A stretch of DNA of 64,000 nt from Gemmatimonadota bacterium (GTDB taxonomy: Bacteria > Gemmatimonadota > Gemmatimonadetes > Palauibacterales > Palauibacteraceae). The position numbers and the translations under genes are program-made. The stretch lies in contig OZ220691.1 of the NCBI GenBank assembly GCA_965116475.1, positions 1,472,001 through 1,536,000 on the forward strand, read 5' to 3'. The notes beneath the pieces are model-generated. The model saw only the letters and a list, made by a program, of their open reading frames with translations. It had not been told where the DNA came from and searched no databases. This document shows, in pieces, positions 1 through 64,000 of this stretch. Each line of letters opens with the position of its first letter. Position 1 is the stretch's first letter.

Positions 1-3000
1 CGCGGAACCTTAGGAGCGGACCGTCCTCGAGCGGGCCCGCCACGACGATCCGGTGCTTCCCGGAAGCGGCGGAGTGGTAGAGTTCGAGACCGGCAGCAGC
101 CTCGACCGCCTCGATTTCGGGACCTTCGAGTTCGAGCAGCACGCCGACGGCGCGGCCGGCCGCCGGCGCCGTCCACTCGACGGTCAGGAACCCGGGACCT
201 CGTGGCGTGGCTGCCGGCATGGGCAACTCGACGGCCTGCGCACCCGGCTCCCGCGCGGCGGCGGGCGGCCCCGCGAGATCGCCGGTGCACGACCAGGCCG
301 TGGCCGCGGCGAGCAACACGGCCAACACCGCTCCGCGCGCGCGGCGGCGCCCGGCACCCGGCCGTCCGCGGCGCCCGTGGGACCGCCGGCGTCCGGCGGC
401 GGCTGCGCCGAGCAGGAAGAACGCCGAGGACGCGGCACCGGGCTCCCCGGGCGTGCTGCCGCAGTCGGCCTCGCCGCTCCGGCAGCGCTCGATCCAGGCC
501 ATCAGATCGCCCAGGTCGTACTCTCCGTTCCGGTTGCCGAGGCGGTCGAGGGCGTCGAGCTGGGCCTCGCTCAGCTCGCGCTCGCCGAACAGCGCCTCGG
601 ACGCCTGCTCCGGCGTCAACCGGTCCACCAGCGCGAGCAGGGCGTCCAGGTCCGCCGCGTCCTGCGCGGCCGCGTCTTGCCCGGCCACGTCTTGCCCGGC
701 CACGTCGCCCGCGGACTGCGGGATCGTGACCCTGACGCTCGGGGTCGCCATCCCGGGCGGGCCGTAGTTGACCGCCTTGTGTCCGATCACCGCCGACGAG
801 GCGGTCGCGTTCTGTGCCACGGTCACGGTCACCTCCTTGTACCTGAACCAGTCCGTTCTCCCGTAGGACACCGAGGCGGGCGACGCCGTGACGCCCGCGC
901 TGTCCGGCTGCGGCTCGATCGCCGCGCCCGCCGGGGGGTGTTGGTTGAGGCGCATGCGGTACGCGCCCGATCCGCCGGGCGCGATCGTGAGCGCCGTCTC
1001 CGACACGACGACCCCGTGCTCGTAGACCGGGTTGCCGCTCAGCCGGAGCTGCCTGAGGTTGGCCAGCTCGTTGATCTCCTCGTACGGAAAGCTCGTCAAC
1101 TGGTTGTCGCGCAGATTGAGTTCCTCGAGCGCCGCCAGCCGGTCGAAGACGCCGGCGCGCAGCGACCGCAGGCGGTTGTCGTCGATGTCGAGTTCCCTGA
1201 GAAGCGCCAGCTGGTCGAAGACGTTCGCGGGCAGCGACGAAAGCCGGTTGCCGTCCAGATCGAGCATGGTCAGCGCGCTCAGGTCGTCGAAGATCCCCGT
1301 CGGCAGCGACGAGATCCGGTTCCCGCTCAGGTCGACCTCCGTCACCGCCGTCAGGCCGTCGAAGTCGCCCGCCTTGAGCGACGCGATGTTCAGGTGGTTC
1401 AGCCAGAGTCCGCCCGAGATGGACGCCAGGTCGTCCGCCGTCACCCCGCCGCAGCCCTTCGAGCCGCCCAGCCACCCCAGGATGGCGTCGCGCACCTGGG
1501 GCGTGCGGCCGCAGATGCCGCCCGACGGCGTCGCCCGCACCTCGCGCGACGACGCTCCCGGGCCGGCCCTGTTGACGGCCCGCACCGCGAAGCGGTACTC
1601 GCGGTCGTTCGCGAGGCCCCCGACCGTGTACGTCTCCATGTTCGCCCCGCCCGCGCCGCTGCCCGGGATGCCGCGCCAGCTTCCGCCGTCCACCCGGTAG
1701 TCGTGGCGCGTCACGGGCGCGCCGCCGTTGTACGGCGGGAACCCCGGGTCGTCGCCCGGCGCGGTCCAGCTCAGCGTCACCTCGCGGCTGCCCGGCACCG
1801 CGGTCAGGTCGACCGGCGCGTCCGGCGCCCTCGCCGTCACCGTGCCGTCGACGATGGTGACGGTGACGGACCCGATCGCGACCGTGCCGTGATGGGCGGC
1901 GATGACGACCGTCTCGTCGTCCTCGGACTCCGAGTCGGACAGCGCGGCGAGCGTGACGCCGCCCGTGGTCGCGCCCGCCGCGATCGTGATGTTCGGCTCC
2001 GACAGCGTGTAGTCGCTGCCGCTGGTCGCCGTCCCGCCCAGCTCCAGCGTGACCGTCTGGACCGTCTCGAAGGTCGAGCCGCTGGTCTGGACCCATAGCC
2101 GCGTCTCCTCGCCCTCCCGCAACGTCGTCACGTTCGTCCTGATCTCGAGGTCGATGTCGTCGTCGGCCACCCTCACCTGCACGCTGCGCGCGGTGACCGA
2201 CCCGTAGTCGCCCCCGCTCACCGCGTGGGACACCGTCGCCTCGTCGGCGTTCTTGTCGACATCCTGCGCCGCGCTCACCGTCACCGGCTGCGCCGTGTCC
2301 CAGTCGCCGGGCGCGAACGTCAGCGTCGGCGGAGACGCCGTCACATCGGAGTCGCCGCTCACCGACACGCCGATCGTCACCGTGGCCGTCGGGCGCGATT
2401 CGAGCGCCACCCTGTAGGTGCCGCTGCCGCCCTCCTCGATCGAGAGCGCCGTCGCCGAGACCGCCACGCCGCGCGTGTCGTCGTCGGTGATCGTCACTGT
2501 CGCGTCCGTCACGGCGAGGCCGGACACCGTGCCGGCGACCGTGACCGTCTCGTCGTCCTCGTCCACGTCGTCGTCCACCGGCGTCAGCGACAGCGTCGCC
2601 GTCCCGCTCGTCGCGCCCGCCTCGATCGTCAGCGTGGCCGTGCCCGCCGTGAAGTCGGACGAAGCCGCCGTGCCCGCGCTCACCGACAGCGACACCGCCC
2701 GATCCGCCGCGAGCGCGGCGCCGTTCAGCGTTCCCGTCACCGACAGCGGCGTCTGACCCTCACCCTCGCCCACCCGCCCGGGCATCACCGTCAGCGTCAC
2801 GCCCGTCGACGGCGTGTCGTCGTCGGTGACGCGTATCTGCACGGAGGCGGCCGTGACGCCGTTGGCACCGTAGTCGCCGCCGCTCACCGTGTGGCTCACC
2901 GTCGCCGTGTCGCCGGCCGCGTCCAGGTCCTGGGCCGCACGCACCGTCACCGTACGCGGCTCATCCCAGTCGCTGGTCGTGAACTCCAGCGACGGCGGGG

Positions 3001-6000
3001 ACACCGTCACGTCCGCATCGCCCGCCACCGAGACGCCCACCGTCACCGTGGCCGTAGGCTGCGACTCGAGCACCACCGTGTAGGTGCCGCTCCCGCCCTC
3101 GTCGAACTCGACCGACGTCTCCGACACCCCCACCCCGCGGGTGTCGTCGTCGGTGATCGTCACCGTCGCGCCCGTGACGGTCAGGCCGCCGGACGCGGTG
3201 CCCGCCACCATGACCGTCTCGTCGTCCTCGTCGACGTCGTCGTCCATGGGCGTCAGCGTCAGCGTCGCCATGCCGCTCGTCTGGCCCGTCACGATCGTCA
3301 GCATCGCCGTGCCCGCCGTGAAGTCCTCCGATGCCGATGCCGTCACCGGGCTCACCGACAGCGCCACCGTCCGGTCCTCCGTGAACGCCCCGCCGTTCAG
3401 CGTGCCGGTGACGCTCAGCGCCGTCTGCCCATCACCCTCGCCCACCTCTGCCGGCGACACCGAAAGCGTCACTCCCGTCGCCGCCATGACATGCCGCGTC
3501 ACGACCACCGTGTAGGTCTTCTGCGTCACCCCGTCCTGGGCCGTCACCCTCACCTTGATCGTGTTCGCGCCCACTTCGAGCGCCACCTGGAACCCGTCCG
3601 CCGCGTCCGCGTCCACGAGCGCCTGGTCGCTGCCGTCGAGGTACGCGACCGTAGCCGAGACATGGCTCTTCACCGCGCTCACCGTGGTCATGGCCACCGA
3701 GTGGGGCGCCGACCCCGTGTAGCTCGTCGAGTCCGGGTGGAACAGGGGCGTGAGCGTCACCCCGCTCAGGTTCAGCCCGCTCAGCCTCGCGTCGTCGGAC
3801 GGCTGCCGCGTCACGACCACGACGTAGGTCTTCTGCGTCACCCCGTCCTGGGCCGTCACCCTGACCCCGATCGTGTTCGCGCCCACTTCGACCGCCACCT
3901 GGAACCCATCCGCCGTACTCGCGTCCGTCAGCGCCTCGTCGCTGGCGTCCACGTACGCGACCGTCGCCGAGGTGTGGCTGGTCGTCGGGTTCACCGTCGT
4001 CAAGGACACCGAGTGGACGACCGTCGACGTGTAGTTCAGCGAATCCGTGTGGAACGTCGGCTCCAGCGTCACGCCGCTCAGCGTCAGCGCGCTCAGGCTC
4101 GCGTCCGTGGACGGGACGCGGTTCATTACCGTCTGAGCGGTGAAGGTGGCCGCGTCGTTGCCGGCCAGGTCCTGCACCGCGTTCGCGTCGTCGCCGGTGG
4201 TCGGGTCCATGTAGCCGACCGTCACCGTCTGGTCGCCCGCCACCGCCGACGCCGGGACCAACAGCACCTCCAGCGCGGCCGGGTGGACACTGGTGACGGT
4301 CCGGGCCGTTCCGGCCACCGTTACCGTGAATGCGCTGGCCGGAGCCGTCGTCGTCTGGGACAACTCTTCGTTGAAGTGGAGGTGGATGCCGATGCCGTCG
4401 GGCGTGGTCCTCGGCGCGTTCGTGCCGCTCGTCACCAGCGTCGGGCGCACGCCGTCCACCCTGTGGGTCGCGTCCGCCGCCACGGCCGCGTGCGCGATGA
4501 AGGCATCGCTCGTCGTCGAGCCCTTCCTCCGGATCGTCCCGCCGTTCAGCTCGAGTTCGTTCGCCGCGATCTCGATGCCGTCGTCGTCGGAGTCGTTCTC
4601 CGCCACCACGTAGCCCTTGAACAGCAGCGCGGTCGTGCCCGTCCCGGAGCTGTAGTCCAGCTGCTTGTCCGACCCGGCGACGTCGATGTCCAGCCGCGGC
4701 GTGCCCGTCACGTCCACGGAGTCGGTGAACGTCACCGTCACCGATACCGTGTCGCCGATCCCGTACGCCCCGTCCGTGCCCGCATCCGACAGCGCCAGCG
4801 AGGCGACCGCCGGCTCGACGTCGTTCCTCACCGTCTGCGCATCGAACGTCGCCGCGTCGTTGCCGGCCAAGTCCTGAATCGCGTTCGCGTCGTCGCCGGC
4901 CGTCGGGTCCATGTAGGCCACCGTCACCGTCTCGCCGGGGGCCACCGCCGACGCCAGGAACAAGATCACTTGAGTATCGGACTGGTCGACAGTCCCGCGG
5001 AGGGTCCGGGGCGTTCCGTCCACCGTCACCGTGAATGCGCTGGCCGGCGCCGCCGTCGGGGACAGATCTTCGCTGAAGTCGAGGTAGAGGCCGCGGCCGC
5101 CGGGCGTGGTCCTCGGCGCGTTCGTGCCGCTCGTCACCAGCGTCGGGCGGATGCCGTCCACCCGCAGGGCCGCATCGATGCCGACCTCGTCGGCCGTGTA
5201 GGTCGTGTCGGCGGCCAGGCCGTTCGGGCCCTCGAGCGTCGCGCCGTTCAGCGTCAGCTTGTTCGCGGCCACGCCGATCGCTCCGGCAATGCCCTCGTCG
5301 ACCGGGTAGCGGCAGGTGAGTTGGGTCCCCGCGGCGATGAGGCAGGTCGCCGTCCTCGTCGAATCGCCGACCGTCAGCTCCAGCCGCGGCGTGCCGCCGG
5401 TCACGTCCAGCGTCAGGTCCTTCGTGAACGTCACCGCCAGGTCGATCGTGTCGGCGATGGCGTAGAGGTCGTCGCTCGGGGCGTCGACTACAGCCACCGA
5501 GGCGACCTCAGGCCCGGGAACCGCGATGAGCTGCACGTCGACCGGCTCGCCGTCCGACCAGGCCAGGCCGGGGTTGTCCCAATCGTGACTTTCTGTCCCC
5601 GTCGCCTCATCGAGGCGAAACTCCGTGCCGTCCAGGGCCAATACTAGGAGGTCGTCGGGCGCGGCGGAGATGCGGGGTGACAGCCAATAGATCAGCTCGT
5701 TGTCGATAACAACATCATTAACGAGCGTTATCGAATGGGCGAGCGCGAAAAGGGCATAGGGCGTTCCTCCATACTCGAACGGGTCGGACCTGGAAAGGCT
5801 GCCGACGACACCGTCCGTGGTTGACTCGTATCCGACAGTGTGTCCAACAAGAGGTCCCGATGTTTCCATGGACGTCCCCACGGTCATTTCGACGGACCAA
5901 AGGACATCGCCCTCCGTGCCCGGCCCCGCGTTGTTCGTGACCGTCTCTGCGGAGAACGTCGCCGCGTCGTTGCCCGCAGCGTCCTGCACCGCGTTCTCGT

Positions 6001-9000
6001 CGTTGCTTCCCGTCGGATCCATGTAGGCGACCGTCACCGTCTCGCCGGTGGCCACCGCGGACGCCAGCACGAGCGTCACCGACGGGCCGGCCGCAACGAC
6101 GCCGCCCGCAAAGACCGAGCTGACGCCGCGCGCCGATCCGTCCACCGTCACCGTGAACGCACTCGTCGGCGCGGTGGTCGCGGACAGCACCTCGCTGAAC
6201 GTCAGCAGCACCTTCTTGCCGTCGCGCGATGTCTTCGGCGCACCGTCGCCCGTCGTCACCAGCGTTGGCGCCACCAAGTCCACCCTGTTCGTCACCGTCT
6301 GCGCGGCAAAGGTCGCCGCGTCGTTACCCGCCGCGTCTTGCACCGCGTTCGCGTCGTCGTTCGCCGTCGGGTCGGCGTAGGCGACCGTCACCGTGTCGCC
6401 GGTGGCCACTGCGGAGGCCAGCGTCAAGGTCACGTCGGTGCCGCTGGCGGAGACCGAGCTGACGCCGCGCGTCGATCCGTTCACGAGCACCGTGAACGCG
6501 CTCGCCGGCGCCGTCGTCGACGACAGCCTCTCGCTGAAGGTGAGGTCGATGATCGCACCGTTGGTCGAGGTGACCGCGCTCACGAACGTCGGGCGCACGC
6601 CGTCCACCCTGTGGGTCGCGTCCGCCGCCACGGCCGCGTGCGTGATGATGGCATTGATCGTCGTCGAGCCCTTCTTCCGGATCGTCCCGCCGTTCAGCTC
6701 GAGTTCGTTCGCCGCGATCTCGATGCCGTCCGTGTCTTCTTCGCTCTCCGCCACCACGTAGCCCTTGAACAGCAGCGCGGTCGTGCCCGTCCCGGAGCTG
6801 TAGTCCAGCGGCTTGTCCGACCCGGCGACGTCGATGTCCAGCCGCGGCACCCCCGCCACGTCCACGGAGTCGGTGAACGTCACCGTCACCGATACCGTGT
6901 CGCCGATCCCGTACGCCCCGTCCGTGCCCGCGTCCGACAGCGCCAGCGAGACGACTTCGGGCCCAACGACGTTCCTCACCGCCTGCGCGTCGAACGTCGC
7001 CGCGTCGTTGCCCGCCGCGTCCTGGACCGCGTTCGCGTCGTCGTTCGCCGTCGGGTCCATGTAGGCCACCGTCACCGTCTCGCCGGTCGTTACCGCCGGC
7101 GACAGAGTGAGAGCTACGGTCCGGTCGATCAGGTTCGCGGCGACGACTTCGACGGTCCTGGGCTGTCCGTCCACCGTCACCGTGAACGCGCTCGCCGGCG
7201 CCGTCGTCGTCGACAGCGTCTCGCTGAAGCGGAGGTCGATGGCCGACCCGCTCGCCGTGGTCTTCGGCGCACCCGTGCCGCTCGTCACCAGCGTCGGGCG
7301 CACGCCGTCCACCCGCAGGTCCGCATCGATGCCGACCTCGTCGGCCGTGTAGGTCGTGTCGGCGCTCAGGTCGTTCGGGCCCACAAGCGTCGCGCCGTTC
7401 AGCGTCAGCTTGTTCGCCGCGACGCCGATCGCGCCCTCTATCCCCTCGTCGACCACATGTCGGCAGGTGAGCTGCGTGCCCGTTGCGGCGGCGCAGGTCG
7501 CCGTCCTCGTCGAGTCGCCGACCGTCAGTTCCAGGCCCGGCGTGCCGCCGGTCACGTCCAGCGTCAGGTCCTTCGTGAACGTCACCGCCAGGTCGATGGT
7601 GTCGGCGATGGCGTAGAGGTCGTCGGTGGGCGCGTCGACTACAGCCACCGAGGCGACCTCCGGCCCTGAAACCGCAATGAGCTTCGCGGCGACCGGCTCG
7701 CCATCCGACCAGGTCAGACCTTGGTTGTCCCATTCGAGCGAACTGACATTCGCATCGTAGATCTGCTTGGCCGACTGATCGACCCGGAACTGTGTGCCGT
7801 CCAGATCCAATACCAGCGGATGATCGGAGGGGGAGGGAAAATGGGGTGTGGTATACAGATACAAAGTGACGCCGAGTCCCACAAACTCCGTCACGTCGAG
7901 CCCTAGAACAGTGTACGTGGTTCCATCGTACATGAAGGCGGCGGATCCAGAAATGCGGCCCACCGCGTCCTCGCCGTCGTACCCAGCCACGTGGTAAGTG
8001 AATCCGGATGAGGAGACCGTGTACGTTCCTACGGTCATGTCGACGGACCAAATGACCTCGCCCTCGGTGCCCGCCCGCGCGTTGTTGGTCACCGTCTGGG
8101 CTGAGAACGTCGCCGCGTCGTTGCCCGCCCGGTCCTGCACAGCGTTCTCGTCGTCGTCGGTGTTCGGATCGGTGTAGCCGATCGTCACCGTCTGGCCGGC
8201 CGTCACGGCCGTCGTCAGCACCAGCGTCACCGGGCCGGCCGTAAGGAAGCCTCCCGCAAAGACCGAGCTGACGCCGCGCGCCGATCCGTCCACCGTCACC
8301 GTGAACGCACTCGTCGGCGCGGTGGTCGCCGACAGCGCCTCGCTGAACGTCAGCAGCACTTTTTTGCCGTCGTTCGATGTCTTCGGCGCACCGTCGCCCG
8401 TCGTCACCAGCGTTGGCGCCACCAAGTCCACCCTGTTCGTCACCGTCTGCGCGGCAAAGGTCGCCGCGTCGTTACCCGCCGCGTCCTGCACCGCGTTCGC
8501 GTCGTCGTTCGCCGTCGGGTCCATGTAGGCGACCGTCACCGTGTCGCCGGTGGCCACTGCGGAGGCCAGCGTCAAGGTCACGTCCGTGCCGCTGGCGGAG
8601 ACCGAGCTGACGCCGCGCGTCGATCCGTTCACGAGCACCGTGAACGAGCTCGCCGGCGCCGTCATCGAGGACAGCAGTTCGCTGAACGTGATGACGATCT
8701 CGGTGCCGTCGGTCGAGGTGGCCGCGCTCACGAACGTCGGACTGGCCTTGTAGCTGACGGAGCGCCGGGTCGGGCTTCCCGCGCGCTCGGAAGGGCTGGA
8801 CCCGGCGCTACCGACGGACCCGGGCGCCTCCGCCTCCATGTCGGTCTGCGCATGCGCGGCGCCCGCGCCCACGAGCAGGGCGACACCCGCCAGCAGGACG
8901 GCCGTCAGGCGGCGGCCCCCGGCCCGCGAACAGGCCGAGCCCGGCCACGGCGGGGCGGGAAGGATCGGGCGGGCGGATGCCGCGCGAGGCCGATGGGCCC

Positions 9001-9037
9001 CCGAATCTTCCTCGGCAGGAAAAACCGCTGGGCTCAT
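1..9037 (-). CDS. Giant repetitive surface/adhesin-like protein (>3000 aa, 3' end outside window): signal peptide, SwmB-like repeats, cadherin-like beta-sandwich x2, Calx-beta-like repeats, fn3, LRR, C-terminal module
   Basis: Manual minus-strand translation from ATG 9037: RRLTAVLLAGVALLVGAGAAHA-QTD signal; repeats TLTLASAVATGDTVTVAYMDPTANDDANAVQDAAGNDAATF; DASLSALTLS...TYVVVVTR; TVTITDDD; LRR LDLDGNRLSSLPANVFDQL. Frame is the same at 9037, 598 and 4. Absence from the ORF track fits no stop inside the window; not every codon was checked. Confidence 0.88.
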   Translation of the reverse strand, partial: MSPAVFPAEEDSGAHRPRAASARPILPAPPWPGSACSRAGGRRLTAVLLAGVALLVGAGAAHAQTDMEAEAPGSVGSAGSSPSERAGSPTRRSVSYKASPTFVSAATSTDGTEIVITFSELLSSMTAPASSFTVLVNGSTRGVSSVSASGTDVTLTLASAVATGDTVTVAYMDPTANDDANAVQDAAGNDAATFAAQTVTNRVDLVAPTLVTTGDGAPKTSNDGKKVLLTFSEALSATTAPTSAFTVTVDGSARGVSSVFAGGFLTAGPVTLVLTTAVTAGQTVTIGYTDPNTDDDENAVQDRAGNDAATFSAQTVTNNARAGTEGEVIWSVDMTVGTYTVSSSGFTYHVAGYDGEDAVGRISGSAAFMYDGTTYTVLGLDVTEFVGLGVTLYLYTTPHFPSPSDHPLVLDLDGTQFRVDQSAKQIYDANVSSLEWDNQGLTWSDGEPVAAKLIAVSGPEVASVAVVDAPTDDLYAIADTIDLAVTFTKDLTLDVTGGTPGLELTVGDSTRTATCAAATGTQLTCRHVVDEGIEGAIGVAANKLTLNGATLVGPNDLSADTTYTADEVGIDADLRVDGVRPTLVTSGTGAPKTTASGSAIDLRFSETLSTTTAPASAFTVTVDGQPRTVEVVAANLIDRTVALTLSPAVTTGETVTVAYMDPTANDDANAVQDAAGNDAATFDAQAVRNVVGPEVVSLALSDAGTDGAYGIGDTVSVTVTFTDSVDVAGVPRLDIDVAGSDKPLDYSSGTGTTALLFKGYVVAESEEDTDGIEIAANELELNGGTIRKKGSTTINAIITHAAVAADATHRVDGVRPTFVSAVTSTNGAIIDLTFSERLSSTTAPASAFTVLVNGSTRGVSSVSASGTDVTLTLASAVATGDTVTVAYADPTANDDANAVQDAAGNDAATFAAQTVTNRVDLVAPTLVTTGDGAPKTSRDGKKVLLTFSEVLSATTAPTSAFTVTVDGSARGVSSVFAGGVVAAGPSVTLVLASAVATGETVTVAYMDPTGSNDENAVQDAAGNDAATFSAETVTNNAGPGTEGDVLWSVEMTVGTSMETSGPLVGHTVGYESTTDGVVGSLSRSDPFEYGGTPYALFALAHSITLVNDVVIDNELIYWLSPRISAAPDDLLVLALDGTEFRLDEATGTESHDWDNPGLAWSDGEPVDVQLIAVPGPEVASVAVVDAPSDDLYAIADTIDLAVTFTKDLTLDVTGGTPRLELTVGDSTRTATCLIAAGTQLTCRYPVDEGIAGAIGVAANKLTLNGATLEGPNGLAADTTYTADEVGIDAALRVDGIRPTLVTSGTNAPRTTPGGRGLYLDFSEDLSPTAAPASAFTVTVDGTPRTLRGTVDQSDTQVILFLASAVAPGETVTVAYMDPTAGDDANAIQDLAGNDAATFDAQTVRNDVEPAVASLALSDAGTDGAYGIGDTVSVTVTFTDSVDVTGTPRLDIDVAGSDKQLDYSSGTGTTALLFKGYVVAENDSDDDGIEIAANELELNGGTIRRKGSTTSDAFIAHAAVAADATHRVDGVRPTLVTSGTNAPRTTPDGIGIHLHFNEELSQTTTAPASAFTVTVAGTARTVTSVHPAALEVLLVPASAVAGDQTVTVGYMDPTTGDDANAVQDLAGNDAATFTAQTVMNRVPSTDASLSALTLSGVTLEPTFHTDSLNYTSTVVHSVSLTTVNPTTSHTSATVAYVDASDEALTDASTADGFQVAVEVGANTIGVRVTAQDGVTQKTYVVVVTRQPSDDARLSGLNLSGVTLTPLFHPDSTSYTGSAPHSVAMTTVSAVKSHVSATVAYLDGSDQALVDADAADGFQVALEVGANTIKVRVTAQDGVTQKTYTVVVTRHVMAATGVTLSVSPAEVGEGDGQTALSVTGTLNGGAFTEDRTVALSVSPVTASASEDFTAGTAMLTIVTGQTSGMATLTLTPMDDDVDEDDETVMVAGTASGGLTVTGATVTITDDDTRGVGVSETSVEFDEGGSGTYTVVLESQPTATVTVGVSVAGDADVTVSPPSLEFTTSDWDEPRTVTVRAAQDLDAAGDTATVSHTVSGGDYGANGVTAASVQIRVTDDDTPSTGVTLTVMPGRVGEGEGQTPLSVTGTLNGAALAADRAVSLSVSAGTAASSDFTAGTATLTIEAGATSGTATLSLTPVDDDVDEDDETVTVAGTVSGLAVTDATVTITDDDTRGVAVSATALSIEEGGSGTYRVALESRPTATVTIGVSVSGDSDVTASPPTLTFAPGDWDTAQPVTVSAAQDVDKNADEATVSHAVSGGDYGSVTARSVQVRVADDDIDLEIRTNVTTLREGEETRLWVQTSGSTFETVQTVTLELGGTATSGSDYTLSEPNITIAAGATTGGVTLAALSDSESEDDETVVIAAHHGTVAIGSVTVTIVDGTVTARAPDAPVDLTAVPGSREVTLSWTAPGDDPGFPPYNGGAPVTRHDYRVDGGSWRGIPGSGAGGANMETYTVGGLANDREYRFAVRAVNRAGPGASSREVRATPSGGICGRTPQVRDAILGWLGGSKGCGGVTADDLASISGGLWLNHLNIASLKAGDFDGLTAVTEVDLSGNRISSLPTGIFDDLSALTMLDLDGNRLSSLPANVFDQLALLRELDIDDNRLRSLRAGVFDRLAALEELNLRDNQLTSFPYEEINELANLRQLRLSGNPVYEHGVVVSETALTIAPGGSGAYRMRLNQHPPAGAAIEPQPDSAGVTASPASVSYGRTDWFRYKEVTVTVAQNATASSAVIGHKAVNYGPPGMATPSVRVTIPQSAGDVAGQDVAGQDAAAQDAADLDALLALVDRLTPEQASEALFGERELSEAQLDALDRLGNRNGEYDLGDLMAWIERCRSGEADCGSTPGEPGAASSAFFLLGAAAAGRRRSHGRRGRPGAGRRRARGAVLAVLLAAATAWSCTGDLAGPPAAAREPGAQAVELPMPAATPRGPGFLTVEWTAPAAGRAVGVLLELEGPEIEAVEAAAGLELYHSAASGKHRIVVAGPLEDGPLLRFR
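4130..8660. repeat. ~2.15-kb internal tandem duplication within the surface protein gene
   Basis: Near-identical blocks at offset 2148-2151: 4441 vs 6589, 5143 vs 7294, ~6107-6510 vs ~8256-8660. Boundaries approximate. Confidence 0.85.
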
Positions 9038-9097
9038 CTCTCGTATGTGGGAATCGTTGTCCGACATGCGCGGCCCTCACGCTGCGAATTGGATTGT

Positions 9098-9124
9098 GGT
9101 CGATAACTGGTAGTTATCAACCGC
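9098..9124 (+). other. Putative tyrosine-recombinase site (left), lox-like
   Basis: GGTCGATAACTGGTAGTTATCAACCGC: dyad arms GGTCGATAA/TTATCAACC around an asymmetric CTGGTAG core; exact reverse complement of 10255-10281. Confidence 0.8.
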
Positions 9125-9226
9125 AACCCGGTCGCACTTATCGCCTTGTTCCAGAGTCACTTATGCAGATTGCGGCACCGGAAAACAGTGAGCGGTCACA
9201 ACCGCCCGGCCACTGGGCGGTCACGC

Positions 9227-10186
9227 ATGGATGAGCGCCGGTGCGGGGATCCGGAGGCCGCCGCCGGCCTCCTCGGCGAGTACCTGGCCGCCGCCGCCGA
9301 CGGCTCGCTGAGCGGCAACACCGTGCGGGCGCTGAGGGGGGACCTTCAGCGGTTCGCGGCGTGGTGCGCGGAACGGGATCTCTGTCCGCTGCCCGCGCGC
9401 GCGGGGACGGTCGTGGCCTACATCGAAGAGGTGTCGGGCGACCGCGCGCCCGCCACCGTGAGGCGCCATGTCTCGAGCATCGCCGCCGTGCACAAGGCGG
9501 CCGGGGAGCGGAGCCCGTCGGAGCATGCCGCGGTGCGGCGCGCCCTCGCGCGGATGCGGCGGCGGAAGGGGTCCCGGCAGACGCAGGCGCTGGGCCTGAC
9601 CTGGACGCTCCGCCGGCGCCTGATCGAGGGCGGGGGCTCCCGACTCATCGACGTCCGCAACCGCGCGATCCTGGCCGTGGCCTACGACGCCATGCTGCGC
9701 CGCTCCGAGCTCGTCGCGCTCGAAGTCGTTGACGTGAAGGTGGATAGGGGAGGATCGGCCTCCGTCCTCGTGCGCCGGGCGAAGAACGATCCGGAGGGCG
9801 GCGGGGCGGTGCTGTACCTACACCGCGACACCGTGAGGATGCTCAGGGAGTGGCTCGGCGCGAGCGGGGTCGGCAACGGGCCGCTCTTCCGCGCCGTGCG
9901 CAAGGACGGGCGCGTCGGCGCGGCTCTCCATCCGGGCCAGGTGCCGCGCATCTACAAGGCCATGGCCCGGCGCGCCGGGCTTCCGCCGGAGGTGGTGCGC
10001 CGGCTCTCCGGGCACAGCCCGCGGGTAGGCGCGGCGCAGGACATGATCGCCTCGGGCATCGAGCTGCCGGCGATCATGCAGGCCGGGCGCTGGAGGAACG
10101 TCCGCATGGTCCAGCGCTACGGCGAGCGCCTGCTCGCGAAGCGCAACGGAGCCGCCCAGCTGGCCCGGCTCCAGAAGCGCCGCTAG
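9227..10186 (+). CDS. Cre-like tyrosine recombinase
   Basis: Catalytic set present: MLRRSEL (R), RAKND (K), HSPRVGAAQDM (HxxR; Cre has HSARVGAARDM), GRW (W), VQRY (Y); N-terminal core-binding region. ATG 9227 preferred over TTG 9146. Confidence 0.93.
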   Translation: MDERRCGDPEAAAGLLGEYLAAAADGSLSGNTVRALRGDLQRFAAWCAERDLCPLPARAGTVVAYIEEVSGDRAPATVRRHVSSIAAVHKAAGERSPSEHAAVRRALARMRRRKGSRQTQALGLTWTLRRRLIEGGGSRLIDVRNRAILAVAYDAMLRRSELVALEVVDVKVDRGGSASVLVRRAKNDPEGGGAVLYLHRDTVRMLREWLGASGVGNGPLFRAVRKDGRVGAALHPGQVPRIYKAMARRAGLPPEVVRRLSGHSPRVGAAQDMIASGIELPAIMQAGRWRNVRMVQRYGERLLAKRNGAAQLARLQKRR

Positions 10187-10254
10187 AGATACGCCGGGCA
10201 CGGATATTTTGGACGGATGACTCCGGCGGGTTATCGTTGCCACCGGGTACGATA

Positions 10255-10281
10255 GCGGTTGATAACTACCAGTTATCGACC
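10255..10281 (-). other. Putative tyrosine-recombinase site (right), inverted relative to the left site
   Basis: GCGGTTGATAACTACCAGTTATCGACC, 27/27 inverted match to 9098-9124. Confidence 0.8.
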
Positions 10282-10435
10282 TCTATTTTTTCAAGATACG
10301 CGCTATTTAGTGAGCGGACTGTGACCCAGCGGACGGAGCTCGTGGCCCGTTCGTGACTTTTGCCGCAAATCGCGCTATCCTCGACTCCCCCCGGTCCGGC
10401 GAACCCTCGCCCGACCGACCGGCCGGAGCCTGGCT

Positions 10436-12823
10436 TTGCGGCTCCGCCTCACCTCTTGGCAAGCGAGTGGAGCCTTGGGCGATCCGGACCCTGCGGCACG
10501 CGATGGCGGAGCGTCCTGGGACCGCGCATCGCGGCTGAGCGCGGCGATTCTGCGCATCAGCCGGAGCCTCGACCTGGGCACCGTGCTCGAGGAGGTGGTC
10601 GAGAGCGCGCGGACTCTCACGGGAGCCCGCATCGGCGTGATCACGATGATCGACTCCTCGGGCCGGGTCGAGGACTTCGTCATCTCCGGCCCGGCGCCGG
10701 AGGAGCGCCGGAAGATGGTGGAGTGGCCCGACGGGCCGCGGCTGTTCGCACTCCTTCGCGACCTTCCGGGGCCGGTGCGGGTGGCGGAGGTGGACGACTA
10801 CCTGCGCGCGCTCGGCCTGTCGCCGAACCCCTGGGGCTCGAAGACGATGCAGGCCACACCGATGCACCGGCACGGCGAGCACCTGGGAAGCTTCTTTCTG
10901 GCCGACAAGGAGGACGGGCAGGCGTTCACGAGCGCCGACGAGGAGATCCTGGTGCTGTTCGCCTCGCAGGCCGCCGCGGCGATCGCGAACGCACGGACGC
11001 ACCGCGGCGTCGCGCGGGCGCGGGCCGACCTCGAGGCCCTGGTCGAGACGTCGCCGGTGGGCGTGCTGGTGTTCGAGGCCGGCACCGGCCGCATGATGTC
11101 GGTCAACCGCGCGGCCGAGCGCATCGTCGAGCCGATCCGCACTCCGGGCTCTCCCCCGGAGCAGCTGCTGGGGGTGTTGACGTGCCGGCGTGCCGACGGG
11201 CGGGAGTTCTCGCTGGCGAAACTCCCCATCGCCCGGCAGTTCGAGATCGACGGCGCCTCGCCGGTGCGCGCCGAGGAGGTCGAGCTGTCGGTGCCGGACG
11301 GGCGGAGCGTGCGGACGCTCCTCAACGCGACCCCGATCGTATCGGAGTCCGGCGAGCTCGTCTCGATCGTCGTCACCATGCAGGACCTCGAGCCGCTCGA
11401 GGAGCTGGAGCGGCAGCGGGCCGAGTTCCTCGGCATGGTGAGCCATGAGCTGCGCGCGCCGCTCACCTCGATCAAGGGCTCGGCCGCGACCGTGCTCGAC
11501 GCCGAGCCGCTCCCCTCGCAGGCCGAGATGGTGCAGTTCTTCCGCATCATCGGCGGGCAGGCCGACCACATGAGGGGCCTGATCGCGGATCTGCTGGACG
11601 CGGGGAGCATCGCGGCGGGCACGCTCACCGTGCAGCCCGAGCCCTCGCACGTCGGCACGCTGCTGGACCGGGCCCGCAACACGTTCCTGAGCGGCGGAGG
11701 CCGGCAGGCCGTCCTGATCGACCTGCCGCCCGACCTGCCGCCGGCGATGGCCGACCGCGAGCGCTTCGTGCAGGTCTTGAACAACCTGCTGTCCAACGCC
11801 GCCCGGCACTCGCCTCCGACGTCGGAGATCCGCATCGAGGCCTCGCGCGAGGGCACCTGCGTCGCGGTCTCGGTCTCCGACCAGGGCCGGGGGATCCCGC
11901 CCGACCGGATTCCGCACCTCTTCCGCAAGCGCGCCAGCCCGACGGAAGGCACCGGGCTCGGCCTCGCCATCTGCAAGGGACTCGTCGAGGCGCACGGCGG
12001 CCGCATCCGCGCCGAGAGCGGCGGGAGGGGCCGGGGCGCCCGCTTCACGTTCACGCTTCCCGCGGCCACCGACGCCCCGCCCGAGACGGGCGCGGACGCC
12101 GAGCCGCCCCACCGGCAGGGGTGCAAGACGCGCATCCTGGTGGTGGACGACGACCCGCACACGCTGCGCTACGTGCGCGACACGCTCTCCGACGCCGGCT
12201 ACGCCCCGGTCGTGACCGGCGAGCCGGACGAGATCTCGCGCATCATCCGCGCCGAGCGGCCCGACCTCGTGCTGCTCGACCTCATCCTCCCCGAAACCGA
12301 CGGAATCGAGTTGATGAACAACGTCCCCGCGCTCGCCGACCTCCCGGTCATCTTCATCTCCGGCTACGGCCGCGACGAGACGATCGCCAGGGCGCTCGCG
12401 AGCGGCGCCGCCGACTACATCGTCAAGCCGTTCTCGCCGACCGAACTCGTCGCCCGCGTACAGGCGGCGCTCCGCGCCCGCGCACGGCCCGAGACCTTCG
12501 CGCACGGACAACTGGTCGTCGACTACGGCCAGCGCCGCGTGAGCGTGGCCGGCCGCGAGGTCAGGCTCACCGCCAACGAGTTCGAACTGCTGCGCGTCCT
12601 GTCGGCCGGCGGCGGACGGCTCGTGACCACCGAGGCGCTGCTGCGGCAGGTGTGGGGACGCCGGGGCTCCGACGACACCGACCGCGTCCGCACCGCCATC
12701 AAGAAGCTCCGCCGCAAGCTCGGCGACCGCGCGGCCGAACCGGCCTACATCTTCAACGAGCGCGGCGTCGGCTACCGCTTCGCGAGGCCGGGACCGGTCG
12801 CATCCGCCGGGCATCCGCTTTAA
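10436..12823 (+). CDS. Hybrid sensor kinase/regulator GAF-PAS-HisKA-HATPase-REC-OmpR wHTH
   Basis: VSHELRAPLTSI H-box, NLLSNAARH N-box, GTGLGLAI G2 box, ILVVDDD/LLDL receiver, IFNERGVGYRF wHTH end. Start uncertain. Confidence 0.92.
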   Translation: MRLRLTSWQASGALGDPDPAARDGGASWDRASRLSAAILRISRSLDLGTVLEEVVESARTLTGARIGVITMIDSSGRVEDFVISGPAPEERRKMVEWPDGPRLFALLRDLPGPVRVAEVDDYLRALGLSPNPWGSKTMQATPMHRHGEHLGSFFLADKEDGQAFTSADEEILVLFASQAAAAIANARTHRGVARARADLEALVETSPVGVLVFEAGTGRMMSVNRAAERIVEPIRTPGSPPEQLLGVLTCRRADGREFSLAKLPIARQFEIDGASPVRAEEVELSVPDGRSVRTLLNATPIVSESGELVSIVVTMQDLEPLEELERQRAEFLGMVSHELRAPLTSIKGSAATVLDAEPLPSQAEMVQFFRIIGGQADHMRGLIADLLDAGSIAAGTLTVQPEPSHVGTLLDRARNTFLSGGGRQAVLIDLPPDLPPAMADRERFVQVLNNLLSNAARHSPPTSEIRIEASREGTCVAVSVSDQGRGIPPDRIPHLFRKRASPTEGTGLGLAICKGLVEAHGGRIRAESGGRGRGARFTFTLPAATDAPPETGADAEPPHRQGCKTRILVVDDDPHTLRYVRDTLSDAGYAPVVTGEPDEISRIIRAERPDLVLLDLILPETDGIELMNNVPALADLPVIFISGYGRDETIARALASGAADYIVKPFSPTELVARVQAALRARARPETFAHGQLVVDYGQRRVSVAGREVRLTANEFELLRVLSAGGGRLVTTEALLRQVWGRRGSDDTDRVRTAIKKLRRKLGDRAAEPAYIFNERGVGYRFARPGPVASAGHPL

Positions 12824-12828
12824 GCGGT

Positions 12829-15800
12829 CTATCGCTCCCACGCCGCCAGGTTCGGGATTCCGCGGCTCCAGTAGATTTCCAGGGAGCCGCCGGCCGAGAG
12901 GGCCGGGCGCTCGGGAAGGCCGCGCAGGAATGCCCTCACCTGCCCGCTCCGGACGTCCCGCACGATCGCCATCGGGGTGTCCGTCTCTCCGTCCAGCGTG
13001 ACCGATCCGCCAGGTGCCGTCAGCGTGATGCTCGCAAGCGAAGCGGCCCACGCGGGCTCGGCCGGGAGGACGAAGGCGAAATGGGCGTCCCCCGCCCCGT
13101 GGGCGATCTCCTCCATGCCGAACGAGAACGAGAACAGCTGGACACCCGCCGCGTCCTTCTCCGGTCAACGTGTAGGGGCCGGGCACAGGCGGTCCCGAGG
13201 GCGGAGCATCGACAACGAAGGCGGGTTCCAGGAAAGGCACCCCCTCGGCATCGATACCACCCCAGAGAAGGGTCCCGGGGCCTGCGGCAAACCGGCTCGC
13301 GGACCCGGCGTCTGCCTCGGTCGCCCGGTAGCGGAACATCTTGGTGAAGAAGTAGTCGCTGATCCATCGGGGGCGGCAGTAGCTCATGACATCCTTGGTG
13401 GAGGGACTGACGAGCCCGCTGGCGCGATGGTCATATCCCCACGCCCCTATGCTCCCCTCCGGATCCGGGAAGAAGGGGTCCGTGCGGGGAGTATTGCAGC
13501 CCGGAGAGTGGCGGCTGTTGAGGTTGTGACCCAGTTCATGCGCGACCACCGAGGCGGAAAGGGACACGGCGCTCTCCTTGCCTCCTACATAGGCGGCGCC
13601 GGCGGGCCCGGAAACCTGTCCGCTCATCAAACCCATCCAGTACCCGGACCCGTTCTCCAGCGTCCGGATTGCGCGCACCTCCCTGGCGAGTTCAACGCGA
13701 TGGTTCGAAGAAGTCTCGACCGGCTCGTGCTGCGACACGTTCAGTCCGTTTACCGGCAGCAGGTCGTATGCGTGCTGGAGTACCTGGTGTTCTTCCTCCT
13801 CTTCCGCCATCTCCCCGATCCACGCGAGCACGGCGGAGTCCGGGTGCTCCTCCCAGAGGAAGGGGATGAGCGTCAGGTCGAACGCAGGCATGGAGTCCAC
13901 GTCGACCTTGAGCCGGCCCTCCTCGGGAATCCGCTTCCTGGCGAGCAGGCCCTCGTCCAGCGTGTCCTCCGGATCGATCTCGATCACCATCTCGAGTCCG
14001 GGGCGCACGACCGTATGCGGGATGGACGCATTGGAGGACTTGTCGAGCGAACCCTCGTCCACCTCCGTCGGGATGGCGACGGACTTGCCGGGAATCGTCA
14101 CGTTGTACGTCTCCGACCCGTTCCGATAGAAACGCGCCACCACCGCCGGAATCCCCTCGTCGGTCATCCTGGTGCCGGTCACGAAGACCCGCAGCAGCGC
14201 CTCCCTGTCGGAGACCAGGGGGACCGGAAAGTCCCGCGACTGGATGGATTGGACCAGATAGGCGCCGGAGGTATCACGCCCGCAGATCTTCACCCGGCTG
14301 GCAGGGAGCCGCGCCAACCAGTCCAGGAACGTGGGATCGTCGGGAGCGCAGAGTCCCGTTCCGCTGGCGACGATACTCTCCACATTCTCCAGACGGGTGA
14401 AGCTCATGGGAATGGGGCCGGTCAGCTTCGGGTTGTTCCCGACCTGCAGTCCCTGCAGCTGATCCAGGCCGGCGAATTCCGCGGGGAGAGCCCCGGAAAA
14501 GTCGTTTCCGAACAAGTGGAGAATCCTCAACTCGGAGAGATTGCCCAGTTCGGGCGGCAGGGAGCCGCTCAGGTCGTTGTTTGTCGCGCGGAATTCTTCA
14601 AGCTGCGCGAGATTGCCCAGTTCGGGCGGCAGGGAGCCGCTCAAGTCGTTGTTCTCAACGCGGAATTCTTCAAGCTGCGGGAGCTGGCCCAGTTCGCCCG
14701 GAATCGAGCCTGTCAACCTGTTGTCGTAGAGCAAAACGAACCTGAGTTCGGGCAGGCCGCCCAGTTCCCCGGGGATGGGCCCGGTCAGCTGGTTGCCGGA
14801 GAGCGAGAGGCGCCAAAGTTCGGGCAGGTTGCCCAGCTCCCGGGGGATCGACCCGGTCAGTTGGTTGTCGGAAATGTGGAGGGCCCGGAGGCTGCGCAGG
14901 TCGCCCAGTTCGGGCGGGATGATGCCGGTGAGCGCGTTGCCGTTCAGGTACAGATCGGACAGGCTCGCCAGTTTACCCAGTTCCGGAGGTATGGGGCCGC
15001 TCAGGTCGTTAAACCGCAGGTACAGGGACCACAGTTCCGGAAAGTTGCTCAGTTCGGGCGGGATCGTGCCGGTGAGATTGTTCTGGCTGAGATCGAGGGT
15101 ATGCCACAGATTCGTGAGCTTGCCCAGTTCGGACGGGATCGTACCGGTAAGCCTGTTGTTCGAGAGATTGAGGGAAATCAGATTCGTCAGCTCGCCCAGT
15201 TCCGGGGGAATGGGGCCACTCATGCTGTTGACATTCAGCCAAAGGAGTTCGAGTCCGGACAGGTCGGCCAGTTCGGGCGGAATGCGTCCCGTCAGGCCGA
15301 TATTCGAAAGGCGCAGGCGCCTGAGGTTCGACAGCTTGAGGAGGCTCGGCGGAAAGGGCCCCTCCAGATCGTTAATTCCCAGGGCGAGTTCCTCGAGGCT
15401 GGACAACTCTCCCAGTTCGGGCGGAATCATCCCCTTGAGATCGTTGTAAGTCAGCGACAGGGAGATCACGCGTCCCCGGTCGTTCACTTCGACCCCGTAC
15501 CACTCGGCCAGGGGCGCCTCCGTCAGCCAACCGCTGTTGTCCTTCCAGTTCGGTCCATCGGTCGCATTGTACAGTGTCCGCAGGATCTCACGATCCGCAT
15601 CCGCTTCCAGCGTCACGGTGATTGCGGCCGCTCCCGAAACGGTGCCGGCGGATGCCGTGACCGTTGCCGTGCCCTCGCCTGTGGCGCGGACGAGTCCCGA
15701 GGAGTCCACCTCGGCCACGGCCTCGTCGTCCGACCGCCAGGCGACGGAGACTCCGGTCATCGGTTGCCCCCTCTGGTCCCGCACTTCCACGCTGAGCTGC

Positions 15801-16015
15801 ACGGTCTGGCCGAGGGCCGCCAGCGTGTCTGCCTCGGGGGACACGGAGACCGTGCTCACCACCGGGGGCGCGGGAGCGGGAGGAGGAGCCGGTTGGACGG
15901 GGTCATCGCCGCAGGACAGCGCCAGCATGGCGACGCCCGCGATGGCTATGGCCGGGAGCGCGAACCCCGCCGCCGACCGTCCCGGTCTCGGGAGCCTTCT
16001 CGATGGCGACCTCAC
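12829..16015 (-). CDS. LRR lipoprotein with Ig-like domain and HELGH zinc-metallopeptidase domain; single frameshift near 13158
   Basis: Lipobox LALSC; many LxGxIPxELGxL repeats; VVAHELGHNL...DVMSYC. The true C-terminus (LFSFSFGMEEIAHG...SRGIP) is in the frame of ORF 12829..13116 and matches the paralog's end. GTG start overlaps the upstream stop. Confidence 0.85.
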
Positions 16016-19000
16016 GGACGGCTGGTGGTCAGATCGGGAATCCCGCGGCTGAACAACACCTCCAGGCCCGGTTGCAGCTCGGACAGGGCGGCGGCCCGGT
16101 CGCGCAGCGCTGCGACGCCGAACTCCGGCGCACCGCCGGAGCGCAGGACGGCTCGCACCTGGCGGGTGACCAGGTCGCGAACGACGGCCACGGCCCGGTC
16201 GCCCTCTCCGTCCAGGGTGAAGGAGCGCTCGTTCCCGGACAGGGTGATGCTCGCCAGCGCCGTCCAATCCGGCATGACCGGCACGGCGAACGCGAACCTC
16301 GATCCTCCGTCGCCATCGGCCAGCGGCGGCAGCGCGAATTCCAGCGAGAACAGACGTCTCCCGTCCGCCGCCGCTCCGACGATCGTGTACCCGCCTCCGC
16401 CCCGAGGCGGAAGGCTCGGTGGCGCGCGGACCGCGAGCGCGGGTTCGAGAAACGGCGTGCCGTCCGGCTCGACCCCGCCCCAGATCAGGATCGAGCGGGC
16501 GGGGACGGCGGCCCGTGCCGCTTCCTCCGCCATGCGATAGTCCAGCGCTACGTTGAAACTGTAGTCGCTGATCCACGCGGGATCGCAATACGACATCAGA
16601 TCATAGGTCAGTGCCGGAGACACGAGCGCGCCCCGGCGGAAGTCGTACCCCCAGCTGCCGATCGATCCATCGGCCTGCGGGAAAAAGGGATCGAGTGCGC
16701 TGGCTCTGCACGGCGCATGACGGAGGCTGAAGTTGTGCCCCAGCTCGTGCGCCATGATGTCCGGGTCGAGGACCGCGTAGGTTACCCGCCCGCCGGTCAC
16801 AGCCAATCCTCCGATGCCGCTCGACAGTCCGGCGATCGTGCCCATGTAGTGCCCGGCAGCGCCCTCCATGGCGCGAATCGCGATCACTTCGCCGATGATC
16901 TCGCCCGGACTGCCGGCCGACGTCTCGACGGGTTCGTGGATCGTCAGGTCGATCTCCCCGACGGGCAGAAGCGTGTGCGTGCTCTGAAACAACGCGTCTT
17001 CCGGAGTCAGTCCATCCGTGCGGTCCAGGATCGATGAATCCGGATTCGTCGTGGAGAGAAACGGCACCAGGGTGAGGTCCAGCGCCGGCGGGGCCCGGAC
17101 GGCGACCGGCAAACGCCCCTCCGCGGGCACGCGCCTGCCGAGACTCAGCGAGGGATTCAGGGTTCCGTCCGGGTCTATCTCGACGACCAGCTCGAGACCG
17201 GGTTGAATGACCTCCGCCGGGATCTCCGCGTTCAGAGAAGATGACAGCGACGACTCATCCACTTCGCTCCCCAGCGCACCGCCCGGCGCACCGATGTCCA
17301 CCCGGTGGACTTCCTCATCGCCATTGAAGAAGAGGGCGCGCGCCGGCGGCAGGCCTTCGCCGGCGGCGTTCGCGGCGACCGGGAACACGCGGAGCAGGGC
17401 GGGCTCGTTCGCAATCAGCGACACGGGGAATTCCAGCGACTGTACCGCCTGCGTGAGATAGGCCGCCGATGCCGATGCATCCCGGCAGGTCCGGAGCCGA
17501 TGCGTGACTCCGGAGAGCCATTCCCGCAGGGAGTCGGGCGCGCACAGGCCGGTGCCGCCGGCCCACAACTCATCGAGATGCAGCAGGTTCGACAGGCTGG
17601 CCGGCAGCGGCCCGGACAGCGCCGCGTTGTTCGACAGCCGCAACATGACGAGACTCGTCAGATGCCCCAGTTCCGGCGGCACGGCGCCCTCGAGGTTGTT
17701 GGAGGCGATGTTCAGCCACGTCAAGCCGGCGAGGCCGCCCAGTTCCGGCGGAATGGCGCCCTCGAGCTGGTTGAAGGAGAGGTCGAGCCGCGCGAGGCGA
17801 GTGAGGCCGCCCAATTCCGGCGGAATGGCGCCGGCCAGCTCGTTGCGCTGAAGATTGAGGCTTACCAGTTCCGTCAGGTTGGCAATCAGTTCGAGCGGCG
17901 CGGCGCCGGCCAACCTGTTGTTGGAGATTCTGAGGATCCTCAGCCGGCGGAGATTCGCCAATTCGGGCGGGAGCGACGTGAACTGATTGTCGGGCAGGTC
18001 GAGATAGGTCAGCGAGGACAGGTTCCCGATCACCGGCGGAAGAGACGTCAGTCGAGTCCTCGCAAGAGAAAGAAAGTCCAGTTGAGGGAGGTCGCCCAGT
18101 TCGGGCGGAACGGACGTCAGGCCGGTGTTGGCGAGATTGAGGTGTTCCAGCCTGGCGAGCCTGCCGATCTCGGCGGGAATCCCGGTCAACCGCGGGTTGG
18201 CGGTGAAGCTCAGCGTCTCCAGGCTCGAGAGATCGCCGATCTCCGCCGGGACGGCTCCCGCGAGCCCGTTGCGGAGCATGTCGATGTACACGACCCGTCC
18301 CGACTCGTCGACGCGGATGCCGTGCCAGGTCTCGAGCGGCGCGTCGGTGAGCCAGTTGTCGTCGTTCGCCCAGCCGGGACCGCCCGTCGCGTGGTAGAAG
18401 GCCTCCAGAGCCGCCCGGTCTGGATTGTCCGCCGTCGCCGCGACCAGGGCGGACGCGTTACTGGCGGTCGCCTCCAGTGCCTGTGCGCCCACCGCCGGCC
18501 CGAGCGTCCACACCGTCCGCGCGAGGCCCACCGTATCGCTCGGCGCCTCGGCGGGGTCCGCCGTCCCGTGGCCGGCCTCGGGCGTGAACGTGATCGAGAC
18601 TCCGGCGACCGGCGAACCGCCCGCGTCCACCACCCGCACGACGACCGGTTCGGGCAGCGGCGTCCCCGCCAGCGCTCGCTGGTCCTCGCCCGACACCGTC
18701 TCCAAAGACGCCGGGGCCTGCTCCACCGCCACCGCCGCCGTCGCGCGCAGTCCCTCGAACGCGGCCGCCACGGTCCCGGAACCGTTCGACACGGCGGTGA
18801 CCGTGCCGCCCGCATCGACCGTGAACACCGCCGGATCGCTGCTGGTCCACTCCACCGTTCCCGCGTAGGACTGGCCATGCTGGTCCACGATCGACGCGGT
18901 GAATGAGACCGTCTCCCCGAGAGACACCAGGGTCGCCGATGCCGGTGTCACCGCGATCGACGCTGCCCGCGGCGGCTCCGCCGGGGGCCGGGGCGCCACG

Positions 19001-19065
19001 GGGGCTTCGCCCTCGCCGCACGCGACCGCGATCAGCATGACCACCGCGGCCGCACCATTCTTCAC
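16012..19065 (-). CDS. LRR lipoprotein with Ig-like domains and HELGH metallopeptidase domain (paralog)
   Basis: MKNGAAAVVMLIAVAC lipobox; LRRs LEGAIPPELGGL; IMAHELGHNF...YDLMSYC. Confidence 0.9.
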   Translation of the reverse strand: MKNGAAAVVMLIAVACGEGEAPVAPRPPAEPPRAASIAVTPASATLVSLGETVSFTASIVDQHGQSYAGTVEWTSSDPAVFTVDAGGTVTAVSNGSGTVAAAFEGLRATAAVAVEQAPASLETVSGEDQRALAGTPLPEPVVVRVVDAGGSPVAGVSITFTPEAGHGTADPAEAPSDTVGLARTVWTLGPAVGAQALEATASNASALVAATADNPDRAALEAFYHATGGPGWANDDNWLTDAPLETWHGIRVDESGRVVYIDMLRNGLAGAVPAEIGDLSSLETLSFTANPRLTGIPAEIGRLARLEHLNLANTGLTSVPPELGDLPQLDFLSLARTRLTSLPPVIGNLSSLTYLDLPDNQFTSLPPELANLRRLRILRISNNRLAGAAPLELIANLTELVSLNLQRNELAGAIPPELGGLTRLARLDLSFNQLEGAIPPELGGLAGLTWLNIASNNLEGAVPPELGHLTSLVMLRLSNNAALSGPLPASLSNLLHLDELWAGGTGLCAPDSLREWLSGVTHRLRTCRDASASAAYLTQAVQSLEFPVSLIANEPALLRVFPVAANAAGEGLPPARALFFNGDEEVHRVDIGAPGGALGSEVDESSLSSSLNAEIPAEVIQPGLELVVEIDPDGTLNPSLSLGRRVPAEGRLPVAVRAPPALDLTLVPFLSTTNPDSSILDRTDGLTPEDALFQSTHTLLPVGEIDLTIHEPVETSAGSPGEIIGEVIAIRAMEGAAGHYMGTIAGLSSGIGGLAVTGGRVTYAVLDPDIMAHELGHNFSLRHAPCRASALDPFFPQADGSIGSWGYDFRRGALVSPALTYDLMSYCDPAWISDYSFNVALDYRMAEEAARAAVPARSILIWGGVEPDGTPFLEPALAVRAPPSLPPRGGGGYTIVGAAADGRRLFSLEFALPPLADGDGGSRFAFAVPVMPDWTALASITLSGNERSFTLDGEGDRAVAVVRDLVTRQVRAVLRSGGAPEFGVAALRDRAAALSELQPGLEVLFSRGIPDLTTSRP

Positions 19066-19774
19066 GATCGACCCGCCCGCCGGATGGTGCGACGATCGCG
19101 GTTGTCGAAGTAGGCGCATTCGGCGAGCCGGTCGCCGTCGTCCGCGCCGGCCTCCGCAATTTCGATGTGCTGACGGCTGAAGGGCTTATAGGGAAAGAGC
19201 CCTCGTCCGTACCTCTCCACCGGAAACTCGAGGTTCCGTGCGCGCTCCAGGTCGTAGTGCGATCCCGCATCCACGAACCGCATCACGTAGGCTGCGCGTC
19301 TCGGAAGCGGTCCCTCGCCGAGCATGACGCTGCGGTGGATGACCATCTTGTTGAACAGGAGCGCGTCGCCGGGCTCGAAATCGTCTTCGACCCGGTGGTT
19401 CTCGAGGATCTCGACCATGGTTGGCGAGTTGAGGACCCCCGAACGCAGGGAGAAGTACTCGGTAACGCTGGTCTCGACTCCGCTGCGCTCCTTGGCCCGC
19501 ATGGTCGAGACGACTGCCGGCTCGATCTGGTGGAAGACGAAGTCGCCCGATACCACGTGCTGCGGGACATAGGCCATTCCGCCGCCCTGTGCCGCGAATC
19601 GACCCTGAAATTGCTGCCTCCCCCGCGACCCATTTCGACTTCGACGCGGTCGAGCAGCGTCGAGACGACACGATCGTTGAGAAAGCCCTTGAGCATGACG
19701 AAGCCATCGCGCCGGAAAGCCTCCTTGTGCTCTCCGGTGATGGCGAAGTCGCTGTCGAAGGGATGGCCGTCCAC
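19062..19774 (-). pseudogene. Phytanoyl-CoA dioxygenase (PhyH)-like gene with internal deletion/frameshift
   Basis: N-terminus EAFRRDGFVMLKGFL in one frame; C-terminus FEPGDALLFNKMVIHRS...RRAAYVMRF in another; junction near 19590; no central HxD segment seen. Confidence 0.7.
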
Positions 19775-20220
19775 GGGCTAACGCCGCCGAGCTCGCGCGG
19801 GCGTCGCGCCGCCGCCTGGCGTCTGCTCGTGCCGTTGCTTCGACACGTTCACCGTCCCCACACGTGCAGGGGCCCGGCAAGGCCGGTCATTACGGCTGGA
19901 AGGAGGGGCTTCATCAGTTAAGAATGAGAATCCGGCAGGGTGCGCCACCAGAAGAGAAACGGATGTTTTCGGCATACATCCCTATGCTTTAGGCATAAAT
20001 TCCATGCTATCGGAGTTCAGCGCGTCGATGCGGACGAGTGTGGACATGGGCGCCTTTCCGCCCGTGTGGCTCGCGCCGCCCGCCGCATTGAACCAGGCGA
20101 TCTTGACCGCCCGGACCGAGGCGGTGATCGTGCACCGATGATCCCATCAGCCCATCTCCGGATGGTCCCCTCAGCCCGCCTCCGGATGGACGGGGCGATG
20201 CCCGAAACCGCGGCGGCTGA

Positions 20221-22578
20221 ATGAACTTCGAGGTGTTCGTCGTCGGGGGGATTCTCCTGGTCGCGGTGGTCCTGTTCGTCACCGAGAAGATCCGGGTCGA
20301 CCTCGTGGCGCTGATGGTGATGCTGGGACTCGTGGTGACCGGCATCCTCGAGGGCGAGGCGGCGATCATGGGCTTCGCCAACGAAGCGGTCATCACCATC
20401 GCTTCGGTCCTCGTCCTGAGCGGCGCGCTCATGCGGACCGGGGTGGCGCATTTCATCGGCCAGCGGGTGCTGGCGGCCTCGGGCGATGGCGTCGGCCGCC
20501 TCATCGCGGTGATGATGGCGACGGTGGGCCTCCTGTCGGGCATCATGAACGACATCGGGATCACCGCGCTCATGCTGCCGGTGGTGCTGGACATGGCCCG
20601 CCGCATCGGGACGCCGCCCTCCAAGCTGCTCATGCCCCTCGCCTTCGGATCCCTGCTCGGCGGGATGACGACCCTCATCGGCACGGCCCCGAACATCCTC
20701 GTGAACGGGGCGTTGCGGGATGCCGGGTTCGAGCCGTTCGGGATGTTCTCGTTCACGCCGGTCGGGTTGACGGCGCTCGCGGTCGGCATCGTCTACATGA
20801 CCTTCCTCGGGCGCCGACTGTTTCCGAACCGCGATCCGAAGCAGGAGTCGACGCCGGCGGATCTCGGTGGGCTTTACGACCTGGGCGGCCTGATCGGCAT
20901 GCTGAAGGCGCCCCGCGATTCGACCCTGGCAGGCAAGACGCTGCAGGAAAGCCGCCTGGGGCAGGCGCTCGGCCTCAACGTGGTCGCCGTGCAACGAAGC
21001 GGGCAGATGATCCTCGCTCCCGGGACGGACTTCGTGCTGAGCGGGGGAGACGAGATGGTCGTCGAAGGGACGCTGGAACGGTTCGAAGCCCTGCGCGCCT
21101 GGAAGCACCTGGAGATCGAGTCGCGCGACCGGACGCTGGAGCGGATTGCCGATGCCTCGCTCGAGGTGGCGGAACTGGAGTTGGGGGAAGACTCGTCGCT
21201 GATCGGGCAGACCCTTCGGGAGGCGAATCTGCGCCGGGCTCGCGGCCTGCACGTCGTCGCGATTCTGCGTGGCGATCGGGTGCACCGCACGGGATTGCGG
21301 CTGATGACGCTCGCTCCGGGGGATCGCCTGCTGGTGGCGACGAAGAGCGGGCGGCTCGCCGCGCTGGAGGAGGACAGGACCCTCGGAGCGGTCCGTTCCG
21401 TGCCGGCAAACGAACTGATTTCCCGCTACCACATGGCGCGCAGGATTCAGAGCGTCAGGATCTCCGAAGAGTCGCTACTCGCCGGTCAACTGCTCGCGGA
21501 GACCCGGCTGGCCGCCGCGTTCGGCCTGACGGTCGTGGGCATCCTGCGGGCCGATGAAGAGCTTCTCATGCCGGACGCGGATACGAGACTCGAGGGAGGG
21601 GACGTTCTCCTGCTCCGGGGACGATTCGAGGATCTCGAGATCCTGGCGGGGCTCCAGGGGTTGACCGTGGGCGACAATCGTCCGCTGGACTTCAGCCGGC
21701 TGGAGTCCGACACGGTCGGGCTGGCGGAGGCGTCGCTGTCCCCGCGCACGACCTTCGCGGGAAAGACGATCGAGGAACTCAATTTCCGCGAGAACTACGG
21801 GGTCTCCATCCTTGCGATCTGGCGGAACGGGGCGATTCACCGGAGCGGGCTGCGGCAAATGGAACTGCTCCCGGGGGACGCGTTCCTGCTGTACGGCGAC
21901 AGGAACAAGCTCGCGCTCCTGGTGGAACACCCGGACTTCCTCGTCATGACCGAGGGAGCGGCGGAGCCGGTGCGAAGCCGGAAGGCTCCGGTCAGCGCTC
22001 TCATCATGGCCGGCGTCCTGACGTCGGTGGTCTCGGGCCTGCTGCCGATCTTCATCGCGGCGCCGATCGGAGCGGTGTTCATGGTGCTGACGGGCTGTCT
22101 CAACATCGAAGAGGCTTATCGGTGCATCGAGTTGAAGGCGGTCGTCCTCATCGCGGGGATGCTCAGCCTGGGACTGGCCATGCAGGAATCCGGAACGGCG
22201 GCGCTGGTGGCCGAGGCGGTGCTGGGATCTCTGGCGGACTTCGGTCCGCTGGCGGTGGTGGCGGGACTCTTCCTGATCACCGCCCTTTCCGCTCAGATGA
22301 TGCCGACGGCCGCGGTGGCGGTCCTGATGTCGCCCATCGCGCTCAGCACGGCCGTGGCTGAGGGGCTCTCGCCGCAGGCGCTGATGATGACGGTGGCGGT
22401 GGCGAGTTCCTGCGCCTTCATGAGCCCGGTGGGACATCCGGTGAACCTGCTGGTGATGGGGTTCGGAGGATACCGGTTCGTCGACTTCATCAAGGCCGGA
22501 TTCCCGCTGCTGGTCCTGGTCATGGCGGTGGTCCTGGCCGTGCTCCCGCTCGTATGGCCGCTGGTGCCGGCAGGCTGA
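20221..22578 (+). CDS. SLC13/CitMHS-family permease with TrkA-C domains
   Basis: Hydrophobic N and C halves, GGMTTLIGTAPN and MSPVGHPVN motifs, repeated central SxLxGxTL (TrkA-C) segments. Confidence 0.92.
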   Translation: MNFEVFVVGGILLVAVVLFVTEKIRVDLVALMVMLGLVVTGILEGEAAIMGFANEAVITIASVLVLSGALMRTGVAHFIGQRVLAASGDGVGRLIAVMMATVGLLSGIMNDIGITALMLPVVLDMARRIGTPPSKLLMPLAFGSLLGGMTTLIGTAPNILVNGALRDAGFEPFGMFSFTPVGLTALAVGIVYMTFLGRRLFPNRDPKQESTPADLGGLYDLGGLIGMLKAPRDSTLAGKTLQESRLGQALGLNVVAVQRSGQMILAPGTDFVLSGGDEMVVEGTLERFEALRAWKHLEIESRDRTLERIADASLEVAELELGEDSSLIGQTLREANLRRARGLHVVAILRGDRVHRTGLRLMTLAPGDRLLVATKSGRLAALEEDRTLGAVRSVPANELISRYHMARRIQSVRISEESLLAGQLLAETRLAAAFGLTVVGILRADEELLMPDADTRLEGGDVLLLRGRFEDLEILAGLQGLTVGDNRPLDFSRLESDTVGLAEASLSPRTTFAGKTIEELNFRENYGVSILAIWRNGAIHRSGLRQMELLPGDAFLLYGDRNKLALLVEHPDFLVMTEGAAEPVRSRKAPVSALIMAGVLTSVVSGLLPIFIAAPIGAVFMVLTGCLNIEEAYRCIELKAVVLIAGMLSLGLAMQESGTAALVAEAVLGSLADFGPLAVVAGLFLITALSAQMMPTAAVAVLMSPIALSTAVAEGLSPQALMMTVAVASSCAFMSPVGHPVNLLVMGFGGYRFVDFIKAGFPLLVLVMAVVLAVLPLVWPLVPAG

Positions 22579-22759
22579 AGCCGAAGCCGGGATGATGGGT
22601 GGTTGAGACTACGGCGGATCCTGGTGTTACGGCTGGTCAGGCTTCGAGGACGTCTTCCCAGGCTCGCGGCTTCGAGCGACCTGGCCGCCTGGACCCTTTA
22701 CAGCCTTAACAGCCTGGAACATCGTCCAGATAGCATGAAGGGACGAAGAGGAGCGGCGC

Positions 22760-23299
22760 ATGTTTTCATGGGTGGAACCAGCCACCTACCTGCTTGCAAT
22801 CGGTATTTTCGTTGGCACCGGCGCGATCGTCTGGTTTCTCTGGCATCACAGCAGGTGGCGGGGTTCCGTCGATACCGACAGGTCGGGCTTCAAGGAGTTC
22901 ATGGCGGAGATCCGGGACGACATCAATAAGATCCTCGAGCGCCTCAGGGGTCTCGAAACACGCCTTGACCTCCACCTTTCCGCCGTTGCGGACTCGCATA
23001 GCCCCATCCGCCTGAATGCGCTCGGCACCAAGGTCTCGGCAGAGATAGGCGCGAAGGATTGGGCAGGCCGGGTCGCGGACGGCCTGCGGGACCGAATTCA
23101 GGAGATGGATGCGTACGAAATACAGGAGTTCTGCTTTGCGTACGTAGAGGCGGTCGAGTACTCGGACGCAGAACGGCGAGCAAACCGAAAAAGCGCCGAC
23201 GAAAACGGTATCGCTACGCACGAGGTGCGTCGTGTGATGGCCCTCGAACTTCGCGACAGGCTGCTCGCTCTCAGCTCCCTCGATCCCCCGGAGGTCTAG
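22760..23299 (+). CDS. Hypothetical protein, N-terminal TM plus short coiled coil
   Basis: 179-aa ORF, GAGGAG upstream, LLAIGIFVGTGAIVWFLW TM segment. Confidence 0.65.
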   Translation: MFSWVEPATYLLAIGIFVGTGAIVWFLWHHSRWRGSVDTDRSGFKEFMAEIRDDINKILERLRGLETRLDLHLSAVADSHSPIRLNALGTKVSAEIGAKDWAGRVADGLRDRIQEMDAYEIQEFCFAYVEAVEYSDAERRANRKSADENGIATHEVRRVMALELRDRLLALSSLDPPEV

Positions 23300-23318
23300 C
23301 AGCCCGTGGCGGCGTGTG

Positions 23319-23440
23319 CTACAAGTCGAGTTCCCGCAGCAGTTGTTCGACGCTCATGTCGTGATGTCGGGCGACGCTCTTCAAGATGCTCGACAGGGTC
23401 TCTGCAGAGCCGCGCGGCTGACGTCGCGCGGCAGCCTCAC
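23319..23440 (-). pseudogene. hicA: hicA-like toxin remnant with central deletion
   Basis: GTG overlapping the upstream stop gives MRLPRDVS; the tail TLSSILKSVARHHDMSVEQLLRELDL is out of frame; the GSH catalytic core is absent. Confidence 0.7.
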
Positions 23441-23658
23441 GCGACCAGGATCTCGTCGCGCACGAAGTGAAGGCGGATGATCCCGGGCTTTGGCATCGTC
23501 TCATCGAAGTAGCAGTCAACTGCCTCTTTGACGTTCCGCCGGATCTCTTCCACCGAGTCGCCCTGGGTGTGGATACCGTAGCCCAGCGCGCTGGCGGAGT
23601 AGCCGCCGTCCATCTCGTCCTCCGTAACTTCGAAGATGATCTCGCTTGCGGACATCAC
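23437..23658 (-). CDS. hicB: HicB-like antitoxin
   Basis: EIIFEVTEDEMDGGYSASALGYGIHTQGDSVEEIRRNVKEAVDCYF matches the HicB fold pattern. Confidence 0.8.
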   Translation of the reverse strand: MMSASEIIFEVTEDEMDGGYSASALGYGIHTQGDSVEEIRRNVKEAVDCYFDETMPKPGIIRLHFVRDEILVA

Positions 23659-23755
23659 ATGCTCCCGTGCCGTGCGGCTTGTGTCGAAACCCGGACTTCA
23701 CGTTCCACGAACAATACCATGCCGAGCCAGCCTACGCCCTGCCGACGCCATCGGT

Positions 23756-24190
23756 TCAGATGCGCTGGTGGTCGGCGCGCCAGTGCTGGACGGCCTGCTT
23801 GATGGAGTCGCGGCTCGTGAGTTCGCCGGTGAGGACCCGGCGTACCAATCCGGGCAGTTCGGCGTCGGAGGCGAAGCGGAGCGCGATGAGCTGGTCCGTC
23901 GTCAGTTGGCCGATTTCGCCCTGCAGGTCGTCGGGCAGGATCCGCTCGAGGCGGAGGCGCTCCTCCAGGCGGATCACCCGGTCCTGAACGCCCGTTGCGA
24001 AGCGCCGTCCGAAGAGGAGGCCTATCGCGGTACAGGCGGCGACGACGAACAGGGCCAGGGTCCCGGCGCTGAAATCCACGACGAGCAGGATTCCGGCGCC
24101 GATCGTGGCGGCCGTTGAGAGAAAGGCGCCCGCGAGGAACAGCAGCGGAGGGCGCCTGGCGTGGTTCGCGTAGTTCTGGGGCTCGGCCAT
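23756..24190 (-). CDS. DUF6526-like membrane protein
   Basis: QNYANH start, two TM segments, QDRVIRLEERLR...QLIALRFASDAEL...IKQAVQHWRADH. Confidence 0.75.
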   Translation of the reverse strand: MAEPQNYANHARRPPLLFLAGAFLSTAATIGAGILLVVDFSAGTLALFVVAACTAIGLLFGRRFATGVQDRVIRLEERLRLERILPDDLQGEIGQLTTDQLIALRFASDAELPGLVRRVLTGELTSRDSIKQAVQHWRADHQRI

Positions 24191-24251
24191 GGCGATTCCG
24201 GATTCGGGGGTGGCGTGGTCGGGCGCTGCGACCGAGACGCCCTGCACGAAC

Positions 24252-24848
24252 CTAGACTGCGCGAGCAATCGCCTCCAGTTGCCGCTGCCGATTTCTTGCG
24301 CGATCGTCGAGCACATCTTCCTTCGCTGCCACGATTGCGCCTCGAACCATGGCGCTCCTGGTGGCTCCTTCCGTTGCGACCGCAACATCGCGTAACCCCA
24401 CAAGAAGCTCCGGCTGTATCCTCAAGCGCAGATCCTTCTTGCACCTCCCCGTCGCCAAGCGGCTCTTGGAGAGCGTGTTCAGCCGACGAGCCATGTCGGT
24501 ATCCGCACAAGCCAACGCGAGGTAGTGTCGAATTACCGCAGGAGCGAACTGCCTGGGCGCCACGCGATAGCGGTCCGCCACGAGATGAAGCACATCGTCG
24601 AGTTCCCGCGGCATCCGGACGCTCATCACCTCCTCTTTCTTCGCCTCCCTCGCTGCTTTCAGCTTCGGCGTCGATTGGGCGGGCACCGTGAGAACTTCTC
24701 CGGTTTCGGCATCCACGCCCACGAGGACGTTCTCGACCGTCACCTTCGACTTCTCGAGTTCGACCGTCCGGTACTCGTAAACGATCTCGACCCGCCCGCG
24801 TTCCGGCGCCAGGGCGTACCCGCGATCTCCTTCTCGCAAGATCTTCAT
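24252..24848 (-). CDS. Putative antitoxin: MqsA-like N-terminus lacking Cys plus RHH-like segments
   Basis: YRTVEL...VENVLVGVDAETGE; MSVRMPRELDDVL; LRLRIQPELL; starts immediately after the toxin-like ORF. Confidence 0.6.
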   Translation of the reverse strand: MKILREGDRGYALAPERGRVEIVYEYRTVELEKSKVTVENVLVGVDAETGEVLTVPAQSTPKLKAAREAKKEEVMSVRMPRELDDVLHLVADRYRVAPRQFAPAVIRHYLALACADTDMARRLNTLSKSRLATGRCKKDLRLRIQPELLVGLRDVAVATEGATRSAMVRGAIVAAKEDVLDDRARNRQRQLEAIARAV

Positions 24849-24849
24849 C

Positions 24850-25170
24850 TCAGTTCCCTGCTCGATGAACGCTTATGAACATCGCTTTCCGGTCGTCCCC
24901 GTCGGCCTCGGGAAAGTAAACCTTGATGTACCAGCGTTCCCCGCGAACCGTTGGCCGAAACGTGTGCACGAGCACGGCTTGATCCCAGTGGTGGGGCGAT
25001 TCCCCGTAGTCTTCAGAACGAGTCCTGAGCACGAGTTCTGCAACCTCGCTCGCATCCACATCGCCAACCGCCAGCAGGTTCTTCTCCGCGAGAGCGTCGC
25101 GAGCCGCGTGCTCGAAGTTCCCTTCGCGGAGGGCCGCCACCACCGTCGCCTTCACCGTACGAAATCCCAT
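24850..25170 (-). CDS. Putative MqsR/RelE-fold toxin
   Basis: 106 aa ending WYIKVYF...MFISVH; toxin-first arrangement. Confidence 0.6.
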   Translation of the reverse strand: MGFRTVKATVVAALREGNFEHAARDALAEKNLLAVGDVDASEVAELVLRTRSEDYGESPHHWDQAVLVHTFRPTVRGERWYIKVYFPEADGDDRKAMFISVHRAGN

Positions 25171-25178
25171 CCGGGATC

Positions 25179-25196
25179 GTACTACAATCGCAGTAC
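25179..25196 (-). promoter_or_regulatory. Palindromic operator candidate over the TA promoter
   Basis: Imperfect palindrome GTACTGCGATTGTAGTAC overlapping a TACGAT -10-like hexamer just upstream of the ATG. Confidence 0.5.
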
Positions 25197-25360
25197 ACAA
25201 TCAAGGAGATCCCTCACGCCTACTCGAGAGCCCCGGGCTACCACGTGCCGAGATTACCACCCTTCCGCCCCGTCTTGCTACGCCTCCTGCAAGCGCTGGC
25301 GATCCGTCGAGCGGGCCGGCTATGGTGTTCTTCAGCGCCGCCTGCCGCCCGGAGGATCCC

Positions 25361-26830
25361 ATGGCCGCCTTGAAGGACTTCGCCTCCCGCCCGCTCCATA
25401 CCGCCGTGGCGGCCGCCGTGCTCCTCGCGACGCTGGGCGCGACCGGCCCGGCCGAGGCTGCCACGGCCATGCAGGAGATCCTCATCAGCGGGGGCACCGT
25501 GGTTACCGCGGAGGGGCGGTTCGACGCGGACGTGCGGGTGCGGGACGGGACCATCGTCGAGATCGGGACCGGGCTGGCCGCGGGGGCCGGCGCGCGCACG
25601 ATCGATGCCACCGGGCTGCGGGTCATGCCGGGCGGGGTGGATCCGCACGTCCACCTGGGGGGACGCACACGCGACGACTACCGCTCCGGGTCGCAGGCGG
25701 CGCTCGCGGGAGGCATCACCACCATCTCGAACTTCGCCTTCCCGGCCGAGGGGCGGACGCTCGCCCAGGCGATCGAGCGCGAGGCGGCGCTCATCCGGGA
25801 GCAGGCGATCGCGGACGTCATCCTGCACGCGGGCATCAACGCCGCCGCCACCCGGGAAGGCGAGATGACCACCCTGGCCGCCGAAACCGGCCAGACCAGC
25901 GCCAAGGTCTTCATGGTGCGGACCGTGTTCGACGCCCAGGTGCCCGACTACCTGGCGACCATGGACGCGGCGGGGCGCGCCGGCATCCTGACGATGATGC
26001 ACTGCGAGGACTGGCCCATCCTCGCCCGCGCGGTGGCGGAACTCACCGCCGCGGGACGCACCTCGCTCGAGTACTTCCCGGACAGCCGGCCCGTGGTGGC
26101 CGAGGTCGTCGCCACCCAGCGCGCGGTCGCCATGGCCGAGGCCACCGGGGCGCCCATCTACGCGGTCCACGTCTCCTCCGCAGGCGCGCTGCGGGTGCTG
26201 CAGGAAGCCCGGGACCGGGAGCTCAGCGCCTTCGTCGAGACCCGCCCCATCTACCTCCACTTCACGCGCGAGCGCTTCGAGGGCCCCGACCGCGGGCTCT
26301 ACGTGGGACAGCCCCCTCTGCGCGAGCAGAGCGACCAGGACGCCCTGTGGGCGGGCATCGCCAGCGGATCGGTGGATGTCGTCGCCACCGACCACGTCGC
26401 CTATCGACGCGACGAGAAGCTGGACCCGTCGCAGACCATCAGCCGCCACCGCGCCGGCCTGAGCAACCTCCAGGTGGTGCGACCGATGCTCTATTCCGAG
26501 GGCGTCGTCCGGGGACGCATCTCCGAGGAGCGCTTCGTGGCCGTGACCTCGACCAACGCCGCCAAGCTCTTCGGCCTCTACCCGCGCAAGGGCACGATCG
26601 CCGTGGGCTCGGACGCCGACATCGTCCTCTGGGACCCGGACGAGACGCGCACGATCCGCGACGAGGACATGCTCTCCGGCGCCGGTTTCTCGGTCTACTC
26701 GGGGTGGGAAGTCACAGGCTGGCCCGTGATGACGCTCCGCCGGGGCGACGTGGTGTACGAGAACGGGGAGATCCTGGCGGGGCCGGGCGGCGGAGAACTG
26801 CTGCGCCGCGGGAGATGGCGGGCGCCGTAG
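25361..26830 (+). CDS. Dihydropyrimidinase/hydantoinase-like amidohydrolase with signal peptide
   Basis: PGGVDPHVH, KVFM, MHCED, VHVS, ATDH, GSDADIVLWDP; GGAGGA RBS; N-terminal AEA-type signal. Confidence 0.9.
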   Translation: MAALKDFASRPLHTAVAAAVLLATLGATGPAEAATAMQEILISGGTVVTAEGRFDADVRVRDGTIVEIGTGLAAGAGARTIDATGLRVMPGGVDPHVHLGGRTRDDYRSGSQAALAGGITTISNFAFPAEGRTLAQAIEREAALIREQAIADVILHAGINAAATREGEMTTLAAETGQTSAKVFMVRTVFDAQVPDYLATMDAAGRAGILTMMHCEDWPILARAVAELTAAGRTSLEYFPDSRPVVAEVVATQRAVAMAEATGAPIYAVHVSSAGALRVLQEARDRELSAFVETRPIYLHFTRERFEGPDRGLYVGQPPLREQSDQDALWAGIASGSVDVVATDHVAYRRDEKLDPSQTISRHRAGLSNLQVVRPMLYSEGVVRGRISEERFVAVTSTNAAKLFGLYPRKGTIAVGSDADIVLWDPDETRTIRDEDMLSGAGFSVYSGWEVTGWPVMTLRRGDVVYENGEILAGPGGGELLRRGRWRAP

Positions 26831-27455
26831 CGCGCAACCCGACTGTCAAGCAACCGCGCAGAAGCGGAAACCGCGGCGCTCCGCCCCGACGTTGCCCTCG
26901 GTATCCGAAGGGGATCGGACAACACCGGAAAGCACTATCAAATAAACCCTTACGAGTCCTCTACAACCACCCAAATCGGGAGCCTGGAAACGGTGCTACG
27001 CTATCGGTCGGAGAGGCCGGCGAGGGTCACAAGATTCGGGTGTAGCAAGATGTTGATGATGCGCAGTTGAGACCGCGGTGGACCTTGGTGTTACAGCCGG
27101 TAAGGCTCCGAGGACATCTGCCCCCGGTGCCGAGACCGTCACCTTTGCAACCAGCATGTCAGGGTCCATGATGAACGCACGATTTCGGGTCACGGCCCCA
27201 GGAAGGCTTCCTGGGATGGCGCTCCGGCGGGTCGAACTGATCGATCTCCCAAGACTTCCTGCTGCCCGACCTCGGGCGCGGGTCGAGCTCTTGCCTGTGC
27301 AGCATGTGGTCATTCGGGCGGCTACGGGGGGGGCAGAGGCGTTGCCAGCGGACGCTCGATGGGGATCCGCGTGCGAATCGAGAGAGGGCACCGCGGGTCA
27401 CGTGGCCGAGCGCCCCCTCGTTCGCTGGCCCTGGTCCCTCGGGTTAGATTCCACC

Positions 27456-29006
27456 ATGCCACCGCTCGCCCTCAAGCCTGATGCCAGCTTCTTTCGGAAG
27501 ATTGCCCTCGGTGCGGTCGGCAGCCGACACGTGGCGCAGGATCTGGAGCGGATGGGACACCAAATCGTCGAGCTCGAACGCGGCGCGATGGACACGAAGC
27601 TCTGGAAAGATGTCAAGCGCAAGCGCGTCCGTATCCCCGACCTCGTTTGCGAGCGGTGCGGGCTTCGCATCGAGAGCCGCGCGAAGACGCGGCCCGAATT
27701 GTCGATGTCCCATAGCTCCGCCGACCATGAGCGCGCGTGGGATTTCGGTATGGTGAACATCGACGTAATCGCCTTCCCGGTGTGCAAGGCAGGCGAAGAC
27801 GAACAGTGGAGCGCCGGTCGGCTGCAGGAGCCGGTCTCCTACTGGCACGAGCGCAACTGGATCCGGTGGCATGCCGAAGGTAGGGTGAACTACGTGCGGG
27901 TCGCTCGGTTCAGGACTGTGTCGCCGGACGGTGCGACGACCAAGGGCGTTACCGAAGGATCGGAGACCAGCGTCACGTGGAAGGCGTGGTTCTCCAGCCG
28001 AGACGGCTTCGTAGAATCGGTCACGGGTCAGAGGATCACGACTGTGCGAGCCAGCGATGGACATCGTTACACTCGCACGGTGCCCGAGGAGCTCCAAATC
28101 ACCGTAGCCCCTGGCGACGAAATCGCGCTCAATCAGATCCTCGCGTCGAGAGTCAGGCCGGAGAACGACGACGACCTGCGCTGCCCCGGTGAGTGGCCCG
28201 AGGGTCACCTTTCGCAGCTTCTGGCGTCCCGCGAGCGGACCCAGCGGTTCACCGGAGTGAAGCTCGCGAGGCTCCGGCAGGACGACGCCGTTGGCACGGC
28301 CGTTGCGAGTCTCGAGCGCGATCATGAAGAGGACATGTACATCCGCTTGGAGGCAGCCGCCTACCTTGTCGCCGTCCGTGACGCGAGCGCGGAGCACCTC
28401 TTCGCACCATACTTGGCGAACCCCGATGAGCAGATCCGGCTCGAGGCCGTGATTTCGTTGGCGGAAGCCGGCACCGAGGAGTGCGTGAGGATGCTGAGCG
28501 CGATCTTGGACGATCACCAGCGCCCGTACTTCGCACGCAGCGCGGCGGCTTGGTCGTTGAGCCGCATCGGCGGTTCGGAAGCGTGCTCACGCCTCGTGAG
28601 AGCGTTCGGGGATGTGGATCAAGACCTCCGCGAAGAGGCTCTCGAGGGCATCATCAGCCTAGACTCGGACGCAGTACCCCTACTCCTTTCGGGGCTGCAG
28701 GAGGTGGATCCGGCGGTCGCGGCGGGATGCGCCGAGGCGCTGCGCCAGCACGGTGCGCTACCGGACGGGACCATCCAAGAGCTGACCGCGCAACTTGCCG
28801 GTGGGAATCCCTCCGTATGGGCCGTTTGGTTGGCCGGTCACCTGCCTAGAGAACGGCTGACGGGGGCGGTTGCGGATCTCCAAGAAACGGCACCGGCACT
28901 CCACTACGCGATTACGCTGCTTTGGTCGTTCGTCGAGAGCTGGATCGCGCGGCGGTGGGAACTGCAGCCGGAAGCGAACTTCCCAGGTACGGATGGTGGA
29001 CGATGA
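27456..29006 (+). CDS. Putative restriction endonuclease (PD-(D/E)XK-like with CxxC) fused to C-terminal HEAT repeats
   Basis: RIPDLVCERCGLRIESRAK; HEAT-like IRLEAAAYL, IRLEAVISL, ARSAAAWSL, LREEALEGI; ATGA-coupled to the methylase. Confidence 0.65.
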   Translation: MPPLALKPDASFFRKIALGAVGSRHVAQDLERMGHQIVELERGAMDTKLWKDVKRKRVRIPDLVCERCGLRIESRAKTRPELSMSHSSADHERAWDFGMVNIDVIAFPVCKAGEDEQWSAGRLQEPVSYWHERNWIRWHAEGRVNYVRVARFRTVSPDGATTKGVTEGSETSVTWKAWFSSRDGFVESVTGQRITTVRASDGHRYTRTVPEELQITVAPGDEIALNQILASRVRPENDDDLRCPGEWPEGHLSQLLASRERTQRFTGVKLARLRQDDAVGTAVASLERDHEEDMYIRLEAAAYLVAVRDASAEHLFAPYLANPDEQIRLEAVISLAEAGTEECVRMLSAILDDHQRPYFARSAAAWSLSRIGGSEACSRLVRAFGDVDQDLREEALEGIISLDSDAVPLLLSGLQEVDPAVAAGCAEALRQHGALPDGTIQELTAQLAGGNPSVWAVWLAGHLPRERLTGAVADLQETAPALHYAITLLWSFVESWIARRWELQPEANFPGTDGGR

Positions 29007-29998
29007 AGCTGGACCTTCCGAGCGAGAAGCAGGTCTATCGGACGCCCCGCGGTCTCCAGCTCTGCGGGGATAGCGCGGAACTCCTCACGCACCTGCCGGA
29101 AAAATCGGTGGACTTGGTCATGACCAGCCCGCCCTTTGCGCTGCTGCGGCAGAAGGCTTACGGCAACAAACGGCAGGACGAGTACGTCGAATGGCTGGGG
29201 CGGTTTGGAGAAGCTGCTCTCCGTGTGCTAAAGGACAGTGGCAGCTTCGTTCTCGACCTCGGCGGAGCCTATAAACGCGGCAAGCCCGTGCGCTCGCTCT
29301 ATAACTACCGTGTCCTGCTGGACTTCTGTGATCGCCTCGGCTACGAGTTGGCAGAAGAGTTCTTCTGGTTCAATCCGTCGAAGCTGCCGTCGCCAATTGA
29401 ATGGGTCAACAAGCGGAAGATCCGAGCCAAGGATTCGGTAAACACGGTCTGGTGGTTTTCGCGTTCGGCAGAGCCGAAGGCGGATGTCACCCGTGTCCTA
29501 GTGCCGTATTCCGAGAGTATGAAAAAGCTGCTCAAGAACCCCGACAAGTACTATCGGCCCACAGTGCGACCTTCCGGGCACGGTATCGCAAAGGCCTTCG
29601 CCAGGGACAACGGCGGCGCGATTCCATCGAACCTGCTCCAGATTCCCAATACGGAGAGCAATTCGAGCTATCTGCGGCTGTGCAAGATGCTGCAGCGAGA
29701 CAGACACCCAGCGAGATTCCCCAGCGCGCTCCCACGGTTCTTTATCCAGTTCCTTACCGATCCAGGAGATGTGGTCGTGGATATCTTCTCTGGCTCGAAC
29801 ACCACGGGCCAAGTCGCGGAAGAACTAGGTCGTCAATGGATCAGTATGGAGCTTAGCCGAGAGTACGCTGCCCTTTCAGCCGTGCGCTTCATGGAAGGTT
29901 GGAGCGATGACGAGGTACGCGCTACCGTCTCTAGGCTCGATGCTGGCGAAATGATCGAGATCGACCTCGGCTTATTGTTCCAAGCGGTGCCGGGGTAA
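29003..29998 (+). CDS. Beta-class N4-cytosine DNA methyltransferase, M.PvuII-like
   Basis: TSPPF, WFNPSKLPSPIEWVNKRKIR, HPARFP and DIFSGSNTTG closely match M.PvuII as recalled. Confidence 0.92.
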   Translation: MKLDLPSEKQVYRTPRGLQLCGDSAELLTHLPEKSVDLVMTSPPFALLRQKAYGNKRQDEYVEWLGRFGEAALRVLKDSGSFVLDLGGAYKRGKPVRSLYNYRVLLDFCDRLGYELAEEFFWFNPSKLPSPIEWVNKRKIRAKDSVNTVWWFSRSAEPKADVTRVLVPYSESMKKLLKNPDKYYRPTVRPSGHGIAKAFARDNGGAIPSNLLQIPNTESNSSYLRLCKMLQRDRHPARFPSALPRFFIQFLTDPGDVVVDIFSGSNTTGQVAEELGRQWISMELSREYAALSAVRFMEGWSDDEVRATVSRLDAGEMIEIDLGLLFQAVPG

Positions 29999-30121
29999 GG
30001 ACCGACCGCACTCTGAAGGTCAGCGATGCAGGGCCTCCCACCCGCAAATGCAGAATCGAGAAGCTGTACGCGGAGCGCGGGTCTGCGGTCTACAGTGATG
30101 TTGGGTGATGGGTTCACGCCC

Positions 30122-30433
30122 CTAGTAGGCTACCTCGGTGTCGACGACATCGACACATGTTTGCGGGCGTGTTGCGCGTGGGGCTGTCTGCCATCCATGG
30201 TGGGGTGCCGATGCCACGCGGCTTAGCTCCAACACACGCATACATCTCCAATTGTCCGCCGGGTTGGTGCTGAGTCCGCTGCCGCTTCCTCCGCCAGACT
30301 GGTAGCTGAGGACGTTCCAAACACCGTTCTTCGTGCCAATCACGTGAGGACACAGGATCCGCCGTTTGCCCAGATAGGTTGCGGAAATGGGTTGTTTGCA
30401 CCTTATCGCATGGCGGATTAGCTGGACAATCAT
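30122..30433 (-). CDS. Stand-alone WYL-like domain protein
   Basis: IRHAI...ISATYLGKRRILCPHVIG...WRCMRV pattern; GGAGAGGAG RBS. Confidence 0.65.
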   Translation of the reverse strand: MIVQLIRHAIRCKQPISATYLGKRRILCPHVIGTKNGVWNVLSYQSGGGSGSGLSTNPADNWRCMRVLELSRVASAPHHGWQTAPRATRPQTCVDVVDTEVAY

Positions 30434-30459
30434 CGTCTCCTCTCCGTGGTCAGGATTGC

Positions 30460-33360
30460 CTAGGCGTCACGCCTACCGAATAGCTCTTCGAAAGTCGGCG
30501 GGCTGCCGGTGTGGGGGACCCTTGAAGACGTTGTTGGCTCCAACTGCGGTTCGCCGTCTAGGACCCCCAGGAACACCAGATCCCTCCCCACCCGCGTGAT
30601 CATGTGGTTCTCGGGCGTGACTACGAATTTCCCTCCGCGCTTGAGCTGGAAGACCAGGGCAGCCGCCGTCGCGACATCGACGTTGGTTATTCGCCGGCGC
30701 CCGTCCCGAGTGTTCTTGAAAGGTCTGGCCGATGCGTCCACATGGTATTCCCTGCCCGCATAGGCGCCCGGATACGGATCACCGGGCGTGAGGTCGTCGA
30801 CCTCGAATTCGGGGAGAGTCTCCTCTTCCCACCCTGATTCAAGGTCCGGAGGTTGCCCCTCGCGCCAATCGCCTCCGGGCGACCCTGGCTCTGTCGGTGG
30901 GAACCAGTGAATCCAGCGAATCTGGCTGGATCCCAATTGCTCCGCCCAATCGGTACCGTGGAAGATTCGCTCGTCCGTCGTGTCCCTTACGAAAATGACG
31001 TAGAGCTTGGCTGCGCTATTCTTGCCAGCCGCCCGTCGGAGGATCCGGCCGGTCGTCTGGATGCGTTGGCGAACGGAACTGGAAGAGGCCCGAATGATCC
31101 CCACATTGGCGGCCGGAACATCGACACCTTCCACCAGGGCCTTCACGGAGAGCATCACGTTTGCCCAGCCCTCCCGAAAGAACTCCATCGAGATCTCGTT
31201 CCACAGGGGCTTCGATCGCCCCGAGTGATACATGACCGCGCGAAATGCCCGATTCCACAGCAGCTCTGCAAGTTGATTGTTGATGGCTCGTTCCACCGGG
31301 CCGAGCTGACGGGCCTTCCGCCGATCCATCGGCGCAACGACCTCTTGAACGTTCTCGATGCGTTCGTCGAAAACGATGATGCGGTCTTCCTGGCCGTCAC
31401 TGCGGACCGCGTGTTTCGCGACGATATCCAGATAGGCCCACTTCCTGTTCCGCGCCCGATAGACGAGCTCCTTCCTCTCCCGGACGGCCTCGAAGTACTT
31501 GGGGATGGCGGGATCCGGTTTCTCGTCGCCATGCAGGATCGTGTGGAGACGTGCGTAAAACGGTCCTGGCATCGCGTCGATTCGCGGCCCGTACCGTTGG
31601 CGAATCTTCTGCAAGGCGGTCCGAATACGCTTGCTGTACGCCTCGTATTGAGTACGCTCTGAAGTGCTGAGTTCGACGCCCACGTAGTAGACTTCGAAGG
31701 GTTGGACGACACCGTCGGATCTTGCCTGCTGGTACGTGTATTCGTAGACCAGGGACCCTAGCTCCGACAACAGCGGGTCATCGGACTCCTCAGAGCCCTC
31801 CCCGCTGTTCGCCCGGGAGGAGTCCCCCAGCGTGGCAGAGAGTCCCATGCTGAAATCGTAGCGTGCGCCGAAGGCCCGACGGAATGCTCGGCCACGGTAT
31901 CGATGGCATTCATCCGCAATCAGGAGATGAGGCGTGTTCGGCGGCAGGCTCGCTGCGTCTTTCTTGAGCTGGTCATCAAGGATCGCCGAGTTGATGATGT
32001 TTACGACGATTCTCCGGCCTTCAACAAACCCGTCTTTGTGCCCATCTCCACGGAGCCCGACGTCATCCGGCGGGACACCCAGTAAGCGGACAAGCTCCAT
32101 GACCCACTGGTACATGAGTACCTTGGTGGGCACGAGGACGCTCACGCGGAGTTCGGGGTGCGACTCGAGCAGCCGCTCGATGGCCAGAAGCGCCAGAAAG
32201 GTCTTCCCCGCTCCCGTAACGACTTGGAGAACGCCTCGACCTCCAGCGTCGCTCCAGCAGCGGAGCGCTTCCGACTGCCAACGGTAGGGCGCCAGAGACG
32301 GAGCGAGCGAGTAGTCGGATCCGGGGTGCTTCAGTTCGCGAAGGGCCCGACCTGACAGGCCTGCCCCCGAGGAGCCCAGACTCAATTCCGCCTGTTCCAC
32401 CTTCCCTTCGGCGAGGTGGTCTCGTATTCGGACGAGCTTGGCCGCGTTACGGACGTTCTCGACCCGGTGTCCGAGCGAAGCGTCGTAGTCGGCGATCTCG
32501 GACCTCAGGTCGGACAAGGTGCGCTGGCTGCGGTCAATTTCACTGCGGATCTCAGACTTCAGGGTCCTCGAGTAGCGGTTCGTGAAGAGCTGGTCGCGAG
32601 TCTCTCGGATCGGGGTCCGTCTTCCCTTGCCACCACTCTCCCGCCACATGAAGAGTTTCGTCAGATCGATCCACTGCGATTGGTCGAGTATGTCGGTGGA
32701 AAAGGGATCGATCGTGGCGAGGATGCGCTCGATCCGGTGATAAGTATCGCGTTTCCTCAGACTGGGCCGACGACGCCGTCCACGCGCTGTGACGACTCGT
32801 TTTCTGCCTTGGAGTTCGACCCAACCTGCAAACTCCATGACCCGAAGCGTCTCTGAGACGGTCCGCGCTCCATGTCGATCGCCACCGTCGTACCGACCGG
32901 TTCCGCCGGCCGGATCGATCTTCAAACGGTCCCAGAGTTGCGTTACGCCCAGGCCAGTTTCGGAGTTATCGAGGGCAGACAGCAGGTCGTAGGCAAGCTG
33001 AAGGCCATCTGGCCACCACCAGCACCACTTGAGGATCGTCTTGTCAACGTACTCTTCGAAACCGTCGGGCGAGCCGTCCCACTTTCCATCCCACGAAAAC
33101 CGTCCGAAGGGGAAGCGGTCGGGCGGCAGAATCCGGCGCCCGGAACGCCCCAGGAATCCGATCCCTGCAAGGTTGGAAACGAGTCCGGCGACCATCCCCT
33201 CACCGTAGGGCCGGCCGTCCTCACGGATCAGTTCTTCGCGGACCAACTTCCTGCATTCCTCCACCGTGGGCTCAGCCAGAGAGGCCTGATAACACACCCA
33301 GTACTGTGCCCTGTTGCGCGGCATGGGGTAGAGCGTCGGAAGTCTGACTCCGCGGGACAC
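30460..33360 (-). CDS. SF2 helicase (XPB/Rad25-like) with N-terminal wHTH-like region and uncharacterised C-terminal domain
   Basis: PYRWQ, VTGAGKT, IADECH, GLSAT, LVEGVDVP, RIQTTGRILR. Confidence 0.9.
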   Translation of the reverse strand: MSRGVRLPTLYPMPRNRAQYWVCYQASLAEPTVEECRKLVREELIREDGRPYGEGMVAGLVSNLAGIGFLGRSGRRILPPDRFPFGRFSWDGKWDGSPDGFEEYVDKTILKWCWWWPDGLQLAYDLLSALDNSETGLGVTQLWDRLKIDPAGGTGRYDGGDRHGARTVSETLRVMEFAGWVELQGRKRVVTARGRRRRPSLRKRDTYHRIERILATIDPFSTDILDQSQWIDLTKLFMWRESGGKGRRTPIRETRDQLFTNRYSRTLKSEIRSEIDRSQRTLSDLRSEIADYDASLGHRVENVRNAAKLVRIRDHLAEGKVEQAELSLGSSGAGLSGRALRELKHPGSDYSLAPSLAPYRWQSEALRCWSDAGGRGVLQVVTGAGKTFLALLAIERLLESHPELRVSVLVPTKVLMYQWVMELVRLLGVPPDDVGLRGDGHKDGFVEGRRIVVNIINSAILDDQLKKDAASLPPNTPHLLIADECHRYRGRAFRRAFGARYDFSMGLSATLGDSSRANSGEGSEESDDPLLSELGSLVYEYTYQQARSDGVVQPFEVYYVGVELSTSERTQYEAYSKRIRTALQKIRQRYGPRIDAMPGPFYARLHTILHGDEKPDPAIPKYFEAVRERKELVYRARNRKWAYLDIVAKHAVRSDGQEDRIIVFDERIENVQEVVAPMDRRKARQLGPVERAINNQLAELLWNRAFRAVMYHSGRSKPLWNEISMEFFREGWANVMLSVKALVEGVDVPAANVGIIRASSSSVRQRIQTTGRILRRAAGKNSAAKLYVIFVRDTTDERIFHGTDWAEQLGSSQIRWIHWFPPTEPGSPGGDWREGQPPDLESGWEEETLPEFEVDDLTPGDPYPGAYAGREYHVDASARPFKNTRDGRRRITNVDVATAAALVFQLKRGGKFVVTPENHMITRVGRDLVFLGVLDGEPQLEPTTSSRVPHTGSPPTFEELFGRRDA

Positions 33361-33363
33361 CCT

Positions 33364-34182
33364 CTACGCCTCTTTTCCATCGTCTTCTGGTGGAGACGAC
33401 TCGAATGCCGTCCAGGGAGGTTCGCCGTGGTCGAACTCGGAGAGCCGCCCTACGTACAGGGGACGACAACCCTTGGTTGCTTCAATGCGCTCCCGGAGCA
33501 GTCGCAGCGTGGCGGACGCCCGGGCTTCCTTAAGGTCCTCGAGTTGCGATCGCTGAAGACGTCGAAACTGGGTCCGATGGTCCGGGTTGAGGTCACCGTC
33601 AGGCACGTTCATCCACACGCAGCCGGATTCAGTGATGTAGATCCGGCCTCCCCCCGGCCGCAGGTCCAGACAGGCTGAGACCAGGTCTGGATATCCGCGC
33701 GTTGAGGAGAAGACGTGACCACGCGACTTCCATTCGAGGCGGTTCCGCAACTGGGTGTTGGGGGAGACACGCCAATACTCACCGTGCATGAAGGGGAGGC
33801 CGGGCCAGTACATGCCCCGAGTCAGCGTTGCCGGTGCGTTGTCGATGCCGGGGAACACAAGGTCGTCTTCGTAGATTCCCACGTACCGGGGCTCCCACCA
33901 GGTGCCACCGCCCCTCAGCACCTTGGTAATCACTGCCCCGTGTGGGGTAACCCGGAACGAACCGTTGCCTCCCTTGACCGCGCGAACAGTATCGGCCAGC
34001 TGCCGTGGATATGGTTCGGCCCGGACGCTCAGAGGATCACGGTACCAGCCCACGTACGTTAGTCCCCCGCCGCGGCGTACTTTGTACCGACTGCCGCGGT
34101 ACGGGGCCGGCCACGGTTCACCTGGACGAACGGATCGGGTCTCGCCGTTGGCGCCCTGCACGTTGATCGAACGGAGTCTCAT
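33364..34182 (-). CDS. Hypothetical protein with two copies of an unrecognised domain
   Basis: WPAPYRGSRY...GSFRVTPHGAV...PRYVG and WPGLPFMHGEYW...RPGGGRIYITESGCV...PLYVG; TGATG-coupled to the upstream gene. Confidence 0.8.
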   Translation of the reverse strand: MRLRSINVQGANGETRSVRPGEPWPAPYRGSRYKVRRGGGLTYVGWYRDPLSVRAEPYPRQLADTVRAVKGGNGSFRVTPHGAVITKVLRGGGTWWEPRYVGIYEDDLVFPGIDNAPATLTRGMYWPGLPFMHGEYWRVSPNTQLRNRLEWKSRGHVFSSTRGYPDLVSACLDLRPGGGRIYITESGCVWMNVPDGDLNPDHRTQFRRLQRSQLEDLKEARASATLRLLRERIEATKGCRPLYVGRLSEFDHGEPPWTAFESSPPEDDGKEA

Positions 34183-35015
34183 CAGTTGTCCTCCCGATCC
34201 AGGGCGTCTTCGTGCTCCGCGAGCGGATCGAACGGTGCCGGCGCATTGTCCTCAATCGCCTCTCCGTACTGCGACAGGAAGGCCATGAGGTCGGCTTCCT
34301 CGCCTGGAGTGAGCGGGGCGGAGAGATCGATTGCTTCATGTAGCGTGAATCCGCCCGAGTACTCACCGAGGAACACGGGCAGCAGTGCGACGTTGCGCAT
34401 CTTCACTTCGATGAGGCGCTTCTGGAGGTCCGTGAGCGCCTCGTACTGGTCCTTCATCCGCGCCGGCAACGGTTGTGGCTCAATGAGAGCGAGCACCTTG
34501 CCGTTCTCTGTGACTCGTATGGAGCCCCCGTCGGGCTTCACTTTTCGGAAGCGAGCTTCGATCTCAGCCGGCAACGTCTCCCGGGTCTTCTGCCACACGC
34601 CATCGGCGGAGTTCTTCCACCAAAGGCGACCCCCCTTGTAGGAATACCGGGCACCGTCGTAGAAGGACGGCCACAGCCCGAGGGGCGGGACGCCGCTGCC
34701 CAGGACGTCCACGGAGGCGAACTCCAAGGGGACATCGTAGTCGGCGACATACACGGCCTCCCAGGTGTCGGTCGGCATTCTGGTAAGGACGACGCCGGTC
34801 TCGGTAATGCGGAGACTCCCGCCCTCGGGCCTGAGCGAGAGGTAGGCGTCGGCGACCTCTTGGAATCCACCGGTGGCCGCGACCCTCACGGTCGCCATGT
34901 TTTGGCGGTCAGGAAGCCCCCACCAGAACTCGCCATCAGGCTTGCAGTGGTACTTGGTACCCCGGTAGTGCTCATCCCACCTGTCTCCGCAGCTCCGTGT
35001 TCTCCCTTGCGTCAC
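34182..35015 (-). CDS. Hypothetical protein with two copies of the same domain (paralog of the neighbour)
   Basis: WDEHYRGTKY...RPEGGSLRITETGVV...AVYVA and WPSFYDGARY...KPDGGSIRVTENGKV...PVFLG; AGGAG upstream. Confidence 0.8.
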   Translation of the reverse strand: MTQGRTRSCGDRWDEHYRGTKYHCKPDGEFWWGLPDRQNMATVRVAATGGFQEVADAYLSLRPEGGSLRITETGVVLTRMPTDTWEAVYVADYDVPLEFASVDVLGSGVPPLGLWPSFYDGARYSYKGGRLWWKNSADGVWQKTRETLPAEIEARFRKVKPDGGSIRVTENGKVLALIEPQPLPARMKDQYEALTDLQKRLIEVKMRNVALLPVFLGEYSGGFTLHEAIDLSAPLTPGEEADLMAFLSQYGEAIEDNAPAPFDPLAEHEDALDREDN

Positions 35016-35091
35016 TTACTTGGTCTCCTGGTCAATGTGGAGAGCGCTGCCATTCCGCTCGTGCGCTCGTCCTGCCTCGTCGCGATTCACG

Positions 35092-35679
35092 CTAGCCTGT
35101 GGGCTGGTCGCTGCCATCAGGCCGCGCGGTAGTGCTCCTCAGCCGAGGGGGCAGCAGCTTGTCGATCTCGTCGTCGGAGAAGGTCAACTCCTCCAACTGT
35201 TGCAGCGCCTTTTGAGCCTCCGTATACGCTCGAACCGTCGTACTGGGTGCTCCTGCGTAGACGGCGTGCAATTGCTCGAGAAGCGCGTCGCGCCGCAATC
35301 GAATGTTCTCGACGGACTCATCCCCAACTCGCAGATCTGTGATGAGCGATAGGTATTCCTCGCGGATGAGCCATAGCTCCGCTCCGGACTGGCGGTGCTT
35401 CTGCGCGAGCTTACCGAGGTCGTAGTCCTTGGTGTATGTATTCAACGCGACGAGCGTCGCAGAAACGACGAGACCGATGGCCGTGCCGACATCCCCGGTT
35501 CCGAAGAACGCGGAAATGAAGCTCCCCGTCGTCACGGACGCGAGAATGATCTGCGCGAGCTTGATCCTGGACAGCCTCGTCAGAAGGAGGTCCGCGCACT
35601 TCTCATGTGCCTTGTGGGAATAGACGACGCGCCCATAGCAGTCGCGCAGTTGAGCTTCGATGTAGTCTCTGGAATCCAT
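35092..35679 (-). CDS. SLATT-domain 2TM effector
   Basis: YGRVVYSHKAHEKCAD, two TM helices, LWLIREEYLSLITD, FSDDEIDKLLP; directly downstream of the SMODS gene. Confidence 0.85.
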   Translation of the reverse strand: MDSRDYIEAQLRDCYGRVVYSHKAHEKCADLLLTRLSRIKLAQIILASVTTGSFISAFFGTGDVGTAIGLVVSATLVALNTYTKDYDLGKLAQKHRQSGAELWLIREEYLSLITDLRVGDESVENIRLRRDALLEQLHAVYAGAPSTTVRAYTEAQKALQQLEELTFSDDEIDKLLPPRLRSTTARPDGSDQPTG

Positions 35680-35686
35680 GGGCGTC

Positions 35687-36571
35687 TCAGCTCGGGAATG
35701 AGGTGCCAAAGATCTCCCTCCACTTCTGTTTCGCCGACCACTCCCGCTTCGGATCGGCCGTCTCGTGCCCGATGGCCTCGCATGCCAGGTTGTAGCCGCG
35801 TCTCGCCTTGTACTGGAACTGACCTTTGGGGCCGTACACCCGTTGGCCGCTCCCGGGGGCCTTCCAATACTGCTGTTCTTTGTCCTGGCGGGCCATGAAA
35901 TCGAAGAAGTCGCGGCACATCCAGTCGTAGTAGAGGTAGGATTCGTCGCGGTGCTTCCACGAGTCGATGAACTGATACGCCAGCGTGTCAATGAGAAGGC
36001 CACCGATGGGCACGGCCATCTTGGTCTTCCAAGCCCGCATCATTCGGCACAGCGGGATCAGGTTGCCATTGCAGGCATCGTTGCGGGTGCGAATAGCCTC
36101 GATCTCCGGTCTCGGGTTCGTCTTCTTCCAGCTCCCGCCGCCGTTCGAGTCGGGGTAGGTGTAGCTGCCGTCCTTGTTGGTGAAGGCGGGAACGAGATCG
36201 AACCTGATGGAATCCCCGAAGGAAACCACGATCACCTGGCCGTCCGCCCCGATGTCCGTAGCGGGGTAGGTCTTCCTGACCGACGCGCGGACGGCTTGCA
36301 GCAGCGCGGATTGGCCATTGCCGACGTGGCTGTCGTACTGCTGGTAGACCGAGTAGGGCAACTGGAAGATCATGTCCACGTCGCTCGTGCCATGAATGGC
36401 TGTATTGCGACCGTACGAGCCGACCTGGAGGCTATGCGCGGTGTCCGATGTCGTTGTCCAGAAGTCGGTATTCAGCCGTCGGGTGATGCTCTTGTATCGG
36501 CTGGAGATCGTCGCTCCGTTCTTGACCTGTATGTTGCCGCAGAACGTGCTGAACCAGGAGGCGAGCCCCAT
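35687..36571 (-). CDS. SMODS/CD-NTase nucleotidyltransferase (CBASS-type cyclase)
   Basis: VGSYGRNTAIHGTSDVDM, FDLVPAF, WKKTNP, LCRMMRAWK, C-terminal KWREIFG. Confidence 0.88.
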   Translation of the reverse strand: MGLASWFSTFCGNIQVKNGATISSRYKSITRRLNTDFWTTTSDTAHSLQVGSYGRNTAIHGTSDVDMIFQLPYSVYQQYDSHVGNGQSALLQAVRASVRKTYPATDIGADGQVIVVSFGDSIRFDLVPAFTNKDGSYTYPDSNGGGSWKKTNPRPEIEAIRTRNDACNGNLIPLCRMMRAWKTKMAVPIGGLLIDTLAYQFIDSWKHRDESYLYYDWMCRDFFDFMARQDKEQQYWKAPGSGQRVYGPKGQFQYKARRGYNLACEAIGHETADPKREWSAKQKWREIFGTSFPS

Positions 36572-37114
36572 CAGAGAGCCTCCAGTTTCTTCTCAGGGTC
36601 GAGCTGGATGTCAGCGTCGTCGGCGGTCGTGAAGTCCTCTTGGAACAGTTGCCCGACGATCTCGCTCTCAACGGCCATGTCCTCGTGGAGCTTCATTCGA
36701 GCGGCCGCCTTCGAGGACCTCCGCGGGCGGGTCGGAATCCTTCCCGGCCGCGACCTCCTCCCAGAACTTCTAATCGTCGCTCTACTTGGCTTCATTCCTT
36801 GCCTGCCTTATCAAATGTTCCCGAGTCTCTTGGTGGAGGGGGAGGAGTTGATGGAACATCATCGGCATCTGCCGTCGGACCAACAGAGCCGCCACCCTCG
36901 AAGCGTCTGCGACGTCCGCCCGACTGCTCCTCCCGTTGGGACGCAAGCACGGTAGGAGGGGTGTCGGGTTGGGGTCAAACTTCCTGCGATTCCTAATGCT
37001 CGATCTTTGGAGTCCGTTACTCCTCCTAGGACAAGAGCGCAAGCGCCACGTCGTGGGTGCCGTCGGGCCAGTGGAGGGGGGGGCACTCGGCCCGGTTCCA
37101 CAGCTCGGGCTAGG

Positions 37115-38154
37115 TGTCGTTGCTAAGGACGTTGTTCACAGGAGCTCCTGGAGCCGGCTGAGCGGCGGCTGGTCTCCGATTGCGGTGTGACCGCGTCGTT
37201 CATTGTATCGTCGCTGGAAGTGAGCCAGGGCGGCCGTCCGGTGCGCCGAGGTCCGGTAGGGCCTCTGGTAAGCCCACTCTCTGAGCGCGGTCTGGATGAA
37301 GCGCTCCGCCTTCCCGTTCGTCTGAGGCCGGTACGGCCGGGTCCGGATGTGCCGGATCCCGAGGCGTCCCAGGCTGTCGGCGAACCGGTGTGAGACATAG
37401 CCGCTCCCGTTGTCGGTCATCACGCGCTCCACGCTGACGCCCAGCGCCGCGAAGAAGGCTACGGCGCGCTCGGCGAAGGCCGTCACCGTCACCGCCCGCT
37501 CGTTGGCGAGGACTTCGCTGTAGGAGAGGCGCGTCGCGTCGTCCACGCACACATGCAGGTACTCCCAGCCCACACACGGCGAGGACCGCCGTCGGTCTCC
37601 GTGGATCCGGTGCCCCACGCACCCGATCCGCCCCAGCTTCTTCGTGTCCAGGTGCAGCAGTTCGCCGGGACGGTCCCGCTCGTAGCGCACCGGCGTCTCC
37701 TTCACCTCCAGATCCCGCAGCCGGCCCATGCCCAGACGCCGCAGCCACAGGCTCACCGTCGAGCGGGGGATGGAAAGAAAGCGGGCGATCTTCGCCCCCG
37801 TCCAGCGCCGCTTCCTGAGCCGCCGGATCCTCTTCACGTGCCACCGCGGAAGCCGCGTCGGGCTCGCGTGCGGACGAGAGGACCGGTCCAGCAGACCCGC
37901 CTTCCCCTTGGCCTCGTATCGACCCACCCACTTGTACGCCGTCCGGCAGCTCACGCCCTGCGCTCGGGCCGCCTCCGCCGGCGTCCAGCCTTCCTCGAGT
38001 ACGCGGCGAACGAGCAGGGCTCGCCCCGCGGGCGTCAGCCTCGCATTCTGGTGCATGTTCACTGGAGCCTCCGGTGACTGGTTGGTGAGAACCTCTCATT
38101 CACCTCCCAGCCTGCTCGCCGGAGCTTCAGTGAACAACCTCCTTAGCCTTCACA
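37115..38154 (-). mobile_element. IS481-family insertion sequence (1040 bp)
   Basis: Imperfect 25-bp terminal IRs TGTCGTTGCTAAGGACGTTGTTCAC / TGTGAAGGCTAAGGAGGTTGTTCAC, each flanked by CTAG. Confidence 0.92.
37136..38062 (-). CDS. IS481 transposase
   Basis: HQNARLTPAGR, LHLDTKKLG, VMTDNG, PQTNGKAERF (DDE). Confidence 0.95.
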   Translation of the reverse strand: MNMHQNARLTPAGRALLVRRVLEEGWTPAEAARAQGVSCRTAYKWVGRYEAKGKAGLLDRSSRPHASPTRLPRWHVKRIRRLRKRRWTGAKIARFLSIPRSTVSLWLRRLGMGRLRDLEVKETPVRYERDRPGELLHLDTKKLGRIGCVGHRIHGDRRRSSPCVGWEYLHVCVDDATRLSYSEVLANERAVTVTAFAERAVAFFAALGVSVERVMTDNGSGYVSHRFADSLGRLGIRHIRTRPYRPQTNGKAERFIQTALREWAYQRPYRTSAHRTAALAHFQRRYNERRGHTAIGDQPPLSRLQELL

Positions 38155-38193
38155 CCTAGAGGGCGCCTCCCCGACCACTCAAATGGGGGGACG

Positions 38194-39512
38194 TGAAGTG
38201 AGCCCCAAAAGGTTGGACGCCGGACCTCCGGGTTTATTGTGCGGCTCAGCCCTCTCGGTAGAAGTCCTCGAGGATCTCCAGGGGTGGCCGGTCTCCGAGG
38301 GAGGAGTGACGGCGCACCCGATTGTAGTAGTTGATCCGGTCCCGGACGACGGCCGCGAGCTCTTCCAGCGAGCTGGCGTCCAGGATGAGCGACCAGTTCT
38401 CCACCTTGAACCGGCCGAAGAAGCTCTCCATCTCCGGGTTGTCCCGGGGTCCGTGGAGCGCGTAGGAGAGCCGCGCGCCCGCCGATGGCAACCGTCCGGT
38501 CCACGCGTAGCCGGTGAACACCGGGTCTTGGTCCTGGTGGACGATGACGCCCTCGAGCGAGGCCCGGGAAGCGGACGACGGCCTCCAAGCCGAGAGGGCG
38601 AGCTCGGAGTTGGCCCGCTCGCCGAGGCCGAAGCCCGCAACGTACTTCGTGGCGTGGTCAAGGAGCAGGATCAGCCACGCCTTTCTCGTCCCGGCGGCGT
38701 GGTGGAGTTCGGTGAAGTCCGTGTACAGGACGTCCAGCGGTCCGATCTCCGACTTCGACCGCCCCGACAGCAGGTTCGCGCATGGACCCGCCGGATCGAT
38801 GGCCCGCCGGATCGGGCTCGGCTTCAACCGGGTCACCGTGCGCCTCAAGGGCAGATCCCACAGCCGGTTCAGCCGCTCCACGACCTTCCGGTTCACCCGG
38901 TGACCGTACGTCTCTCGCAGCTCCGCCGCCGCCCGCCGGTACCCGTACTCCGGGTGCGCCTCGGCGATCGCCGTCAGCGGCGCCTCCAAGTGCGCGTACT
39001 TCTCCGCGCACGGGACCTTCGTCCGCGTGTGGTAGTAGCACGTCGAGCGCGAGAGCCCGACAGCCCTGAGCGAGGGCCCCAGACCGTACGCCTCTCACGC
39101 GCCGGAGACGAGCCCCACCTTCTCGGCCGCGTTCAGCCGCTCCGGCCCAAGAAATTTTTTAGAAGCGCGATCTCCACCTCCTTCCTGCCCAGGAGCTGCT
39201 CCAGGTCGCGGATCCGCCGCTCGTACTCCTTCACCGCCGTGTCCTCGGCGAAGATCTCCGGCGCCCGCTCCACGAAGTGCCGCCTCCAGAGCCCCACCGA
39301 GTTCGGATGTACCCCGTACGCCTTGGCCACCTGCCCGGGCGTCTTCTCGCCCGAGAGCACCTCGAGCACCACCTGCGCCTTCAGCTTGGGCGTGTACCGC
39401 CGCCGTGCCATGCCGACCTCCTCCCGGTCTGCCACGTTCTACCCTGAGCAGCACCGCGCCCGGAGGTCAAACGTCACAAATGGCCGGTGCCCAGGATCTG
39501 CGGGTCATATCC
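38194..39512 (-). mobile_element. IS3-family element, probably inactive
   Basis: orfA 39133-39411 (RYTPKLKAQVVLEVL) ending at an A6 slippery run; orfB YGYRR, TDFTE, HQDQD, EMESFFG, YYNRVRRHSSL; in-frame TGA near 39095; degenerate IRs, ends approximate. Confidence 0.85.
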
Positions 39513-39718
39513 TGGCGCTTCAGGGTTCCCAAACGTCGGAAATCCGCCTTTAGCGCTTCTCGGAAGAATCGAAAGCTGCCGCCTCCAGCCCGGTAGGCCG
39601 ACGGGTGACCCCCGTCACCCCGATCCTGCGTCCGGCGAACCTTGGCCCCCCCGCGACGCCTTGACACATGTATCCCATCGGCCCGATCGTGACAGTTCAA
39701 GAAGAGAGGAGCTTTGCC

Positions 39719-40573
39719 ATGTCAGAAGCGGGTCGACCTGTTACCGTCATGGGTGCTTTTAAGTCAACCTTGGATGCTTTGTTGACTGCGAAGGGTATTG
39801 TAACGATTCCTCTAGGACTCCCGACGATAGGTATGATATTCAGCGGAGTAAGGGAATGGCTGTTCAACGATGCTGTCTGGGTTATTCCATTTTGTCTGTG
39901 GATAGCAGGTGTGTTGTGGTCCATTCGAAGGGACAGGGAAAGCAAGGAGCAAGAGAGGAGCAGGAATGAGACACTACGAAGAGAAGAACGTCGCCTGGAG
40001 GAGAGAGAGGAACTAAAGGAGATTGTATCTTTTGTCGAACGATTGCAGGCACAAGAGGTTCTCAGTAACAGAAACCGTTGGTTGGAATTGGAGAGTCGTC
40101 GCGATGCTTACGCTCGTATTTGTCGAAGGCGTACGCGGCGCACGCAACAATCGATTGCAGTGGTTAGCCGCCATGAACCAAAAATCCTCGTGACGTTGAG
40201 AGATTCGTCAGATTCGACAGACACAGAGATCGAATATTTCACTCTCACTCCAAGCAAGGGCATTGAAAGCAACAGATGGGTTGCGAACAAGGAATTGGGC
40301 GCGCGTATTCGTAGTCTGCAGGACAAGGCGAAGGCACGACCGCACCTGGGAATAGTGTGGGAACATGGATCCAGAGTAGAATATAGATTATACGAATCTT
40401 TCACCATACAGATCGTTGGAGACACGAACTACTGGGTCATCTTGGAGCCGAAGGATGATCTTCTTGGGAAGCGCATGAAGGCACTTATCTCTGTTTTGAT
40501 GATAGATGGGTTTGCGGCAGCAGAGCTGGCGGGGAAGGATGACCTATTCCCTGAAGAACGATCCATGAAATGA
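39719..40573 (+). CDS. Hypothetical membrane-anchored coiled-coil protein (AT-richer)
   Basis: GAGGAG RBS, two N-terminal hydrophobic segments, charged helical stretch. Confidence 0.7.
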   Translation: MSEAGRPVTVMGAFKSTLDALLTAKGIVTIPLGLPTIGMIFSGVREWLFNDAVWVIPFCLWIAGVLWSIRRDRESKEQERSRNETLRREERRLEEREELKEIVSFVERLQAQEVLSNRNRWLELESRRDAYARICRRRTRRTQQSIAVVSRHEPKILVTLRDSSDSTDTEIEYFTLTPSKGIESNRWVANKELGARIRSLQDKAKARPHLGIVWEHGSRVEYRLYESFTIQIVGDTNYWVILEPKDDLLGKRMKALISVLMIDGFAAAELAGKDDLFPEERSMK

Positions 40574-40826
40574 GCAACTGAAGTGGATAAATATGATAAT
40601 CATTGACACCTGAACTCGCCGACGTCACCGCTGTCGCTTCCGATACACGCCCTACAACCGATTCGAGTTGGTGTCGACGACTCGGGAGTGAGCGAGCAGC
40701 GACGCTGGCGAACCTACTTTAGCACACTTTTCTCTTTTCGGGAGTCGCCGCGACGAGGGAGGAGAAGGTGACTCAGAAGAGGGGTGTCCAGGGACGAGAT
40801 CGATCGTGATCTCCACGAAAGGGTGA

Positions 40827-41357
40827 GTGTGGAGGGTGGAACAGCTTCCAGCAACAGCGTCCTCAGCATTCGAAGCCGTGAGCCTACTGAAGAGGATCGA
40901 TTGGGCGAAGGCATATCTTCGGGTGCGGTACGGGAGAATTTCGGGCCTACGCGTGTGGGTTCGGAAACGACGTGTGCCGGCTACCCGGGAGACGGGGTTC
41001 ATGGGTGCTGAGGTAGAGGTGTTTGTAACGAATGAAAGCAGGCGTCCAATCGTGATCCAGGACGTTCGATTGATGCTGTCGGGCGCTTACGGTGCCCCCG
41101 TAGAGTCTTCCACTCTTGGTAAGCTGACAGATCCTGCGCTTCCTGCGACCCTTGACCCGGGAGCGGAGCGGAGTTGGTATGTCCGCGGGGAGAAACTGTC
41201 TGAGTTGCTCAGCTTTCTCTTTCGTCCGCCGAAGCAGACGACAGGGTACGAGGCTCCCGCCGTTGCCGTATATGCAAGATGCCTGACGAGTGCCGGGCGT
41301 GTTGGAATGAGTTCGACATTCAAGTTCCCGACCGATGTGAACGCACATTGGCCATAA
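40827..41357 (+). CDS. Hypothetical protein
   Basis: 176-aa ORF with a beta-rich VEVFVTNESRRPIVI...LPATLDPG segment. Confidence 0.55.
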   Translation: MWRVEQLPATASSAFEAVSLLKRIDWAKAYLRVRYGRISGLRVWVRKRRVPATRETGFMGAEVEVFVTNESRRPIVIQDVRLMLSGAYGAPVESSTLGKLTDPALPATLDPGAERSWYVRGEKLSELLSFLFRPPKQTTGYEAPAVAVYARCLTSAGRVGMSSTFKFPTDVNAHWP

Positions 41358-41487
41358 CGAGGCGTGCTCCCCAGCGGAGTGGGAGTTGAGATTCGTGGGC
41401 GAATTGGCCGGATGGTTGCCGGAGCGTTCGTTCGTGGGTTCGGAGAGCCGCGCCCCCTGGCGTGCGGCTCTAAAGCCGGCCAAATTG

Positions 41488-42222
41488 TTAGAGTCCCTCT
41501 AGCATTCGCCCCGGCGTCGTCGCAGGCCAATCCCAATCAGTTGCGTTGGGCATAGGCACCTGCACTTCTGACTCAGCGAGGACTTTACCCCGAGGTGAGA
41601 CCGTATAGACCCAGACGTGGTGGTAGTCGTCAGACCCAACAGCTTCCACGGTGATGGTATGCGCCGCATAGAGTTGTTTCAGTTCAGGGCGGGATTCCAA
41701 CAGTTCCGTCTCGTGGGAGATACAACGCAACCGGAGGATGTCGGATGGCGCAACGTCGTGGCGAGAGCATACGTCCGCCATGGCCAGGACTTGAAGAGCC
41801 TCCGCCGTCATGGAGATCGTCACAGGTGACTCGCCGTTCTGGAAAAGACTGCGCAAATGCGCGACCGCCGCACAGATTCTCGGGTAAATGGCCTGGATAG
41901 CCACGCCCCAAGTAATCACTGCCGCACTCGTGTCCAAGAACTGAAACAGGAAGGCGAGGCCGTTCGTTCCGGCACCGACAGTAGGATCGATATGGCTAAC
42001 CTGGACACGCTCAGCTTTAGTAAGATCTTGCAGTTCTTCAGCGATCTGCTCGGGGCGCTCGCGCTCGTAATACTCCGGCTCCTCGAAGATCCGGCCGTTG
42101 TGAACCAAGATTCCAACGCTCAGTCCGATCGCTGACTCCGAATCGAACGCGGGTGTGTCCAACGTCTCGTTGCCCGATGGTCCGACTTCTCGTGGGCCTC
42201 GTGGTTCAATACCAGGTCTCAT
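41488..42222 (-). CDS. Hypothetical protein
   Basis: 244-aa ORF with protein-like composition; AGAAGG upstream. Confidence 0.6.
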   Translation of the reverse strand: MRPGIEPRGPREVGPSGNETLDTPAFDSESAIGLSVGILVHNGRIFEEPEYYERERPEQIAEELQDLTKAERVQVSHIDPTVGAGTNGLAFLFQFLDTSAAVITWGVAIQAIYPRICAAVAHLRSLFQNGESPVTISMTAEALQVLAMADVCSRHDVAPSDILRLRCISHETELLESRPELKQLYAAHTITVEAVGSDDYHHVWVYTVSPRGKVLAESEVQVPMPNATDWDWPATTPGRMLEGL

Positions 42223-42331
42223 TCGATGTGCCTTCTCGAGTCTCTTGGTTTCGGGTGCCGCAAACTACTTGGAGATACCTTGTAATTCAGCGGTCGTGTC
42301 GGGTCAACGTGTCATCGTTGACGCCCCTCCC

Positions 42332-42698
42332 CGATTGCCCCCGGCGTGGCGCCCCATAGGCTTCCCACCGAGACGACACCCGCTCCTGCGCGCCGGCTGC
42401 CCGACGTGATCGAGCGACGACATCCCGCCCGTTTTTCACCGCCCTCCTCCTGTGCGGCCTGCTGCTGACCGCCTGCGAGACTCCACCGCCGGAAGCCGCC
42501 GGCGCCCCAGCTACGGATGCGCCGGCCGACGCCGCGGCCGGCACTGTCCCTGAGCGGGAGGCCCCTCCCCGCGGACTCCGCCATCATCCGGCGCGACGCG
42601 AGCAACCCCGACCTCGCGGTGTGGCACGACGGGGACATCTCCGGGGATCCTCCCGCGGGAACCCGGGCCTATCGAGGTCGGATCCGTCCTCACCTTCT
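42332..42698 (+). pseudogene. Diverged duplicate of the upstream region and 5' end of the agmatinase gene (copy of 47551-47953)
   Basis: Direct alignment; the ATG is lost and there is a short internal deletion. Confidence 0.9.
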
Positions 42699-44425
42699 AT
42701 CGCGTCCCCCAACCTAGCCGGAGATTCAACGCTCTTCGCGGTGACCCGGGGTCGATGGTCAGGGTCGTGACACGACCCGGAAACAGGTCGGCGAGACTTA
42801 GCGCAGCTTCAAGCGCGTCCCGGTCCACGTCTTCGTCCTTGCCGAGCACCACCAGTTCAATCGGGACGCCGGAGGGGAGCCAGCACACTCTGTAGAAGCC
42901 GGAGGAGCTGCTTTTTTCCGTCCAGCGGCTGCGCTGGTCTTCGAAGTTGAGGGTGCGCGGATCCCTGGCCCTGGCGAAGCGTCGAGGGTCGACTGCCCTC
43001 GCCAGCAGGTGAAGCGTCGCGTCCTCGATCGGGTTTCCGTCGGTGTCCGTCACCCTCCCGGTGAGAATGCCCGTTTGCCAGGCCGCGTTGCCGGCGGCGG
43101 AGACCATGGGAACGCCGGGTGGGCTATTTGGGCTCGGGGTCGTACCACAACTGCTCCAGGTACGGATGGGTGAAGTGGAGTGCGTAGGTGCCGACGCCCA
43201 GGTGGTCCAGCTCGAATCGTCCTTCGGCGTCCGTTTCCGTCTCCGTGCCGGATCCCTGCACGTAGACGCGCGCGTTCGGCAGTCCGACGCCAAGCGAGTC
43301 GACGACGGTCCCCGCGACGCGCCTCCCCCGGTGTCCTTCGAAGACCACGCCCGCGTCGCCATGAGCCCGAAGCACCTCGCCGTGGGTGATGGCGACGCCC
43401 TCCAGGGTGGCGGCGGGTTGGCCTGTGAGGGGGTGCTCGGTCTCGCCCGCCGTGAACATGCGGATGTTCCACGAGGTGACGATCCAGGTGCCGTCCGGGA
43501 GGCCGCGGAAGCTCACCGTGCCGCCGGGCGACGCATCCATCAGCCAGTCGGGCACGGGAAGGTTCACGTAGCGATAGTCCACCCGCTGGAGTTCCGCCGT
43601 CGCCGCATCGAGCCACATCGTTCCCGAGATGTCCGCCACGTTCCGGTTCGGCACGGGCTCGAACTCCAACCCGACGAGTCCGCCGGCTCCGGAGCGGATC
43701 CGCAGGCAGTGCGTGTCGAGAAACGGATCGGAGAGGAGAACGCCGGCGTCGGGACCCCAGAACTCCGACGCAGCGGCCGAGAACCTGGCGAATCCTCCGT
43801 GCACGAGGGAGTCGGCTGCGCGGGCGACGTACGGTACGGACACGAGGGCCTGCCCGTAGGCTCGATCCTCGGCCTCCACCCTGCGTCCGTGTTCGTCGAG
43901 AAACCGCTTGATCCCCAGCATCTCGTACCGGTAGAGACCTCGCTCCTGCGTCCACTCCGCCGCGGCGAGTGCCTTGCGCGCCTCGCCCCACACTCTGGCG
44001 ACGGCCAGCCCCTCCTCGGGGCGCAGATGGCACTGGGGACGGACGGACACGTTGATTTCCGCGAGCGAAATCGCCTCGATGGGCGCGGCCATCTGCACCG
44101 TCAGGGTGTCGCGGGTGGAGATCCTGAAGAATGCCGAGTACGTGGTTCCATACCCGATCCGCTCGGCCCGCAACCGGTATTCGCCGGGGGCGGGGACCCG
44201 CAACTCGAACACGCCCGTACCGCTCCGCGTGAGCATCCGCTCGACGCCGCGGCCGCCCCGGTCCATCAGGGTGATCATCGCCCCCGCAATGGCCGCGTTG
44301 TCCCCATCGTCGACGAGCCGGCCACGTACCACCTGGCCCTGCATGGCCGACGCCACCGCGGTCTGGAGCACGACCAGCGCGATCGTGGCGATCGTCAGGC
44401 GGATCCTGCCACGGCCGACGGGCAT
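42697..44425 (-). pseudogene. Carboxypeptidase-regulatory-like domain exported protein, split near 43130
   Basis: Signal peptide; QVVRGRLVD...GEYRLRAERIGY; VAGTVVDSLG; stop at 43124; continuation GILTGRVTD...GFYRVCWLP in another frame. Confidence 0.75.
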
Positions 44426-44523
44426 GGCACCTACCCCTCTTCTGTCAGCGAGCGATCTCCACATGCCAGGGATGCTATGCCCGCGGCAAGTACAACCCAA
44501 CCCCGGGGCGGAGCTCGGCGAGC

Positions 44524-44552
44524 TTGACACCGTTCGCCACGCCCTGTAGCGT
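44524..44552 (+). promoter_or_regulatory. Sigma70-like promoter for the NYN locus
   Basis: TTGACA-N17-TAGCGT. Confidence 0.65.
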
Positions 44553-44569
44553 GCCCGTCAACAACACTT

Positions 44570-44642
44570 ATAAGCGGCCCCTGTGCGCCGGGGCGACCCA
44601 TCTTTGGTCGTCTACCTAACGGACGCAGGGGCCAACTCTTAT
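44570..44642 (+). ncRNA. Structured 5' leader / candidate RNA antitoxin
   Basis: Nested stems ATAAG/CTTAT, GGCCCCTGTG/CGCAGGGGCC and GGGCGACC/GGTCGTCT. Confidence 0.5.
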
Positions 44643-44681
44643 GTATGCCGTATTCTCCCAATCCGTATTAAGAGCCTATGC

Positions 44682-45317
44682 ATGTCTCGTCTTGCAATTC
44701 TGATAGATGGTGAGTTCATGAAGAAGCGGTTGGGGCGAACTCTGCGGCGATTCCCGACCATTGCCGATTTTCGGACGAAACGCCAAGAGATCCTCGACGC
44801 GTATGGCGCTTCGCCGCTTCAGCCTGACTCGGGCCTGTATCGCATCTTCTACTATACCGCTGAGCCGTATACCGGCGAGCAAACCAATCCACTAGATGGA
44901 AACACTATACAGTACGGAGACACTTCATCGTATCGGCGAAACCGATCATTCATCGAGAAGTTGGAGCATGAGAATGATGTGGCCGTGCGTCGCGGAGAGC
45001 TAAAGTTCAAAGGATGGACGTTGCGATCCAGCATCACGAATCGGCTGATTAGCCCGTCCGCCAGTAGCGGAACAGTCGCTGCGGCGGATCTCCAACCCAA
45101 CTTCAAGCAGAAGGGCGTTGATATGCGAATTGGTCTCGATATTGCGACGCTCGCCCTGAAACGGCTGGTCACGGATGTTGTAGTGGTGACCGGCGACCTG
45201 GATATGATACCTGCGCTCAAGTTGGCACGTCGTGAGGGGCTTCGGGTCTACCTGCATATGATGGGAGCTCGTGGTCGATCTCAACTTCGTGCACACGCAG
45301 ATCAAGTGATCGGGTAG
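44682..45317 (+). CDS. NYN-domain (PIN-like, LabA/DUF88) ribonuclease
   Basis: AILIDGEF, RIFYY, KQKGVDMRIGLD, VTGDLDMIPALKLARREG. Confidence 0.9.
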   Translation: MSRLAILIDGEFMKKRLGRTLRRFPTIADFRTKRQEILDAYGASPLQPDSGLYRIFYYTAEPYTGEQTNPLDGNTIQYGDTSSYRRNRSFIEKLEHENDVAVRRGELKFKGWTLRSSITNRLISPSASSGTVAAADLQPNFKQKGVDMRIGLDIATLALKRLVTDVVVVTGDLDMIPALKLARREGLRVYLHMMGARGRSQLRAHADQVIG

Positions 45318-45466
45318 CTTGAGTGCGTCACTCGCCCGCCGCAGCTTCATCCCGGGGTGGGCGGGTATCGCGGCCATACGGACGCTTCGCCCGAATCCTC
45401 CCATCACGCCCGTGGATCAACAGCTCGGACCGAGACGCGGTGAGACGTTCTCGTCGAAGAGGAGTT

Positions 45467-45694
45467 TCACCCGGCCGGGATCGAGACGAGCCTGCGCTCA
45501 CGCGCCGCGGCGAACGCCAGCACCGCCCGGATGTCTTCCGGCTCGAGGTCAGGGAAATCCGCCAGGATCTCCTCTTCCGTCATCCCGGAAGCCAGGTACT
45601 CCAGCACATCGTACACCGTGATCCGGAATCCCCGGATGCACGGCTTACCGGCTCTCTTGTCCGGTTCCAGCGTGATGCGTTCCAAATGGTCCAT
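45467..45694 (-). CDS. DUF433 antitoxin (orphan)
   Basis: RITLEPDKRAGKPCIRGFRITVYDVLEYLASGMTEEEILADFPDL. Confidence 0.9.
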   Translation of the reverse strand: MDHLERITLEPDKRAGKPCIRGFRITVYDVLEYLASGMTEEEILADFPDLEPEDIRAVLAFAAARERRLVSIPAG

Positions 45695-45746
45695 GCTCGA
45701 AAAATACCCGGAGCCGGGACGGGAGGTCAAACTTCGGCGGTGTCCG

Positions 45747-45840
45747 GGACGGACACGCTGATTTCCGCGAGCGAAATGGCCTCGATGGGCGCGGCCATCT
45801 GCACCGTCAGGGTGTCGCGGGTGGAGATCCTGAAGAATGC
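45747..45840. repeat. 94-bp copy of 44041-44134
   Basis: Direct repeat, 2 mismatches by eye. Confidence 0.9.
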
Positions 45841-46046
45841 GCTTCGCGGTGCCGGGGCCGGAACTGCGCGCCCTGATGCGATATCTTGGTTTCGAGGAGC
45901 GTGTGCGGGGCAGCCACCACCTCCTCAACAAGGAAGGCATCGTGGAACTCGTCAACCTGCAAAGCCGTGGCGGACATGCCAAGCCGTATCAGGTGAGACA
46001 GGTTCGGCAGTTGATCCTCAAGTACGAGCTGGGAGCAGACGACTGA
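45841..46046 (+). pseudogene. hicA: hicA toxin, probably 5'-truncated
   Basis: LGFEERVRGSHH...AKPYQVRQVR; the apparent ATG lies inside the duplicated fragment. Confidence 0.7.
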
Positions 46047-46259
46047 TGTACAAGTACGAGATCGTTCTCTACTGGAGCGACGAAGATCAGGCTTTCGTCG
46101 CCGAGGCGCCCGAGTTGCCCGGGTGCATGGCGCACGGAGACGATCACGAGAGCGCCTTGAGCAACATCAAGGATGCGATGCAGCTGTGGATCGACCGGGC
46201 ACGTGAGTTGGGACGGCCCGTACCGGAACCCAAAGGGCAAGCGCCTCATGCTGGCTTGA
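46046..46259 (+). CDS. hicB: HicB antitoxin; extra G near 46235 shifts the last codons (reads to 46318 as sequenced)
   Basis: YEIVLYWSDEDQAFVAEAPELPGCMAHG...GRPVPEPKG; the expected KRLMLA* tail is in the shifted frame. Confidence 0.88.
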
Positions 46260-46324
46260 CCGACTCAGCACTACACCTCGTTAGCTCTTCCCACCACGAA
46301 TACACATCGGGCCGTTAGTGTGGG

Positions 46325-46410
46325 TTCGCCGGGGGCGGGGACCCGCAACTCGAACACGCCCGTACCGCTCCGCGTGAGCATCCGCTCAACGCCGCGTCCG
46401 TCCCGGTCCA
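46325..46410. repeat. 86-bp copy of 44180-44265
   Basis: Direct repeat, 3 mismatches by eye. Confidence 0.9.
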
Positions 46411-46443
46411 CCGTGCCAAGGTCGGATCCGTCGCCTTGAGGGG

Positions 46444-46472
46444 TTGCAGCAACTACCCCAATGGGTTACTAT
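46444..46472 (+). promoter_or_regulatory. Promoter/operator of higBA
   Basis: TTGCAG-N17-TACTAT with an ACCC-CAAT-GGGT dyad in the spacer; ATG follows 7 nt after the -10. Confidence 0.6.
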
Positions 46473-46479
46473 TCGCCGT

Positions 46480-46818
46480 ATGCAGACCGTTGCCGAGACA
46501 CCGCTTTTTTCCCGCCAAGCCGACAGGATGTTCAGCGAGGATGAGAGGCGCGAACTGATCGACTACCTAGCCGAGAACCCCTTGGCGGGTGATGAGATTC
46601 CGGGGACGGGTGGAGTGAGAAAGCTGCGATTTGGAGCCTTGGGCCGCGGAAAACGGGGTGGCGCCCGGGTCATCTACTTCTACGGAGGCGGAAGACTGCC
46701 GATCTATGCGCTTCTCGCCTATGCGAAGTCTCGCAAGACCGACTTGAGTCCGAAGGAGCGGCGAGCCGTTGCCACCCTGATCGCGGCGATCAAGAGTGAA
46801 GGAGAGGAGAGGCAATGA
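46480..46818 (+). CDS. higB: RelE/HigB-family toxin
   Basis: LAENPLAGDEIPGTGGVRKLR...GKRGGARVIYF...YAKS. Confidence 0.9.
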   Translation: MQTVAETPLFSRQADRMFSEDERRELIDYLAENPLAGDEIPGTGGVRKLRFGALGRGKRGGARVIYFYGGGRLPIYALLAYAKSRKTDLSPKERRAVATLIAAIKSEGEERQ

Positions 46819-47099
46819 GTACGTTCGGAGAAGACCTGATCCAGTCGCTGAACGAAGCCTTGGCTCATGCGAAGGGCGAAGGCCCCGCCATCGTGCACAC
46901 GCCGGTGACCCCACGCGAGGTCCGGAAACAGGCGAAGCTGACACAGGCTCAGATGGCCGCCCTAATGGGAATGAGTGTGTCCGGCTACCGAAAATGGGAG
47001 CAGGGAGCGCGCCGCGTGAGCGGTCCGGCGGCTACGCTTCTACGCATCATCGAGCGCGAACCTAACGCGGTCAGGCGAGCACTTCTGGCATCGCCCTGA
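46815..47099 (+). CDS. higA: HigA-like HTH antitoxin
   Basis: LTQAQMAALMGMSVSGYRKWEQG...PAATLLRII; ATGA overlap with the toxin. Confidence 0.9.
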   Translation: MSTFGEDLIQSLNEALAHAKGEGPAIVHTPVTPREVRKQAKLTQAQMAALMGMSVSGYRKWEQGARRVSGPAATLLRIIEREPNAVRRALLASP

Positions 47100-47195
47100 G
47101 GTCTACCGCAGGGGCCAAGGAACCCGTCGAACACGTTCCCTCGGGGAGCGCACCGGTACCTGCCGGAGGCGGACTGACCCCGGCAGTCCTCCGTG

Positions 47196-47540
47196 CTAGC
47201 GCGGCGGAGGCCCGATTCTCCCCGGTCTCATCGCCGTCAAGAGGCGAAACGGCTTCAGAGCTTCACGGTCGTACGAGTAGTACAGGAATAGCGGTGTTCC
47301 CTGCATCTTGCGGCGTTCCACGAAGCCCCACGATCGCGAGTCGAAGCTGTCGTCTCGGTTGTCCCCCATCATGAAGTACCGCGCCTCGGGAACGGTGATT
47401 GGGCCCCAGTTGTCGCGCGTCGGTTGGTACGTGTCGCGGGACAGCTCCGGCAACAAGTGGTCCGCTTGCCACAGCATCTTCGGGTCGAAAGAGTCCGGGA
47501 TCCGTGGATTCCGCCGTACGTAGGGCTCATCGATGGCGGC
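47196..47540 (-). pseudogene. lepB: C-terminal fragment of signal peptidase I
   Basis: IDEPYV...DNWGPITVP...YFMMGDNRDDSFDSRSWGFV; the N-terminal Ser/Lys boxes are missing. Confidence 0.8.
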
Positions 47541-47637
47541 TCCGCCTGCGCGATTGCCCGCCCGCGTGGCGCTCCATAGGCTTCCCGTCGAGACGACACC
47601 TGCTCCTCCGCGCCGGCTGCCCGACGTGATCGAAGCC

Positions 47638-48906
47638 ATGACATCCCGCTTCTCGTCCTCCGCCCTTCTCCCGTGCATCCTGCTGCTGACCGCCTGCGAG
47701 GTTCCGCCGCCGGAATCCGCTGACGTCGCGGCTGCGGACGCGCCGGCCGACGCCATGACGGACGTGGTGGCCGACACCGGGGCCGACACCGGCGCCGACA
47801 CCGTCCCGGAACGGGAGCCGCTCCCGGCCGACTCGGCGATCATCCGGCTCGACGCGAGCGACCCCAACCTGGCGGTGTGGCAGGACCGGGACATCTCCGG
47901 GGATCCTCCGCGGGAACCCGGGCCGATCGAGGTCGGATCCGTCCTCACCTTCTTCGGGCTGCCGATCGCGCGTACGCCCGAGGACCTCGTCGCGGGTGAG
48001 GTGGAGGTCGCCTTCATGGGGGCGCCGGTCGACATGGGGGTGGGGTACCGCGGGGCGGGTGAGGGGCCGACGGCGCTCCGGGCCATGCGGCGCAGTGTGG
48101 GCAGCATGGAGACGATGATCTCGTGGCGGAGCGAACTCACGGCGGTCGATTACGGCAACGCGCCGATCGACAACCTGAGCGTGGAGCGCAGCATGCCGCC
48201 GATCCGCCGGATGGTGCGCGAGATCGCGGAGACGGGGGCCATTCCTGTGATCATCGGGGGAGACCACTCGATCGAGTTCGCCAACGTGGCGGGACTCGCG
48301 GACGTGTACGGCAAGGAGAACGTCGGCGTCATCCACTTCGACGCGCACTACGATGCGGGGGACGCCCGGCACGGCCACCTGATCTCGCACGCGCAGCCGG
48401 TGCGCCGGCTCGTCGATGACGGGCACATCCTCGGCCGGAACTTCATCCAGGTGGGGCTGCGGGGCAGTTGGCCGGGGCCGTCGGGGTTCGAGTGGATGCG
48501 GGCGAACGATATGCGGTACCACACGATGGCCGAGATCGACCGGGACGGCTGGACGAACGTCATGCAGGAGGTCCTCGACCAGGCGAACGAAGGCCCGGAG
48601 TACCTGCACATCTCCTTCGACATCGACGTCATGGACCCGGCCTACACCTCGGGCACGGGGACGCCGGTGCCGGGCGGACTCACGCCCCGGGAGGTGTTCT
48701 ACATGGTCCGCGGGCTCTGCTCGGAGAACAACGTGGTGGGCTTCGACCTGGTCGAACTCAACCCGCTCGTCGACCCGGGCTACACGACCATGCTCAACGC
48801 CAAGAAGGTCGTGGACGAGTGCATGACGGGCATCGCCCTCCGGAAGCTGGGCCTCGGCAACCGCGACTACCTGAGCCCCCTCACCCGCGACGACGGCCGC
48901 CGCTAG
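47638..48906 (+). CDS. Agmatinase/ureohydrolase-family lipoprotein
   Basis: LLLTAC lipobox; GGDHS, HFDAHYD, SFDIDVMDP, DLVELNP. Confidence 0.9.
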   Translation: MTSRFSSSALLPCILLLTACEVPPPESADVAAADAPADAMTDVVADTGADTGADTVPEREPLPADSAIIRLDASDPNLAVWQDRDISGDPPREPGPIEVGSVLTFFGLPIARTPEDLVAGEVEVAFMGAPVDMGVGYRGAGEGPTALRAMRRSVGSMETMISWRSELTAVDYGNAPIDNLSVERSMPPIRRMVREIAETGAIPVIIGGDHSIEFANVAGLADVYGKENVGVIHFDAHYDAGDARHGHLISHAQPVRRLVDDGHILGRNFIQVGLRGSWPGPSGFEWMRANDMRYHTMAEIDRDGWTNVMQEVLDQANEGPEYLHISFDIDVMDPAYTSGTGTPVPGGLTPREVFYMVRGLCSENNVVGFDLVELNPLVDPGYTTMLNAKKVVDECMTGIALRKLGLGNRDYLSPLTRDDGRR

Positions 48907-49053
48907 CCGCGCGCCGCGCGCCGCCGCCGCTCCGACGCGGCTCCCGTCCGCCATCGTGTCCGCCCGCTTGATGCCTCGCCCGAGACGACCGAGTTTTGGT
49001 GTAGACCTCGGCGAATTCGGGCGCTCGACGGTCATAATCGTGGATTTGGCGCA

Positions 49054-49416
49054 ATGGAGGCTTCAGTGCAGCCTGGGGCAGGAACCGTCGAGGACCGGGA
49101 GCGGCTGGCGGCGCGGATAGGCGTCCCCATGCAGACCATCAAGGCGTTCTGCGACCGTTGGCAGGTGGAGGAACTGGCGCTGTTCGGGTCGGTACTGCGG
49201 AGTGACTTCGGGCCGGACAGCGACGTCGACGTACTCGTCCGCTTCAGGACCGAGCGAACGCCGGGTCTGTTCGGGATCACCGGGATGGAGCGGGAGCTGG
49301 CCGAGTTGCTCGCCCGCAGAGTGGATCTCGTGAACCGCGCCGCGATCGACGAGAGCCGAAACTACATTCGCCGAAAGGCGATCCTCGAATCCGCGCGGGT
49401 CGTCTATGCCGCGTGA
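49054..49416 (+). CDS. Minimal nucleotidyltransferase (MNT) antitoxin
   Basis: LFGSVLRSDFGPDSDVDVLV...RRVDLV. Confidence 0.88.
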   Translation: MEASVQPGAGTVEDRERLAARIGVPMQTIKAFCDRWQVEELALFGSVLRSDFGPDSDVDVLVRFRTERTPGLFGITGMERELAELLARRVDLVNRAAIDESRNYIRRKAILESARVVYAA

Positions 49417-49421
49417 CGACG

Positions 49422-49853
49422 CTAGGCGCGGAGTTTTTGGGAGCCGAGCCAGACGCCGAGGACGCCGATTACGGGGTTGAGCCAGGTGAGCCAGGTCGGC
49501 TGGCTGGCGCTCATGGTCGCCTCCAGCATCCCCACGTCGTCGGGGCGGGGTCCCGTCGCCGCTTCCACCGGCATCAGGATCGACACGACGCTGAGTACGA
49601 GCAGAATGCCGATCAGAATCACGGCGCCCCTGGCATCGTGCGCCATCCGGGCACAGACCCGGCCGCCGATGTACGCTCCCGCGAACCCGATCGCGATCGA
49701 GCCGAGGATCCAGCCGGCGCCCACCTCCCACGTCCCCGGCTGGAAGGCGCGCGAGGGGCCCATCGCCATCCACAGGAGCGAGGAGAGGGCGAAGAGCACG
49801 GCGACGATCGCGATGTAGCCGACGACGGCGGCGAGGATGTTCCTGAGCATCAT
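49422..49853 (-). CDS. Hypothetical membrane protein (about 4 TM)
   Basis: Hydrophobic ORF, ATGA-coupled to the VOC gene. Confidence 0.75.
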   Translation of the reverse strand: MMLRNILAAVVGYIAIVAVLFALSSLLWMAMGPSRAFQPGTWEVGAGWILGSIAIGFAGAYIGGRVCARMAHDARGAVILIGILLVLSVVSILMPVEAATGPRPDDVGMLEATMSASQPTWLTWLNPVIGVLGVWLGSQKLRA

Positions 49854-50266
49854 GAATCTCCCTGCTGTTTCTCTTCCTGCGGCTTCTCTTCCAGAATCTG
49901 GATCAGGCTGCCGCATGTATCGTCGAAAACGGCGGTGATGACGGTCCCCAGGTCTTTCGGCGGCTGAACGAACCGCACGCCCTTCGCCACGAGACGCTCG
50001 TACTCGGCTTCGACATCATCGACCGCGAAGGAGGCGCTGGGGATCCCGTCCTCCATGAGCGCGGCCTTGAATGTACGGGCGGCGGCGTGGGCATCGGGCT
50101 CGAGCAGCAACTCCGTCCCTTCGGGCGCTTCCTCGGATACCACGGTGATCCAGGCGTACTCCCCCATGGGGATGTTGTGCTTCAGCCGAAAACCCAGCGT
50201 TTCCGTGTAGAACCGAAGCGCCTTCTGCTGATCGTTCACGACCACGCTGGTCAGGTAAATCCTCAT
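49850..50266 (-). CDS. VOC/glyoxalase-family protein
   Basis: VNDQQKALRFYTETLGF...FAVDDV...AVFDDTCG. Confidence 0.9.
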   Translation of the reverse strand: MRIYLTSVVVNDQQKALRFYTETLGFRLKHNIPMGEYAWITVVSEEAPEGTELLLEPDAHAAARTFKAALMEDGIPSASFAVDDVEAEYERLVAKGVRFVQPPKDLGTVITAVFDDTCGSLIQILEEKPQEEKQQGDS

Positions 50267-50300
50267 GCCTCGCTGCCCTCATCGGTTGAGTGTGAAGTGG

Positions 50301-50984
50301 TCAAGGCTCGCTTTGGCGGCGGTGGTGTGCGGTCTGGAGTCGGGTGACGGCTGCGATGATGGCCACGAGGGCGAGCGCCAGCGGGATCTTCAGCATGTAT
50401 TCGACCAGATCCGTGGCCGCGTCCACGGTCTCCACACCCGCCTCGCCCAGACGGAAGCGCGCCACCTCTACGATGCTCTCCAGGCTCCAGGCCGTCACGA
50501 TCCACAGACCCCACCACCAGCGCAGCAGGGGCCATACCGGTGTCGTGGCCCAGTCGGAAGGGTTCACGGAGGCGCGCCAGATTTCCCTCATCGCCAGATA
50601 CGGCATCCAGAACCACGCGATCGGGACGAAATACCAGCCGACCGCCCAGCCCGGCGTGAAGCGCATGTCGGCCGCGCCCAGCTGCCTGGCGTTCCAATTG
50701 GCGCGATAGATCCAGGAGAGCACGAGGATGGCGGTGCCGAGCGCGATCGCGGCTTGAGCCAGGAGCCAGAGGACCACGACGGGCGTCCAGCTTCGCGGCG
50801 ATCCCGCCCCTCCGTCCGTTTGCAGCTCGCCGACGACCTCCCATGCCGATACGAGCGCCACCGCAATACCGGCGTAGAGGAAGATCTTCGTCCACTTCGC
50901 GAGCGCGGTCGGGTCCTGGAAGTCGGCGTGGGAGCCGGTCCCTTCGCCGGTCGTTTCGCCGGTCGCCGGGTTGGCGTCGTCCAT
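50301..50984 (-). CDS. DUF4328 membrane protein
   Basis: WIYRANWNAR...TPGWAVGWYFVPI...PYLAMREIWRAS...WWWGLW. Confidence 0.85.
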   Translation of the reverse strand: MDDANPATGETTGEGTGSHADFQDPTALAKWTKIFLYAGIAVALVSAWEVVGELQTDGGAGSPRSWTPVVVLWLLAQAAIALGTAILVLSWIYRANWNARQLGAADMRFTPGWAVGWYFVPIAWFWMPYLAMREIWRASVNPSDWATTPVWPLLRWWWGLWIVTAWSLESIVEVARFRLGEAGVETVDAATDLVEYMLKIPLALALVAIIAAVTRLQTAHHRRQSEP

Positions 50985-51043
50985 GGTCTCTCTCCCGGAA
51001 GAAGGTGTCGCGCGATCGACTGCCGGAGATCAAGCGTTCGGCC

Positions 51044-51832
51044 TCAACCTGAGGGCGGCGTGTACCTCCCGTCGATGGCGGTCCAGCCGCCGTCGGCGAA
51101 CAGGACGGTGCCGGTGACGTAGCTGGCGGCGTCGGAGGCGAGGAAGACGGTCGGGCCGGCCATCTCCGCGGCGCTGCCCCAGCGGTTCATGATGTTGCGC
51201 GCGGCGTAGGCGCCGTACCAGTCGGGTTTGTCCTTGATGGGGGCGGTGAGCGGGGTGTCGATGACGCCCGGCGCCACCGCGTTGACCCGCACCCCGCGGG
51301 GCCCGAGTTCGGCGGCGGCGGTGCGCACCATCTGCACGATCCCCGCCTTGGTCGCGGCGTACATGCTCTGCCCCGGCTCGACCACTACCGACCGGATCGA
51401 ACTGAAGAGGATGATGGACCCCGATCCCTGCGCGCTCATGATCCGTCCCGCCGACTGGATGACGTGGGCGCCGCCCTTGAGGTTGAGGCCCAGGACACGG
51501 TCGATCTCCTCGTCGGTGTAGTCGAGGAGGGGCTTGCGCACGTTCACGCCGGGGGTGCAGACGACGACGTCGAGGGACCCGCGGGCCGACGCGATACCCT
51601 CGAACACGCCAGCGACGGCCGCGCCGTCAATGATATCGAGGTGGTGGGAGACCGCTTCGCCTCCGGCCGCGCGGATGGTCGCGGCGGTGTCGGCGGCGGC
51701 GTCGGTGTCTATGTCGAGGCAGGACACGTGCGCGCCGGCCTCGGCGCACCCGATGGCGACGGCTTCGCCGATGCCGGAGCCGCCTCCGACAATCGCGGCC
51801 GTGCGTCTTTCGAGACTGAACATGTTGGTCAT
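51044..51832 (-). CDS. SDR oxidoreductase
   Basis: VGGGSGIG, YAATK, VRVNAVAPG, ADGG. Confidence 0.92.
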   Translation of the reverse strand: MTNMFSLERRTAAIVGGGSGIGEAVAIGCAEAGAHVSCLDIDTDAAADTAATIRAAGGEAVSHHLDIIDGAAVAGVFEGIASARGSLDVVVCTPGVNVRKPLLDYTDEEIDRVLGLNLKGGAHVIQSAGRIMSAQGSGSIILFSSIRSVVVEPGQSMYAATKAGIVQMVRTAAAELGPRGVRVNAVAPGVIDTPLTAPIKDKPDWYGAYAARNIMNRWGSAAEMAGPTVFLASDAASYVTGTVLFADGGWTAIDGRYTPPSG

Positions 51833-51957
51833 GAAGATTTCTCGGGCAGGGCGTTCGCGTGGCGTGCAGGGTTTCGTGTGGCGCAGGGCGCGACACAATG
51901 TAGGGGCCGCACCCGCCGGGCAACTCGGCCCGCGCGTCCCCCGGCCCGGAGATCCGC

Positions 51958-53253
51958 ATGCCCTCTGCAAGTCCGCCGACCGGCCTTCGCCGGGAGGACC
52001 GCATCCTCGCCGAAGTGGAGGCGGCGCGCGACGAGATCGTGGCCTTCACGGCGGAGATGATCCGGATCCCCACCGTGAATCCGCCCGGGGAGCACTACCG
52101 GGAGTGTGCCGAACTCGTCGGGCGACGGCTGGAGACGACGGGCCTGGCGGTCGAGTACGTGGAGGCGGAGGGGCGCCCGGAGCACACGGCGGAACACCCG
52201 CGGGTGAACGTGGTGGGGCGGGGGGCTGACCTTCCGGGACGCGCGCGGCTCCACCTGAACGGCCACTTCGACGTGGTCCCGCCGGGGGACGAGTGGACGG
52301 TCGACCCGTTCGCGGGCGTCGTGCGCGAGGGGCGGATCTACGGGAGGGGCGCGTCGGACATGAAGTCCGGGATCGCGGCGGCGGTGTTCGCGGTCGAGGC
52401 GCTGCGGCGGGCCGGGGTCGAACTCGCCGGCGCCGTGGACCTCAGCGCCACCGTTGACGAGGAGAGCGGCGGGTTCGCCGGGGTCGCGCACCTGTGCGAG
52501 GCGGGGATCATCTCCGGCGACGACACGCGGTACGCCATCATCCCCGAGCCGTTCGGACCCGCGCGCGTCTGCCTGGGGCACCGCGGCGTCTACTGGTTCG
52601 ACGTCACCGCGCACGGCCACACGGCCCACGGCAGCATGAGCCACCTCGGCCGCAGCGCCATCGATGACATGGGCGCCCTGCTCGAGGCCTTCCGGACGCG
52701 GCTCGCCCCCGAACTCGCCGCGCGGCTTTCCGCGCTCCCCGTGGTGCCGGAGGCCTCCCGGCGTCCGTCTCTCAACGTCAACGCGATCACCGGCGGGCAG
52801 GCCGGGGCGGCCACGCAGTCCCCCTGCGTGGCCGACCGCTGCGTCGCCACCTTCGACCGCCGCTTCATCCCCGAGGAGTCCTTCGAGGAGGTGCGGGCCG
52901 AGATCGAGCGCCTCGTCGCGTCGGTGGAGGGCGATGACCCGGAGCGCCGGTTCACGATCGAGGAGCGCATGGTCGTGCACCCGACGTCCGCTCCGCCCGG
53001 TTCGCCGCTCGTGGCCGCGCTGTCCCGCGCGGTGGAAACGGCCGTCGGCCACCCCCCGGAACTCGTGGCGAGCCCCGGCACCTACGACCAGAAGCACTTC
53101 GCCCGCATCGCCGGCATCGAGCACTGCGTGGCGTACGGCCCCGGCCCCCTCGAGGAGGCCCACCAGCCGGACGAGTCCTGCGCGATCGACGACCTCGTGG
53201 CATGCACGCAGGCGCTGGCGCTCGCGGCCGTCGAACTGCTCGGCCCGGCCTAG
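51958..53253 (+). CDS. M20 ArgE/DapE-family deacylase
   Basis: NGHFDVVP, GRGASDMK, DEESGG, AHGS, AHQPDE. Confidence 0.92.
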   Translation: MPSASPPTGLRREDRILAEVEAARDEIVAFTAEMIRIPTVNPPGEHYRECAELVGRRLETTGLAVEYVEAEGRPEHTAEHPRVNVVGRGADLPGRARLHLNGHFDVVPPGDEWTVDPFAGVVREGRIYGRGASDMKSGIAAAVFAVEALRRAGVELAGAVDLSATVDEESGGFAGVAHLCEAGIISGDDTRYAIIPEPFGPARVCLGHRGVYWFDVTAHGHTAHGSMSHLGRSAIDDMGALLEAFRTRLAPELAARLSALPVVPEASRRPSLNVNAITGGQAGAATQSPCVADRCVATFDRRFIPEESFEEVRAEIERLVASVEGDDPERRFTIEERMVVHPTSAPPGSPLVAALSRAVETAVGHPPELVASPGTYDQKHFARIAGIEHCVAYGPGPLEEAHQPDESCAIDDLVACTQALALAAVELLGPA

Positions 53254-53280
53254 CTGCCCGCCCGGACCGGCGAAGCGGAG

Positions 53281-54288
53281 CTAGCCGGTCACGAACACGG
53301 AGATCACGAACGCGGGAATCAGCGCCAGCGAGTAGAGCACGTACACGCCGACCGACTTCGCCACCGTCAGAATCCAGCCGTTCTCGTAGTAGCGCCGGAA
53401 GGCGATGATGAAGTAGGGGTACGGAACCAGCAGGCAGCCCACACGGGCGGCGACCCCCGGCCCCGATTCGGGGAGCAGAAGCGCGACCGAGTAGATGAGA
53501 AACGCGAACGTCTGGACGTGGATGGCGAAGACCAGGTGCTCCACGTAGAAGCGCTTCTTCCGGAAGTGGAAGACGGCGAGGATCAGCCCGAGGACCGGCA
53601 GCAGGCAGAACATCGCGATCGGCATGTTCGCGATCAGACGGCGGGGGATGACCGACGGATCGTGAAGCATGTCGATCCCCGAGAGCAGCACGAATCTCCC
53701 GATCCAGCCCGCCTCCTCGAGGCGGATCTGGGCCAGGAGAAGGAGGACCTCCCTTCCGCCGCTGCCCTCCGGCCGGGCGAGAATGTCGTCGGTCTTCCGC
53801 CGTCGCTCCGGGGGTAGCGCCGCCCTGAAGGCCGCGAGGCGCTCCTCCGTCGGGAGTGCGGCCGGGAGCTCGGCGGCCGGGAGCTCGGCGGCCGGGAGCT
53901 CGGCGGCCGCGGGTTCCGGGTCCTCCTCGAACCCGCCCGTCACGGTGACTTCGCCGAACTCCGTCTCGGTCGCTCCCCCGAAGTCTCCCAGCAGCGACAG
54001 CAGGAGGAAGAAGACGAAGCTGGCGAAGATGTAGAGCCGGACCGGCGACACGAAGCCGGCGCGGCGATTGCGCGAGAACTCCCTGGTGAGGCTTCCGGGC
54101 CGGAACATGAGCAGCTTCAAGGTGCGGAAGAGCCGGGAATCCAGCTCGAACGTCTCGCGCACAAACTCGCCGGCCACGGAGCGGAGGGCGCGGGCGTAGT
54201 CCCGGTCGCTCTGCCCGCAGTGCGCGCAGAAGCTCTCGGGCCGGTCGCGCCCGCAGTTCGGACAGGTGCGCGCTTCGGCGGGCGTCAC
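53281..54288 (-). CDS. DUF3667 membrane protein with N-terminal Zn ribbon
   Basis: CPNC...CAHCGQ, RPGSLT, SPVRLY, YVEHLVFAIH; contains a 15-bp tandem repeat (AAELP x3). Confidence 0.85.
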   Translation of the reverse strand: MTPAEARTCPNCGRDRPESFCAHCGQSDRDYARALRSVAGEFVRETFELDSRLFRTLKLLMFRPGSLTREFSRNRRAGFVSPVRLYIFASFVFFLLLSLLGDFGGATETEFGEVTVTGGFEEDPEPAAAELPAAELPAAELPAALPTEERLAAFRAALPPERRRKTDDILARPEGSGGREVLLLLAQIRLEEAGWIGRFVLLSGIDMLHDPSVIPRRLIANMPIAMFCLLPVLGLILAVFHFRKKRFYVEHLVFAIHVQTFAFLIYSVALLLPESGPGVAARVGCLLVPYPYFIIAFRRYYENGWILTVAKSVGVYVLYSLALIPAFVISVFVTG

Positions 54289-54292
54289 GGCA

Positions 54293-57175
54293 TCACGGCT
54301 TCCCGGCCACGCGCTTCTTCTCCTCCTCGAGGGCGTCGAGCGCCACCCCGTCCGTGATCCACGCGGGGGCGGGCTCGCCCTTCAGGTAGTGCCCGAACCA
54401 CTCGAGGATGCGCCGGTGGTAGTCCTTCTGGTTCGCCTCCTCGCGGAACCCGTGGTCCTCCCCCTCGTAGACCAGGAGCACCATCTGTTTCCCGGCGCGG
54501 CGGGCGAAGTTGAAGAACTCGGTCCCCTGGTCCCAGTCCACCACGCCGTCCTCGTCGCCGAACGCCATCAGCAGCGGCGTCTCCATGTTCTGCACCTCGT
54601 GGATGGGCGAATTCCGGCGGTGCGCCTCGGGGTCCTCCCAGAACGGCACCTCCATGCGGGCCTGGCCGGTCTCCCAGTGGCTCACTTCGGCGATGCCCGG
54701 GTTCCAGTGCAGCTGGCCCATGAAGCTCACGAAGTCGGTGAGCGGCGCGCCCGCCACGGACGCCGCGAAGATGTCGGTGCGCGTGGGCAGGAAGGTCGCC
54801 TGGTAGCCGCCCCACGAGTGCCCGATGAGGCCGACCGCGTCCGGGTCCGTCACGCCCATCTCGACGGCCTTCGCCACCGCCGCGCGCACGGACTCCAGCG
54901 CGCTCACGCCCGGATCCCGCGCCCGATAGACGATGTCCGGCAGCAGCACCGCGTACCCGTGCTGGGTCCAGGCCGTGTAGTTGTAGTAGTCGCGCTCGCT
55001 GGGGACGCGGAAGAGGTGCATCTGCGGCGAGAGGATCTCGTACGTGTACACGATGGTGGGGACCGCGCGGGCCTCCTCGGAGTTCGCCGGGTAGTCCGCC
55101 GGGTAGTTCGCGGGGAGGAGGAGGACGAACTGGAGGTCGCGGCCCGATTCGCTCGTGAAGTCGACCAGTTCCGCCCGCCCCCACGCCACCTCGTCGATGA
55201 AGGGGTTGATCGCGGTCACCCGGACGGGGTCGGCGAGGTCCGGGCCCGCGACGAAGTAGTCCGGCGGGTCGTCGAAGCGCTCGGAGCGATAGAACAGGAT
55301 CTCGGCGCTGTCGGCGCGGGTGAGGGCGGCCAGGCGCGCGTCCTCGAGGATCAGGGTTTCGGCCAGGTTCCCGCCCGGGGCGTCGGCCCAGCCGTCGGCG
55401 AAGCGGGCGTAGCCGCGTTGCTCCGTCTTCTCGTTGTAGAGGGAGAGGTAGGGGCGCGAGCCGGGGTCGATGCCGGGCCCGCCGCCGGGCCCGCCGCCGG
55501 GCTCGTCGTCGGTGACGCGGGTCAGCCGATGGACGATCCCCGTCTCCGCGCCGCGTGTCAGCCGCTCGCCGCCCGAGCCGTCGGGCGCCACGCGCCAGAT
55601 GTCGTGCTCGTCGTAGAGCAGGACCGCGCCGTCCCCAGCCAGCCACCCGCCGGGGCCGAACCCGTGCGGGGGGATGACGTCGGTGGGCGTGTCGTAGCCG
55701 GTGTCCGCGAACTCGGCGGCCAGGGCCGACGTCAGGTCATGCCGTTCGCCCGTGGCGATGTGGAGGCTGTGGTAGGCGGAGCTGTCCCACGAAATCAGCC
55801 AGTCGCCCCCCGCGCTCGGCCACTCGTAGCGCACCCGGGTCAGGAGCCGGCGGCGCTCGCCGGTGTCCGCGTCGATCGCCCACACGTCGTGGTACGGACG
55901 GCCGAACATCGCGCCCCACGGGTAGGGCTCGCTGATGTCCTCCAGCGCGTGTTCCCAGCCTTCCAGGAGTTGAGCTCCAGCCATCAGATCGGACCCGAGC
56001 ACGACCACGCGGTCGTCGTCGAGGTGCCAGACGGCGAGCAGCGACCGCGCGGCGTCGCGATTCTCCGAGACCCGCTGCTCCGGGAAGAGGCGGACGTCGC
56101 TCGTGTGCCAGATCTGCAGCCCCGGGAGGTCGGGTTCCGAGTCGGCGGCCGGGGCGTCGTCGTCCCCCGGCTCGTCGTCCGCGCTCTCGTCGGCGCTCTC
56201 AGCGGCATCGTCGCCCGCCTCCGGCTCGATCGGCCGGAGCCCCAGGGAGATCATGCGGCCGTCGTCGGACCAGGCGGGGGCCCGGTGCCGCACCGTCTCG
56301 AGCGTGTCCGGGATGCCGGCCGCGTCCGCGCCGAGGACCAGCGTCTCGACGCCCTGCTCCGGACCCTCCAGGTCCCGCCACGCCAGCACATCGTAGGCAG
56401 CGCCGTCCGCGGAAGCGGCTTCGCGGGAACGGAGGGCGGCCAGATCCGCCGAGTCGTCCCGCCAGCGGAGGCTCCGGTAGGCGGAACCGGAAGCGTCGGC
56501 CGAGCGCAGGATCCCGGCAGCGGCGTCGTACACCTGCACGCCGTTGCCCACATCCGCGCCCGTCGCGACGGCGAGCGCCAGCAGGGATCCGCCCGGGCTC
56601 CAGGCCATCTCGCTGACGTTCCCGAAGGAAGTCTCCGCCCCGGTCGCCAGCGTGACGACGCGGAGGTCGGCGCCCTTCCCCGCCGGCTCCTCCGGCGAAT
56701 AGGCGCGCAGCGCCAGGTACCGCCCGGAGGCATCGAAGCGCCCCTCGGAGACCGCGTCGAACTCGCGGATCTCCCCCGTCTCCAGGTCCATTACGGAGGC
56801 CTTCTCGCGCACCGATTCGTCGCTTTCCGCCAGCCGCTCCCGTTCCTCCGGAGGCAGGCCGATGGTCCAGGCCAGCCAGCGCCCGTCCGGTGAGAACCGC
56901 GGCTCCGAGCCCCACGCGAAGACGCGGACCGAGTCCTCCTCGATCGTGCGCACGCGGAGTTCCGACGTCTCGTCCACCCGGGTGACCTCGTAGGCGATCC
57001 AGTCACCGGCCGGCGAGAACTCGGCCCCGCCGAGCCGCTCCCAGCGACCATAGTCGTCCGGCGTGACGAGCGGTCGCTCCTGGGCGGAGGCGGAGGACGG
57101 AAGGACGAGCGCGACCCCGCCCAGCGCGGCGAGCGTCGCAAGCGTCCGGAAGCGGGAGGCGAAGGTCCAAATCAT
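54293..57175 (-). CDS. S9 prolyl oligopeptidase-family peptidase, exported
   Basis: Signal peptide; GHSWGG, DGVV, EDHG catalytic triad. Confidence 0.93.
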   Translation of the reverse strand: MIWTFASRFRTLATLAALGGVALVLPSSASAQERPLVTPDDYGRWERLGGAEFSPAGDWIAYEVTRVDETSELRVRTIEEDSVRVFAWGSEPRFSPDGRWLAWTIGLPPEERERLAESDESVREKASVMDLETGEIREFDAVSEGRFDASGRYLALRAYSPEEPAGKGADLRVVTLATGAETSFGNVSEMAWSPGGSLLALAVATGADVGNGVQVYDAAAGILRSADASGSAYRSLRWRDDSADLAALRSREAASADGAAYDVLAWRDLEGPEQGVETLVLGADAAGIPDTLETVRHRAPAWSDDGRMISLGLRPIEPEAGDDAAESADESADDEPGDDDAPAADSEPDLPGLQIWHTSDVRLFPEQRVSENRDAARSLLAVWHLDDDRVVVLGSDLMAGAQLLEGWEHALEDISEPYPWGAMFGRPYHDVWAIDADTGERRRLLTRVRYEWPSAGGDWLISWDSSAYHSLHIATGERHDLTSALAAEFADTGYDTPTDVIPPHGFGPGGWLAGDGAVLLYDEHDIWRVAPDGSGGERLTRGAETGIVHRLTRVTDDEPGGGPGGGPGIDPGSRPYLSLYNEKTEQRGYARFADGWADAPGGNLAETLILEDARLAALTRADSAEILFYRSERFDDPPDYFVAGPDLADPVRVTAINPFIDEVAWGRAELVDFTSESGRDLQFVLLLPANYPADYPANSEEARAVPTIVYTYEILSPQMHLFRVPSERDYYNYTAWTQHGYAVLLPDIVYRARDPGVSALESVRAAVAKAVEMGVTDPDAVGLIGHSWGGYQATFLPTRTDIFAASVAGAPLTDFVSFMGQLHWNPGIAEVSHWETGQARMEVPFWEDPEAHRRNSPIHEVQNMETPLLMAFGDEDGVVDWDQGTEFFNFARRAGKQMVLLVYEGEDHGFREEANQKDYHRRILEWFGHYLKGEPAPAWITDGVALDALEEEKKRVAGKP

Positions 57176-57427
57176 CGCGCACTCCTGAAAATCACCGGAA
57201 ACTCCAGCCGGTTTCGGTCGGCGGCCAGCTCTTCCCTCGCCGAACGGCCCACGGGCGCCTGCCTGACCGCTTCATCGGCGGCATCGAGCCACGAGCGCAG
57301 CCATGCTCTGGGGTCATCGGGAATATCGATGGTCGTCTTCATGGCTGCATGATAGCTGTATTACCGCATACTCCCCAACGTATCCCGGTCACGGCTGTCT
57401 CCCCCCTTCTTCTGTCGGCGCTTACGG

Positions 57428-58097
57428 TCAGGTCAGGGTCCGGAAGCGGAACAGTGCGAGCCAGTGGTCGAAGGTGAGGCTGCGGGGTGGGCCGGAGGGA
57501 TCGAACCGGAGATCGCGGCCCAGCCGGTGGATCTGCGTTGGCGTGAATTCGGCTCGCAGGCACCGCCGGATCGAGCGGCCGCCGCGACCGAAGCAACTGC
57601 GGATGAAGCGCCGGTAGTCCGCGGCCTCGGATCGTTCGACGAGCGGTCGTGTGCGGCGGGCGAGCCAGAGCGCGACGGCGTCGACGCTCGGAGGGGGATC
57701 GAAGTCGGTACGGCGAAGGCGCCGCGCGATCTCGATCTGCCACCACGGCTTGAGCAGCAGCGAGGGCAGCGTCTCCCGGGAACAGGGACGGCCGGCAAAC
57801 CGCTCGGCCGCTTCCCGCTGGACCACGAGCCAGGCGTCGCACGGCGGAGAGTCGGCCTGGACGAGCCGCCGGACGATGGCGGCCGTCCGGTTGAACGGAA
57901 TGTTCCCAAGGACCTTGTAGGGGATGTCGGGCAGCCGAAAACGGAGGAAATGTGAGGATGCCGCGGCCCGGCCCGACCTCGACGACCAGATCGCTTCGCG
58001 TGACGGGGGCCTGAGCGATCAGGCTAGCCGCAAGCGACCCGCTCCGGAGGAAGTGCTGCGAAAGGTCCGCACGCCGGGGTGTCCGTTGCCTGGACAC
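57428..58097 (-). pseudogene. erm: Erm-like 23S rRNA adenine dimethylase with internal deletion/frameshift
   Basis: LSQHFL...EVGPGRGILT joined directly, out of frame, to FLRFRLPDIPYKVLGNIPFN...FDPPPSVD; the intervening SAM-binding segment is missing. Confidence 0.75.
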
Positions 58098-58237
58098 GGC
58101 GAACCATCACGAACGTAGACATGCAATCTCCCGCGCTACACCAACGAGACCCAAAAGGCGTCGCACCCGACGCTAGGCATCCGCCGTCTCACCCGCAAAC
58201 GGCTTGCCGGGTGAGGACATGGCGCCATCTGCTGCCA

Positions 58238-58657
58238 CTATCCCGACCAGGGATCGATCACGTCCAGTCCCGTACCCTCGAAGTCCCGCACGTTGCGCGT
58301 GACAAGAGCGGCTCCGCGTGTGCGGGATATGGCGGCGATCTGGCAGTCAGCTTCGCCGATCGGTCGGCCGGCGTGGCGGCGTTCGGCGGCGATCTCCGCG
58401 TAGGCTTGGGCGGCGGCGCTGTCGAACGGAAGGATACGCTCTCGGAAGCCAAGATTGAGCCAGCGGGTCATGGCAGCCTCGAGCGCGTTCCGCCGCTTGC
58501 CGGCCGGCAGGATTGCGACACCGTAGCGCAGTTCCGCTTCGCTGACGGCCGTCAGGTACATGTCCCGCGCATCGTGCTCGGCAATCCATGCCGCTACTGC
58601 CGCCGTCGGGGCAGAGCGCATCAGTTCCGACGCGACATTCGTATCTATCACGAACAT
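58238..58657 (-). CDS. vapC: VapC/FitB PIN toxin
   Basis: IDTNVASE...AEL...ADCQIAAI...LVTRNVRDF. Confidence 0.93.
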   Translation of the reverse strand: MFVIDTNVASELMRSAPTAAVAAWIAEHDARDMYLTAVSEAELRYGVAILPAGKRRNALEAAMTRWLNLGFRERILPFDSAAAQAYAEIAAERRHAGRPIGEADCQIAAISRTRGAALVTRNVRDFEGTGLDVIDPWSG

Positions 58658-58666
58658 GAGAGCCGC

Positions 58667-58912
58667 TCAGGAGAAATCAGGAGGCGCGCGCATCGGGCCG
58701 CGGGGAGGGAGTTCGAGTTCGACGCCGCCAAGAGACGCGAAGCACTCGCGGGTGAACGTCGCGAGGTTTCGCGGACCGGTGCGACGACCGGTGACGGCGT
58801 CGCGCAGGATGATACGCACTTCCTCCTCCATCGAACGGTGGTGTTCGGCGGCGCGTACGCGAAGGCGCGTCTTTACGTCGTCGTCAAGATTGCGGATCGT
58901 GATGCTCGCCAT
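58667..58912 (-). CDS. FitA/StbC-like RHH antitoxin
   Basis: MASITIRNLDDDVKTRLRVRAAEHHRSMEEEVRIIL. Confidence 0.92.
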   Translation of the reverse strand: MASITIRNLDDDVKTRLRVRAAEHHRSMEEEVRIILRDAVTGRRTGPRNLATFTRECFASLGGVELELPPRGPMRAPPDFS

Positions 58913-58959
58913 CGGCCGCGCCTCCTCGCGGTAGGGGAACGGGCGGAGAAGTTATCGAA

Positions 58960-58976
58960 TGATTGCAATGCAATCA
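58960..58976. promoter_or_regulatory. Palindromic operator upstream of the antitoxin
   Basis: TGATTGCA-A-TGCAATCA, perfect 8-1-8 dyad. Confidence 0.6.
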
Positions 58977-59027
58977 ATCCCCTCCTGGCGGAATGAACGT
59001 GGTCGATGATCAAGGAGACGATGGACG

Positions 59028-59858
59028 GTGACCGAGGGAGACGGAGAATCGGCCTCGCGCGACGTGTCCAGCTACTGGGACACGCTGGCACCTCATCATT
59101 GGCGCATCGAGAACAACTACCTGGATGTGTCGAGCCTGCGTCGGATTATCGCCGACATTCGCCAACCCGTTCTGATCATCGGTGCCGGGCAGGGGCTGAT
59201 TGTCGAGGAGCTGCGGCGTCTGGGGCTGCGGTGCGACGGCATCGATCTAAGCGCCAAGATGCTCGAATACGCCAAGTCGCGAAGAGGCCTCACCCTTGTT
59301 CGCGGGAATGCGACTTCGCTGCCGTTCGTCGATGGGTCGTATGAGACGGTGATTCTTGCGACCGGCGTCGTCGACTTCATGGCTGACCTGCGGGACATCG
59401 AGACCGTCATGCGCGAAGCGAGCCGGATCGTTTCCGGGACGGGCAAGATCTTCGTCGCGTTCTACAGATTCAGTGCGGCCCAGAAGAGCTTCCTGACCTC
59501 GCTAGGACTGCTGCGCGAGGACACACTGCATGTGCGGTCGGCATTGACGCTGCATCGCCACGGCTTTGGCGCCATGGTGGCGTGGGTCGCGAAGATGGCC
59601 GGGATCAGCACGTTCCAGGCCGCCCGGCTGTGCATCGGCACGGGCCTTGGATCGACGAAACAGGAACGCGCAGCCGCTCTCGCGATGCGGCGGCTGATCG
59701 CTCGGTCCGGGGACCCCGATGCCTTCATCGAATCGGCACCGGAGACCGAACCGTACCGAGACAAGTCGGCCATCACCTGCCTGCTCGACAGCTTGTCGAT
59801 ACGAATCGAGGACTGGCAGGCATCAAGGAGCTGCTACCTGGTGCGGGTGTCGCAGTAA
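59028..59858 (+). CDS. Class I SAM-dependent methyltransferase
   Basis: VLIIGAGQG, GIDLSAKML, GNATSLPF. Confidence 0.85.
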   Translation: MTEGDGESASRDVSSYWDTLAPHHWRIENNYLDVSSLRRIIADIRQPVLIIGAGQGLIVEELRRLGLRCDGIDLSAKMLEYAKSRRGLTLVRGNATSLPFVDGSYETVILATGVVDFMADLRDIETVMREASRIVSGTGKIFVAFYRFSAAQKSFLTSLGLLREDTLHVRSALTLHRHGFGAMVAWVAKMAGISTFQAARLCIGTGLGSTKQERAAALAMRRLIARSGDPDAFIESAPETEPYRDKSAITCLLDSLSIRIEDWQASRSCYLVRVSQ

Positions 59859-59874
59859 GAAGTCAGGCTGGGCG

Positions 59875-60426
59875 TTACTGACGCCGCGAGTCGGCGGGAA
59901 GGTCGGCTTCTCCCGGGGGGACGGCGTGGCGGGCCCGAGGGGCCAGTCGTTCGTTTCCGGCATTGTCGGCGAGCAGGCGCGCCACGGCCAGTGACAGTTC
60001 CGCCGCGAACTCCTCGGCAATGAGCCGATCCGCGCGCTTGACCCGCAGCACCAGCTTGGCGGGGTGCTTCAGTTTGAGCCCCTGCTCGCCCGCGATTTTC
60101 TCGAACGCCAGCAGGTCCGAAGCCGCGATCACCAGCCTGGGGGCCACGATGTGCCACCAGCGGCGAGGAGGCACGGCCGCGCCCGCCACCTTGGCCAGCG
60201 GGATCACGATCTCCTTTACGGGCTCGATCGTCTCACTCGTCTCCCAGGTGTCGCCCATCTTCTCGGTCTGCACGGCGAGCCGCCACTGAATGACCAGCTG
60301 GTCCGCTTCCAGACGCACGAGTCCGTGGGCGGTCTCGGTCGTCGACTCGTAGCCACCACGCGCATCCCAGAGGTCGGAGCTGCGCTTCAGCGTGAACGGA
60401 ACGGCGGAGAAACGGGTCGCATTCAT
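59875..60426 (-). CDS. Hypothetical protein
   Basis: ORF from MNATRFSAVPF with globular composition. Confidence 0.65.
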   Translation of the reverse strand: MNATRFSAVPFTLKRSSDLWDARGGYESTTETAHGLVRLEADQLVIQWRLAVQTEKMGDTWETSETIEPVKEIVIPLAKVAGAAVPPRRWWHIVAPRLVIAASDLLAFEKIAGEQGLKLKHPAKLVLRVKRADRLIAEEFAAELSLAVARLLADNAGNERLAPRARHAVPPGEADLPADSRRQ

Positions 60427-60523
60427 GTCACGTGTTCTAAGGGGCGCACGTCCGATCGACCAGATACCGGTGAATGTACGGGATGCTGAAGCGTGCGGAT
60501 GGGTTTCTGCGTAGGCAGGGGGC

Positions 60524-61279
60524 ATGGGCAGGGGCATCGGAGGACACGAGAACGGGCTGACGGTCGAGGTGCCGGGCGCCGAGGTTCGCGGGGCCGAGGT
60601 TGCGGTCGAAGCGGCGGAGGCGAAGCGGTGTTCCCGGAGGCGGCCGCGGCGGTTCCTTTTCAGGGTCGCACGGTGGGGGGTGACCGCCGTGCTGCTGGCG
60701 GTGCTTCCCTTCATACTGCTCGTTCGTGGGGGCGTCTTCGCGTACCAGCAGTGGGGGCTGGGGGCGTGGTCCTCGCTGGCCGTGTCGGCGGCCGCCACCG
60801 CGCTGCTCCTGGCGTTCTACGGGTGGGTGGTGAGTCGCCGCCTGGGGGCGGGGAAGCGGCTCAGGAAGTTCGTGACCCGGGTCGCGGGGCTCACGGCCGC
60901 CGCGTTCGTGCTCTACTCGCTGGTGGTCATCGCGGGGGGCAACGTGAAGTCGGACGAGGTGCGCGCCGAGTACTCGCGCCTTCATCCCCTGCTGCGGATG
61001 GCCGTGTCGGTCTTCGTCCTGGTCGACGCGGACGCCGTGATCACGGACGCGGCGCGCACGCCGGAGTTCTACGCTCGCGCGGGGCTTCCGGCCAACGAGT
61101 CCTCCCTGCACTTCCCGCAGGACGACGGGTTCGTGCATGCGCTGGATCTTCGCACCATCAACCGGCCGGAATGGCGGAACTTCGCGGCCGAACTCGCGTT
61201 TCGGGCGATGGGCTTCCACACGCTGCGCCACGTGGGCACGGCCGACCATCTGCACGTATCCCTGAGGCCGCCGAACTAG
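60524..61279 (+). CDS. Membrane protein with C-terminal peptidase M15-like Zn domain
   Basis: Three TM segments, then SSLHF...HALDL...DHLHVS. Confidence 0.6.
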   Translation: MGRGIGGHENGLTVEVPGAEVRGAEVAVEAAEAKRCSRRRPRRFLFRVARWGVTAVLLAVLPFILLVRGGVFAYQQWGLGAWSSLAVSAAATALLLAFYGWVVSRRLGAGKRLRKFVTRVAGLTAAAFVLYSLVVIAGGNVKSDEVRAEYSRLHPLLRMAVSVFVLVDADAVITDAARTPEFYARAGLPANESSLHFPQDDGFVHALDLRTINRPEWRNFAAELAFRAMGFHTLRHVGTADHLHVSLRPPN

Positions 61280-61322
61280 CTGTGGATGCCAGGGACAGTG
61301 GCGGCCCTCACGCCGCCATCGG

Positions 61323-62771
61323 TCACGCCGCCATCGGCGTGGTCTCGTACTGTCCCCAGAGGACCCAGAGCGCCCAGTCGAGGTCGAGCGGGTCGCCCAT
61401 CCAGAGGCTCGTCGCCGTCCAGGGGTCTATCCCCTCCTGCCGGTGCCAGTTCCCGAGTCCCGCATCGGCGGTTCGGGGCGCCCTGACGTCCTCGCGTACC
61501 GGAGGTACTGCCGGTACTACGCGCCCGGCCGGATCGCGGAAGCGCGCCGCGCCCGCCTCCCCCATCTCGACGCGCCAGCCGCCCTCGTGCACGGCCCTGT
61601 GATGGAACCGGCACAGGAGGATCAGGTTGTCGAGCTTCGTTTCGCCCCCCTCGGACCAGGGGATGGCGTGATGGGCCTGCGTATGGCGCGAGCCGCAGCC
61701 CGGGAAACGGCAGCCGCCGTCCCTGACGTCGAGCGCCTTGCGCAGCCGCCACCCCACCGTGCGCTGGCGGCGGCCCACGTCCAGCACCGAGCCGTCCCGC
61801 CCGCGCTTCACCTCCACGGTCTCCGCATCGCAGGCCAGGCGCCGGGACGTTCCCGCGGGAACGTGTGAGCCGTCCTCCTTGGCCAGGATCTCGGGGCCGC
61901 CGGCCACGGTGTGGACCACCAGTTGCGCCCTCGCCTCGGCGCGCTCCTCGAGCCACGCCCCGAGCGCGTCGTGTCGCCGCTCCGTCGGACTCGGCCGGAA
62001 CCCGGGCGCGGGCGTGGGCGTCGGCTGGGGCCCGGCCATCGGCCCGGACGTCGGCCCGGACGTCGGCGGGGCCAGCTCCCCCGGGGCGGCGTCGGCCTCA
62101 CGCTCCATGGCGGCGTCGGCCTCGCGCTCCATGGCGCACTCCTGCCGGTGGAGTTCGTCCACGGTGACGTCCAGCGTCTCCACGAGCAGGGCGCCCACCT
62201 CGGGCATGAGCAGGCCACGGACCTCGTACATCCCGTCGGCCGTCATCCGGACCGTCAGGTGACGGCGGGCCGCCATCTCCGACGTCCCGTCCAGCGCCGC
62301 CATGGCGGCCTCCGCGCTCTTCGCCGCCCGCACGAAGCGCTCCACCTGGCTCGCCGTGTGGTGGAGGGCGAACTCGACCAGCCGCGCCTCGTTCTCGGCC
62401 GTGGCCATGCGCGTGAGCGCCCGAACCTTGGACCAGGAGAGCCGCCCCTTCTCCATCTCGGCGGAGGTCAGCGGCAGGTCGGCGAGGCGGCGGGCCGCCC
62501 GCAGCCGCTCGCGGGCCCCGCCGAGGGAGATGCCGGCGCGCCAGTTCAGCCAGTGGGCGCAGGAGCGCCACCCGCTCCAGCGTTCCTCTTCATCGTAGCG
62601 GCGCAGCAGCGTCAGGAGCCGATACTGGGCGGCGTCGATGTGGGCGCACAGCTCGGCGATCTCGTCGCCGACAGGGTCGCCGGCCAAGGCAGCGGGGTGC
62701 GAGGCGGCAGCGGTCGAGTCGGCGGTCGAGTCGGCGGTCGGGTCGGCGGAAGGGTCAGGCGTCTCAGGCAT
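61323..62771 (-). CDS. DUF222 + HNH endonuclease
   Basis: SCAHWL...LSWSKVRALTR; RRLACDA; RDGGCRFPGC...AHH...NLILLCRFHH. Confidence 0.92.
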   Translation of the reverse strand: MPETPDPSADPTADSTADSTAAASHPAALAGDPVGDEIAELCAHIDAAQYRLLTLLRRYDEEERWSGWRSCAHWLNWRAGISLGGARERLRAARRLADLPLTSAEMEKGRLSWSKVRALTRMATAENEARLVEFALHHTASQVERFVRAAKSAEAAMAALDGTSEMAARRHLTVRMTADGMYEVRGLLMPEVGALLVETLDVTVDELHRQECAMEREADAAMEREADAAPGELAPPTSGPTSGPMAGPQPTPTPAPGFRPSPTERRHDALGAWLEERAEARAQLVVHTVAGGPEILAKEDGSHVPAGTSRRLACDAETVEVKRGRDGSVLDVGRRQRTVGWRLRKALDVRDGGCRFPGCGSRHTQAHHAIPWSEGGETKLDNLILLCRFHHRAVHEGGWRVEMGEAGAARFRDPAGRVVPAVPPVREDVRAPRTADAGLGNWHRQEGIDPWTATSLWMGDPLDLDWALWVLWGQYETTPMAA

Positions 62772-62925
62772 GGCGTTCTCATCCGAATCTCAGGGTTCAG
62801 CACCCGCGGGAACGCGGGCGGCCAAGTCAACCGTCGTCACTCCCGGCCCGTTGCCGCGGAAGCACGTCCGGTTGCCGCCGGAGTACCTTGACCTGGCCGC
62901 GCCAGTCATGGATCTTGGGCCTAGT

Positions 62926-62940
62926 TGAGAATGAATCTCA
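62926..62940 (+). promoter_or_regulatory. Fur-box-like 7-1-7 dyad
   Basis: TGAGAAT-G-AATCTCA downstream of TTGACC-N17-GATCTT. Confidence 0.5.
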
Positions 62941-62991
62941 TTCTGGCCGCCCGTGGCAGAGTCCCGCCGTAACGGCCGTAACGGAGGAAGC

Positions 62992-63684
62992 ATGTTCCGC
63001 AGTCGCAACGCAATTCTCGCCCTCTTCATGATTCCGGTGCTGTCGGCCGGCTGTGCGGGGGGCGGCGAGCCGGCGGACTCCGAGCCCGCCGCCGCCGATG
63101 CCGCCGCCGATGCCGCCGCCGCGGCCGGCCTCCTGAACCCGAACCTCGCCACGGAGGACGAACTGGCCGCGGTTCCGGGGATCACGGCGGAGGTGGCCGC
63201 CGTGCTCGTCGACGGCCGGCCCTACCTGCGCGCGGCGGATCTGCACGTGGCGCTGGCGGAGGTGGTCGGGGACGAGGCGGCGCTGGCGGCGTACGGTGGG
63301 CTCTGGCTGCCGATCAACCTCAACGACGTGTCGACCGACGAGATCCTGCTGATTCCGGGCGTGGGGGATCGGATGGCGCACGAGTTCGAGGAGTACCGCC
63401 CCTACGCGGACATGGGCGAGTTCCGCATGGAGATCGGGAAGTACGTGGACGAGGAGGAGGTCGAGCGGCTCGCGCGCTACGTGTACGTTCCGATCGACCT
63501 GAACAGCGCCACCCGCGACGAGATCATGGCGGTGCCGGGGATGAGCGAGCGCATGGCCCACGAGTTCGAGGAGTACCGTCCGTACGCCGACCTGGACCAG
63601 TTCCGGCGCGAGATCGGGAAGTATGTGGACGAGAACGAGGTCGCGCGCTTCGAGCGCTACGTGACGCTGAGCCCGGGCGGATAA
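62992..63684 (+). CDS. Helix-hairpin-helix (ComEA-like) repeat lipoprotein
   Basis: LSAGC lipobox; three N..T.DE...(V/I)PG repeats; duplicated RMAHEFEEYRPYAD...EIGKYVDE. Confidence 0.8.
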   Translation: MFRSRNAILALFMIPVLSAGCAGGGEPADSEPAAADAAADAAAAAGLLNPNLATEDELAAVPGITAEVAAVLVDGRPYLRAADLHVALAEVVGDEAALAAYGGLWLPINLNDVSTDEILLIPGVGDRMAHEFEEYRPYADMGEFRMEIGKYVDEEEVERLARYVYVPIDLNSATRDEIMAVPGMSERMAHEFEEYRPYADLDQFRREIGKYVDENEVARFERYVTLSPGG

Positions 63685-63736
63685 CGGGCGGACGGGGGCG
63701 GCCGGGACTTCCGCGCGGCCGGGCGGCGGCGTTGCG

Positions 63737-64000
63737 ATGATCCGGACCATCGTCTTCTGGCTGCACCTCACGGTGGCGGCGGCGGCCGGGGGGGTCATCC
63801 TGATGCTGGCGGCGACGGGGGCGGTGCTGTCGCTGGAGGAGACGGTGACGGGGCTCGCGGAGCGACGCTACTCCGTGGCGGCGCCGGAAGGTGCCGAACG
63901 GCTGCCTCCGCAGGGGGTCGCGCTGGCGGCGGGGCTCGTGGCGACGTCGCTGAGTTATTCTTCGGATCCGCGCGCGCCCGTGCGCGTCCACGAGGGACAG
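63737..64000 (+). CDS. PepSY-associated TM helix protein (partial)
   Basis: MIRTIVFWLHLTVAAAAGGVILMLAATGAVLS; runs off the window. Confidence 0.75.
   Translation, partial: MIRTIVFWLHLTVAAAAGGVILMLAATGAVLSLEETVTGLAERRYSVAAPEGAERLPPQGVALAAGLVATSLSYSSDPRAPVRVHEGQ

Follow-up and report, generated by a model that had tools for sequence, protein, structure and literature searches.

A Cre-type recombinase cassette enclosed by its own inverted sites: a probable DNA-inversion switch between a giant adhesin and a sensor kinase of marine symbionts

A 1.18-kb cassette in the window (the whole 64-kb stretch of DNA analysed here) very probably constitutes a DNA-inversion switch, of a kind undescribed in these marine symbionts. 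The cassette consists of a Cre-type recombinase gene enclosed by two inverted copies of its likely sites, and lies between a gene for a giant surface protein and one for a hybrid sensor kinase. We have high confidence that it is truly invertible by its own recombinase. Taken as a whole, the material is best explained, by a modest preference, by a self-contained invertible cassette that acts as a promoter-inversion switch. A redirection of promoter activity between kinase and adhesin is a more tentative part of this account, with chances slightly below even. The most likely form of the system is a Hin-like promoter-inversion switch built on a Cre-type enzyme, with a putative regulatory output. 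For the window's own copy we infer the flipping, the locations of the promoters, and which gene is ON in which state.

The cassette, its sites and its neighbours

The initial annotation of the window was built around a perfect 27-bp inverted repeat, GGTCGATAACTGGTAGTTATCAACCGC, at 9098–9124 (+) and 10255–10281 (−). This repeat stands: matches arose in 0 of 100 dinucleotide shuffles, and the 64-kb window holds no further copies at three or fewer mismatches. A repeat search extends the pair to 32 nt at 94% (9093–9124 and 10255–10286), and when the reverse complement of the left flank was compared by eye with the right flank, no homology was found past these 32 nt. The annotation was also right that each copy is a dyad with an asymmetric core. 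Compared with relatives, each resolves into 13-nt arms, complementary at 11 of 13 positions, around a non-palindromic 7-nt centre (13-7-13; Table 1). The ATAA-N6-TTAT look of the site is a mere resemblance to Xer/dif. The right site is followed by TCTATTTTTT, and the dyad plus this T-run scored as terminator-like; the T-run is not kept in relatives, so a terminator was dropped as a general feature.

A single credible gene lies between the repeats, and the two flanking open reading frames both face away from them, as had been proposed. The distance from the right site to the kinase, put at about 150 bp, is 154 bp to the start of the open reading frame. The left-hand distance had to be corrected from 60 to 30 bp, since the first ATG of the adhesin is at 9067 and the repeat begins at 9098; 60 bp corresponds to the second in-frame Met, at codon 11.

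Table 1. Features of the cassette and its surroundings, in window coordinates.
Feature	Position	Strand	Basis and details
Giant secreted/surface repeat protein ('adhesin'), >3022 aa, continuing beyond the window	2..9067	−	ORF, Pfam; start codon 30 bp outside the perfect repeat
Likely left recombination site	9094..9126	+	Outer arm 9094–9106 (TTGTGGTCGATAA), centre CTGGTAG 9107–9113, inner arm 9114–9126 (TTATCAACCGCAA); perfect repeat 9098–9124
Recombinase leader	9127..9226	+	Alignment: conserved TTATG and GCCAC-N6-GTCAC motifs; a possible weak promoter
Cre-type tyrosine recombinase gene, 319 aa (P0001)	9227..10186	+	Pfam, phmmer against PDB, catalytic residues
Candidate outward-facing promoter inside the cassette	10209..10237	+	TTGGAC, 17 nt, TATCGT; lies 15 nt before the right site
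Likely right recombination site, inverted copy of the left	10253..10285	−	Inner arm 10253–10265, centre CTACCAG 10266–10272, outer arm 10273–10285; perfect repeat 10255–10281
Kinase-regulator leader, conserved	10286..10435	+	Two 11-bp-phased direct-repeat pairs: GTGAGCGGACTGTGAC (10310–10325) and GTGGCCCGTTCGTGAC (10342–10357)
Hybrid one-polypeptide two-component protein, 795 aa	10436..12823	+	GAF, PAS, HisKA, HATPase_c, receiver and OmpR-type winged helix (Pfam, NCBIfam)

The enclosed gene encodes an N-terminal SAM-like core-binding domain and a C-terminal catalytic domain, matched by Pfam models PF02899 (23.6 bits, cut-off 22.3) and PF00589 (56.8 bits, cut-off 27.1). A phmmer search against PDB aligns residues 30–307 with Cre at an E-value of 1e-29, far closer than XerD (5e-05), and R158, K186, H263, R266, W289 and Y298 align with R173, K201, H289, R292, W315 and Y324, which PMC10250229 lists as the catalytic residues of Cre. 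All six are invariant in 23 homologues. NCBIfam offers no specific family for the protein; its Xer models match below threshold, at 35–45 bits against cut-offs of 220–371. Identity to P1 Cre is 31%. The AlphaFold2 model (alignment A1) is poor, with a mean pLDDT of 55.7 and a pTM of 0.38, so that the family assignment depends on the sequence match to Cre. On that match, the identification of the enzyme as a Cre-type tyrosine recombinase is supported, in agreement with the initial annotation.

The adhesin carries SWM_repeat, Cadherin-like, LRR_8, fn3 and Calx-beta domains (Pfam), with a hydrophobic, signal-like stretch at about amino acids 52–74 of its N-terminus. On the other side, the kinase leader is conserved across loci. 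Its GTGAC-type repeats, phased at 11 bp, recur in reversed orientation in the recombinase leader; the pattern GTGRS-N6-GTGAC has just two matches in the window, both of them in the kinase leader, and 35 of 82 loci match it at these two positions. These repeats may be OmpR-type binding sites. Rfam (E ≤ 1) gave no matches over positions 8700–10700.

A conserved module and its inversion among relatives

Relatives of the recombinase, at 57–90% protein identity, are encoded in 127 stretches of the genome collection, and in 75 of the 80 related loci, which come from genomes labelled as four phyla, the same paired inverted sites surround the gene. The layout is regular: a 13-6-13 or 13-7-13 dyad lies 60–130 bp upstream of the gene and its inverted copy 50–300 bp downstream. 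Centres are 6 nt long in 70 of 76 loci and 7 nt in the remaining 6, which include the window; 19 different centres occur, none of them palindromic (0/76). Moreover, the two arms co-vary: measured on 52 of the 76 left sites, with near-duplicates dropped, 91.1% of cells are complementary, compared with 80.6% in shuffles, none of 500 of which attained the observed 91.1%, and 9 of 13 arm positions change on both sides. Conserved across 75 of 80 relatives and co-varying with the recombinase, the repeats are likely the sites of the enzyme that they enclose, as the initial annotation had supposed.

The flanking genes belong to the same arrangement. A homologue of the kinase-regulator (70–89% amino acid identity) is the next gene after the right site at 40 related loci. 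Of the 43 loci that were scored for its position, the kinase lies on the recombinase-downstream side in 40 and on the flipped side in three, so the state in which the recombinase reads towards the kinase is in the large majority. A divergent upstream gene with surface-repeat domains is present in 47 of the 60 relatives scanned, and a giant surface-repeat gene lies downstream instead in two flipped loci (L028 and L038) and in L058. Kinase and adhesin are conserved partners, not chance neighbours. As many as seven cassette loci occur on one contig or in one genome, and the window cassette belongs to a module that recurs in multiple copies, in genomes assigned by label to four phyla.

Inversion of the segment had been proposed from the window alone, with relatives as one place to look for either orientation, and two orthologous pairs now supply both. 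The cassettes of L038 and L044 are colinear at 92%, with their flanks swapped: the sequence left of the L038 cassette corresponds, as its reverse complement, to that right of the L044 cassette (96.6%), and the L038 right flank to the L044 left flank (88%). Likewise, L028 and L040 share a cassette colinear at 96.6%, with flanks swapped at 92–98.6%. At the junctions, the switch points fall inside the dyads, and the outer arms go with the flanks. Opposite-state copies also occur within one genome (L048 and L040, 98.6–99.4% identity), and a one-sided case is provided by L077 and L079, which have one flank in common. Because the orthologous pairs are opposite in orientation, with flanks exchanged exactly at the sites, site-specific inversion has evidently happened in nature, repeatedly and recently; the observed flips are between species-level genomes or paralogues, from which no rate is derivable.

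Proposed output and competing explanations

The encoded recombinase would bind all four 13-nt arms, two in each of the identical and oppositely oriented sites, bring the sites together, exchange strands within the 7-nt asymmetric centre, and flip the segment together with its own gene. The outer arms would remain with the chromosome and the inner arms would move with the cassette; because the sites are inverted, such a reaction would only invert the segment and never delete it. Transcripts that start at the recombinase promoter, at the candidate outward promoter just inside the right site, or at both, would exit through the 3′ end of the cassette. They would enter the hybrid sensor-kinase/regulator gene in the present, commonest state, and the giant adhesin gene in the inverted state. 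The ribosome-binding site and start of the adhesin are only about 30 bp outside the site, which would leave the gene no room for a promoter of its own beyond it; in several clades a Shine–Dalgarno-like sequence and ATG are found 27–48 nt outside the site. With the module (adhesin 5′ end, cassette and regulator) in several copies per genome, a population may vary the giant surface proteins that it displays.

Redirection of transcription, which the initial annotation also proposed, is at most suggested by the spacing of the genes and by weak promoter-like matches of conserved position. Individual loci mostly score no better than mononucleotide shuffles, and of these matches the conserved position alone is used here. 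Sigma-70-like matches just inside the right site hold such a position in 27 group-1 and 9 group-2 loci of 76; in 27 of the 76 the best match has a TTG/TGG-type −35 and a −10 that ends 7–16 nt before the site, and in only 7 of 76 does the right-end candidate beat 95% of mononucleotide shuffles (p ≤ 0.05). The L002-type clade (about 17 loci) has a GC hairpin and GGTCACAAT only, with no right-end candidate, and the window's TATCGT, taken as a −10, may just as well be part of a recombinase half-site. The recombinase leader has a candidate with a −35, TTATCA, in the inner arm, a 16-nt spacer, and ACTTAT ending at 9141. Its position is conserved in group 1; its score, 7 of 12, is no better than that of shuffles, and none of the candidates in this leader reaches p ≤ 0.05 against them. 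No minus-strand promoter of conserved position was found there.

Several observations run against a switch of this kind. Orientation is heavily skewed to the forward state (40 loci compared with three), and none of the three flipped loci has a complete kinase, the gene being truncated or fragmentary in each, although those of the unflipped L040 and L044 are truncated too. The kinase has its own conserved 150-bp leader with repeat motifs, and thus need not depend on read-through. The sole promoter-like match of the scan, TTGATA-16-CACAAT (9120..9093), faces the adhesin across the left site; TTGATA lies in the inner arm and CACAAT at the outer edge, and since both fall within the extended 32-nt repeat (9093–9124, 94% complementary), inversion would keep the −35 unchanged and the −10 essentially so. 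Finally, identical sites at several copies per genome mean that recombination between loci may matter, rather than local switching.

Two alternatives accept the inversion and assign it another role, and we consider both quite unlikely. One is that the cassette inverts with an output limited to recombinase and regulator, for example self-limiting expression of the recombinase or its coupling to the OmpR-type regulator, while the adhesin promoter lies across the left site and is unaltered. The TTGATA-16-CACAAT match facing the adhesin from within the extended symmetric repeat fits this, as do the GTGAC-type repeats shared by the kinase leader and, in reversed orientation, the recombinase leader, and the overlap of the candidate recombinase promoter with the inner arm. 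Yet in all clades the extended symmetric arm takes in the AT-rich hexamer outside each arm, and this hexamer may be protein-binding DNA rather than a −10; the placement of cassettes at adhesin 5′ ends, in genomes of four labelled phyla, would also be hard to explain. The other alternative is that the sites recombine mainly between loci, as a genome-wide shufflon or expression-site exchange in which crossovers between copies would change the cassette and regulator that each adhesin gene adjoins, with local flipping as a side reaction. Three loci on one 2.7-Mb contig (L002, L014 and L050) are identical in their sites, whose centre is TTGTAG, and three other loci share the centre CTGTAG. Adhesin-side homology between paralogues can stop exactly at the outer arm: L002 and either L004 or L014 are 94–95% identical in the interior and at least 93% on the kinase side, compared with 67% in the outer arm and 27–30% in the adhesin-side flank. 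Closely related cassettes adjoin conserved adhesin-side leaders of at least three classes, and the single flank common to L077 and L079 points the same way. Set against this exchange, an adhesin-cassette-adhesin or kinase-cassette-kinase arrangement was identified in 0 of 80 loci, every pair of cassettes would also offer direct repeats by which megabase segments would be deleted, and the two clean flips are simple local inversions that keep both flanks.

Readings that dispense with switching fare worse. One such reading, in which the window copy no longer recombines and its repeats serve just as operators or as a terminator for the recombinase gene and adjacent genes, is very unlikely. In its favour, the right dyad with its T-run looks by score like an intrinsic terminator, there are candidate promoters that overlap the arms, and the forward orientation strongly predominates; against it, the two copies match perfectly over 27 bp, the gene is intact and retains every catalytic residue, very close relatives (cassette identity 96.6–99.4%) differ by inversion, and the T-run is not a conserved feature. 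A small, selfish, insertion-sequence-like element that uses the tyrosine recombinase as its transposase has, in our estimate, a similarly slight or even smaller chance. Its multiple copies (seven loci on one contig), the wide distribution of relatives, and the enclosure of one gene between terminal inverted repeats would all suit a mobile element. However, there is no target-site duplication at the window repeats, whose flanks are ATTGT and TCTAT, and both ends consist of a full two-arm site that contains the crossover centre, an arrangement that leads to inversion and not excision. The gene context is always the same, and homology between copies passes both repeats, into an adhesin leader of about 190 bp on one side and the 150-bp leader and kinase on the other; moreover, ordinary insertion sequences have themselves inserted into the cassette in L028 and L050. 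An insertion sequence or transposon was rejected on the missing target duplication, the conserved context and the homology beyond the repeats. Support is also lacking for a derivation of the paired layout from plasmids or phages: the nearest plasmid relatives (Methylobacterium and Lichenicola, 48% identity) have no flanking inverted dyads, and the phage matches are P1-type Cre at 31%.

Relation to known systems and significance

The proposed promoter-inversion switch most resembles Hin/hix of Salmonella, in which a serine recombinase gene lies inside an inverted segment of about 1 kb bounded by two inverted dyad sites and inversion needs an enhancer and Fis. The hin gene in its usual state faces the downstream gene under control, with a presumed outward promoter at that end. 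The window cassette is alike in its length, its enclosed recombinase gene and its two inverted dyad sites, and in its usual state the gene likewise faces a downstream gene, with a candidate outward promoter at that end. It differs in its Cre-type tyrosine enzyme, in having candidate outputs on both flanks, and in its multiple copies in genomes labelled as four phyla.

In the pdif modules of Acinetobacter plasmids, cargo genes lie between inverted sites on which the host XerC/XerD act in trans, and the inverted lox pairs used in recombinase-mediated cassette exchange prevent deletion while allowing inversion or exchange. Both share with the cassette a gene between two inverted ATAA-N6-TTAT-type dyads. 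Unlike in pdif modules, the cargo is the recombinase itself, which scores far below the cut-offs of the NCBIfam Xer models. In Xer/dif resolution, XerC/D or a lone Xer works on one dif site per replicon. Chromosome-dimer resolution of this kind was ruled out by the paired, inverted sites, the up to seven loci per contig, and the sub-threshold Xer models.

The recombinase genes of fimS and ipuS lie beside an invertible element, a stretch of promoter DNA some hundreds of bp long that bears short repeats. The ipuS element, which with IpuA/IpuB controls the UpaE autotransporter (PMC6083910), and fimS (FimB/FimE) both combine a tyrosine recombinase with a short invertible element at an adhesin 5′ end and an ON/OFF logic. 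In our cassettes, by contrast, the invertible element comprises the complete recombinase gene, bounded by full lox-like dyads as repeats. The recombinase of the Clostridioides difficile cmr switch, RecV, is encoded elsewhere and serves many switches, of which cmr is a small one. The cmr switch lies upstream of the CmrRST signal-transduction operon (10.1101/2021.10.06.463453), a site-specific inversion directly upstream of a two-component-type regulator, as here; the difference is that each of our cassettes has its own recombinase. Closest in enzyme is the Cre-type family, which according to PMC10250229 includes Dre, Vika, Nigri, Panto and the YR series, with sites beside the gene. The two-domain R-K-H-R-W-Y enzyme, the 13-nt arms, GATA next to the spacer and the site beside the gene are all shared with Cre/loxP and this family. 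In contrast to the 34-bp, 13-8-13 loxP, the centre here has 6 or 7 nt rather than 8, two inverted sites surround the gene instead of one nearby, and the system is chromosomal, multi-copy and tied to adhesin and regulator genes, not to phage or plasmid maintenance.

We found no prior description of this system in open-access papers or bioRxiv. Should the cassettes prove to switch, Gemmatimonadota and Acidobacteriota symbionts of marine animals would have their first recognised system of programmed DNA inversion, in an unusually compact design in which the recombinase gene is its own invertible element. Such switches would sit at giant eukaryotic-like surface proteins thought to mediate host contact, and surface variation in uncultured symbionts would be testable directly from existing long-read metagenomes. 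The family also offers at least 19 natural centres and several co-evolved arm variants, candidate orthogonal Cre-like enzyme/site pairs with 6- or 7-nt spacers. A broader picture, unlikely but with a chance worth stating, is a genome-wide network of self-inverting Cre-type 'expression sites', in which each giant adhesin would be gated by its own cassette, adhesins would be exchanged through identical sites, the GAF-PAS regulator would bias the recombinase through the GTGAC repeats in a signal-dependent way, and the module would pass horizontally among co-resident symbionts of four phyla. If this network is real, uncultured marine symbionts would possess programmed surface variation comparable to that of pathogens, built on a library of distinct Cre-like enzyme/site pairs.

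The inverted repeat and its recombinase

The initial annotation had described a perfect 27-bp inverted repeat with dyad copies and an asymmetric core. Our scan recovered this repeat (GGTCGATAACTGGTAGTTATCAACCGC), for which 0 of 100 dinucleotide-preserving shuffles gave a match, and the rest of the 64-kb window holds no further copy with up to three mismatches. A repeat finder lengthens the pair to 32 nt at 94%. Aligned with its relatives, each copy is a dyad of 13-nt arms around the 7-nt centre CTGGTAG, which is non-palindromic and so gives the two copies a defined, opposite polarity. As had also been claimed, the pair encloses the recombinase gene alone, the only credible gene between the repeats.

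The encoded protein has both Pfam domains typical of simple tyrosine recombinases. Searched against the PDB, it hits Cre chains at 1e-29 (residues 30-307) and XerD at only 5e-05. Residues R158, K186, H263, R266, W289 and Y298 align with Cre R173, K201, H289, R292, W315 and Y324 (numbering as in PMC10250229), and none of the six varies among 23 aligned homologues. No specific NCBIfam model was found for this protein, and an AlphaFold model from a shallow alignment was too poor for use (pLDDT 55.7). The enzyme belongs with the Cre-type recombinases; the sites differ from the 13-8-13 layout of that group, with centres of 6 or 7 nt across the cassette family. Homologues of 328 aa use a conserved TTATG, some 60 bp away from the left site, as their start. 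In the clade of the window this ATG is out of frame and the gene starts later, yet TTATG and the GCCAC-N6-GTCAC motifs are retained.

Features of the window
Feature	Position	Strand	Details
27-nt repeat, left copy	9098-9124	+	7-nt centre at 9107-9113
27-nt repeat, right copy	10255-10281	-	7-nt centre at 10266-10272
Cre-type recombinase gene	9227-10186	+	319 aa
Stretch with conserved TTATG and GCCAC-N6-GTCAC motifs	9146-9226		ATG of TTATG (9163) out of frame
Candidate outward promoter	10209-10237		TTGGAC-17-TATCGT, 15 nt from right site
Adhesin ORF	2-9067	-	>3022 aa; SWM, cadherin-like, LRR, fn3, Calx-beta repeats
Hybrid kinase-regulator ORF	10436-12823	+	GAF-PAS-HisKA-HATPase-receiver-OmpR-type DNA-binding domains, single polypeptide
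LRR plus Big_2 surface protein	12829-16588	-	Converges on kinase gene 3' end
LRR plus Big_2 surface protein	16012-19119	-	Converges on kinase gene 3' end
Long ORF	12977-16540	+	No Pfam match; probably antisense shadow
Defence-island-like stretch	28922-38062		
N6/N4 DNA methylase	28922-29998		Within defence-island-like stretch
ResIII/DEAD helicase	30460-33360		Within defence-island-like stretch
SLATT_4 effector-domain protein	35092-36003		Within defence-island-like stretch
IS481-family transposase	37136-38062		Within defence-island-like stretch
NYN and HicB-like genes	44583-46318		Beyond defence-island-like stretch
DUF222/HNH protein	61323-62771		Beyond defence-island-like stretch

A family of cassettes with covarying sites

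A protein search returned 1658 relatives of the recombinase at E<=1e-10, many at 70-90% identity, and a genome scan found 127 stretches encoding relatives, the best 80 of which were analysed (loci L001-L080). Genomes carrying these best 80 of 127 loci are labelled as four phyla: Gemmatimonadota (Candidatus Palauibacter, 'Longimicrobiales'), Acidobacteriota (Vicinamibacterales, Terriglobia, Bryobacterales, Versatilivoraceae), Latescibacterota, and Pseudomonadota (one gammaproteobacterium, Candidatus Foliamicus). Among the same 80, one 2.7-Mb contig carries up to seven loci. The window is syntenic with a contig of Candidatus Palauibacter irciniicola (L001), to which it is 90% identical.

The same paired sites, which the initial annotation had proposed to seek in relatives, are present in 75 of the 80 loci, with a dyad 60-130 bp before the recombinase gene and an inverted copy 50-300 bp after it; one of the other five loci is cut by a contig end, and four have only one site matching the search pattern. 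Paired sites were absent around plasmid relatives (48% identity). Counting the window, the arms are 13 nt throughout, and the centre is 6 nt in 70/76 and 7 nt in six (the window, L001, L011, L016, L019 and L020). Centres comprise 19 different sequences, none of them palindromic (0/76), and in 57/76 the two copies of a pair share at least 90% identity. The 7-nt form (C/TTGGTAG), found in the clade of the window and in L011 and L019, is a natural one-base change of spacer length inside one recombinase family.

Arms vary by clade (GGTCGATAA, CTCTCGATAA and CTCGCGATAA, among others), and within a dyad the two arms change jointly. Measured on 52 of the 76 left sites, with near-duplicates removed, arms are complementary at 91.1% of positions vs 80.6% in shuffles (0/500 reach the observed value), and 9 of the 13 arm positions are altered on both sides. 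Such covariation would be expected of a homodimer binding site co-evolving with its protein.

Some cassettes have additional parts. In group 2, the more distant clade (L059-L080, 57-62% identity), about 300 bp separate the stop codon from the right site, and a solitary third half-site, AGTTATCGCGAGCAAAAA, which may be an accessory recombinase-binding arm, lies inside the cassette about 100 nt past the stop (L063 ~5072-5090, L069 ~5069-5087). In L028 (2461-3953) and L050 (1146-3989), ordinary insertion sequences with a Mutator/IS256-type and an IS66-type transposase interrupt the stretch from the left site to the recombinase gene, enlarging the invertible segment. Upstream in L017 there is a group II intron reverse transcriptase.

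Conserved flanks and natural inversion

In 40 loci a kinase-regulator homologue (61-89% amino acid identity) begins 100-350 bp past the right site, on the same strand as the recombinase; in three (L028, L048, L038) it lies past the left site on the opposite strand, and in the other 37 an adjacent homologue is absent or unscorable. Most loci have a giant ORF as the gene that diverges from the left site. Surface-repeat domains (LRR, fn3, cadherin-like, Calx-beta, SWM, CARDB or Ig-like) were found within the first 580 aa of this diverging gene in 47 of 60 loci scanned; the remaining 13 comprise nine without a match and four others (two transposases inserted into the cassette, a flipped kinase and a peroxidase). 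Loci outside these 60 also have surface-repeat genes.

Homology between copies extends past both repeats. Towards the kinase it takes in a conserved 150-bp leader and the entire kinase gene (L032 and L034, for instance, share 99.7% identity across 3.9 kb). Towards the adhesin it is about 190 bp long and comprises 48 nt, a Shine-Dalgarno-like sequence, the ATG and a conserved 45-aa N-terminal extension, past which adhesin bodies are unrelated. Adhesin-side homology of L002 with L004 or L014 ends at the outer arm itself, and similar cassettes adjoin three or more classes of adhesin-side leader. These comparisons point to a conserved three-part module of adhesin 5' end, cassette and kinase-regulator, in which the left junction would be a past crossover point. 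The ~190-bp leaders of L003, L004, L008, L013-L015, L017, L021 and L023 (~3700-3893, -) are 90-100% identical ahead of unrelated bodies. Their variation has no codon periodicity, so the DNA or RNA itself may be what is conserved; the extension is Arg/Pro-rich and precedes a hydrophobic signal-like segment.

Relatives in either orientation, part of that same check, were found in two pairs of orthologous loci. The cassettes of L038 and L044, from different genomes, are colinear (3837-4980, 92%), but their flanks are swapped and reversed: the reverse complement of the L038 left flank matches the L044 right flank (96.6% over 385 nt), and that of the L038 right flank matches the L044 left flank (88% over 370 nt). 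L028 and L040 likewise have colinear cassettes (96.6%) and swapped flanks (98.6%, 92% and 97%). In junction alignments identity changes partner within the dyad and, where arms differ, the outer arm tracks the flank and the inner arm the cassette, a signature of strand exchange in the site centres. Moreover, L048 and L040 are opposite-state copies in the same genome record (98.6-99.4% identity). L077 and L079 have only one flank in common, reversed, and L058 has a giant repeat protein downstream on the recombinase strand. Because flipped and unflipped partners are very similar, the inversions are recent and independent. L048 is the first 4876 bases of the chromosome-level record OZ250165.1, which begins inside the flipped cassette; this assembly break may reflect orientation heterogeneity.

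Probable mechanism, proposed output and relation to known switches

Site-specific inversion by the encoded recombinase is the best-supported mechanism and very probably the right one, given the enzyme class, the two-arm sites with asymmetric centres, their inverted orientation and the natural flips. That the sites are fossils, now serving only as operators, is improbable, as is a selfish mobile cassette. Target-site duplication around the window repeats is absent, which, with the homology past both repeats, argues against an insertion sequence. Exchange between loci via identical sites, and an output confined to recombinase and regulator, are each unlikely; both could hold alongside inversion and concern only its purpose.

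In several clades only 27-48 nt separate the site from the adhesin ribosome-binding site and start codon, so the adhesin transcript would have to begin in or behind the site; in the window the first ATG is 30 bp from the perfect repeat, not 60 bp as initially annotated. A sigma-70-like candidate outward promoter occupies a conserved position just inside the right site. In L026, L041 and L056 it reads TTGAC(C/T)-16-TATCTT; group 2 loci have TTGCGG-17/18-TAGAAT or TTGACG-17-TACAAT at a distance of 26-32 nt. Among 76 loci this candidate ranks as best match in 27 + 9 and exceeds 95% of shuffles in only 7; one clade of about 17 loci lacks it. A candidate recombinase promoter overlaps the inner arm of the left site, which would allow autoregulation, and no leftward promoter of conserved position was found in the recombinase leader. 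These features fit a tentatively proposed Hin-like arrangement: outward transcription from the 3' side of the cassette would supply the regulator gene in the common orientation and, once the segment has flipped, the adhesin gene.

The kinase leader also contains two pairs of 11-bp-phased direct repeats, GTGRS-N6-GTGAC, with no other matches in the 64 kb and with matches at the same positions in 35/82 loci. They look like binding sites of an OmpR-type domain and, with related reversed motifs in the recombinase leader, suggest that the sensor-regulator may feed back on itself and perhaps also on the recombinase.

The cassette is functionally akin to the Hin segment and to the fimS and ipuS/UpaE tyrosine-recombinase adhesin switches. 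Three features set it apart from all examples known to us: a Cre-type gene lies between full sites of its own, the module occurs in multiple copies, and it is linked with giant surface proteins and with a hybrid sensor-regulator. A search of open-access papers and bioRxiv found no published description of the system.

Follow-up and report, generated by a model that had tools for sequence, protein, structure and literature searches.

Two paralogous small proteins, A and B, and an SF2 helicase are encoded side by side in the window (the whole stretch of DNA analysed, 64,000 nucleotides long) and form a conserved, horizontally mobile and so far undescribed three-gene module, whose most likely role, on balance, is defence against viruses or plasmids. 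The same three genes are found again next to defence genes in bacteria and archaea that are only distantly related, and for this reason they probably make up an undescribed anti-virus system.

The operon lies entirely on the minus strand. Gene A (34182-35015, 277 aa) and its paralogue B (33364-34182, 272 aa), each with two copies of the same domain, are followed by the gene of the SF2 helicase (30460-33360, 966 aa), which carries one copy at its C-terminus, and by a small WYL-like gene (30122-30433, 103 aa). A and B overlap by 1 nt, and gaps of 3 nt and 26 nt separate B from the helicase and the helicase from the small gene, in agreement with the coordinates and the tight spacing reported in an earlier reading made from the letters only (the sequence-only reading). 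The flanks which that reading had described, a restriction-modification (RM) system and a CBASS-like pair, are also present: on one side a type II N6/N4 methyltransferase gene (28922-29998), preceded by a HEAT-repeat ORF, and on the other a CBASS cyclase with a SLATT 2TM effector (35092-36571). The G+C content of the island is 0.55-0.65, vs 0.68-0.73 in its flanks, and IS481 and IS3 transposase genes are found 2-4 kb from the module. No tRNA gene was found at the island edge, and a promoter/terminator scan of positions 29800-36800 was uninformative.

The three proteins share a repeated domain of about 85 residues. In A, the first copy (A1) spans residues 9-96 (window 34728-34991) and the second (A2), which carries a helical insertion, residues 111-222 (34350-34685). 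In B, the copies correspond to residues 20-106 (B1, 33865-34125) and 122-250 (B2, 33433-33819), the helical insertion of the latter being longer, and the fifth copy (H5) is found at residues 858-945 of the helicase (30526-30789). The proposal that one domain occurs five times in A, B and the helicase was borne out by BLASTP, Smith-Waterman and profile comparisons, by which the copies are statistically related. A and B match over their full length (BLASTP, E=2e-10), and an off-register match also links the second half of A to the first half of B (E=0.005). When the Smith-Waterman scores of the ten pairs among the five copies were compared with 300 shuffles per pair, z was at least 5 in 7/10 pairs and 2.7 for A2-H5, with B1-B2 (z=0.2) and B2-H5 (z=0.1) at chance level and linked only through A1. 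Profiles built by leaving out one class at a time, with 900 shuffled decoys of which the best scored 6.5 bits, recovered the A copies at 38.8 and 31.4 bits, the B copies at 43.1 and 16.1 bits, and helicase residues 859-925 at 13.4 bits (E=0.0028).

The copy of the helicase is the least secure of the five, since its score is modest and the reverse test is weak: a profile made of helicase copies only finds A and B at 6.3 and 6.7 bits, the best shuffle reaching 2.8. It is kept at the same place in 12/12 aligned helicases and in four haloarchaeal helicases. Furthermore, when Gemmatimonadota, Methanomassiliicoccales and a Porphyromonadaceae bacterium are taken together, the copies of any one positional class group with each other, and this is true of all five classes (support of 100/98 for H5, 100/99 for B2, 97/92 for A2, 89/84 for B1 and 71/65 for A1), from which it follows that the layout with five copies is ancestral. 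In the alignment of all 25 copies, two glycines are the only invariant residues, one threonine being nearly so, and the conserved residues do not allow DNA binding or catalysis to be deduced.

The domain is confidently modelled by AlphaFold as strand-strand-strand-helix-strand-strand-strand, and two such units are seen in the AlphaFold2 model of A (pLDDT 85.6, pTM 0.78). It had been left unrecognised in the sequence-only reading, and it proved to be a real domain that is absent from every library searched, with no match in Pfam, NCBIfam, PADLOC, PHROGs or PDB sequences. Searches of PDB sequences with profiles built for the domain, for A and for the N-terminal part of the helicase yielded no match better than E=0.03, ESM Atlas returned no usable match for A, and no match was found for A among 50,697 phage records or for the short two-copy protein P0138 among plasmids. 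Foldseek gave nothing at E<=0.001 with full-length A or the single domain against the PDB, or with the single domain against BFVD. The sliding clamp fold (PCNA/beta clamp) supplied the commonest top hits (best E of 0.068, 0.41 and 0.27; TM-scores of at most 0.39), and the PCNA, beta-clamp and UL42 matches were rejected as an assignment because they are at noise level. A profile search located the domain in only 239 of 1.84 billion representative proteins. These include small proteins with two copies, helicases with one C-terminal copy, and fusions of the domain to NERD or MTES_1575 nucleases; a scan of 36 of the matches, chosen for their greater length or by sampling, yielded four proteins combining NERD with two copies and one MTES_1575 fusion. 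The existence of relatives fused to nucleases, or encoded beside them, is a point that the sequence-only reading had not raised.

The gene A family comprises 34 clusters, and A itself finds no match in Pfam, PADLOC, NCBIfam or PHROGs. The two paralogues differ in charge, A having an acidic C-terminal tail (net charge -14) and B a basic core (net charge +15), a pattern that was consistent in 5/5 systems compared. Complex prediction for A, B and helicase residues 845-966 with their own alignments, the helicase piece being the partner, gave 0.09, vs a mark of 0.32, and speaks neither for nor against a complex.

The helicase starts with a basic region of about 345 aa (window 32326-33360) without any known domain, for which ESM Atlas gave leads below 0.8, at noise level, to the recognition part of FokI (0.79) and to wHTH domains; these leads are the only sign of the N-terminal wHTH domains proposed in the sequence-only reading. 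The motor follows at residues 353-791 (30988-32304), with Walker A (GAGKT) and DECH intact, and its motifs are invariant in 12/12 sequences. A C-terminal tail, PPTFEELFG, is also conserved in the 12-sequence alignment. Pfam assigns ResIII (64 bits), DEAD and Helicase_C, and no recognisable nuclease or other effector domain was detected in the operon of the window with Pfam, PADLOC or NCBIfam. The best sequence relatives in the PDB are archaeal XPB proteins (E=2.9e-14, residues 721-795 only), so that the description of the enzyme as XPB-like holds for the C-terminal lobe of its motor. As far as sequence comparison goes, the likeness to both XPB and PbeA, discussed below, is confined to the motor.

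Besides the window, 13 other loci were examined, in Gemmatimonadota, Methanomassiliicoccales, a Porphyromonadaceae bacterium and five haloarchaeal megaplasmids, which represent about four independent lineages. Orthologues of B are found in all of them, and A, B and the helicase occur together in 13/13, contiguous and in the same order in 11 (8/8 genome loci and 3/5 haloarchaeal plasmids). In the other two plasmids A and the helicase remain together, and B is represented by a genuine B-type gene some 7 kb from them (187.8 and 153.9 bits with Bfam), which immediately follows an Mrr_cat nuclease gene. Known defence genes stand beside 11/13 loci (L004 lay outside the scan, and L013 showed none), among them CBASS, type II, IIG and I restriction-modification, DpnI-like, GmrSD-like, LmuB-like, pAgo, AbiEi and CapP genes. 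Thus, the co-occurrence that the sequence-only reading had asked to be checked is real, and it falls mostly among known defence genes; the defence-island context as such is suggestive only. A further conserved gene lies just upstream of A in the Methanomassiliicoccales and Porphyromonadaceae loci (E=4e-33 between them) and is not considered part of the core because it has no counterpart in Gemmatimonadota or haloarchaea.

The small gene, which had been counted as a WYL component of the system, did not keep that place. It is present in 4/13 other loci (L001, L002, L004 and L005), all of them from Gemmatimonadota, and its match to Pfam WYL (PF13280; E=0.062, 13.7 bits) is below the cut-off of 21.8, as are those of its orthologues (18.8 and 15.8 bits); against the WYL profile of PADLOC it gives E=7.7e-4, and a homologue bears the name of a YafY-type regulator in one source. 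Its family consists of 55 clusters, some of them named from Moraxella and Shewanella, and is also found alone on small ColE1-type plasmids of E. coli. We regard both the WYL-like gene and the convergent methyltransferase as lineage-specific accessories or as neighbours, and not as core components.

The operon had been suspected to lack an existing annotation, and indeed it matches no system of PADLOC 2.0.0. The signature proteins A and B of the window hit no family of PADLOC-DB 2.0.0 (2023) at E<=0.1, and their orthologues in L006 and L008 hit none at E<=1e-5. Literature searches, with subscription journals and supplements outside their coverage, found no description of the operon or of the domain, and those made with six RefSeq accessions of the haloarchaeal proteins brought up none either. 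Among the systems with which the module may be compared, Hachiman (HamA/HamB) is a helicase-plus-nuclease defence system in which an SF2 helicase works with a small partner, and it is found in defence islands. The module likewise joins an SF2 helicase to small partner proteins, and its relatives, again like such systems, carry nucleases of PD-(D/E)xK type (NERD, Mrr_cat). Unlike Hachiman, however, it shows no HamA-like profile match, the HamB profiles match short Walker A stretches only (E from 6e-5 to 0.05), and the partner family is absent from PADLOC 2.0.0. The ResIII motor also recalls the R subunits of type I and III restriction enzymes, to whose REase_I profiles the helicase has a weak match (E=8e-4), but here there is no nuclease domain, and no Mod or HsdM/HsdS in the operon.

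The closest profile match to the motor is PbeA, of the CxC ABC-ATPase-centred DndCDEA-PbeABCD system (PADLOC, 6.9e-53; NCBIfam TIGR04095, 1.4e-40), and both helicases are found in conflict-system neighbourhoods. PMC10853773 describes PbeA as an HKD nuclease fused to a helicase, which acts together with PbeB, a small disordered protein, with the ABC ATPase PbeC, which is of CxC type, and with the DndE cognate PbeD. Here the HKD part is lacking, since the PADLOC match is limited to the helicase portion (profile positions 248-631 of 672), and neither the helicase nor its orthologues show a PLD/HKD Pfam match, so that the N-terminal nuclease that marks Pbe is lacking. The TIGR04095 score (139.6) is far under the cut-off of 600, and PbeB, PbeC and PbeD were detected neither in the products of A, B and the small gene nor in those of 21 ORFs nearby (16-45 kb of the window).

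As regards XPB/Rad25, the C-terminal RecA lobe resembles archaeal XPB, but the helicase fails the family cut-offs (NCBIfam repair_heli_XPB, 47.2 bits vs 610; TIGR00603 rad25, 15 vs 328.7; Pfam ERCC3_RAD25_C, 20.7 vs 27), and Bax1 (DUF790), the partner of archaeal XPB, is encoded neither in the operon nor by its neighbours. The Halobaculum locus, and this one only, contains a separate pair of an XPB-like helicase and DUF790 about 8 kb away, besides the module. In eukaryotic TFIIH (XPB-p52-p8), according to PMC6422496, XPB is recruited through paired homologous domains of XPB and p52. The shared domain of XPB is located at the N-terminus, whereas that of the module is at the C-terminus of the helicase and in five copies over three proteins; the TFIIH/XPB domain fold is not recognised in the repeated domain, as Foldseek gave no significant match against the PDB.

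If the module is a defence system, the following mode of action may be proposed. A and B, as paralogues with two domain copies each, would pair with each other, and the helicase would dock on them by means of its own C-terminal copy; the XPB-p52 pair of TFIIH offers an analogy that makes such hetero-oligomer formation by way of the domain plausible. Alternatively, as the sequence-only reading suggested, the domain might read nucleic acids or modified bases. DNA would be bound by two basic parts, the core of B and the N-terminal region of the helicase, the intact Walker A and DECH motifs would allow ATP-driven translocation, and the acidic tail of A and the conserved C-terminal peptide of the helicase might act as regulatory or docking elements. 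The output would come from a nuclease varying by lineage, for which the candidates are NERD fused to an A-type protein, the Mrr-type gene beside B, and, two genes upstream of A, a gene with a weak NERD/Card1-like match. Because no nuclease is recognisable in the version of the window, its effector may be provided in trans or be cryptic, or else the helicase may act by translocation alone. In a bolder form of this proposal, to which we give a rather small chance, the five copies would build a pseudo-symmetric platform or ring that holds the XPB/PbeA-like translocase on DNA and offers a universal socket into which different nucleases (NERD, Mrr, MTES_1575) could be exchanged.

Other explanations of the trio have to be weighed against defence by a system of its own. 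It could be the restriction half of an RM-like system, in which the adjacent methyltransferase would mark self and the helicase complex would act on unmarked or wrongly marked DNA. In the window, as in 8/8 genome loci, a DNA methyltransferase adjoins the module on its helicase side, as a homologous N6/N4 enzyme in the window and L001-L005, as a different N6/N4 enzyme, convergent with the helicase gene and overlapping it, in L006 and L007, and as C5 and Dam enzymes 1.3 kb downstream in L008; moreover, it is the N-lobe of the helicase that matches Pfam ResIII. However, the three lineages do not share orthologous methyltransferases (window vs L006/L007, E~1e-6, over a short motif only), in the window, L001, L002, L004 and L005 the enzyme belongs to its own operon with the HEAT-repeat gene, and such enzymes are in any case frequent in defence islands. 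In the five haloarchaeal plasmid loci, for which the PLSDB gene tables are incomplete, no methyltransferase is annotated within 9 kb, and just the R and S genes of a type I system are present in L011. We regard this explanation as unlikely.

The machinery of a mobile element, serving its own replication, maintenance or counter-defence, would account for travel with islands. It would suit the 5/13 loci on haloarchaeal megaplasmids, the two transposase genes close to the module in the window, and an ArdC-N/ImmA-like gene after the helicase in the Natrinema locus. Against it, the loci share no consistent link to an integrase, a replication initiator or a conjugation gene, the phage records yielded no match, and the recurring neighbours are defence genes, which makes it very improbable. 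The least probable of the alternatives is a housekeeping or stress DNA repair complex of XPB type, comparable to archaeal XPB-Bax1 and not immune. It draws on the closest solved relatives of the helicase, which are archaeal XPB proteins, XPB-Bax1 entries included, and on the weak matches to ERCC3_RAD25_C and the NCBIfam XPB family; yet these matches span about 75 residues of the C-terminal lobe and remain far from the cut-offs (47 bits vs 610; 20.7 vs 27), and no Bax1/DUF790 gene is found in the operon. A repair complex also fits poorly with a family so rare and patchy across unrelated phyla (the 239 representatives), with its location on megaplasmids and in low-G+C islands beside IS elements, and with the Halobaculum locus, where the XPB-like helicase and DUF790 occur in addition to the module.

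The presence of the module in sponge-associated Gemmatimonadota, methanogen-related archaea, Bacteroidota and haloarchaeal plasmids shows transfer across domains of life. The haloarchaeal copies are in cultivable, genetically tractable organisms, which makes the question of its function directly testable. If the module defends cells, it would be a new system, with signature proteins of no recorded family and a fold unmatched in the structures searched. Finally, the same domain on a helicase, on both of its partners and on several nucleases suggests a simple, testable principle by which immune helicases may recruit partners and exchange effectors, and the platform reading, if true, would reveal a new class of helicase-adaptor immune sensor, common to bacteria and archaea, and a parallel to the way in which TFIIH recruits XPB through paired homologous domains.

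The four genes of the candidate operon all run on the minus strand, one behind the other. Gene A (34182-35015, 277 aa) overlaps by 1 nt with gene B (33364-34182, 272 aa); next come an SF2 helicase (30460-33360, 966 aa), which begins 3 nt past B, and a small WYL-like gene (30122-30433, 103 aa), which begins 26 nt past the helicase. The G+C content of this stretch is 0.55-0.65, as against 0.68-0.73 in the flanks.

The presence of one repeated domain in A (copies A1 and A2), in B (B1 and B2) and at the C-terminus of the helicase (H5), proposed by the sequence-only reading, was borne out by shuffling, profile tests and BLASTP, H5 being the weakest case. A and B are paralogues aligning over their full length (BLASTP E=2e-10, 25% identity), and a second, off-register alignment (E=0.005) exposes the internal duplication. 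When each pair of the five excised copies was compared with 300 shuffles, z was at least 5 in seven of the ten pairs and 2.7 for A2-H5, while B1-B2 and B2-H5 stood at chance level and are joined only via other copies. With profiles built leaving out one class at a time, the omitted copies were recovered at 38.8 (A1), 31.4 (A2), 43.1 (B1), 16.1 (B2) and 13.4 bits (H5, E=0.0028), the best of 900 shuffled decoys scoring 6.5 bits. H5 is ranked as the weakest of the five because a profile made only from helicase copies picks up A and B at just 6.3 and 6.7 bits, with shuffles reaching 2.8; it is kept at the identical position in all 12 aligned helicases, as well as in four haloarchaeal ones. When 25 copies are aligned (five systems, each with the five positional classes), two glycines are invariant and a threonine is almost so, all falling inside the motifs from which the domain had been recognised.

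In a maximum-likelihood tree of these 25 copies every positional class forms one group (H5 100/98, B2 100/99, A2 97/92, B1 89/84, A1 71/65), and the tree also joins A2 with B2 (81/86) and H5 with B1 (83/78). The tandem duplication is therefore older than the split between A and B, H5 is of the insertion-free type, and the five copies were already present in the common ancestor of the sampled bacterial and archaeal systems; the deeper joins are tentative because long branches meet in this tree.

The AlphaFold2 model of A (mean pLDDT 85.6, pTM 0.78) consists of two strand-strand-strand-helix-strand-strand-strand units, with a pair of additional helices ahead of the final strand in the second, and one copy modelled by itself from the 25-copy alignment shows the same topology (pLDDT 87.6). 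Foldseek gave nothing significant: against the PDB the best E was 0.068 for full-length A (TM ≤0.18) and 0.41 for the single domain (TMq ≤0.33), and against BFVD it was 0.27 for the single domain. Sliding clamps (PCNA, 9-1-1, beta clamp, UL42) recurred among the top matches of all three Foldseek searches at noise level only, and are therefore a lead and not a fold assignment. Profile searches of PDB sequences, with the domain and with A, reached no better than E=0.03. A and B match nothing in Pfam, NCBIfam, PHROGs or PADLOC 2.0.0, the last agreeing with the expectation that the system is unannotated there, and neither operon nor domain is named in these libraries or in the main texts of the openly accessible papers searched.

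The helicase motor occupies residues 353-791, with matches to Pfam ResIII, DEAD and Helicase_C. Its top PADLOC matches are PbeA profiles (6.9e-53), restricted to positions 248-631 of 672, its top NCBIfam match is TIGR04095 (139.6 bits, where the cut-off is 600), and its nearest solved relatives are archaeal XPB proteins (E=2.9e-14, residues 721-795 only). PbeA unites an HKD nuclease and an SF2 helicase in one fusion protein, and its partners are a CxC ABC ATPase and a DndE cognate (PMC10853773); the module in the window has neither the HKD nuclease nor either of these partners, and is therefore not a Pbe system. The 12 aligned orthologues retain the N-terminal LPTLYPMP, Walker A (GAGKT), ADECHRY, motif VI, the C-terminal domain copy and the terminal PPTFEELFG peptide. 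The N-terminal ~345 residues are basic and have no match in Pfam or the PDB; an atlas lead to FokI recognition/wHTH domains (score 0.79) lies within noise.

The A family comprises 34 clusters at 90% identity in a collection of 5.8 billion proteins. A scan with one genome per species found the module at eight loci, five in Gemmatimonadota (L001-L005; Longimicrobiales and Candidatus Palauibacter, 87-95% identity to the window), two in Methanomassiliicoccales (L006, L007) and one in a Porphyromonadaceae bacterium (L008). In addition, tblastn of 72,556 plasmids gave five haloarchaeal megaplasmids with module genes: those of Natrinema (L009), Halobaculum (L011) and Halalkaliarchaeum (L013) carry A-B-helicase, and those of Halorhabdus (L010) and Haloferax (L012) carry A and helicase together, with a true B-type gene about 7 kb off (187.8 and 153.9 bits with the B profile, two copies each). 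The predicted co-occurrence of A, B and helicase thus held, the three being contiguous and in that order at all eight genome loci, and contiguous on three of the five megaplasmids. The 13 loci represent about four independent lineages.

Searching 1.84 billion representatives with the 25-copy profile gave 239 proteins at E≤0.001, 86 of them at E≤1e-10. Architectures were surveyed in 150 listed profile matches plus homologues from earlier searches. Among these, two-copy proteins of 200-330 aa are commonest. Helicases with a single C-terminal copy number 12 at full length (665-1133 aa), plus that of the window, and five more sequences look like pieces of helicases. Four proteins (550-574 aa) begin with a NERD nuclease domain and continue with an A-type copy pair, one fragment has two copies together with an MTES_1575 nuclease and the C-terminus of an SF1 helicase, and one protein has two copies and TPR repeats. 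Scored with the A and B profiles, 88 proteins class as A-type and 35 as B-type, while 53 are ambiguous, a count skewed to A because 34 members came from the A search.

That the WYL-like gene belongs to the conserved system did not hold up: it is present at four of the eight genome loci and missing from nine of the 13 loci outside the window, and its family also occurs, apart from the trio, on 4.6-11.8 kb ColE1-type plasmids of E. coli and Shigella. The gene scores 13.7 bits against Pfam WYL (orthologues up to 18.8), below the cut-off of 21.8, and E=7.7e-4 against PADLOC WYL. The family has 55 clusters, with one member named as a YafY-type regulator and others coming from Moraxella and Shewanella. 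On the plasmids (L014 1122-1436; L015 4001-4315) it always lies just after an unrelated 100-aa gene, whose product has a hydrophobic N-terminus, and the two may form a two-gene cassette. The small gene is treated here as a lineage-specific accessory or independent neighbour.

Directly upstream of gene A in the window lies a CBASS pair on the minus strand, with a SLATT_4 2TM effector (35092-36003) and a SMODS cyclase (35687-36571; PADLOC Cyclase, 3.6e-140); the true start of the effector is probably later, since its listed ORF overlaps the cyclase. The pair is also found in L001 and L005 and missing from L002 and L004, and is therefore a cassette separate from the module. Beside it, IS481-family (37136-38062) and IS3-family (38246-38989, 39133-39435) transposase genes, all on the minus strand, may mark the island boundary; no tRNA gene was found in the window. 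Further off, 16012-19119 (minus strand) encodes a large protein with Big_2 Ig-like, leucine-rich-repeat and M66/reprolysin-like metalloprotease domains, unrelated to the module.

Defence genes of other kinds lie around the remaining loci: a GmrSD/Orf5-like type IV enzyme (L002), CapP and an E1/E2-like gene (L003), type II and IIG restriction-modification (L006), EVE-NucS-like nucleases, a DpnI-like enzyme and an LmuB-like ATPase (L007), C5 and Dam methyltransferases with a GmrSD_N protein (L008), pAgo (L009), Mrr_cat nuclease and SNF2-family genes (L010, L012), and AbiEi, type I R and S genes and a helicase+DUF790 pair (L011). The annotation of L013 has no named defence gene, and L004 was compared only with the window's own neighbours.

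Several neighbours deserve separate mention. In L007 (6242-9106) a UDG-like gene just upstream of this archaeal module has on either side one of two paralogous EVE + NucS-like PD-(D/E)xK nuclease genes (PADLOC candidate PDC-S02). On the Natrinema pellirubrum plasmid pNATPE02 (L009) the Piwi-domain (prokaryotic Argonaute) gene (4583-6667) lies 2.4 kb upstream of the module, and an ArdC-N/ImmA-like gene right downstream of the helicase. A conserved gene of 211-268 aa directly upstream of A (L006 879-1514, L007 9268-9903, L008 6903-7709; E=4e-33 between Methanomassiliicoccales and Porphyromonadaceae copies) has by eye a ribbon-helix-helix-like N-terminus, with a Cys-rich insert in the Porphyromonadaceae copy; it has no library match and no counterpart in Gemmatimonadota or haloarchaea. 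In Halorhabdus and Haloferax (L010 1849-8778, L012 1431-8823) the B-type gene is directly downstream of the Mrr_cat nuclease gene, gene A and the SNF2-family helicase gene are divergently oriented, and the Halorhabdus plasmid also encodes a 1095-aa protein without a Pfam match; together these may constitute a larger system variant.

On its other side the four-gene stretch is flanked by a type II N6/N4 DNA methyltransferase (28922-29998, plus strand), preceded by a HEAT-repeat ORF (pair at 27078-29998, plus strand). This pair is kept alongside the module in L001, L002, L004 and L005; the HEAT repeats lie at about residues 400-575, and the real start of the ORF is probably an internal Met. Its N-terminal ~270 residues have no domain assigned and, read by eye, might supply the endonuclease to a restriction-modification pair. 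That the module and the adjoining methyltransferase make up a restriction-modification-like system has some support, given that the window and all eight genome loci have a methyltransferase next to the module; however, these enzymes are not orthologous between lineages, and at the five plasmid loci the annotation shows none within 9 kb. A repair role for the trio is unlikely because the family is rare, patchy and located in islands, and a rival function in a mobile element has to contend with the lack of any consistently linked mobility gene.

As regards how the module may work, the ATPase motifs of the helicase are intact, and relatives of the domain are fused to nucleases or encoded beside them; in Halobaculum and Halalkaliarchaeum the second gene upstream of A weakly matches NERD/Card1 (E=0.007, below cut-off) and has, by eye, a D...ExK-like motif. 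One charge pattern is seen in five of five systems: the core of A is neutral and its tail acidic (net -8 to -14), the B core carries +3 to +19 and the helicase N-terminus +7 to +26. In the working model, A would pair with B, the helicase would join them through its own domain copy, B and the helicase N-terminus would hold DNA, the motor would translocate, and the response would be executed by a lineage-specific nuclease; the chief gap in the model is that no nuclease is recognisable in the window's operon. The trio is put forward as a candidate defence module centred on a helicase, and its signature proteins come from a family absent from the libraries searched.
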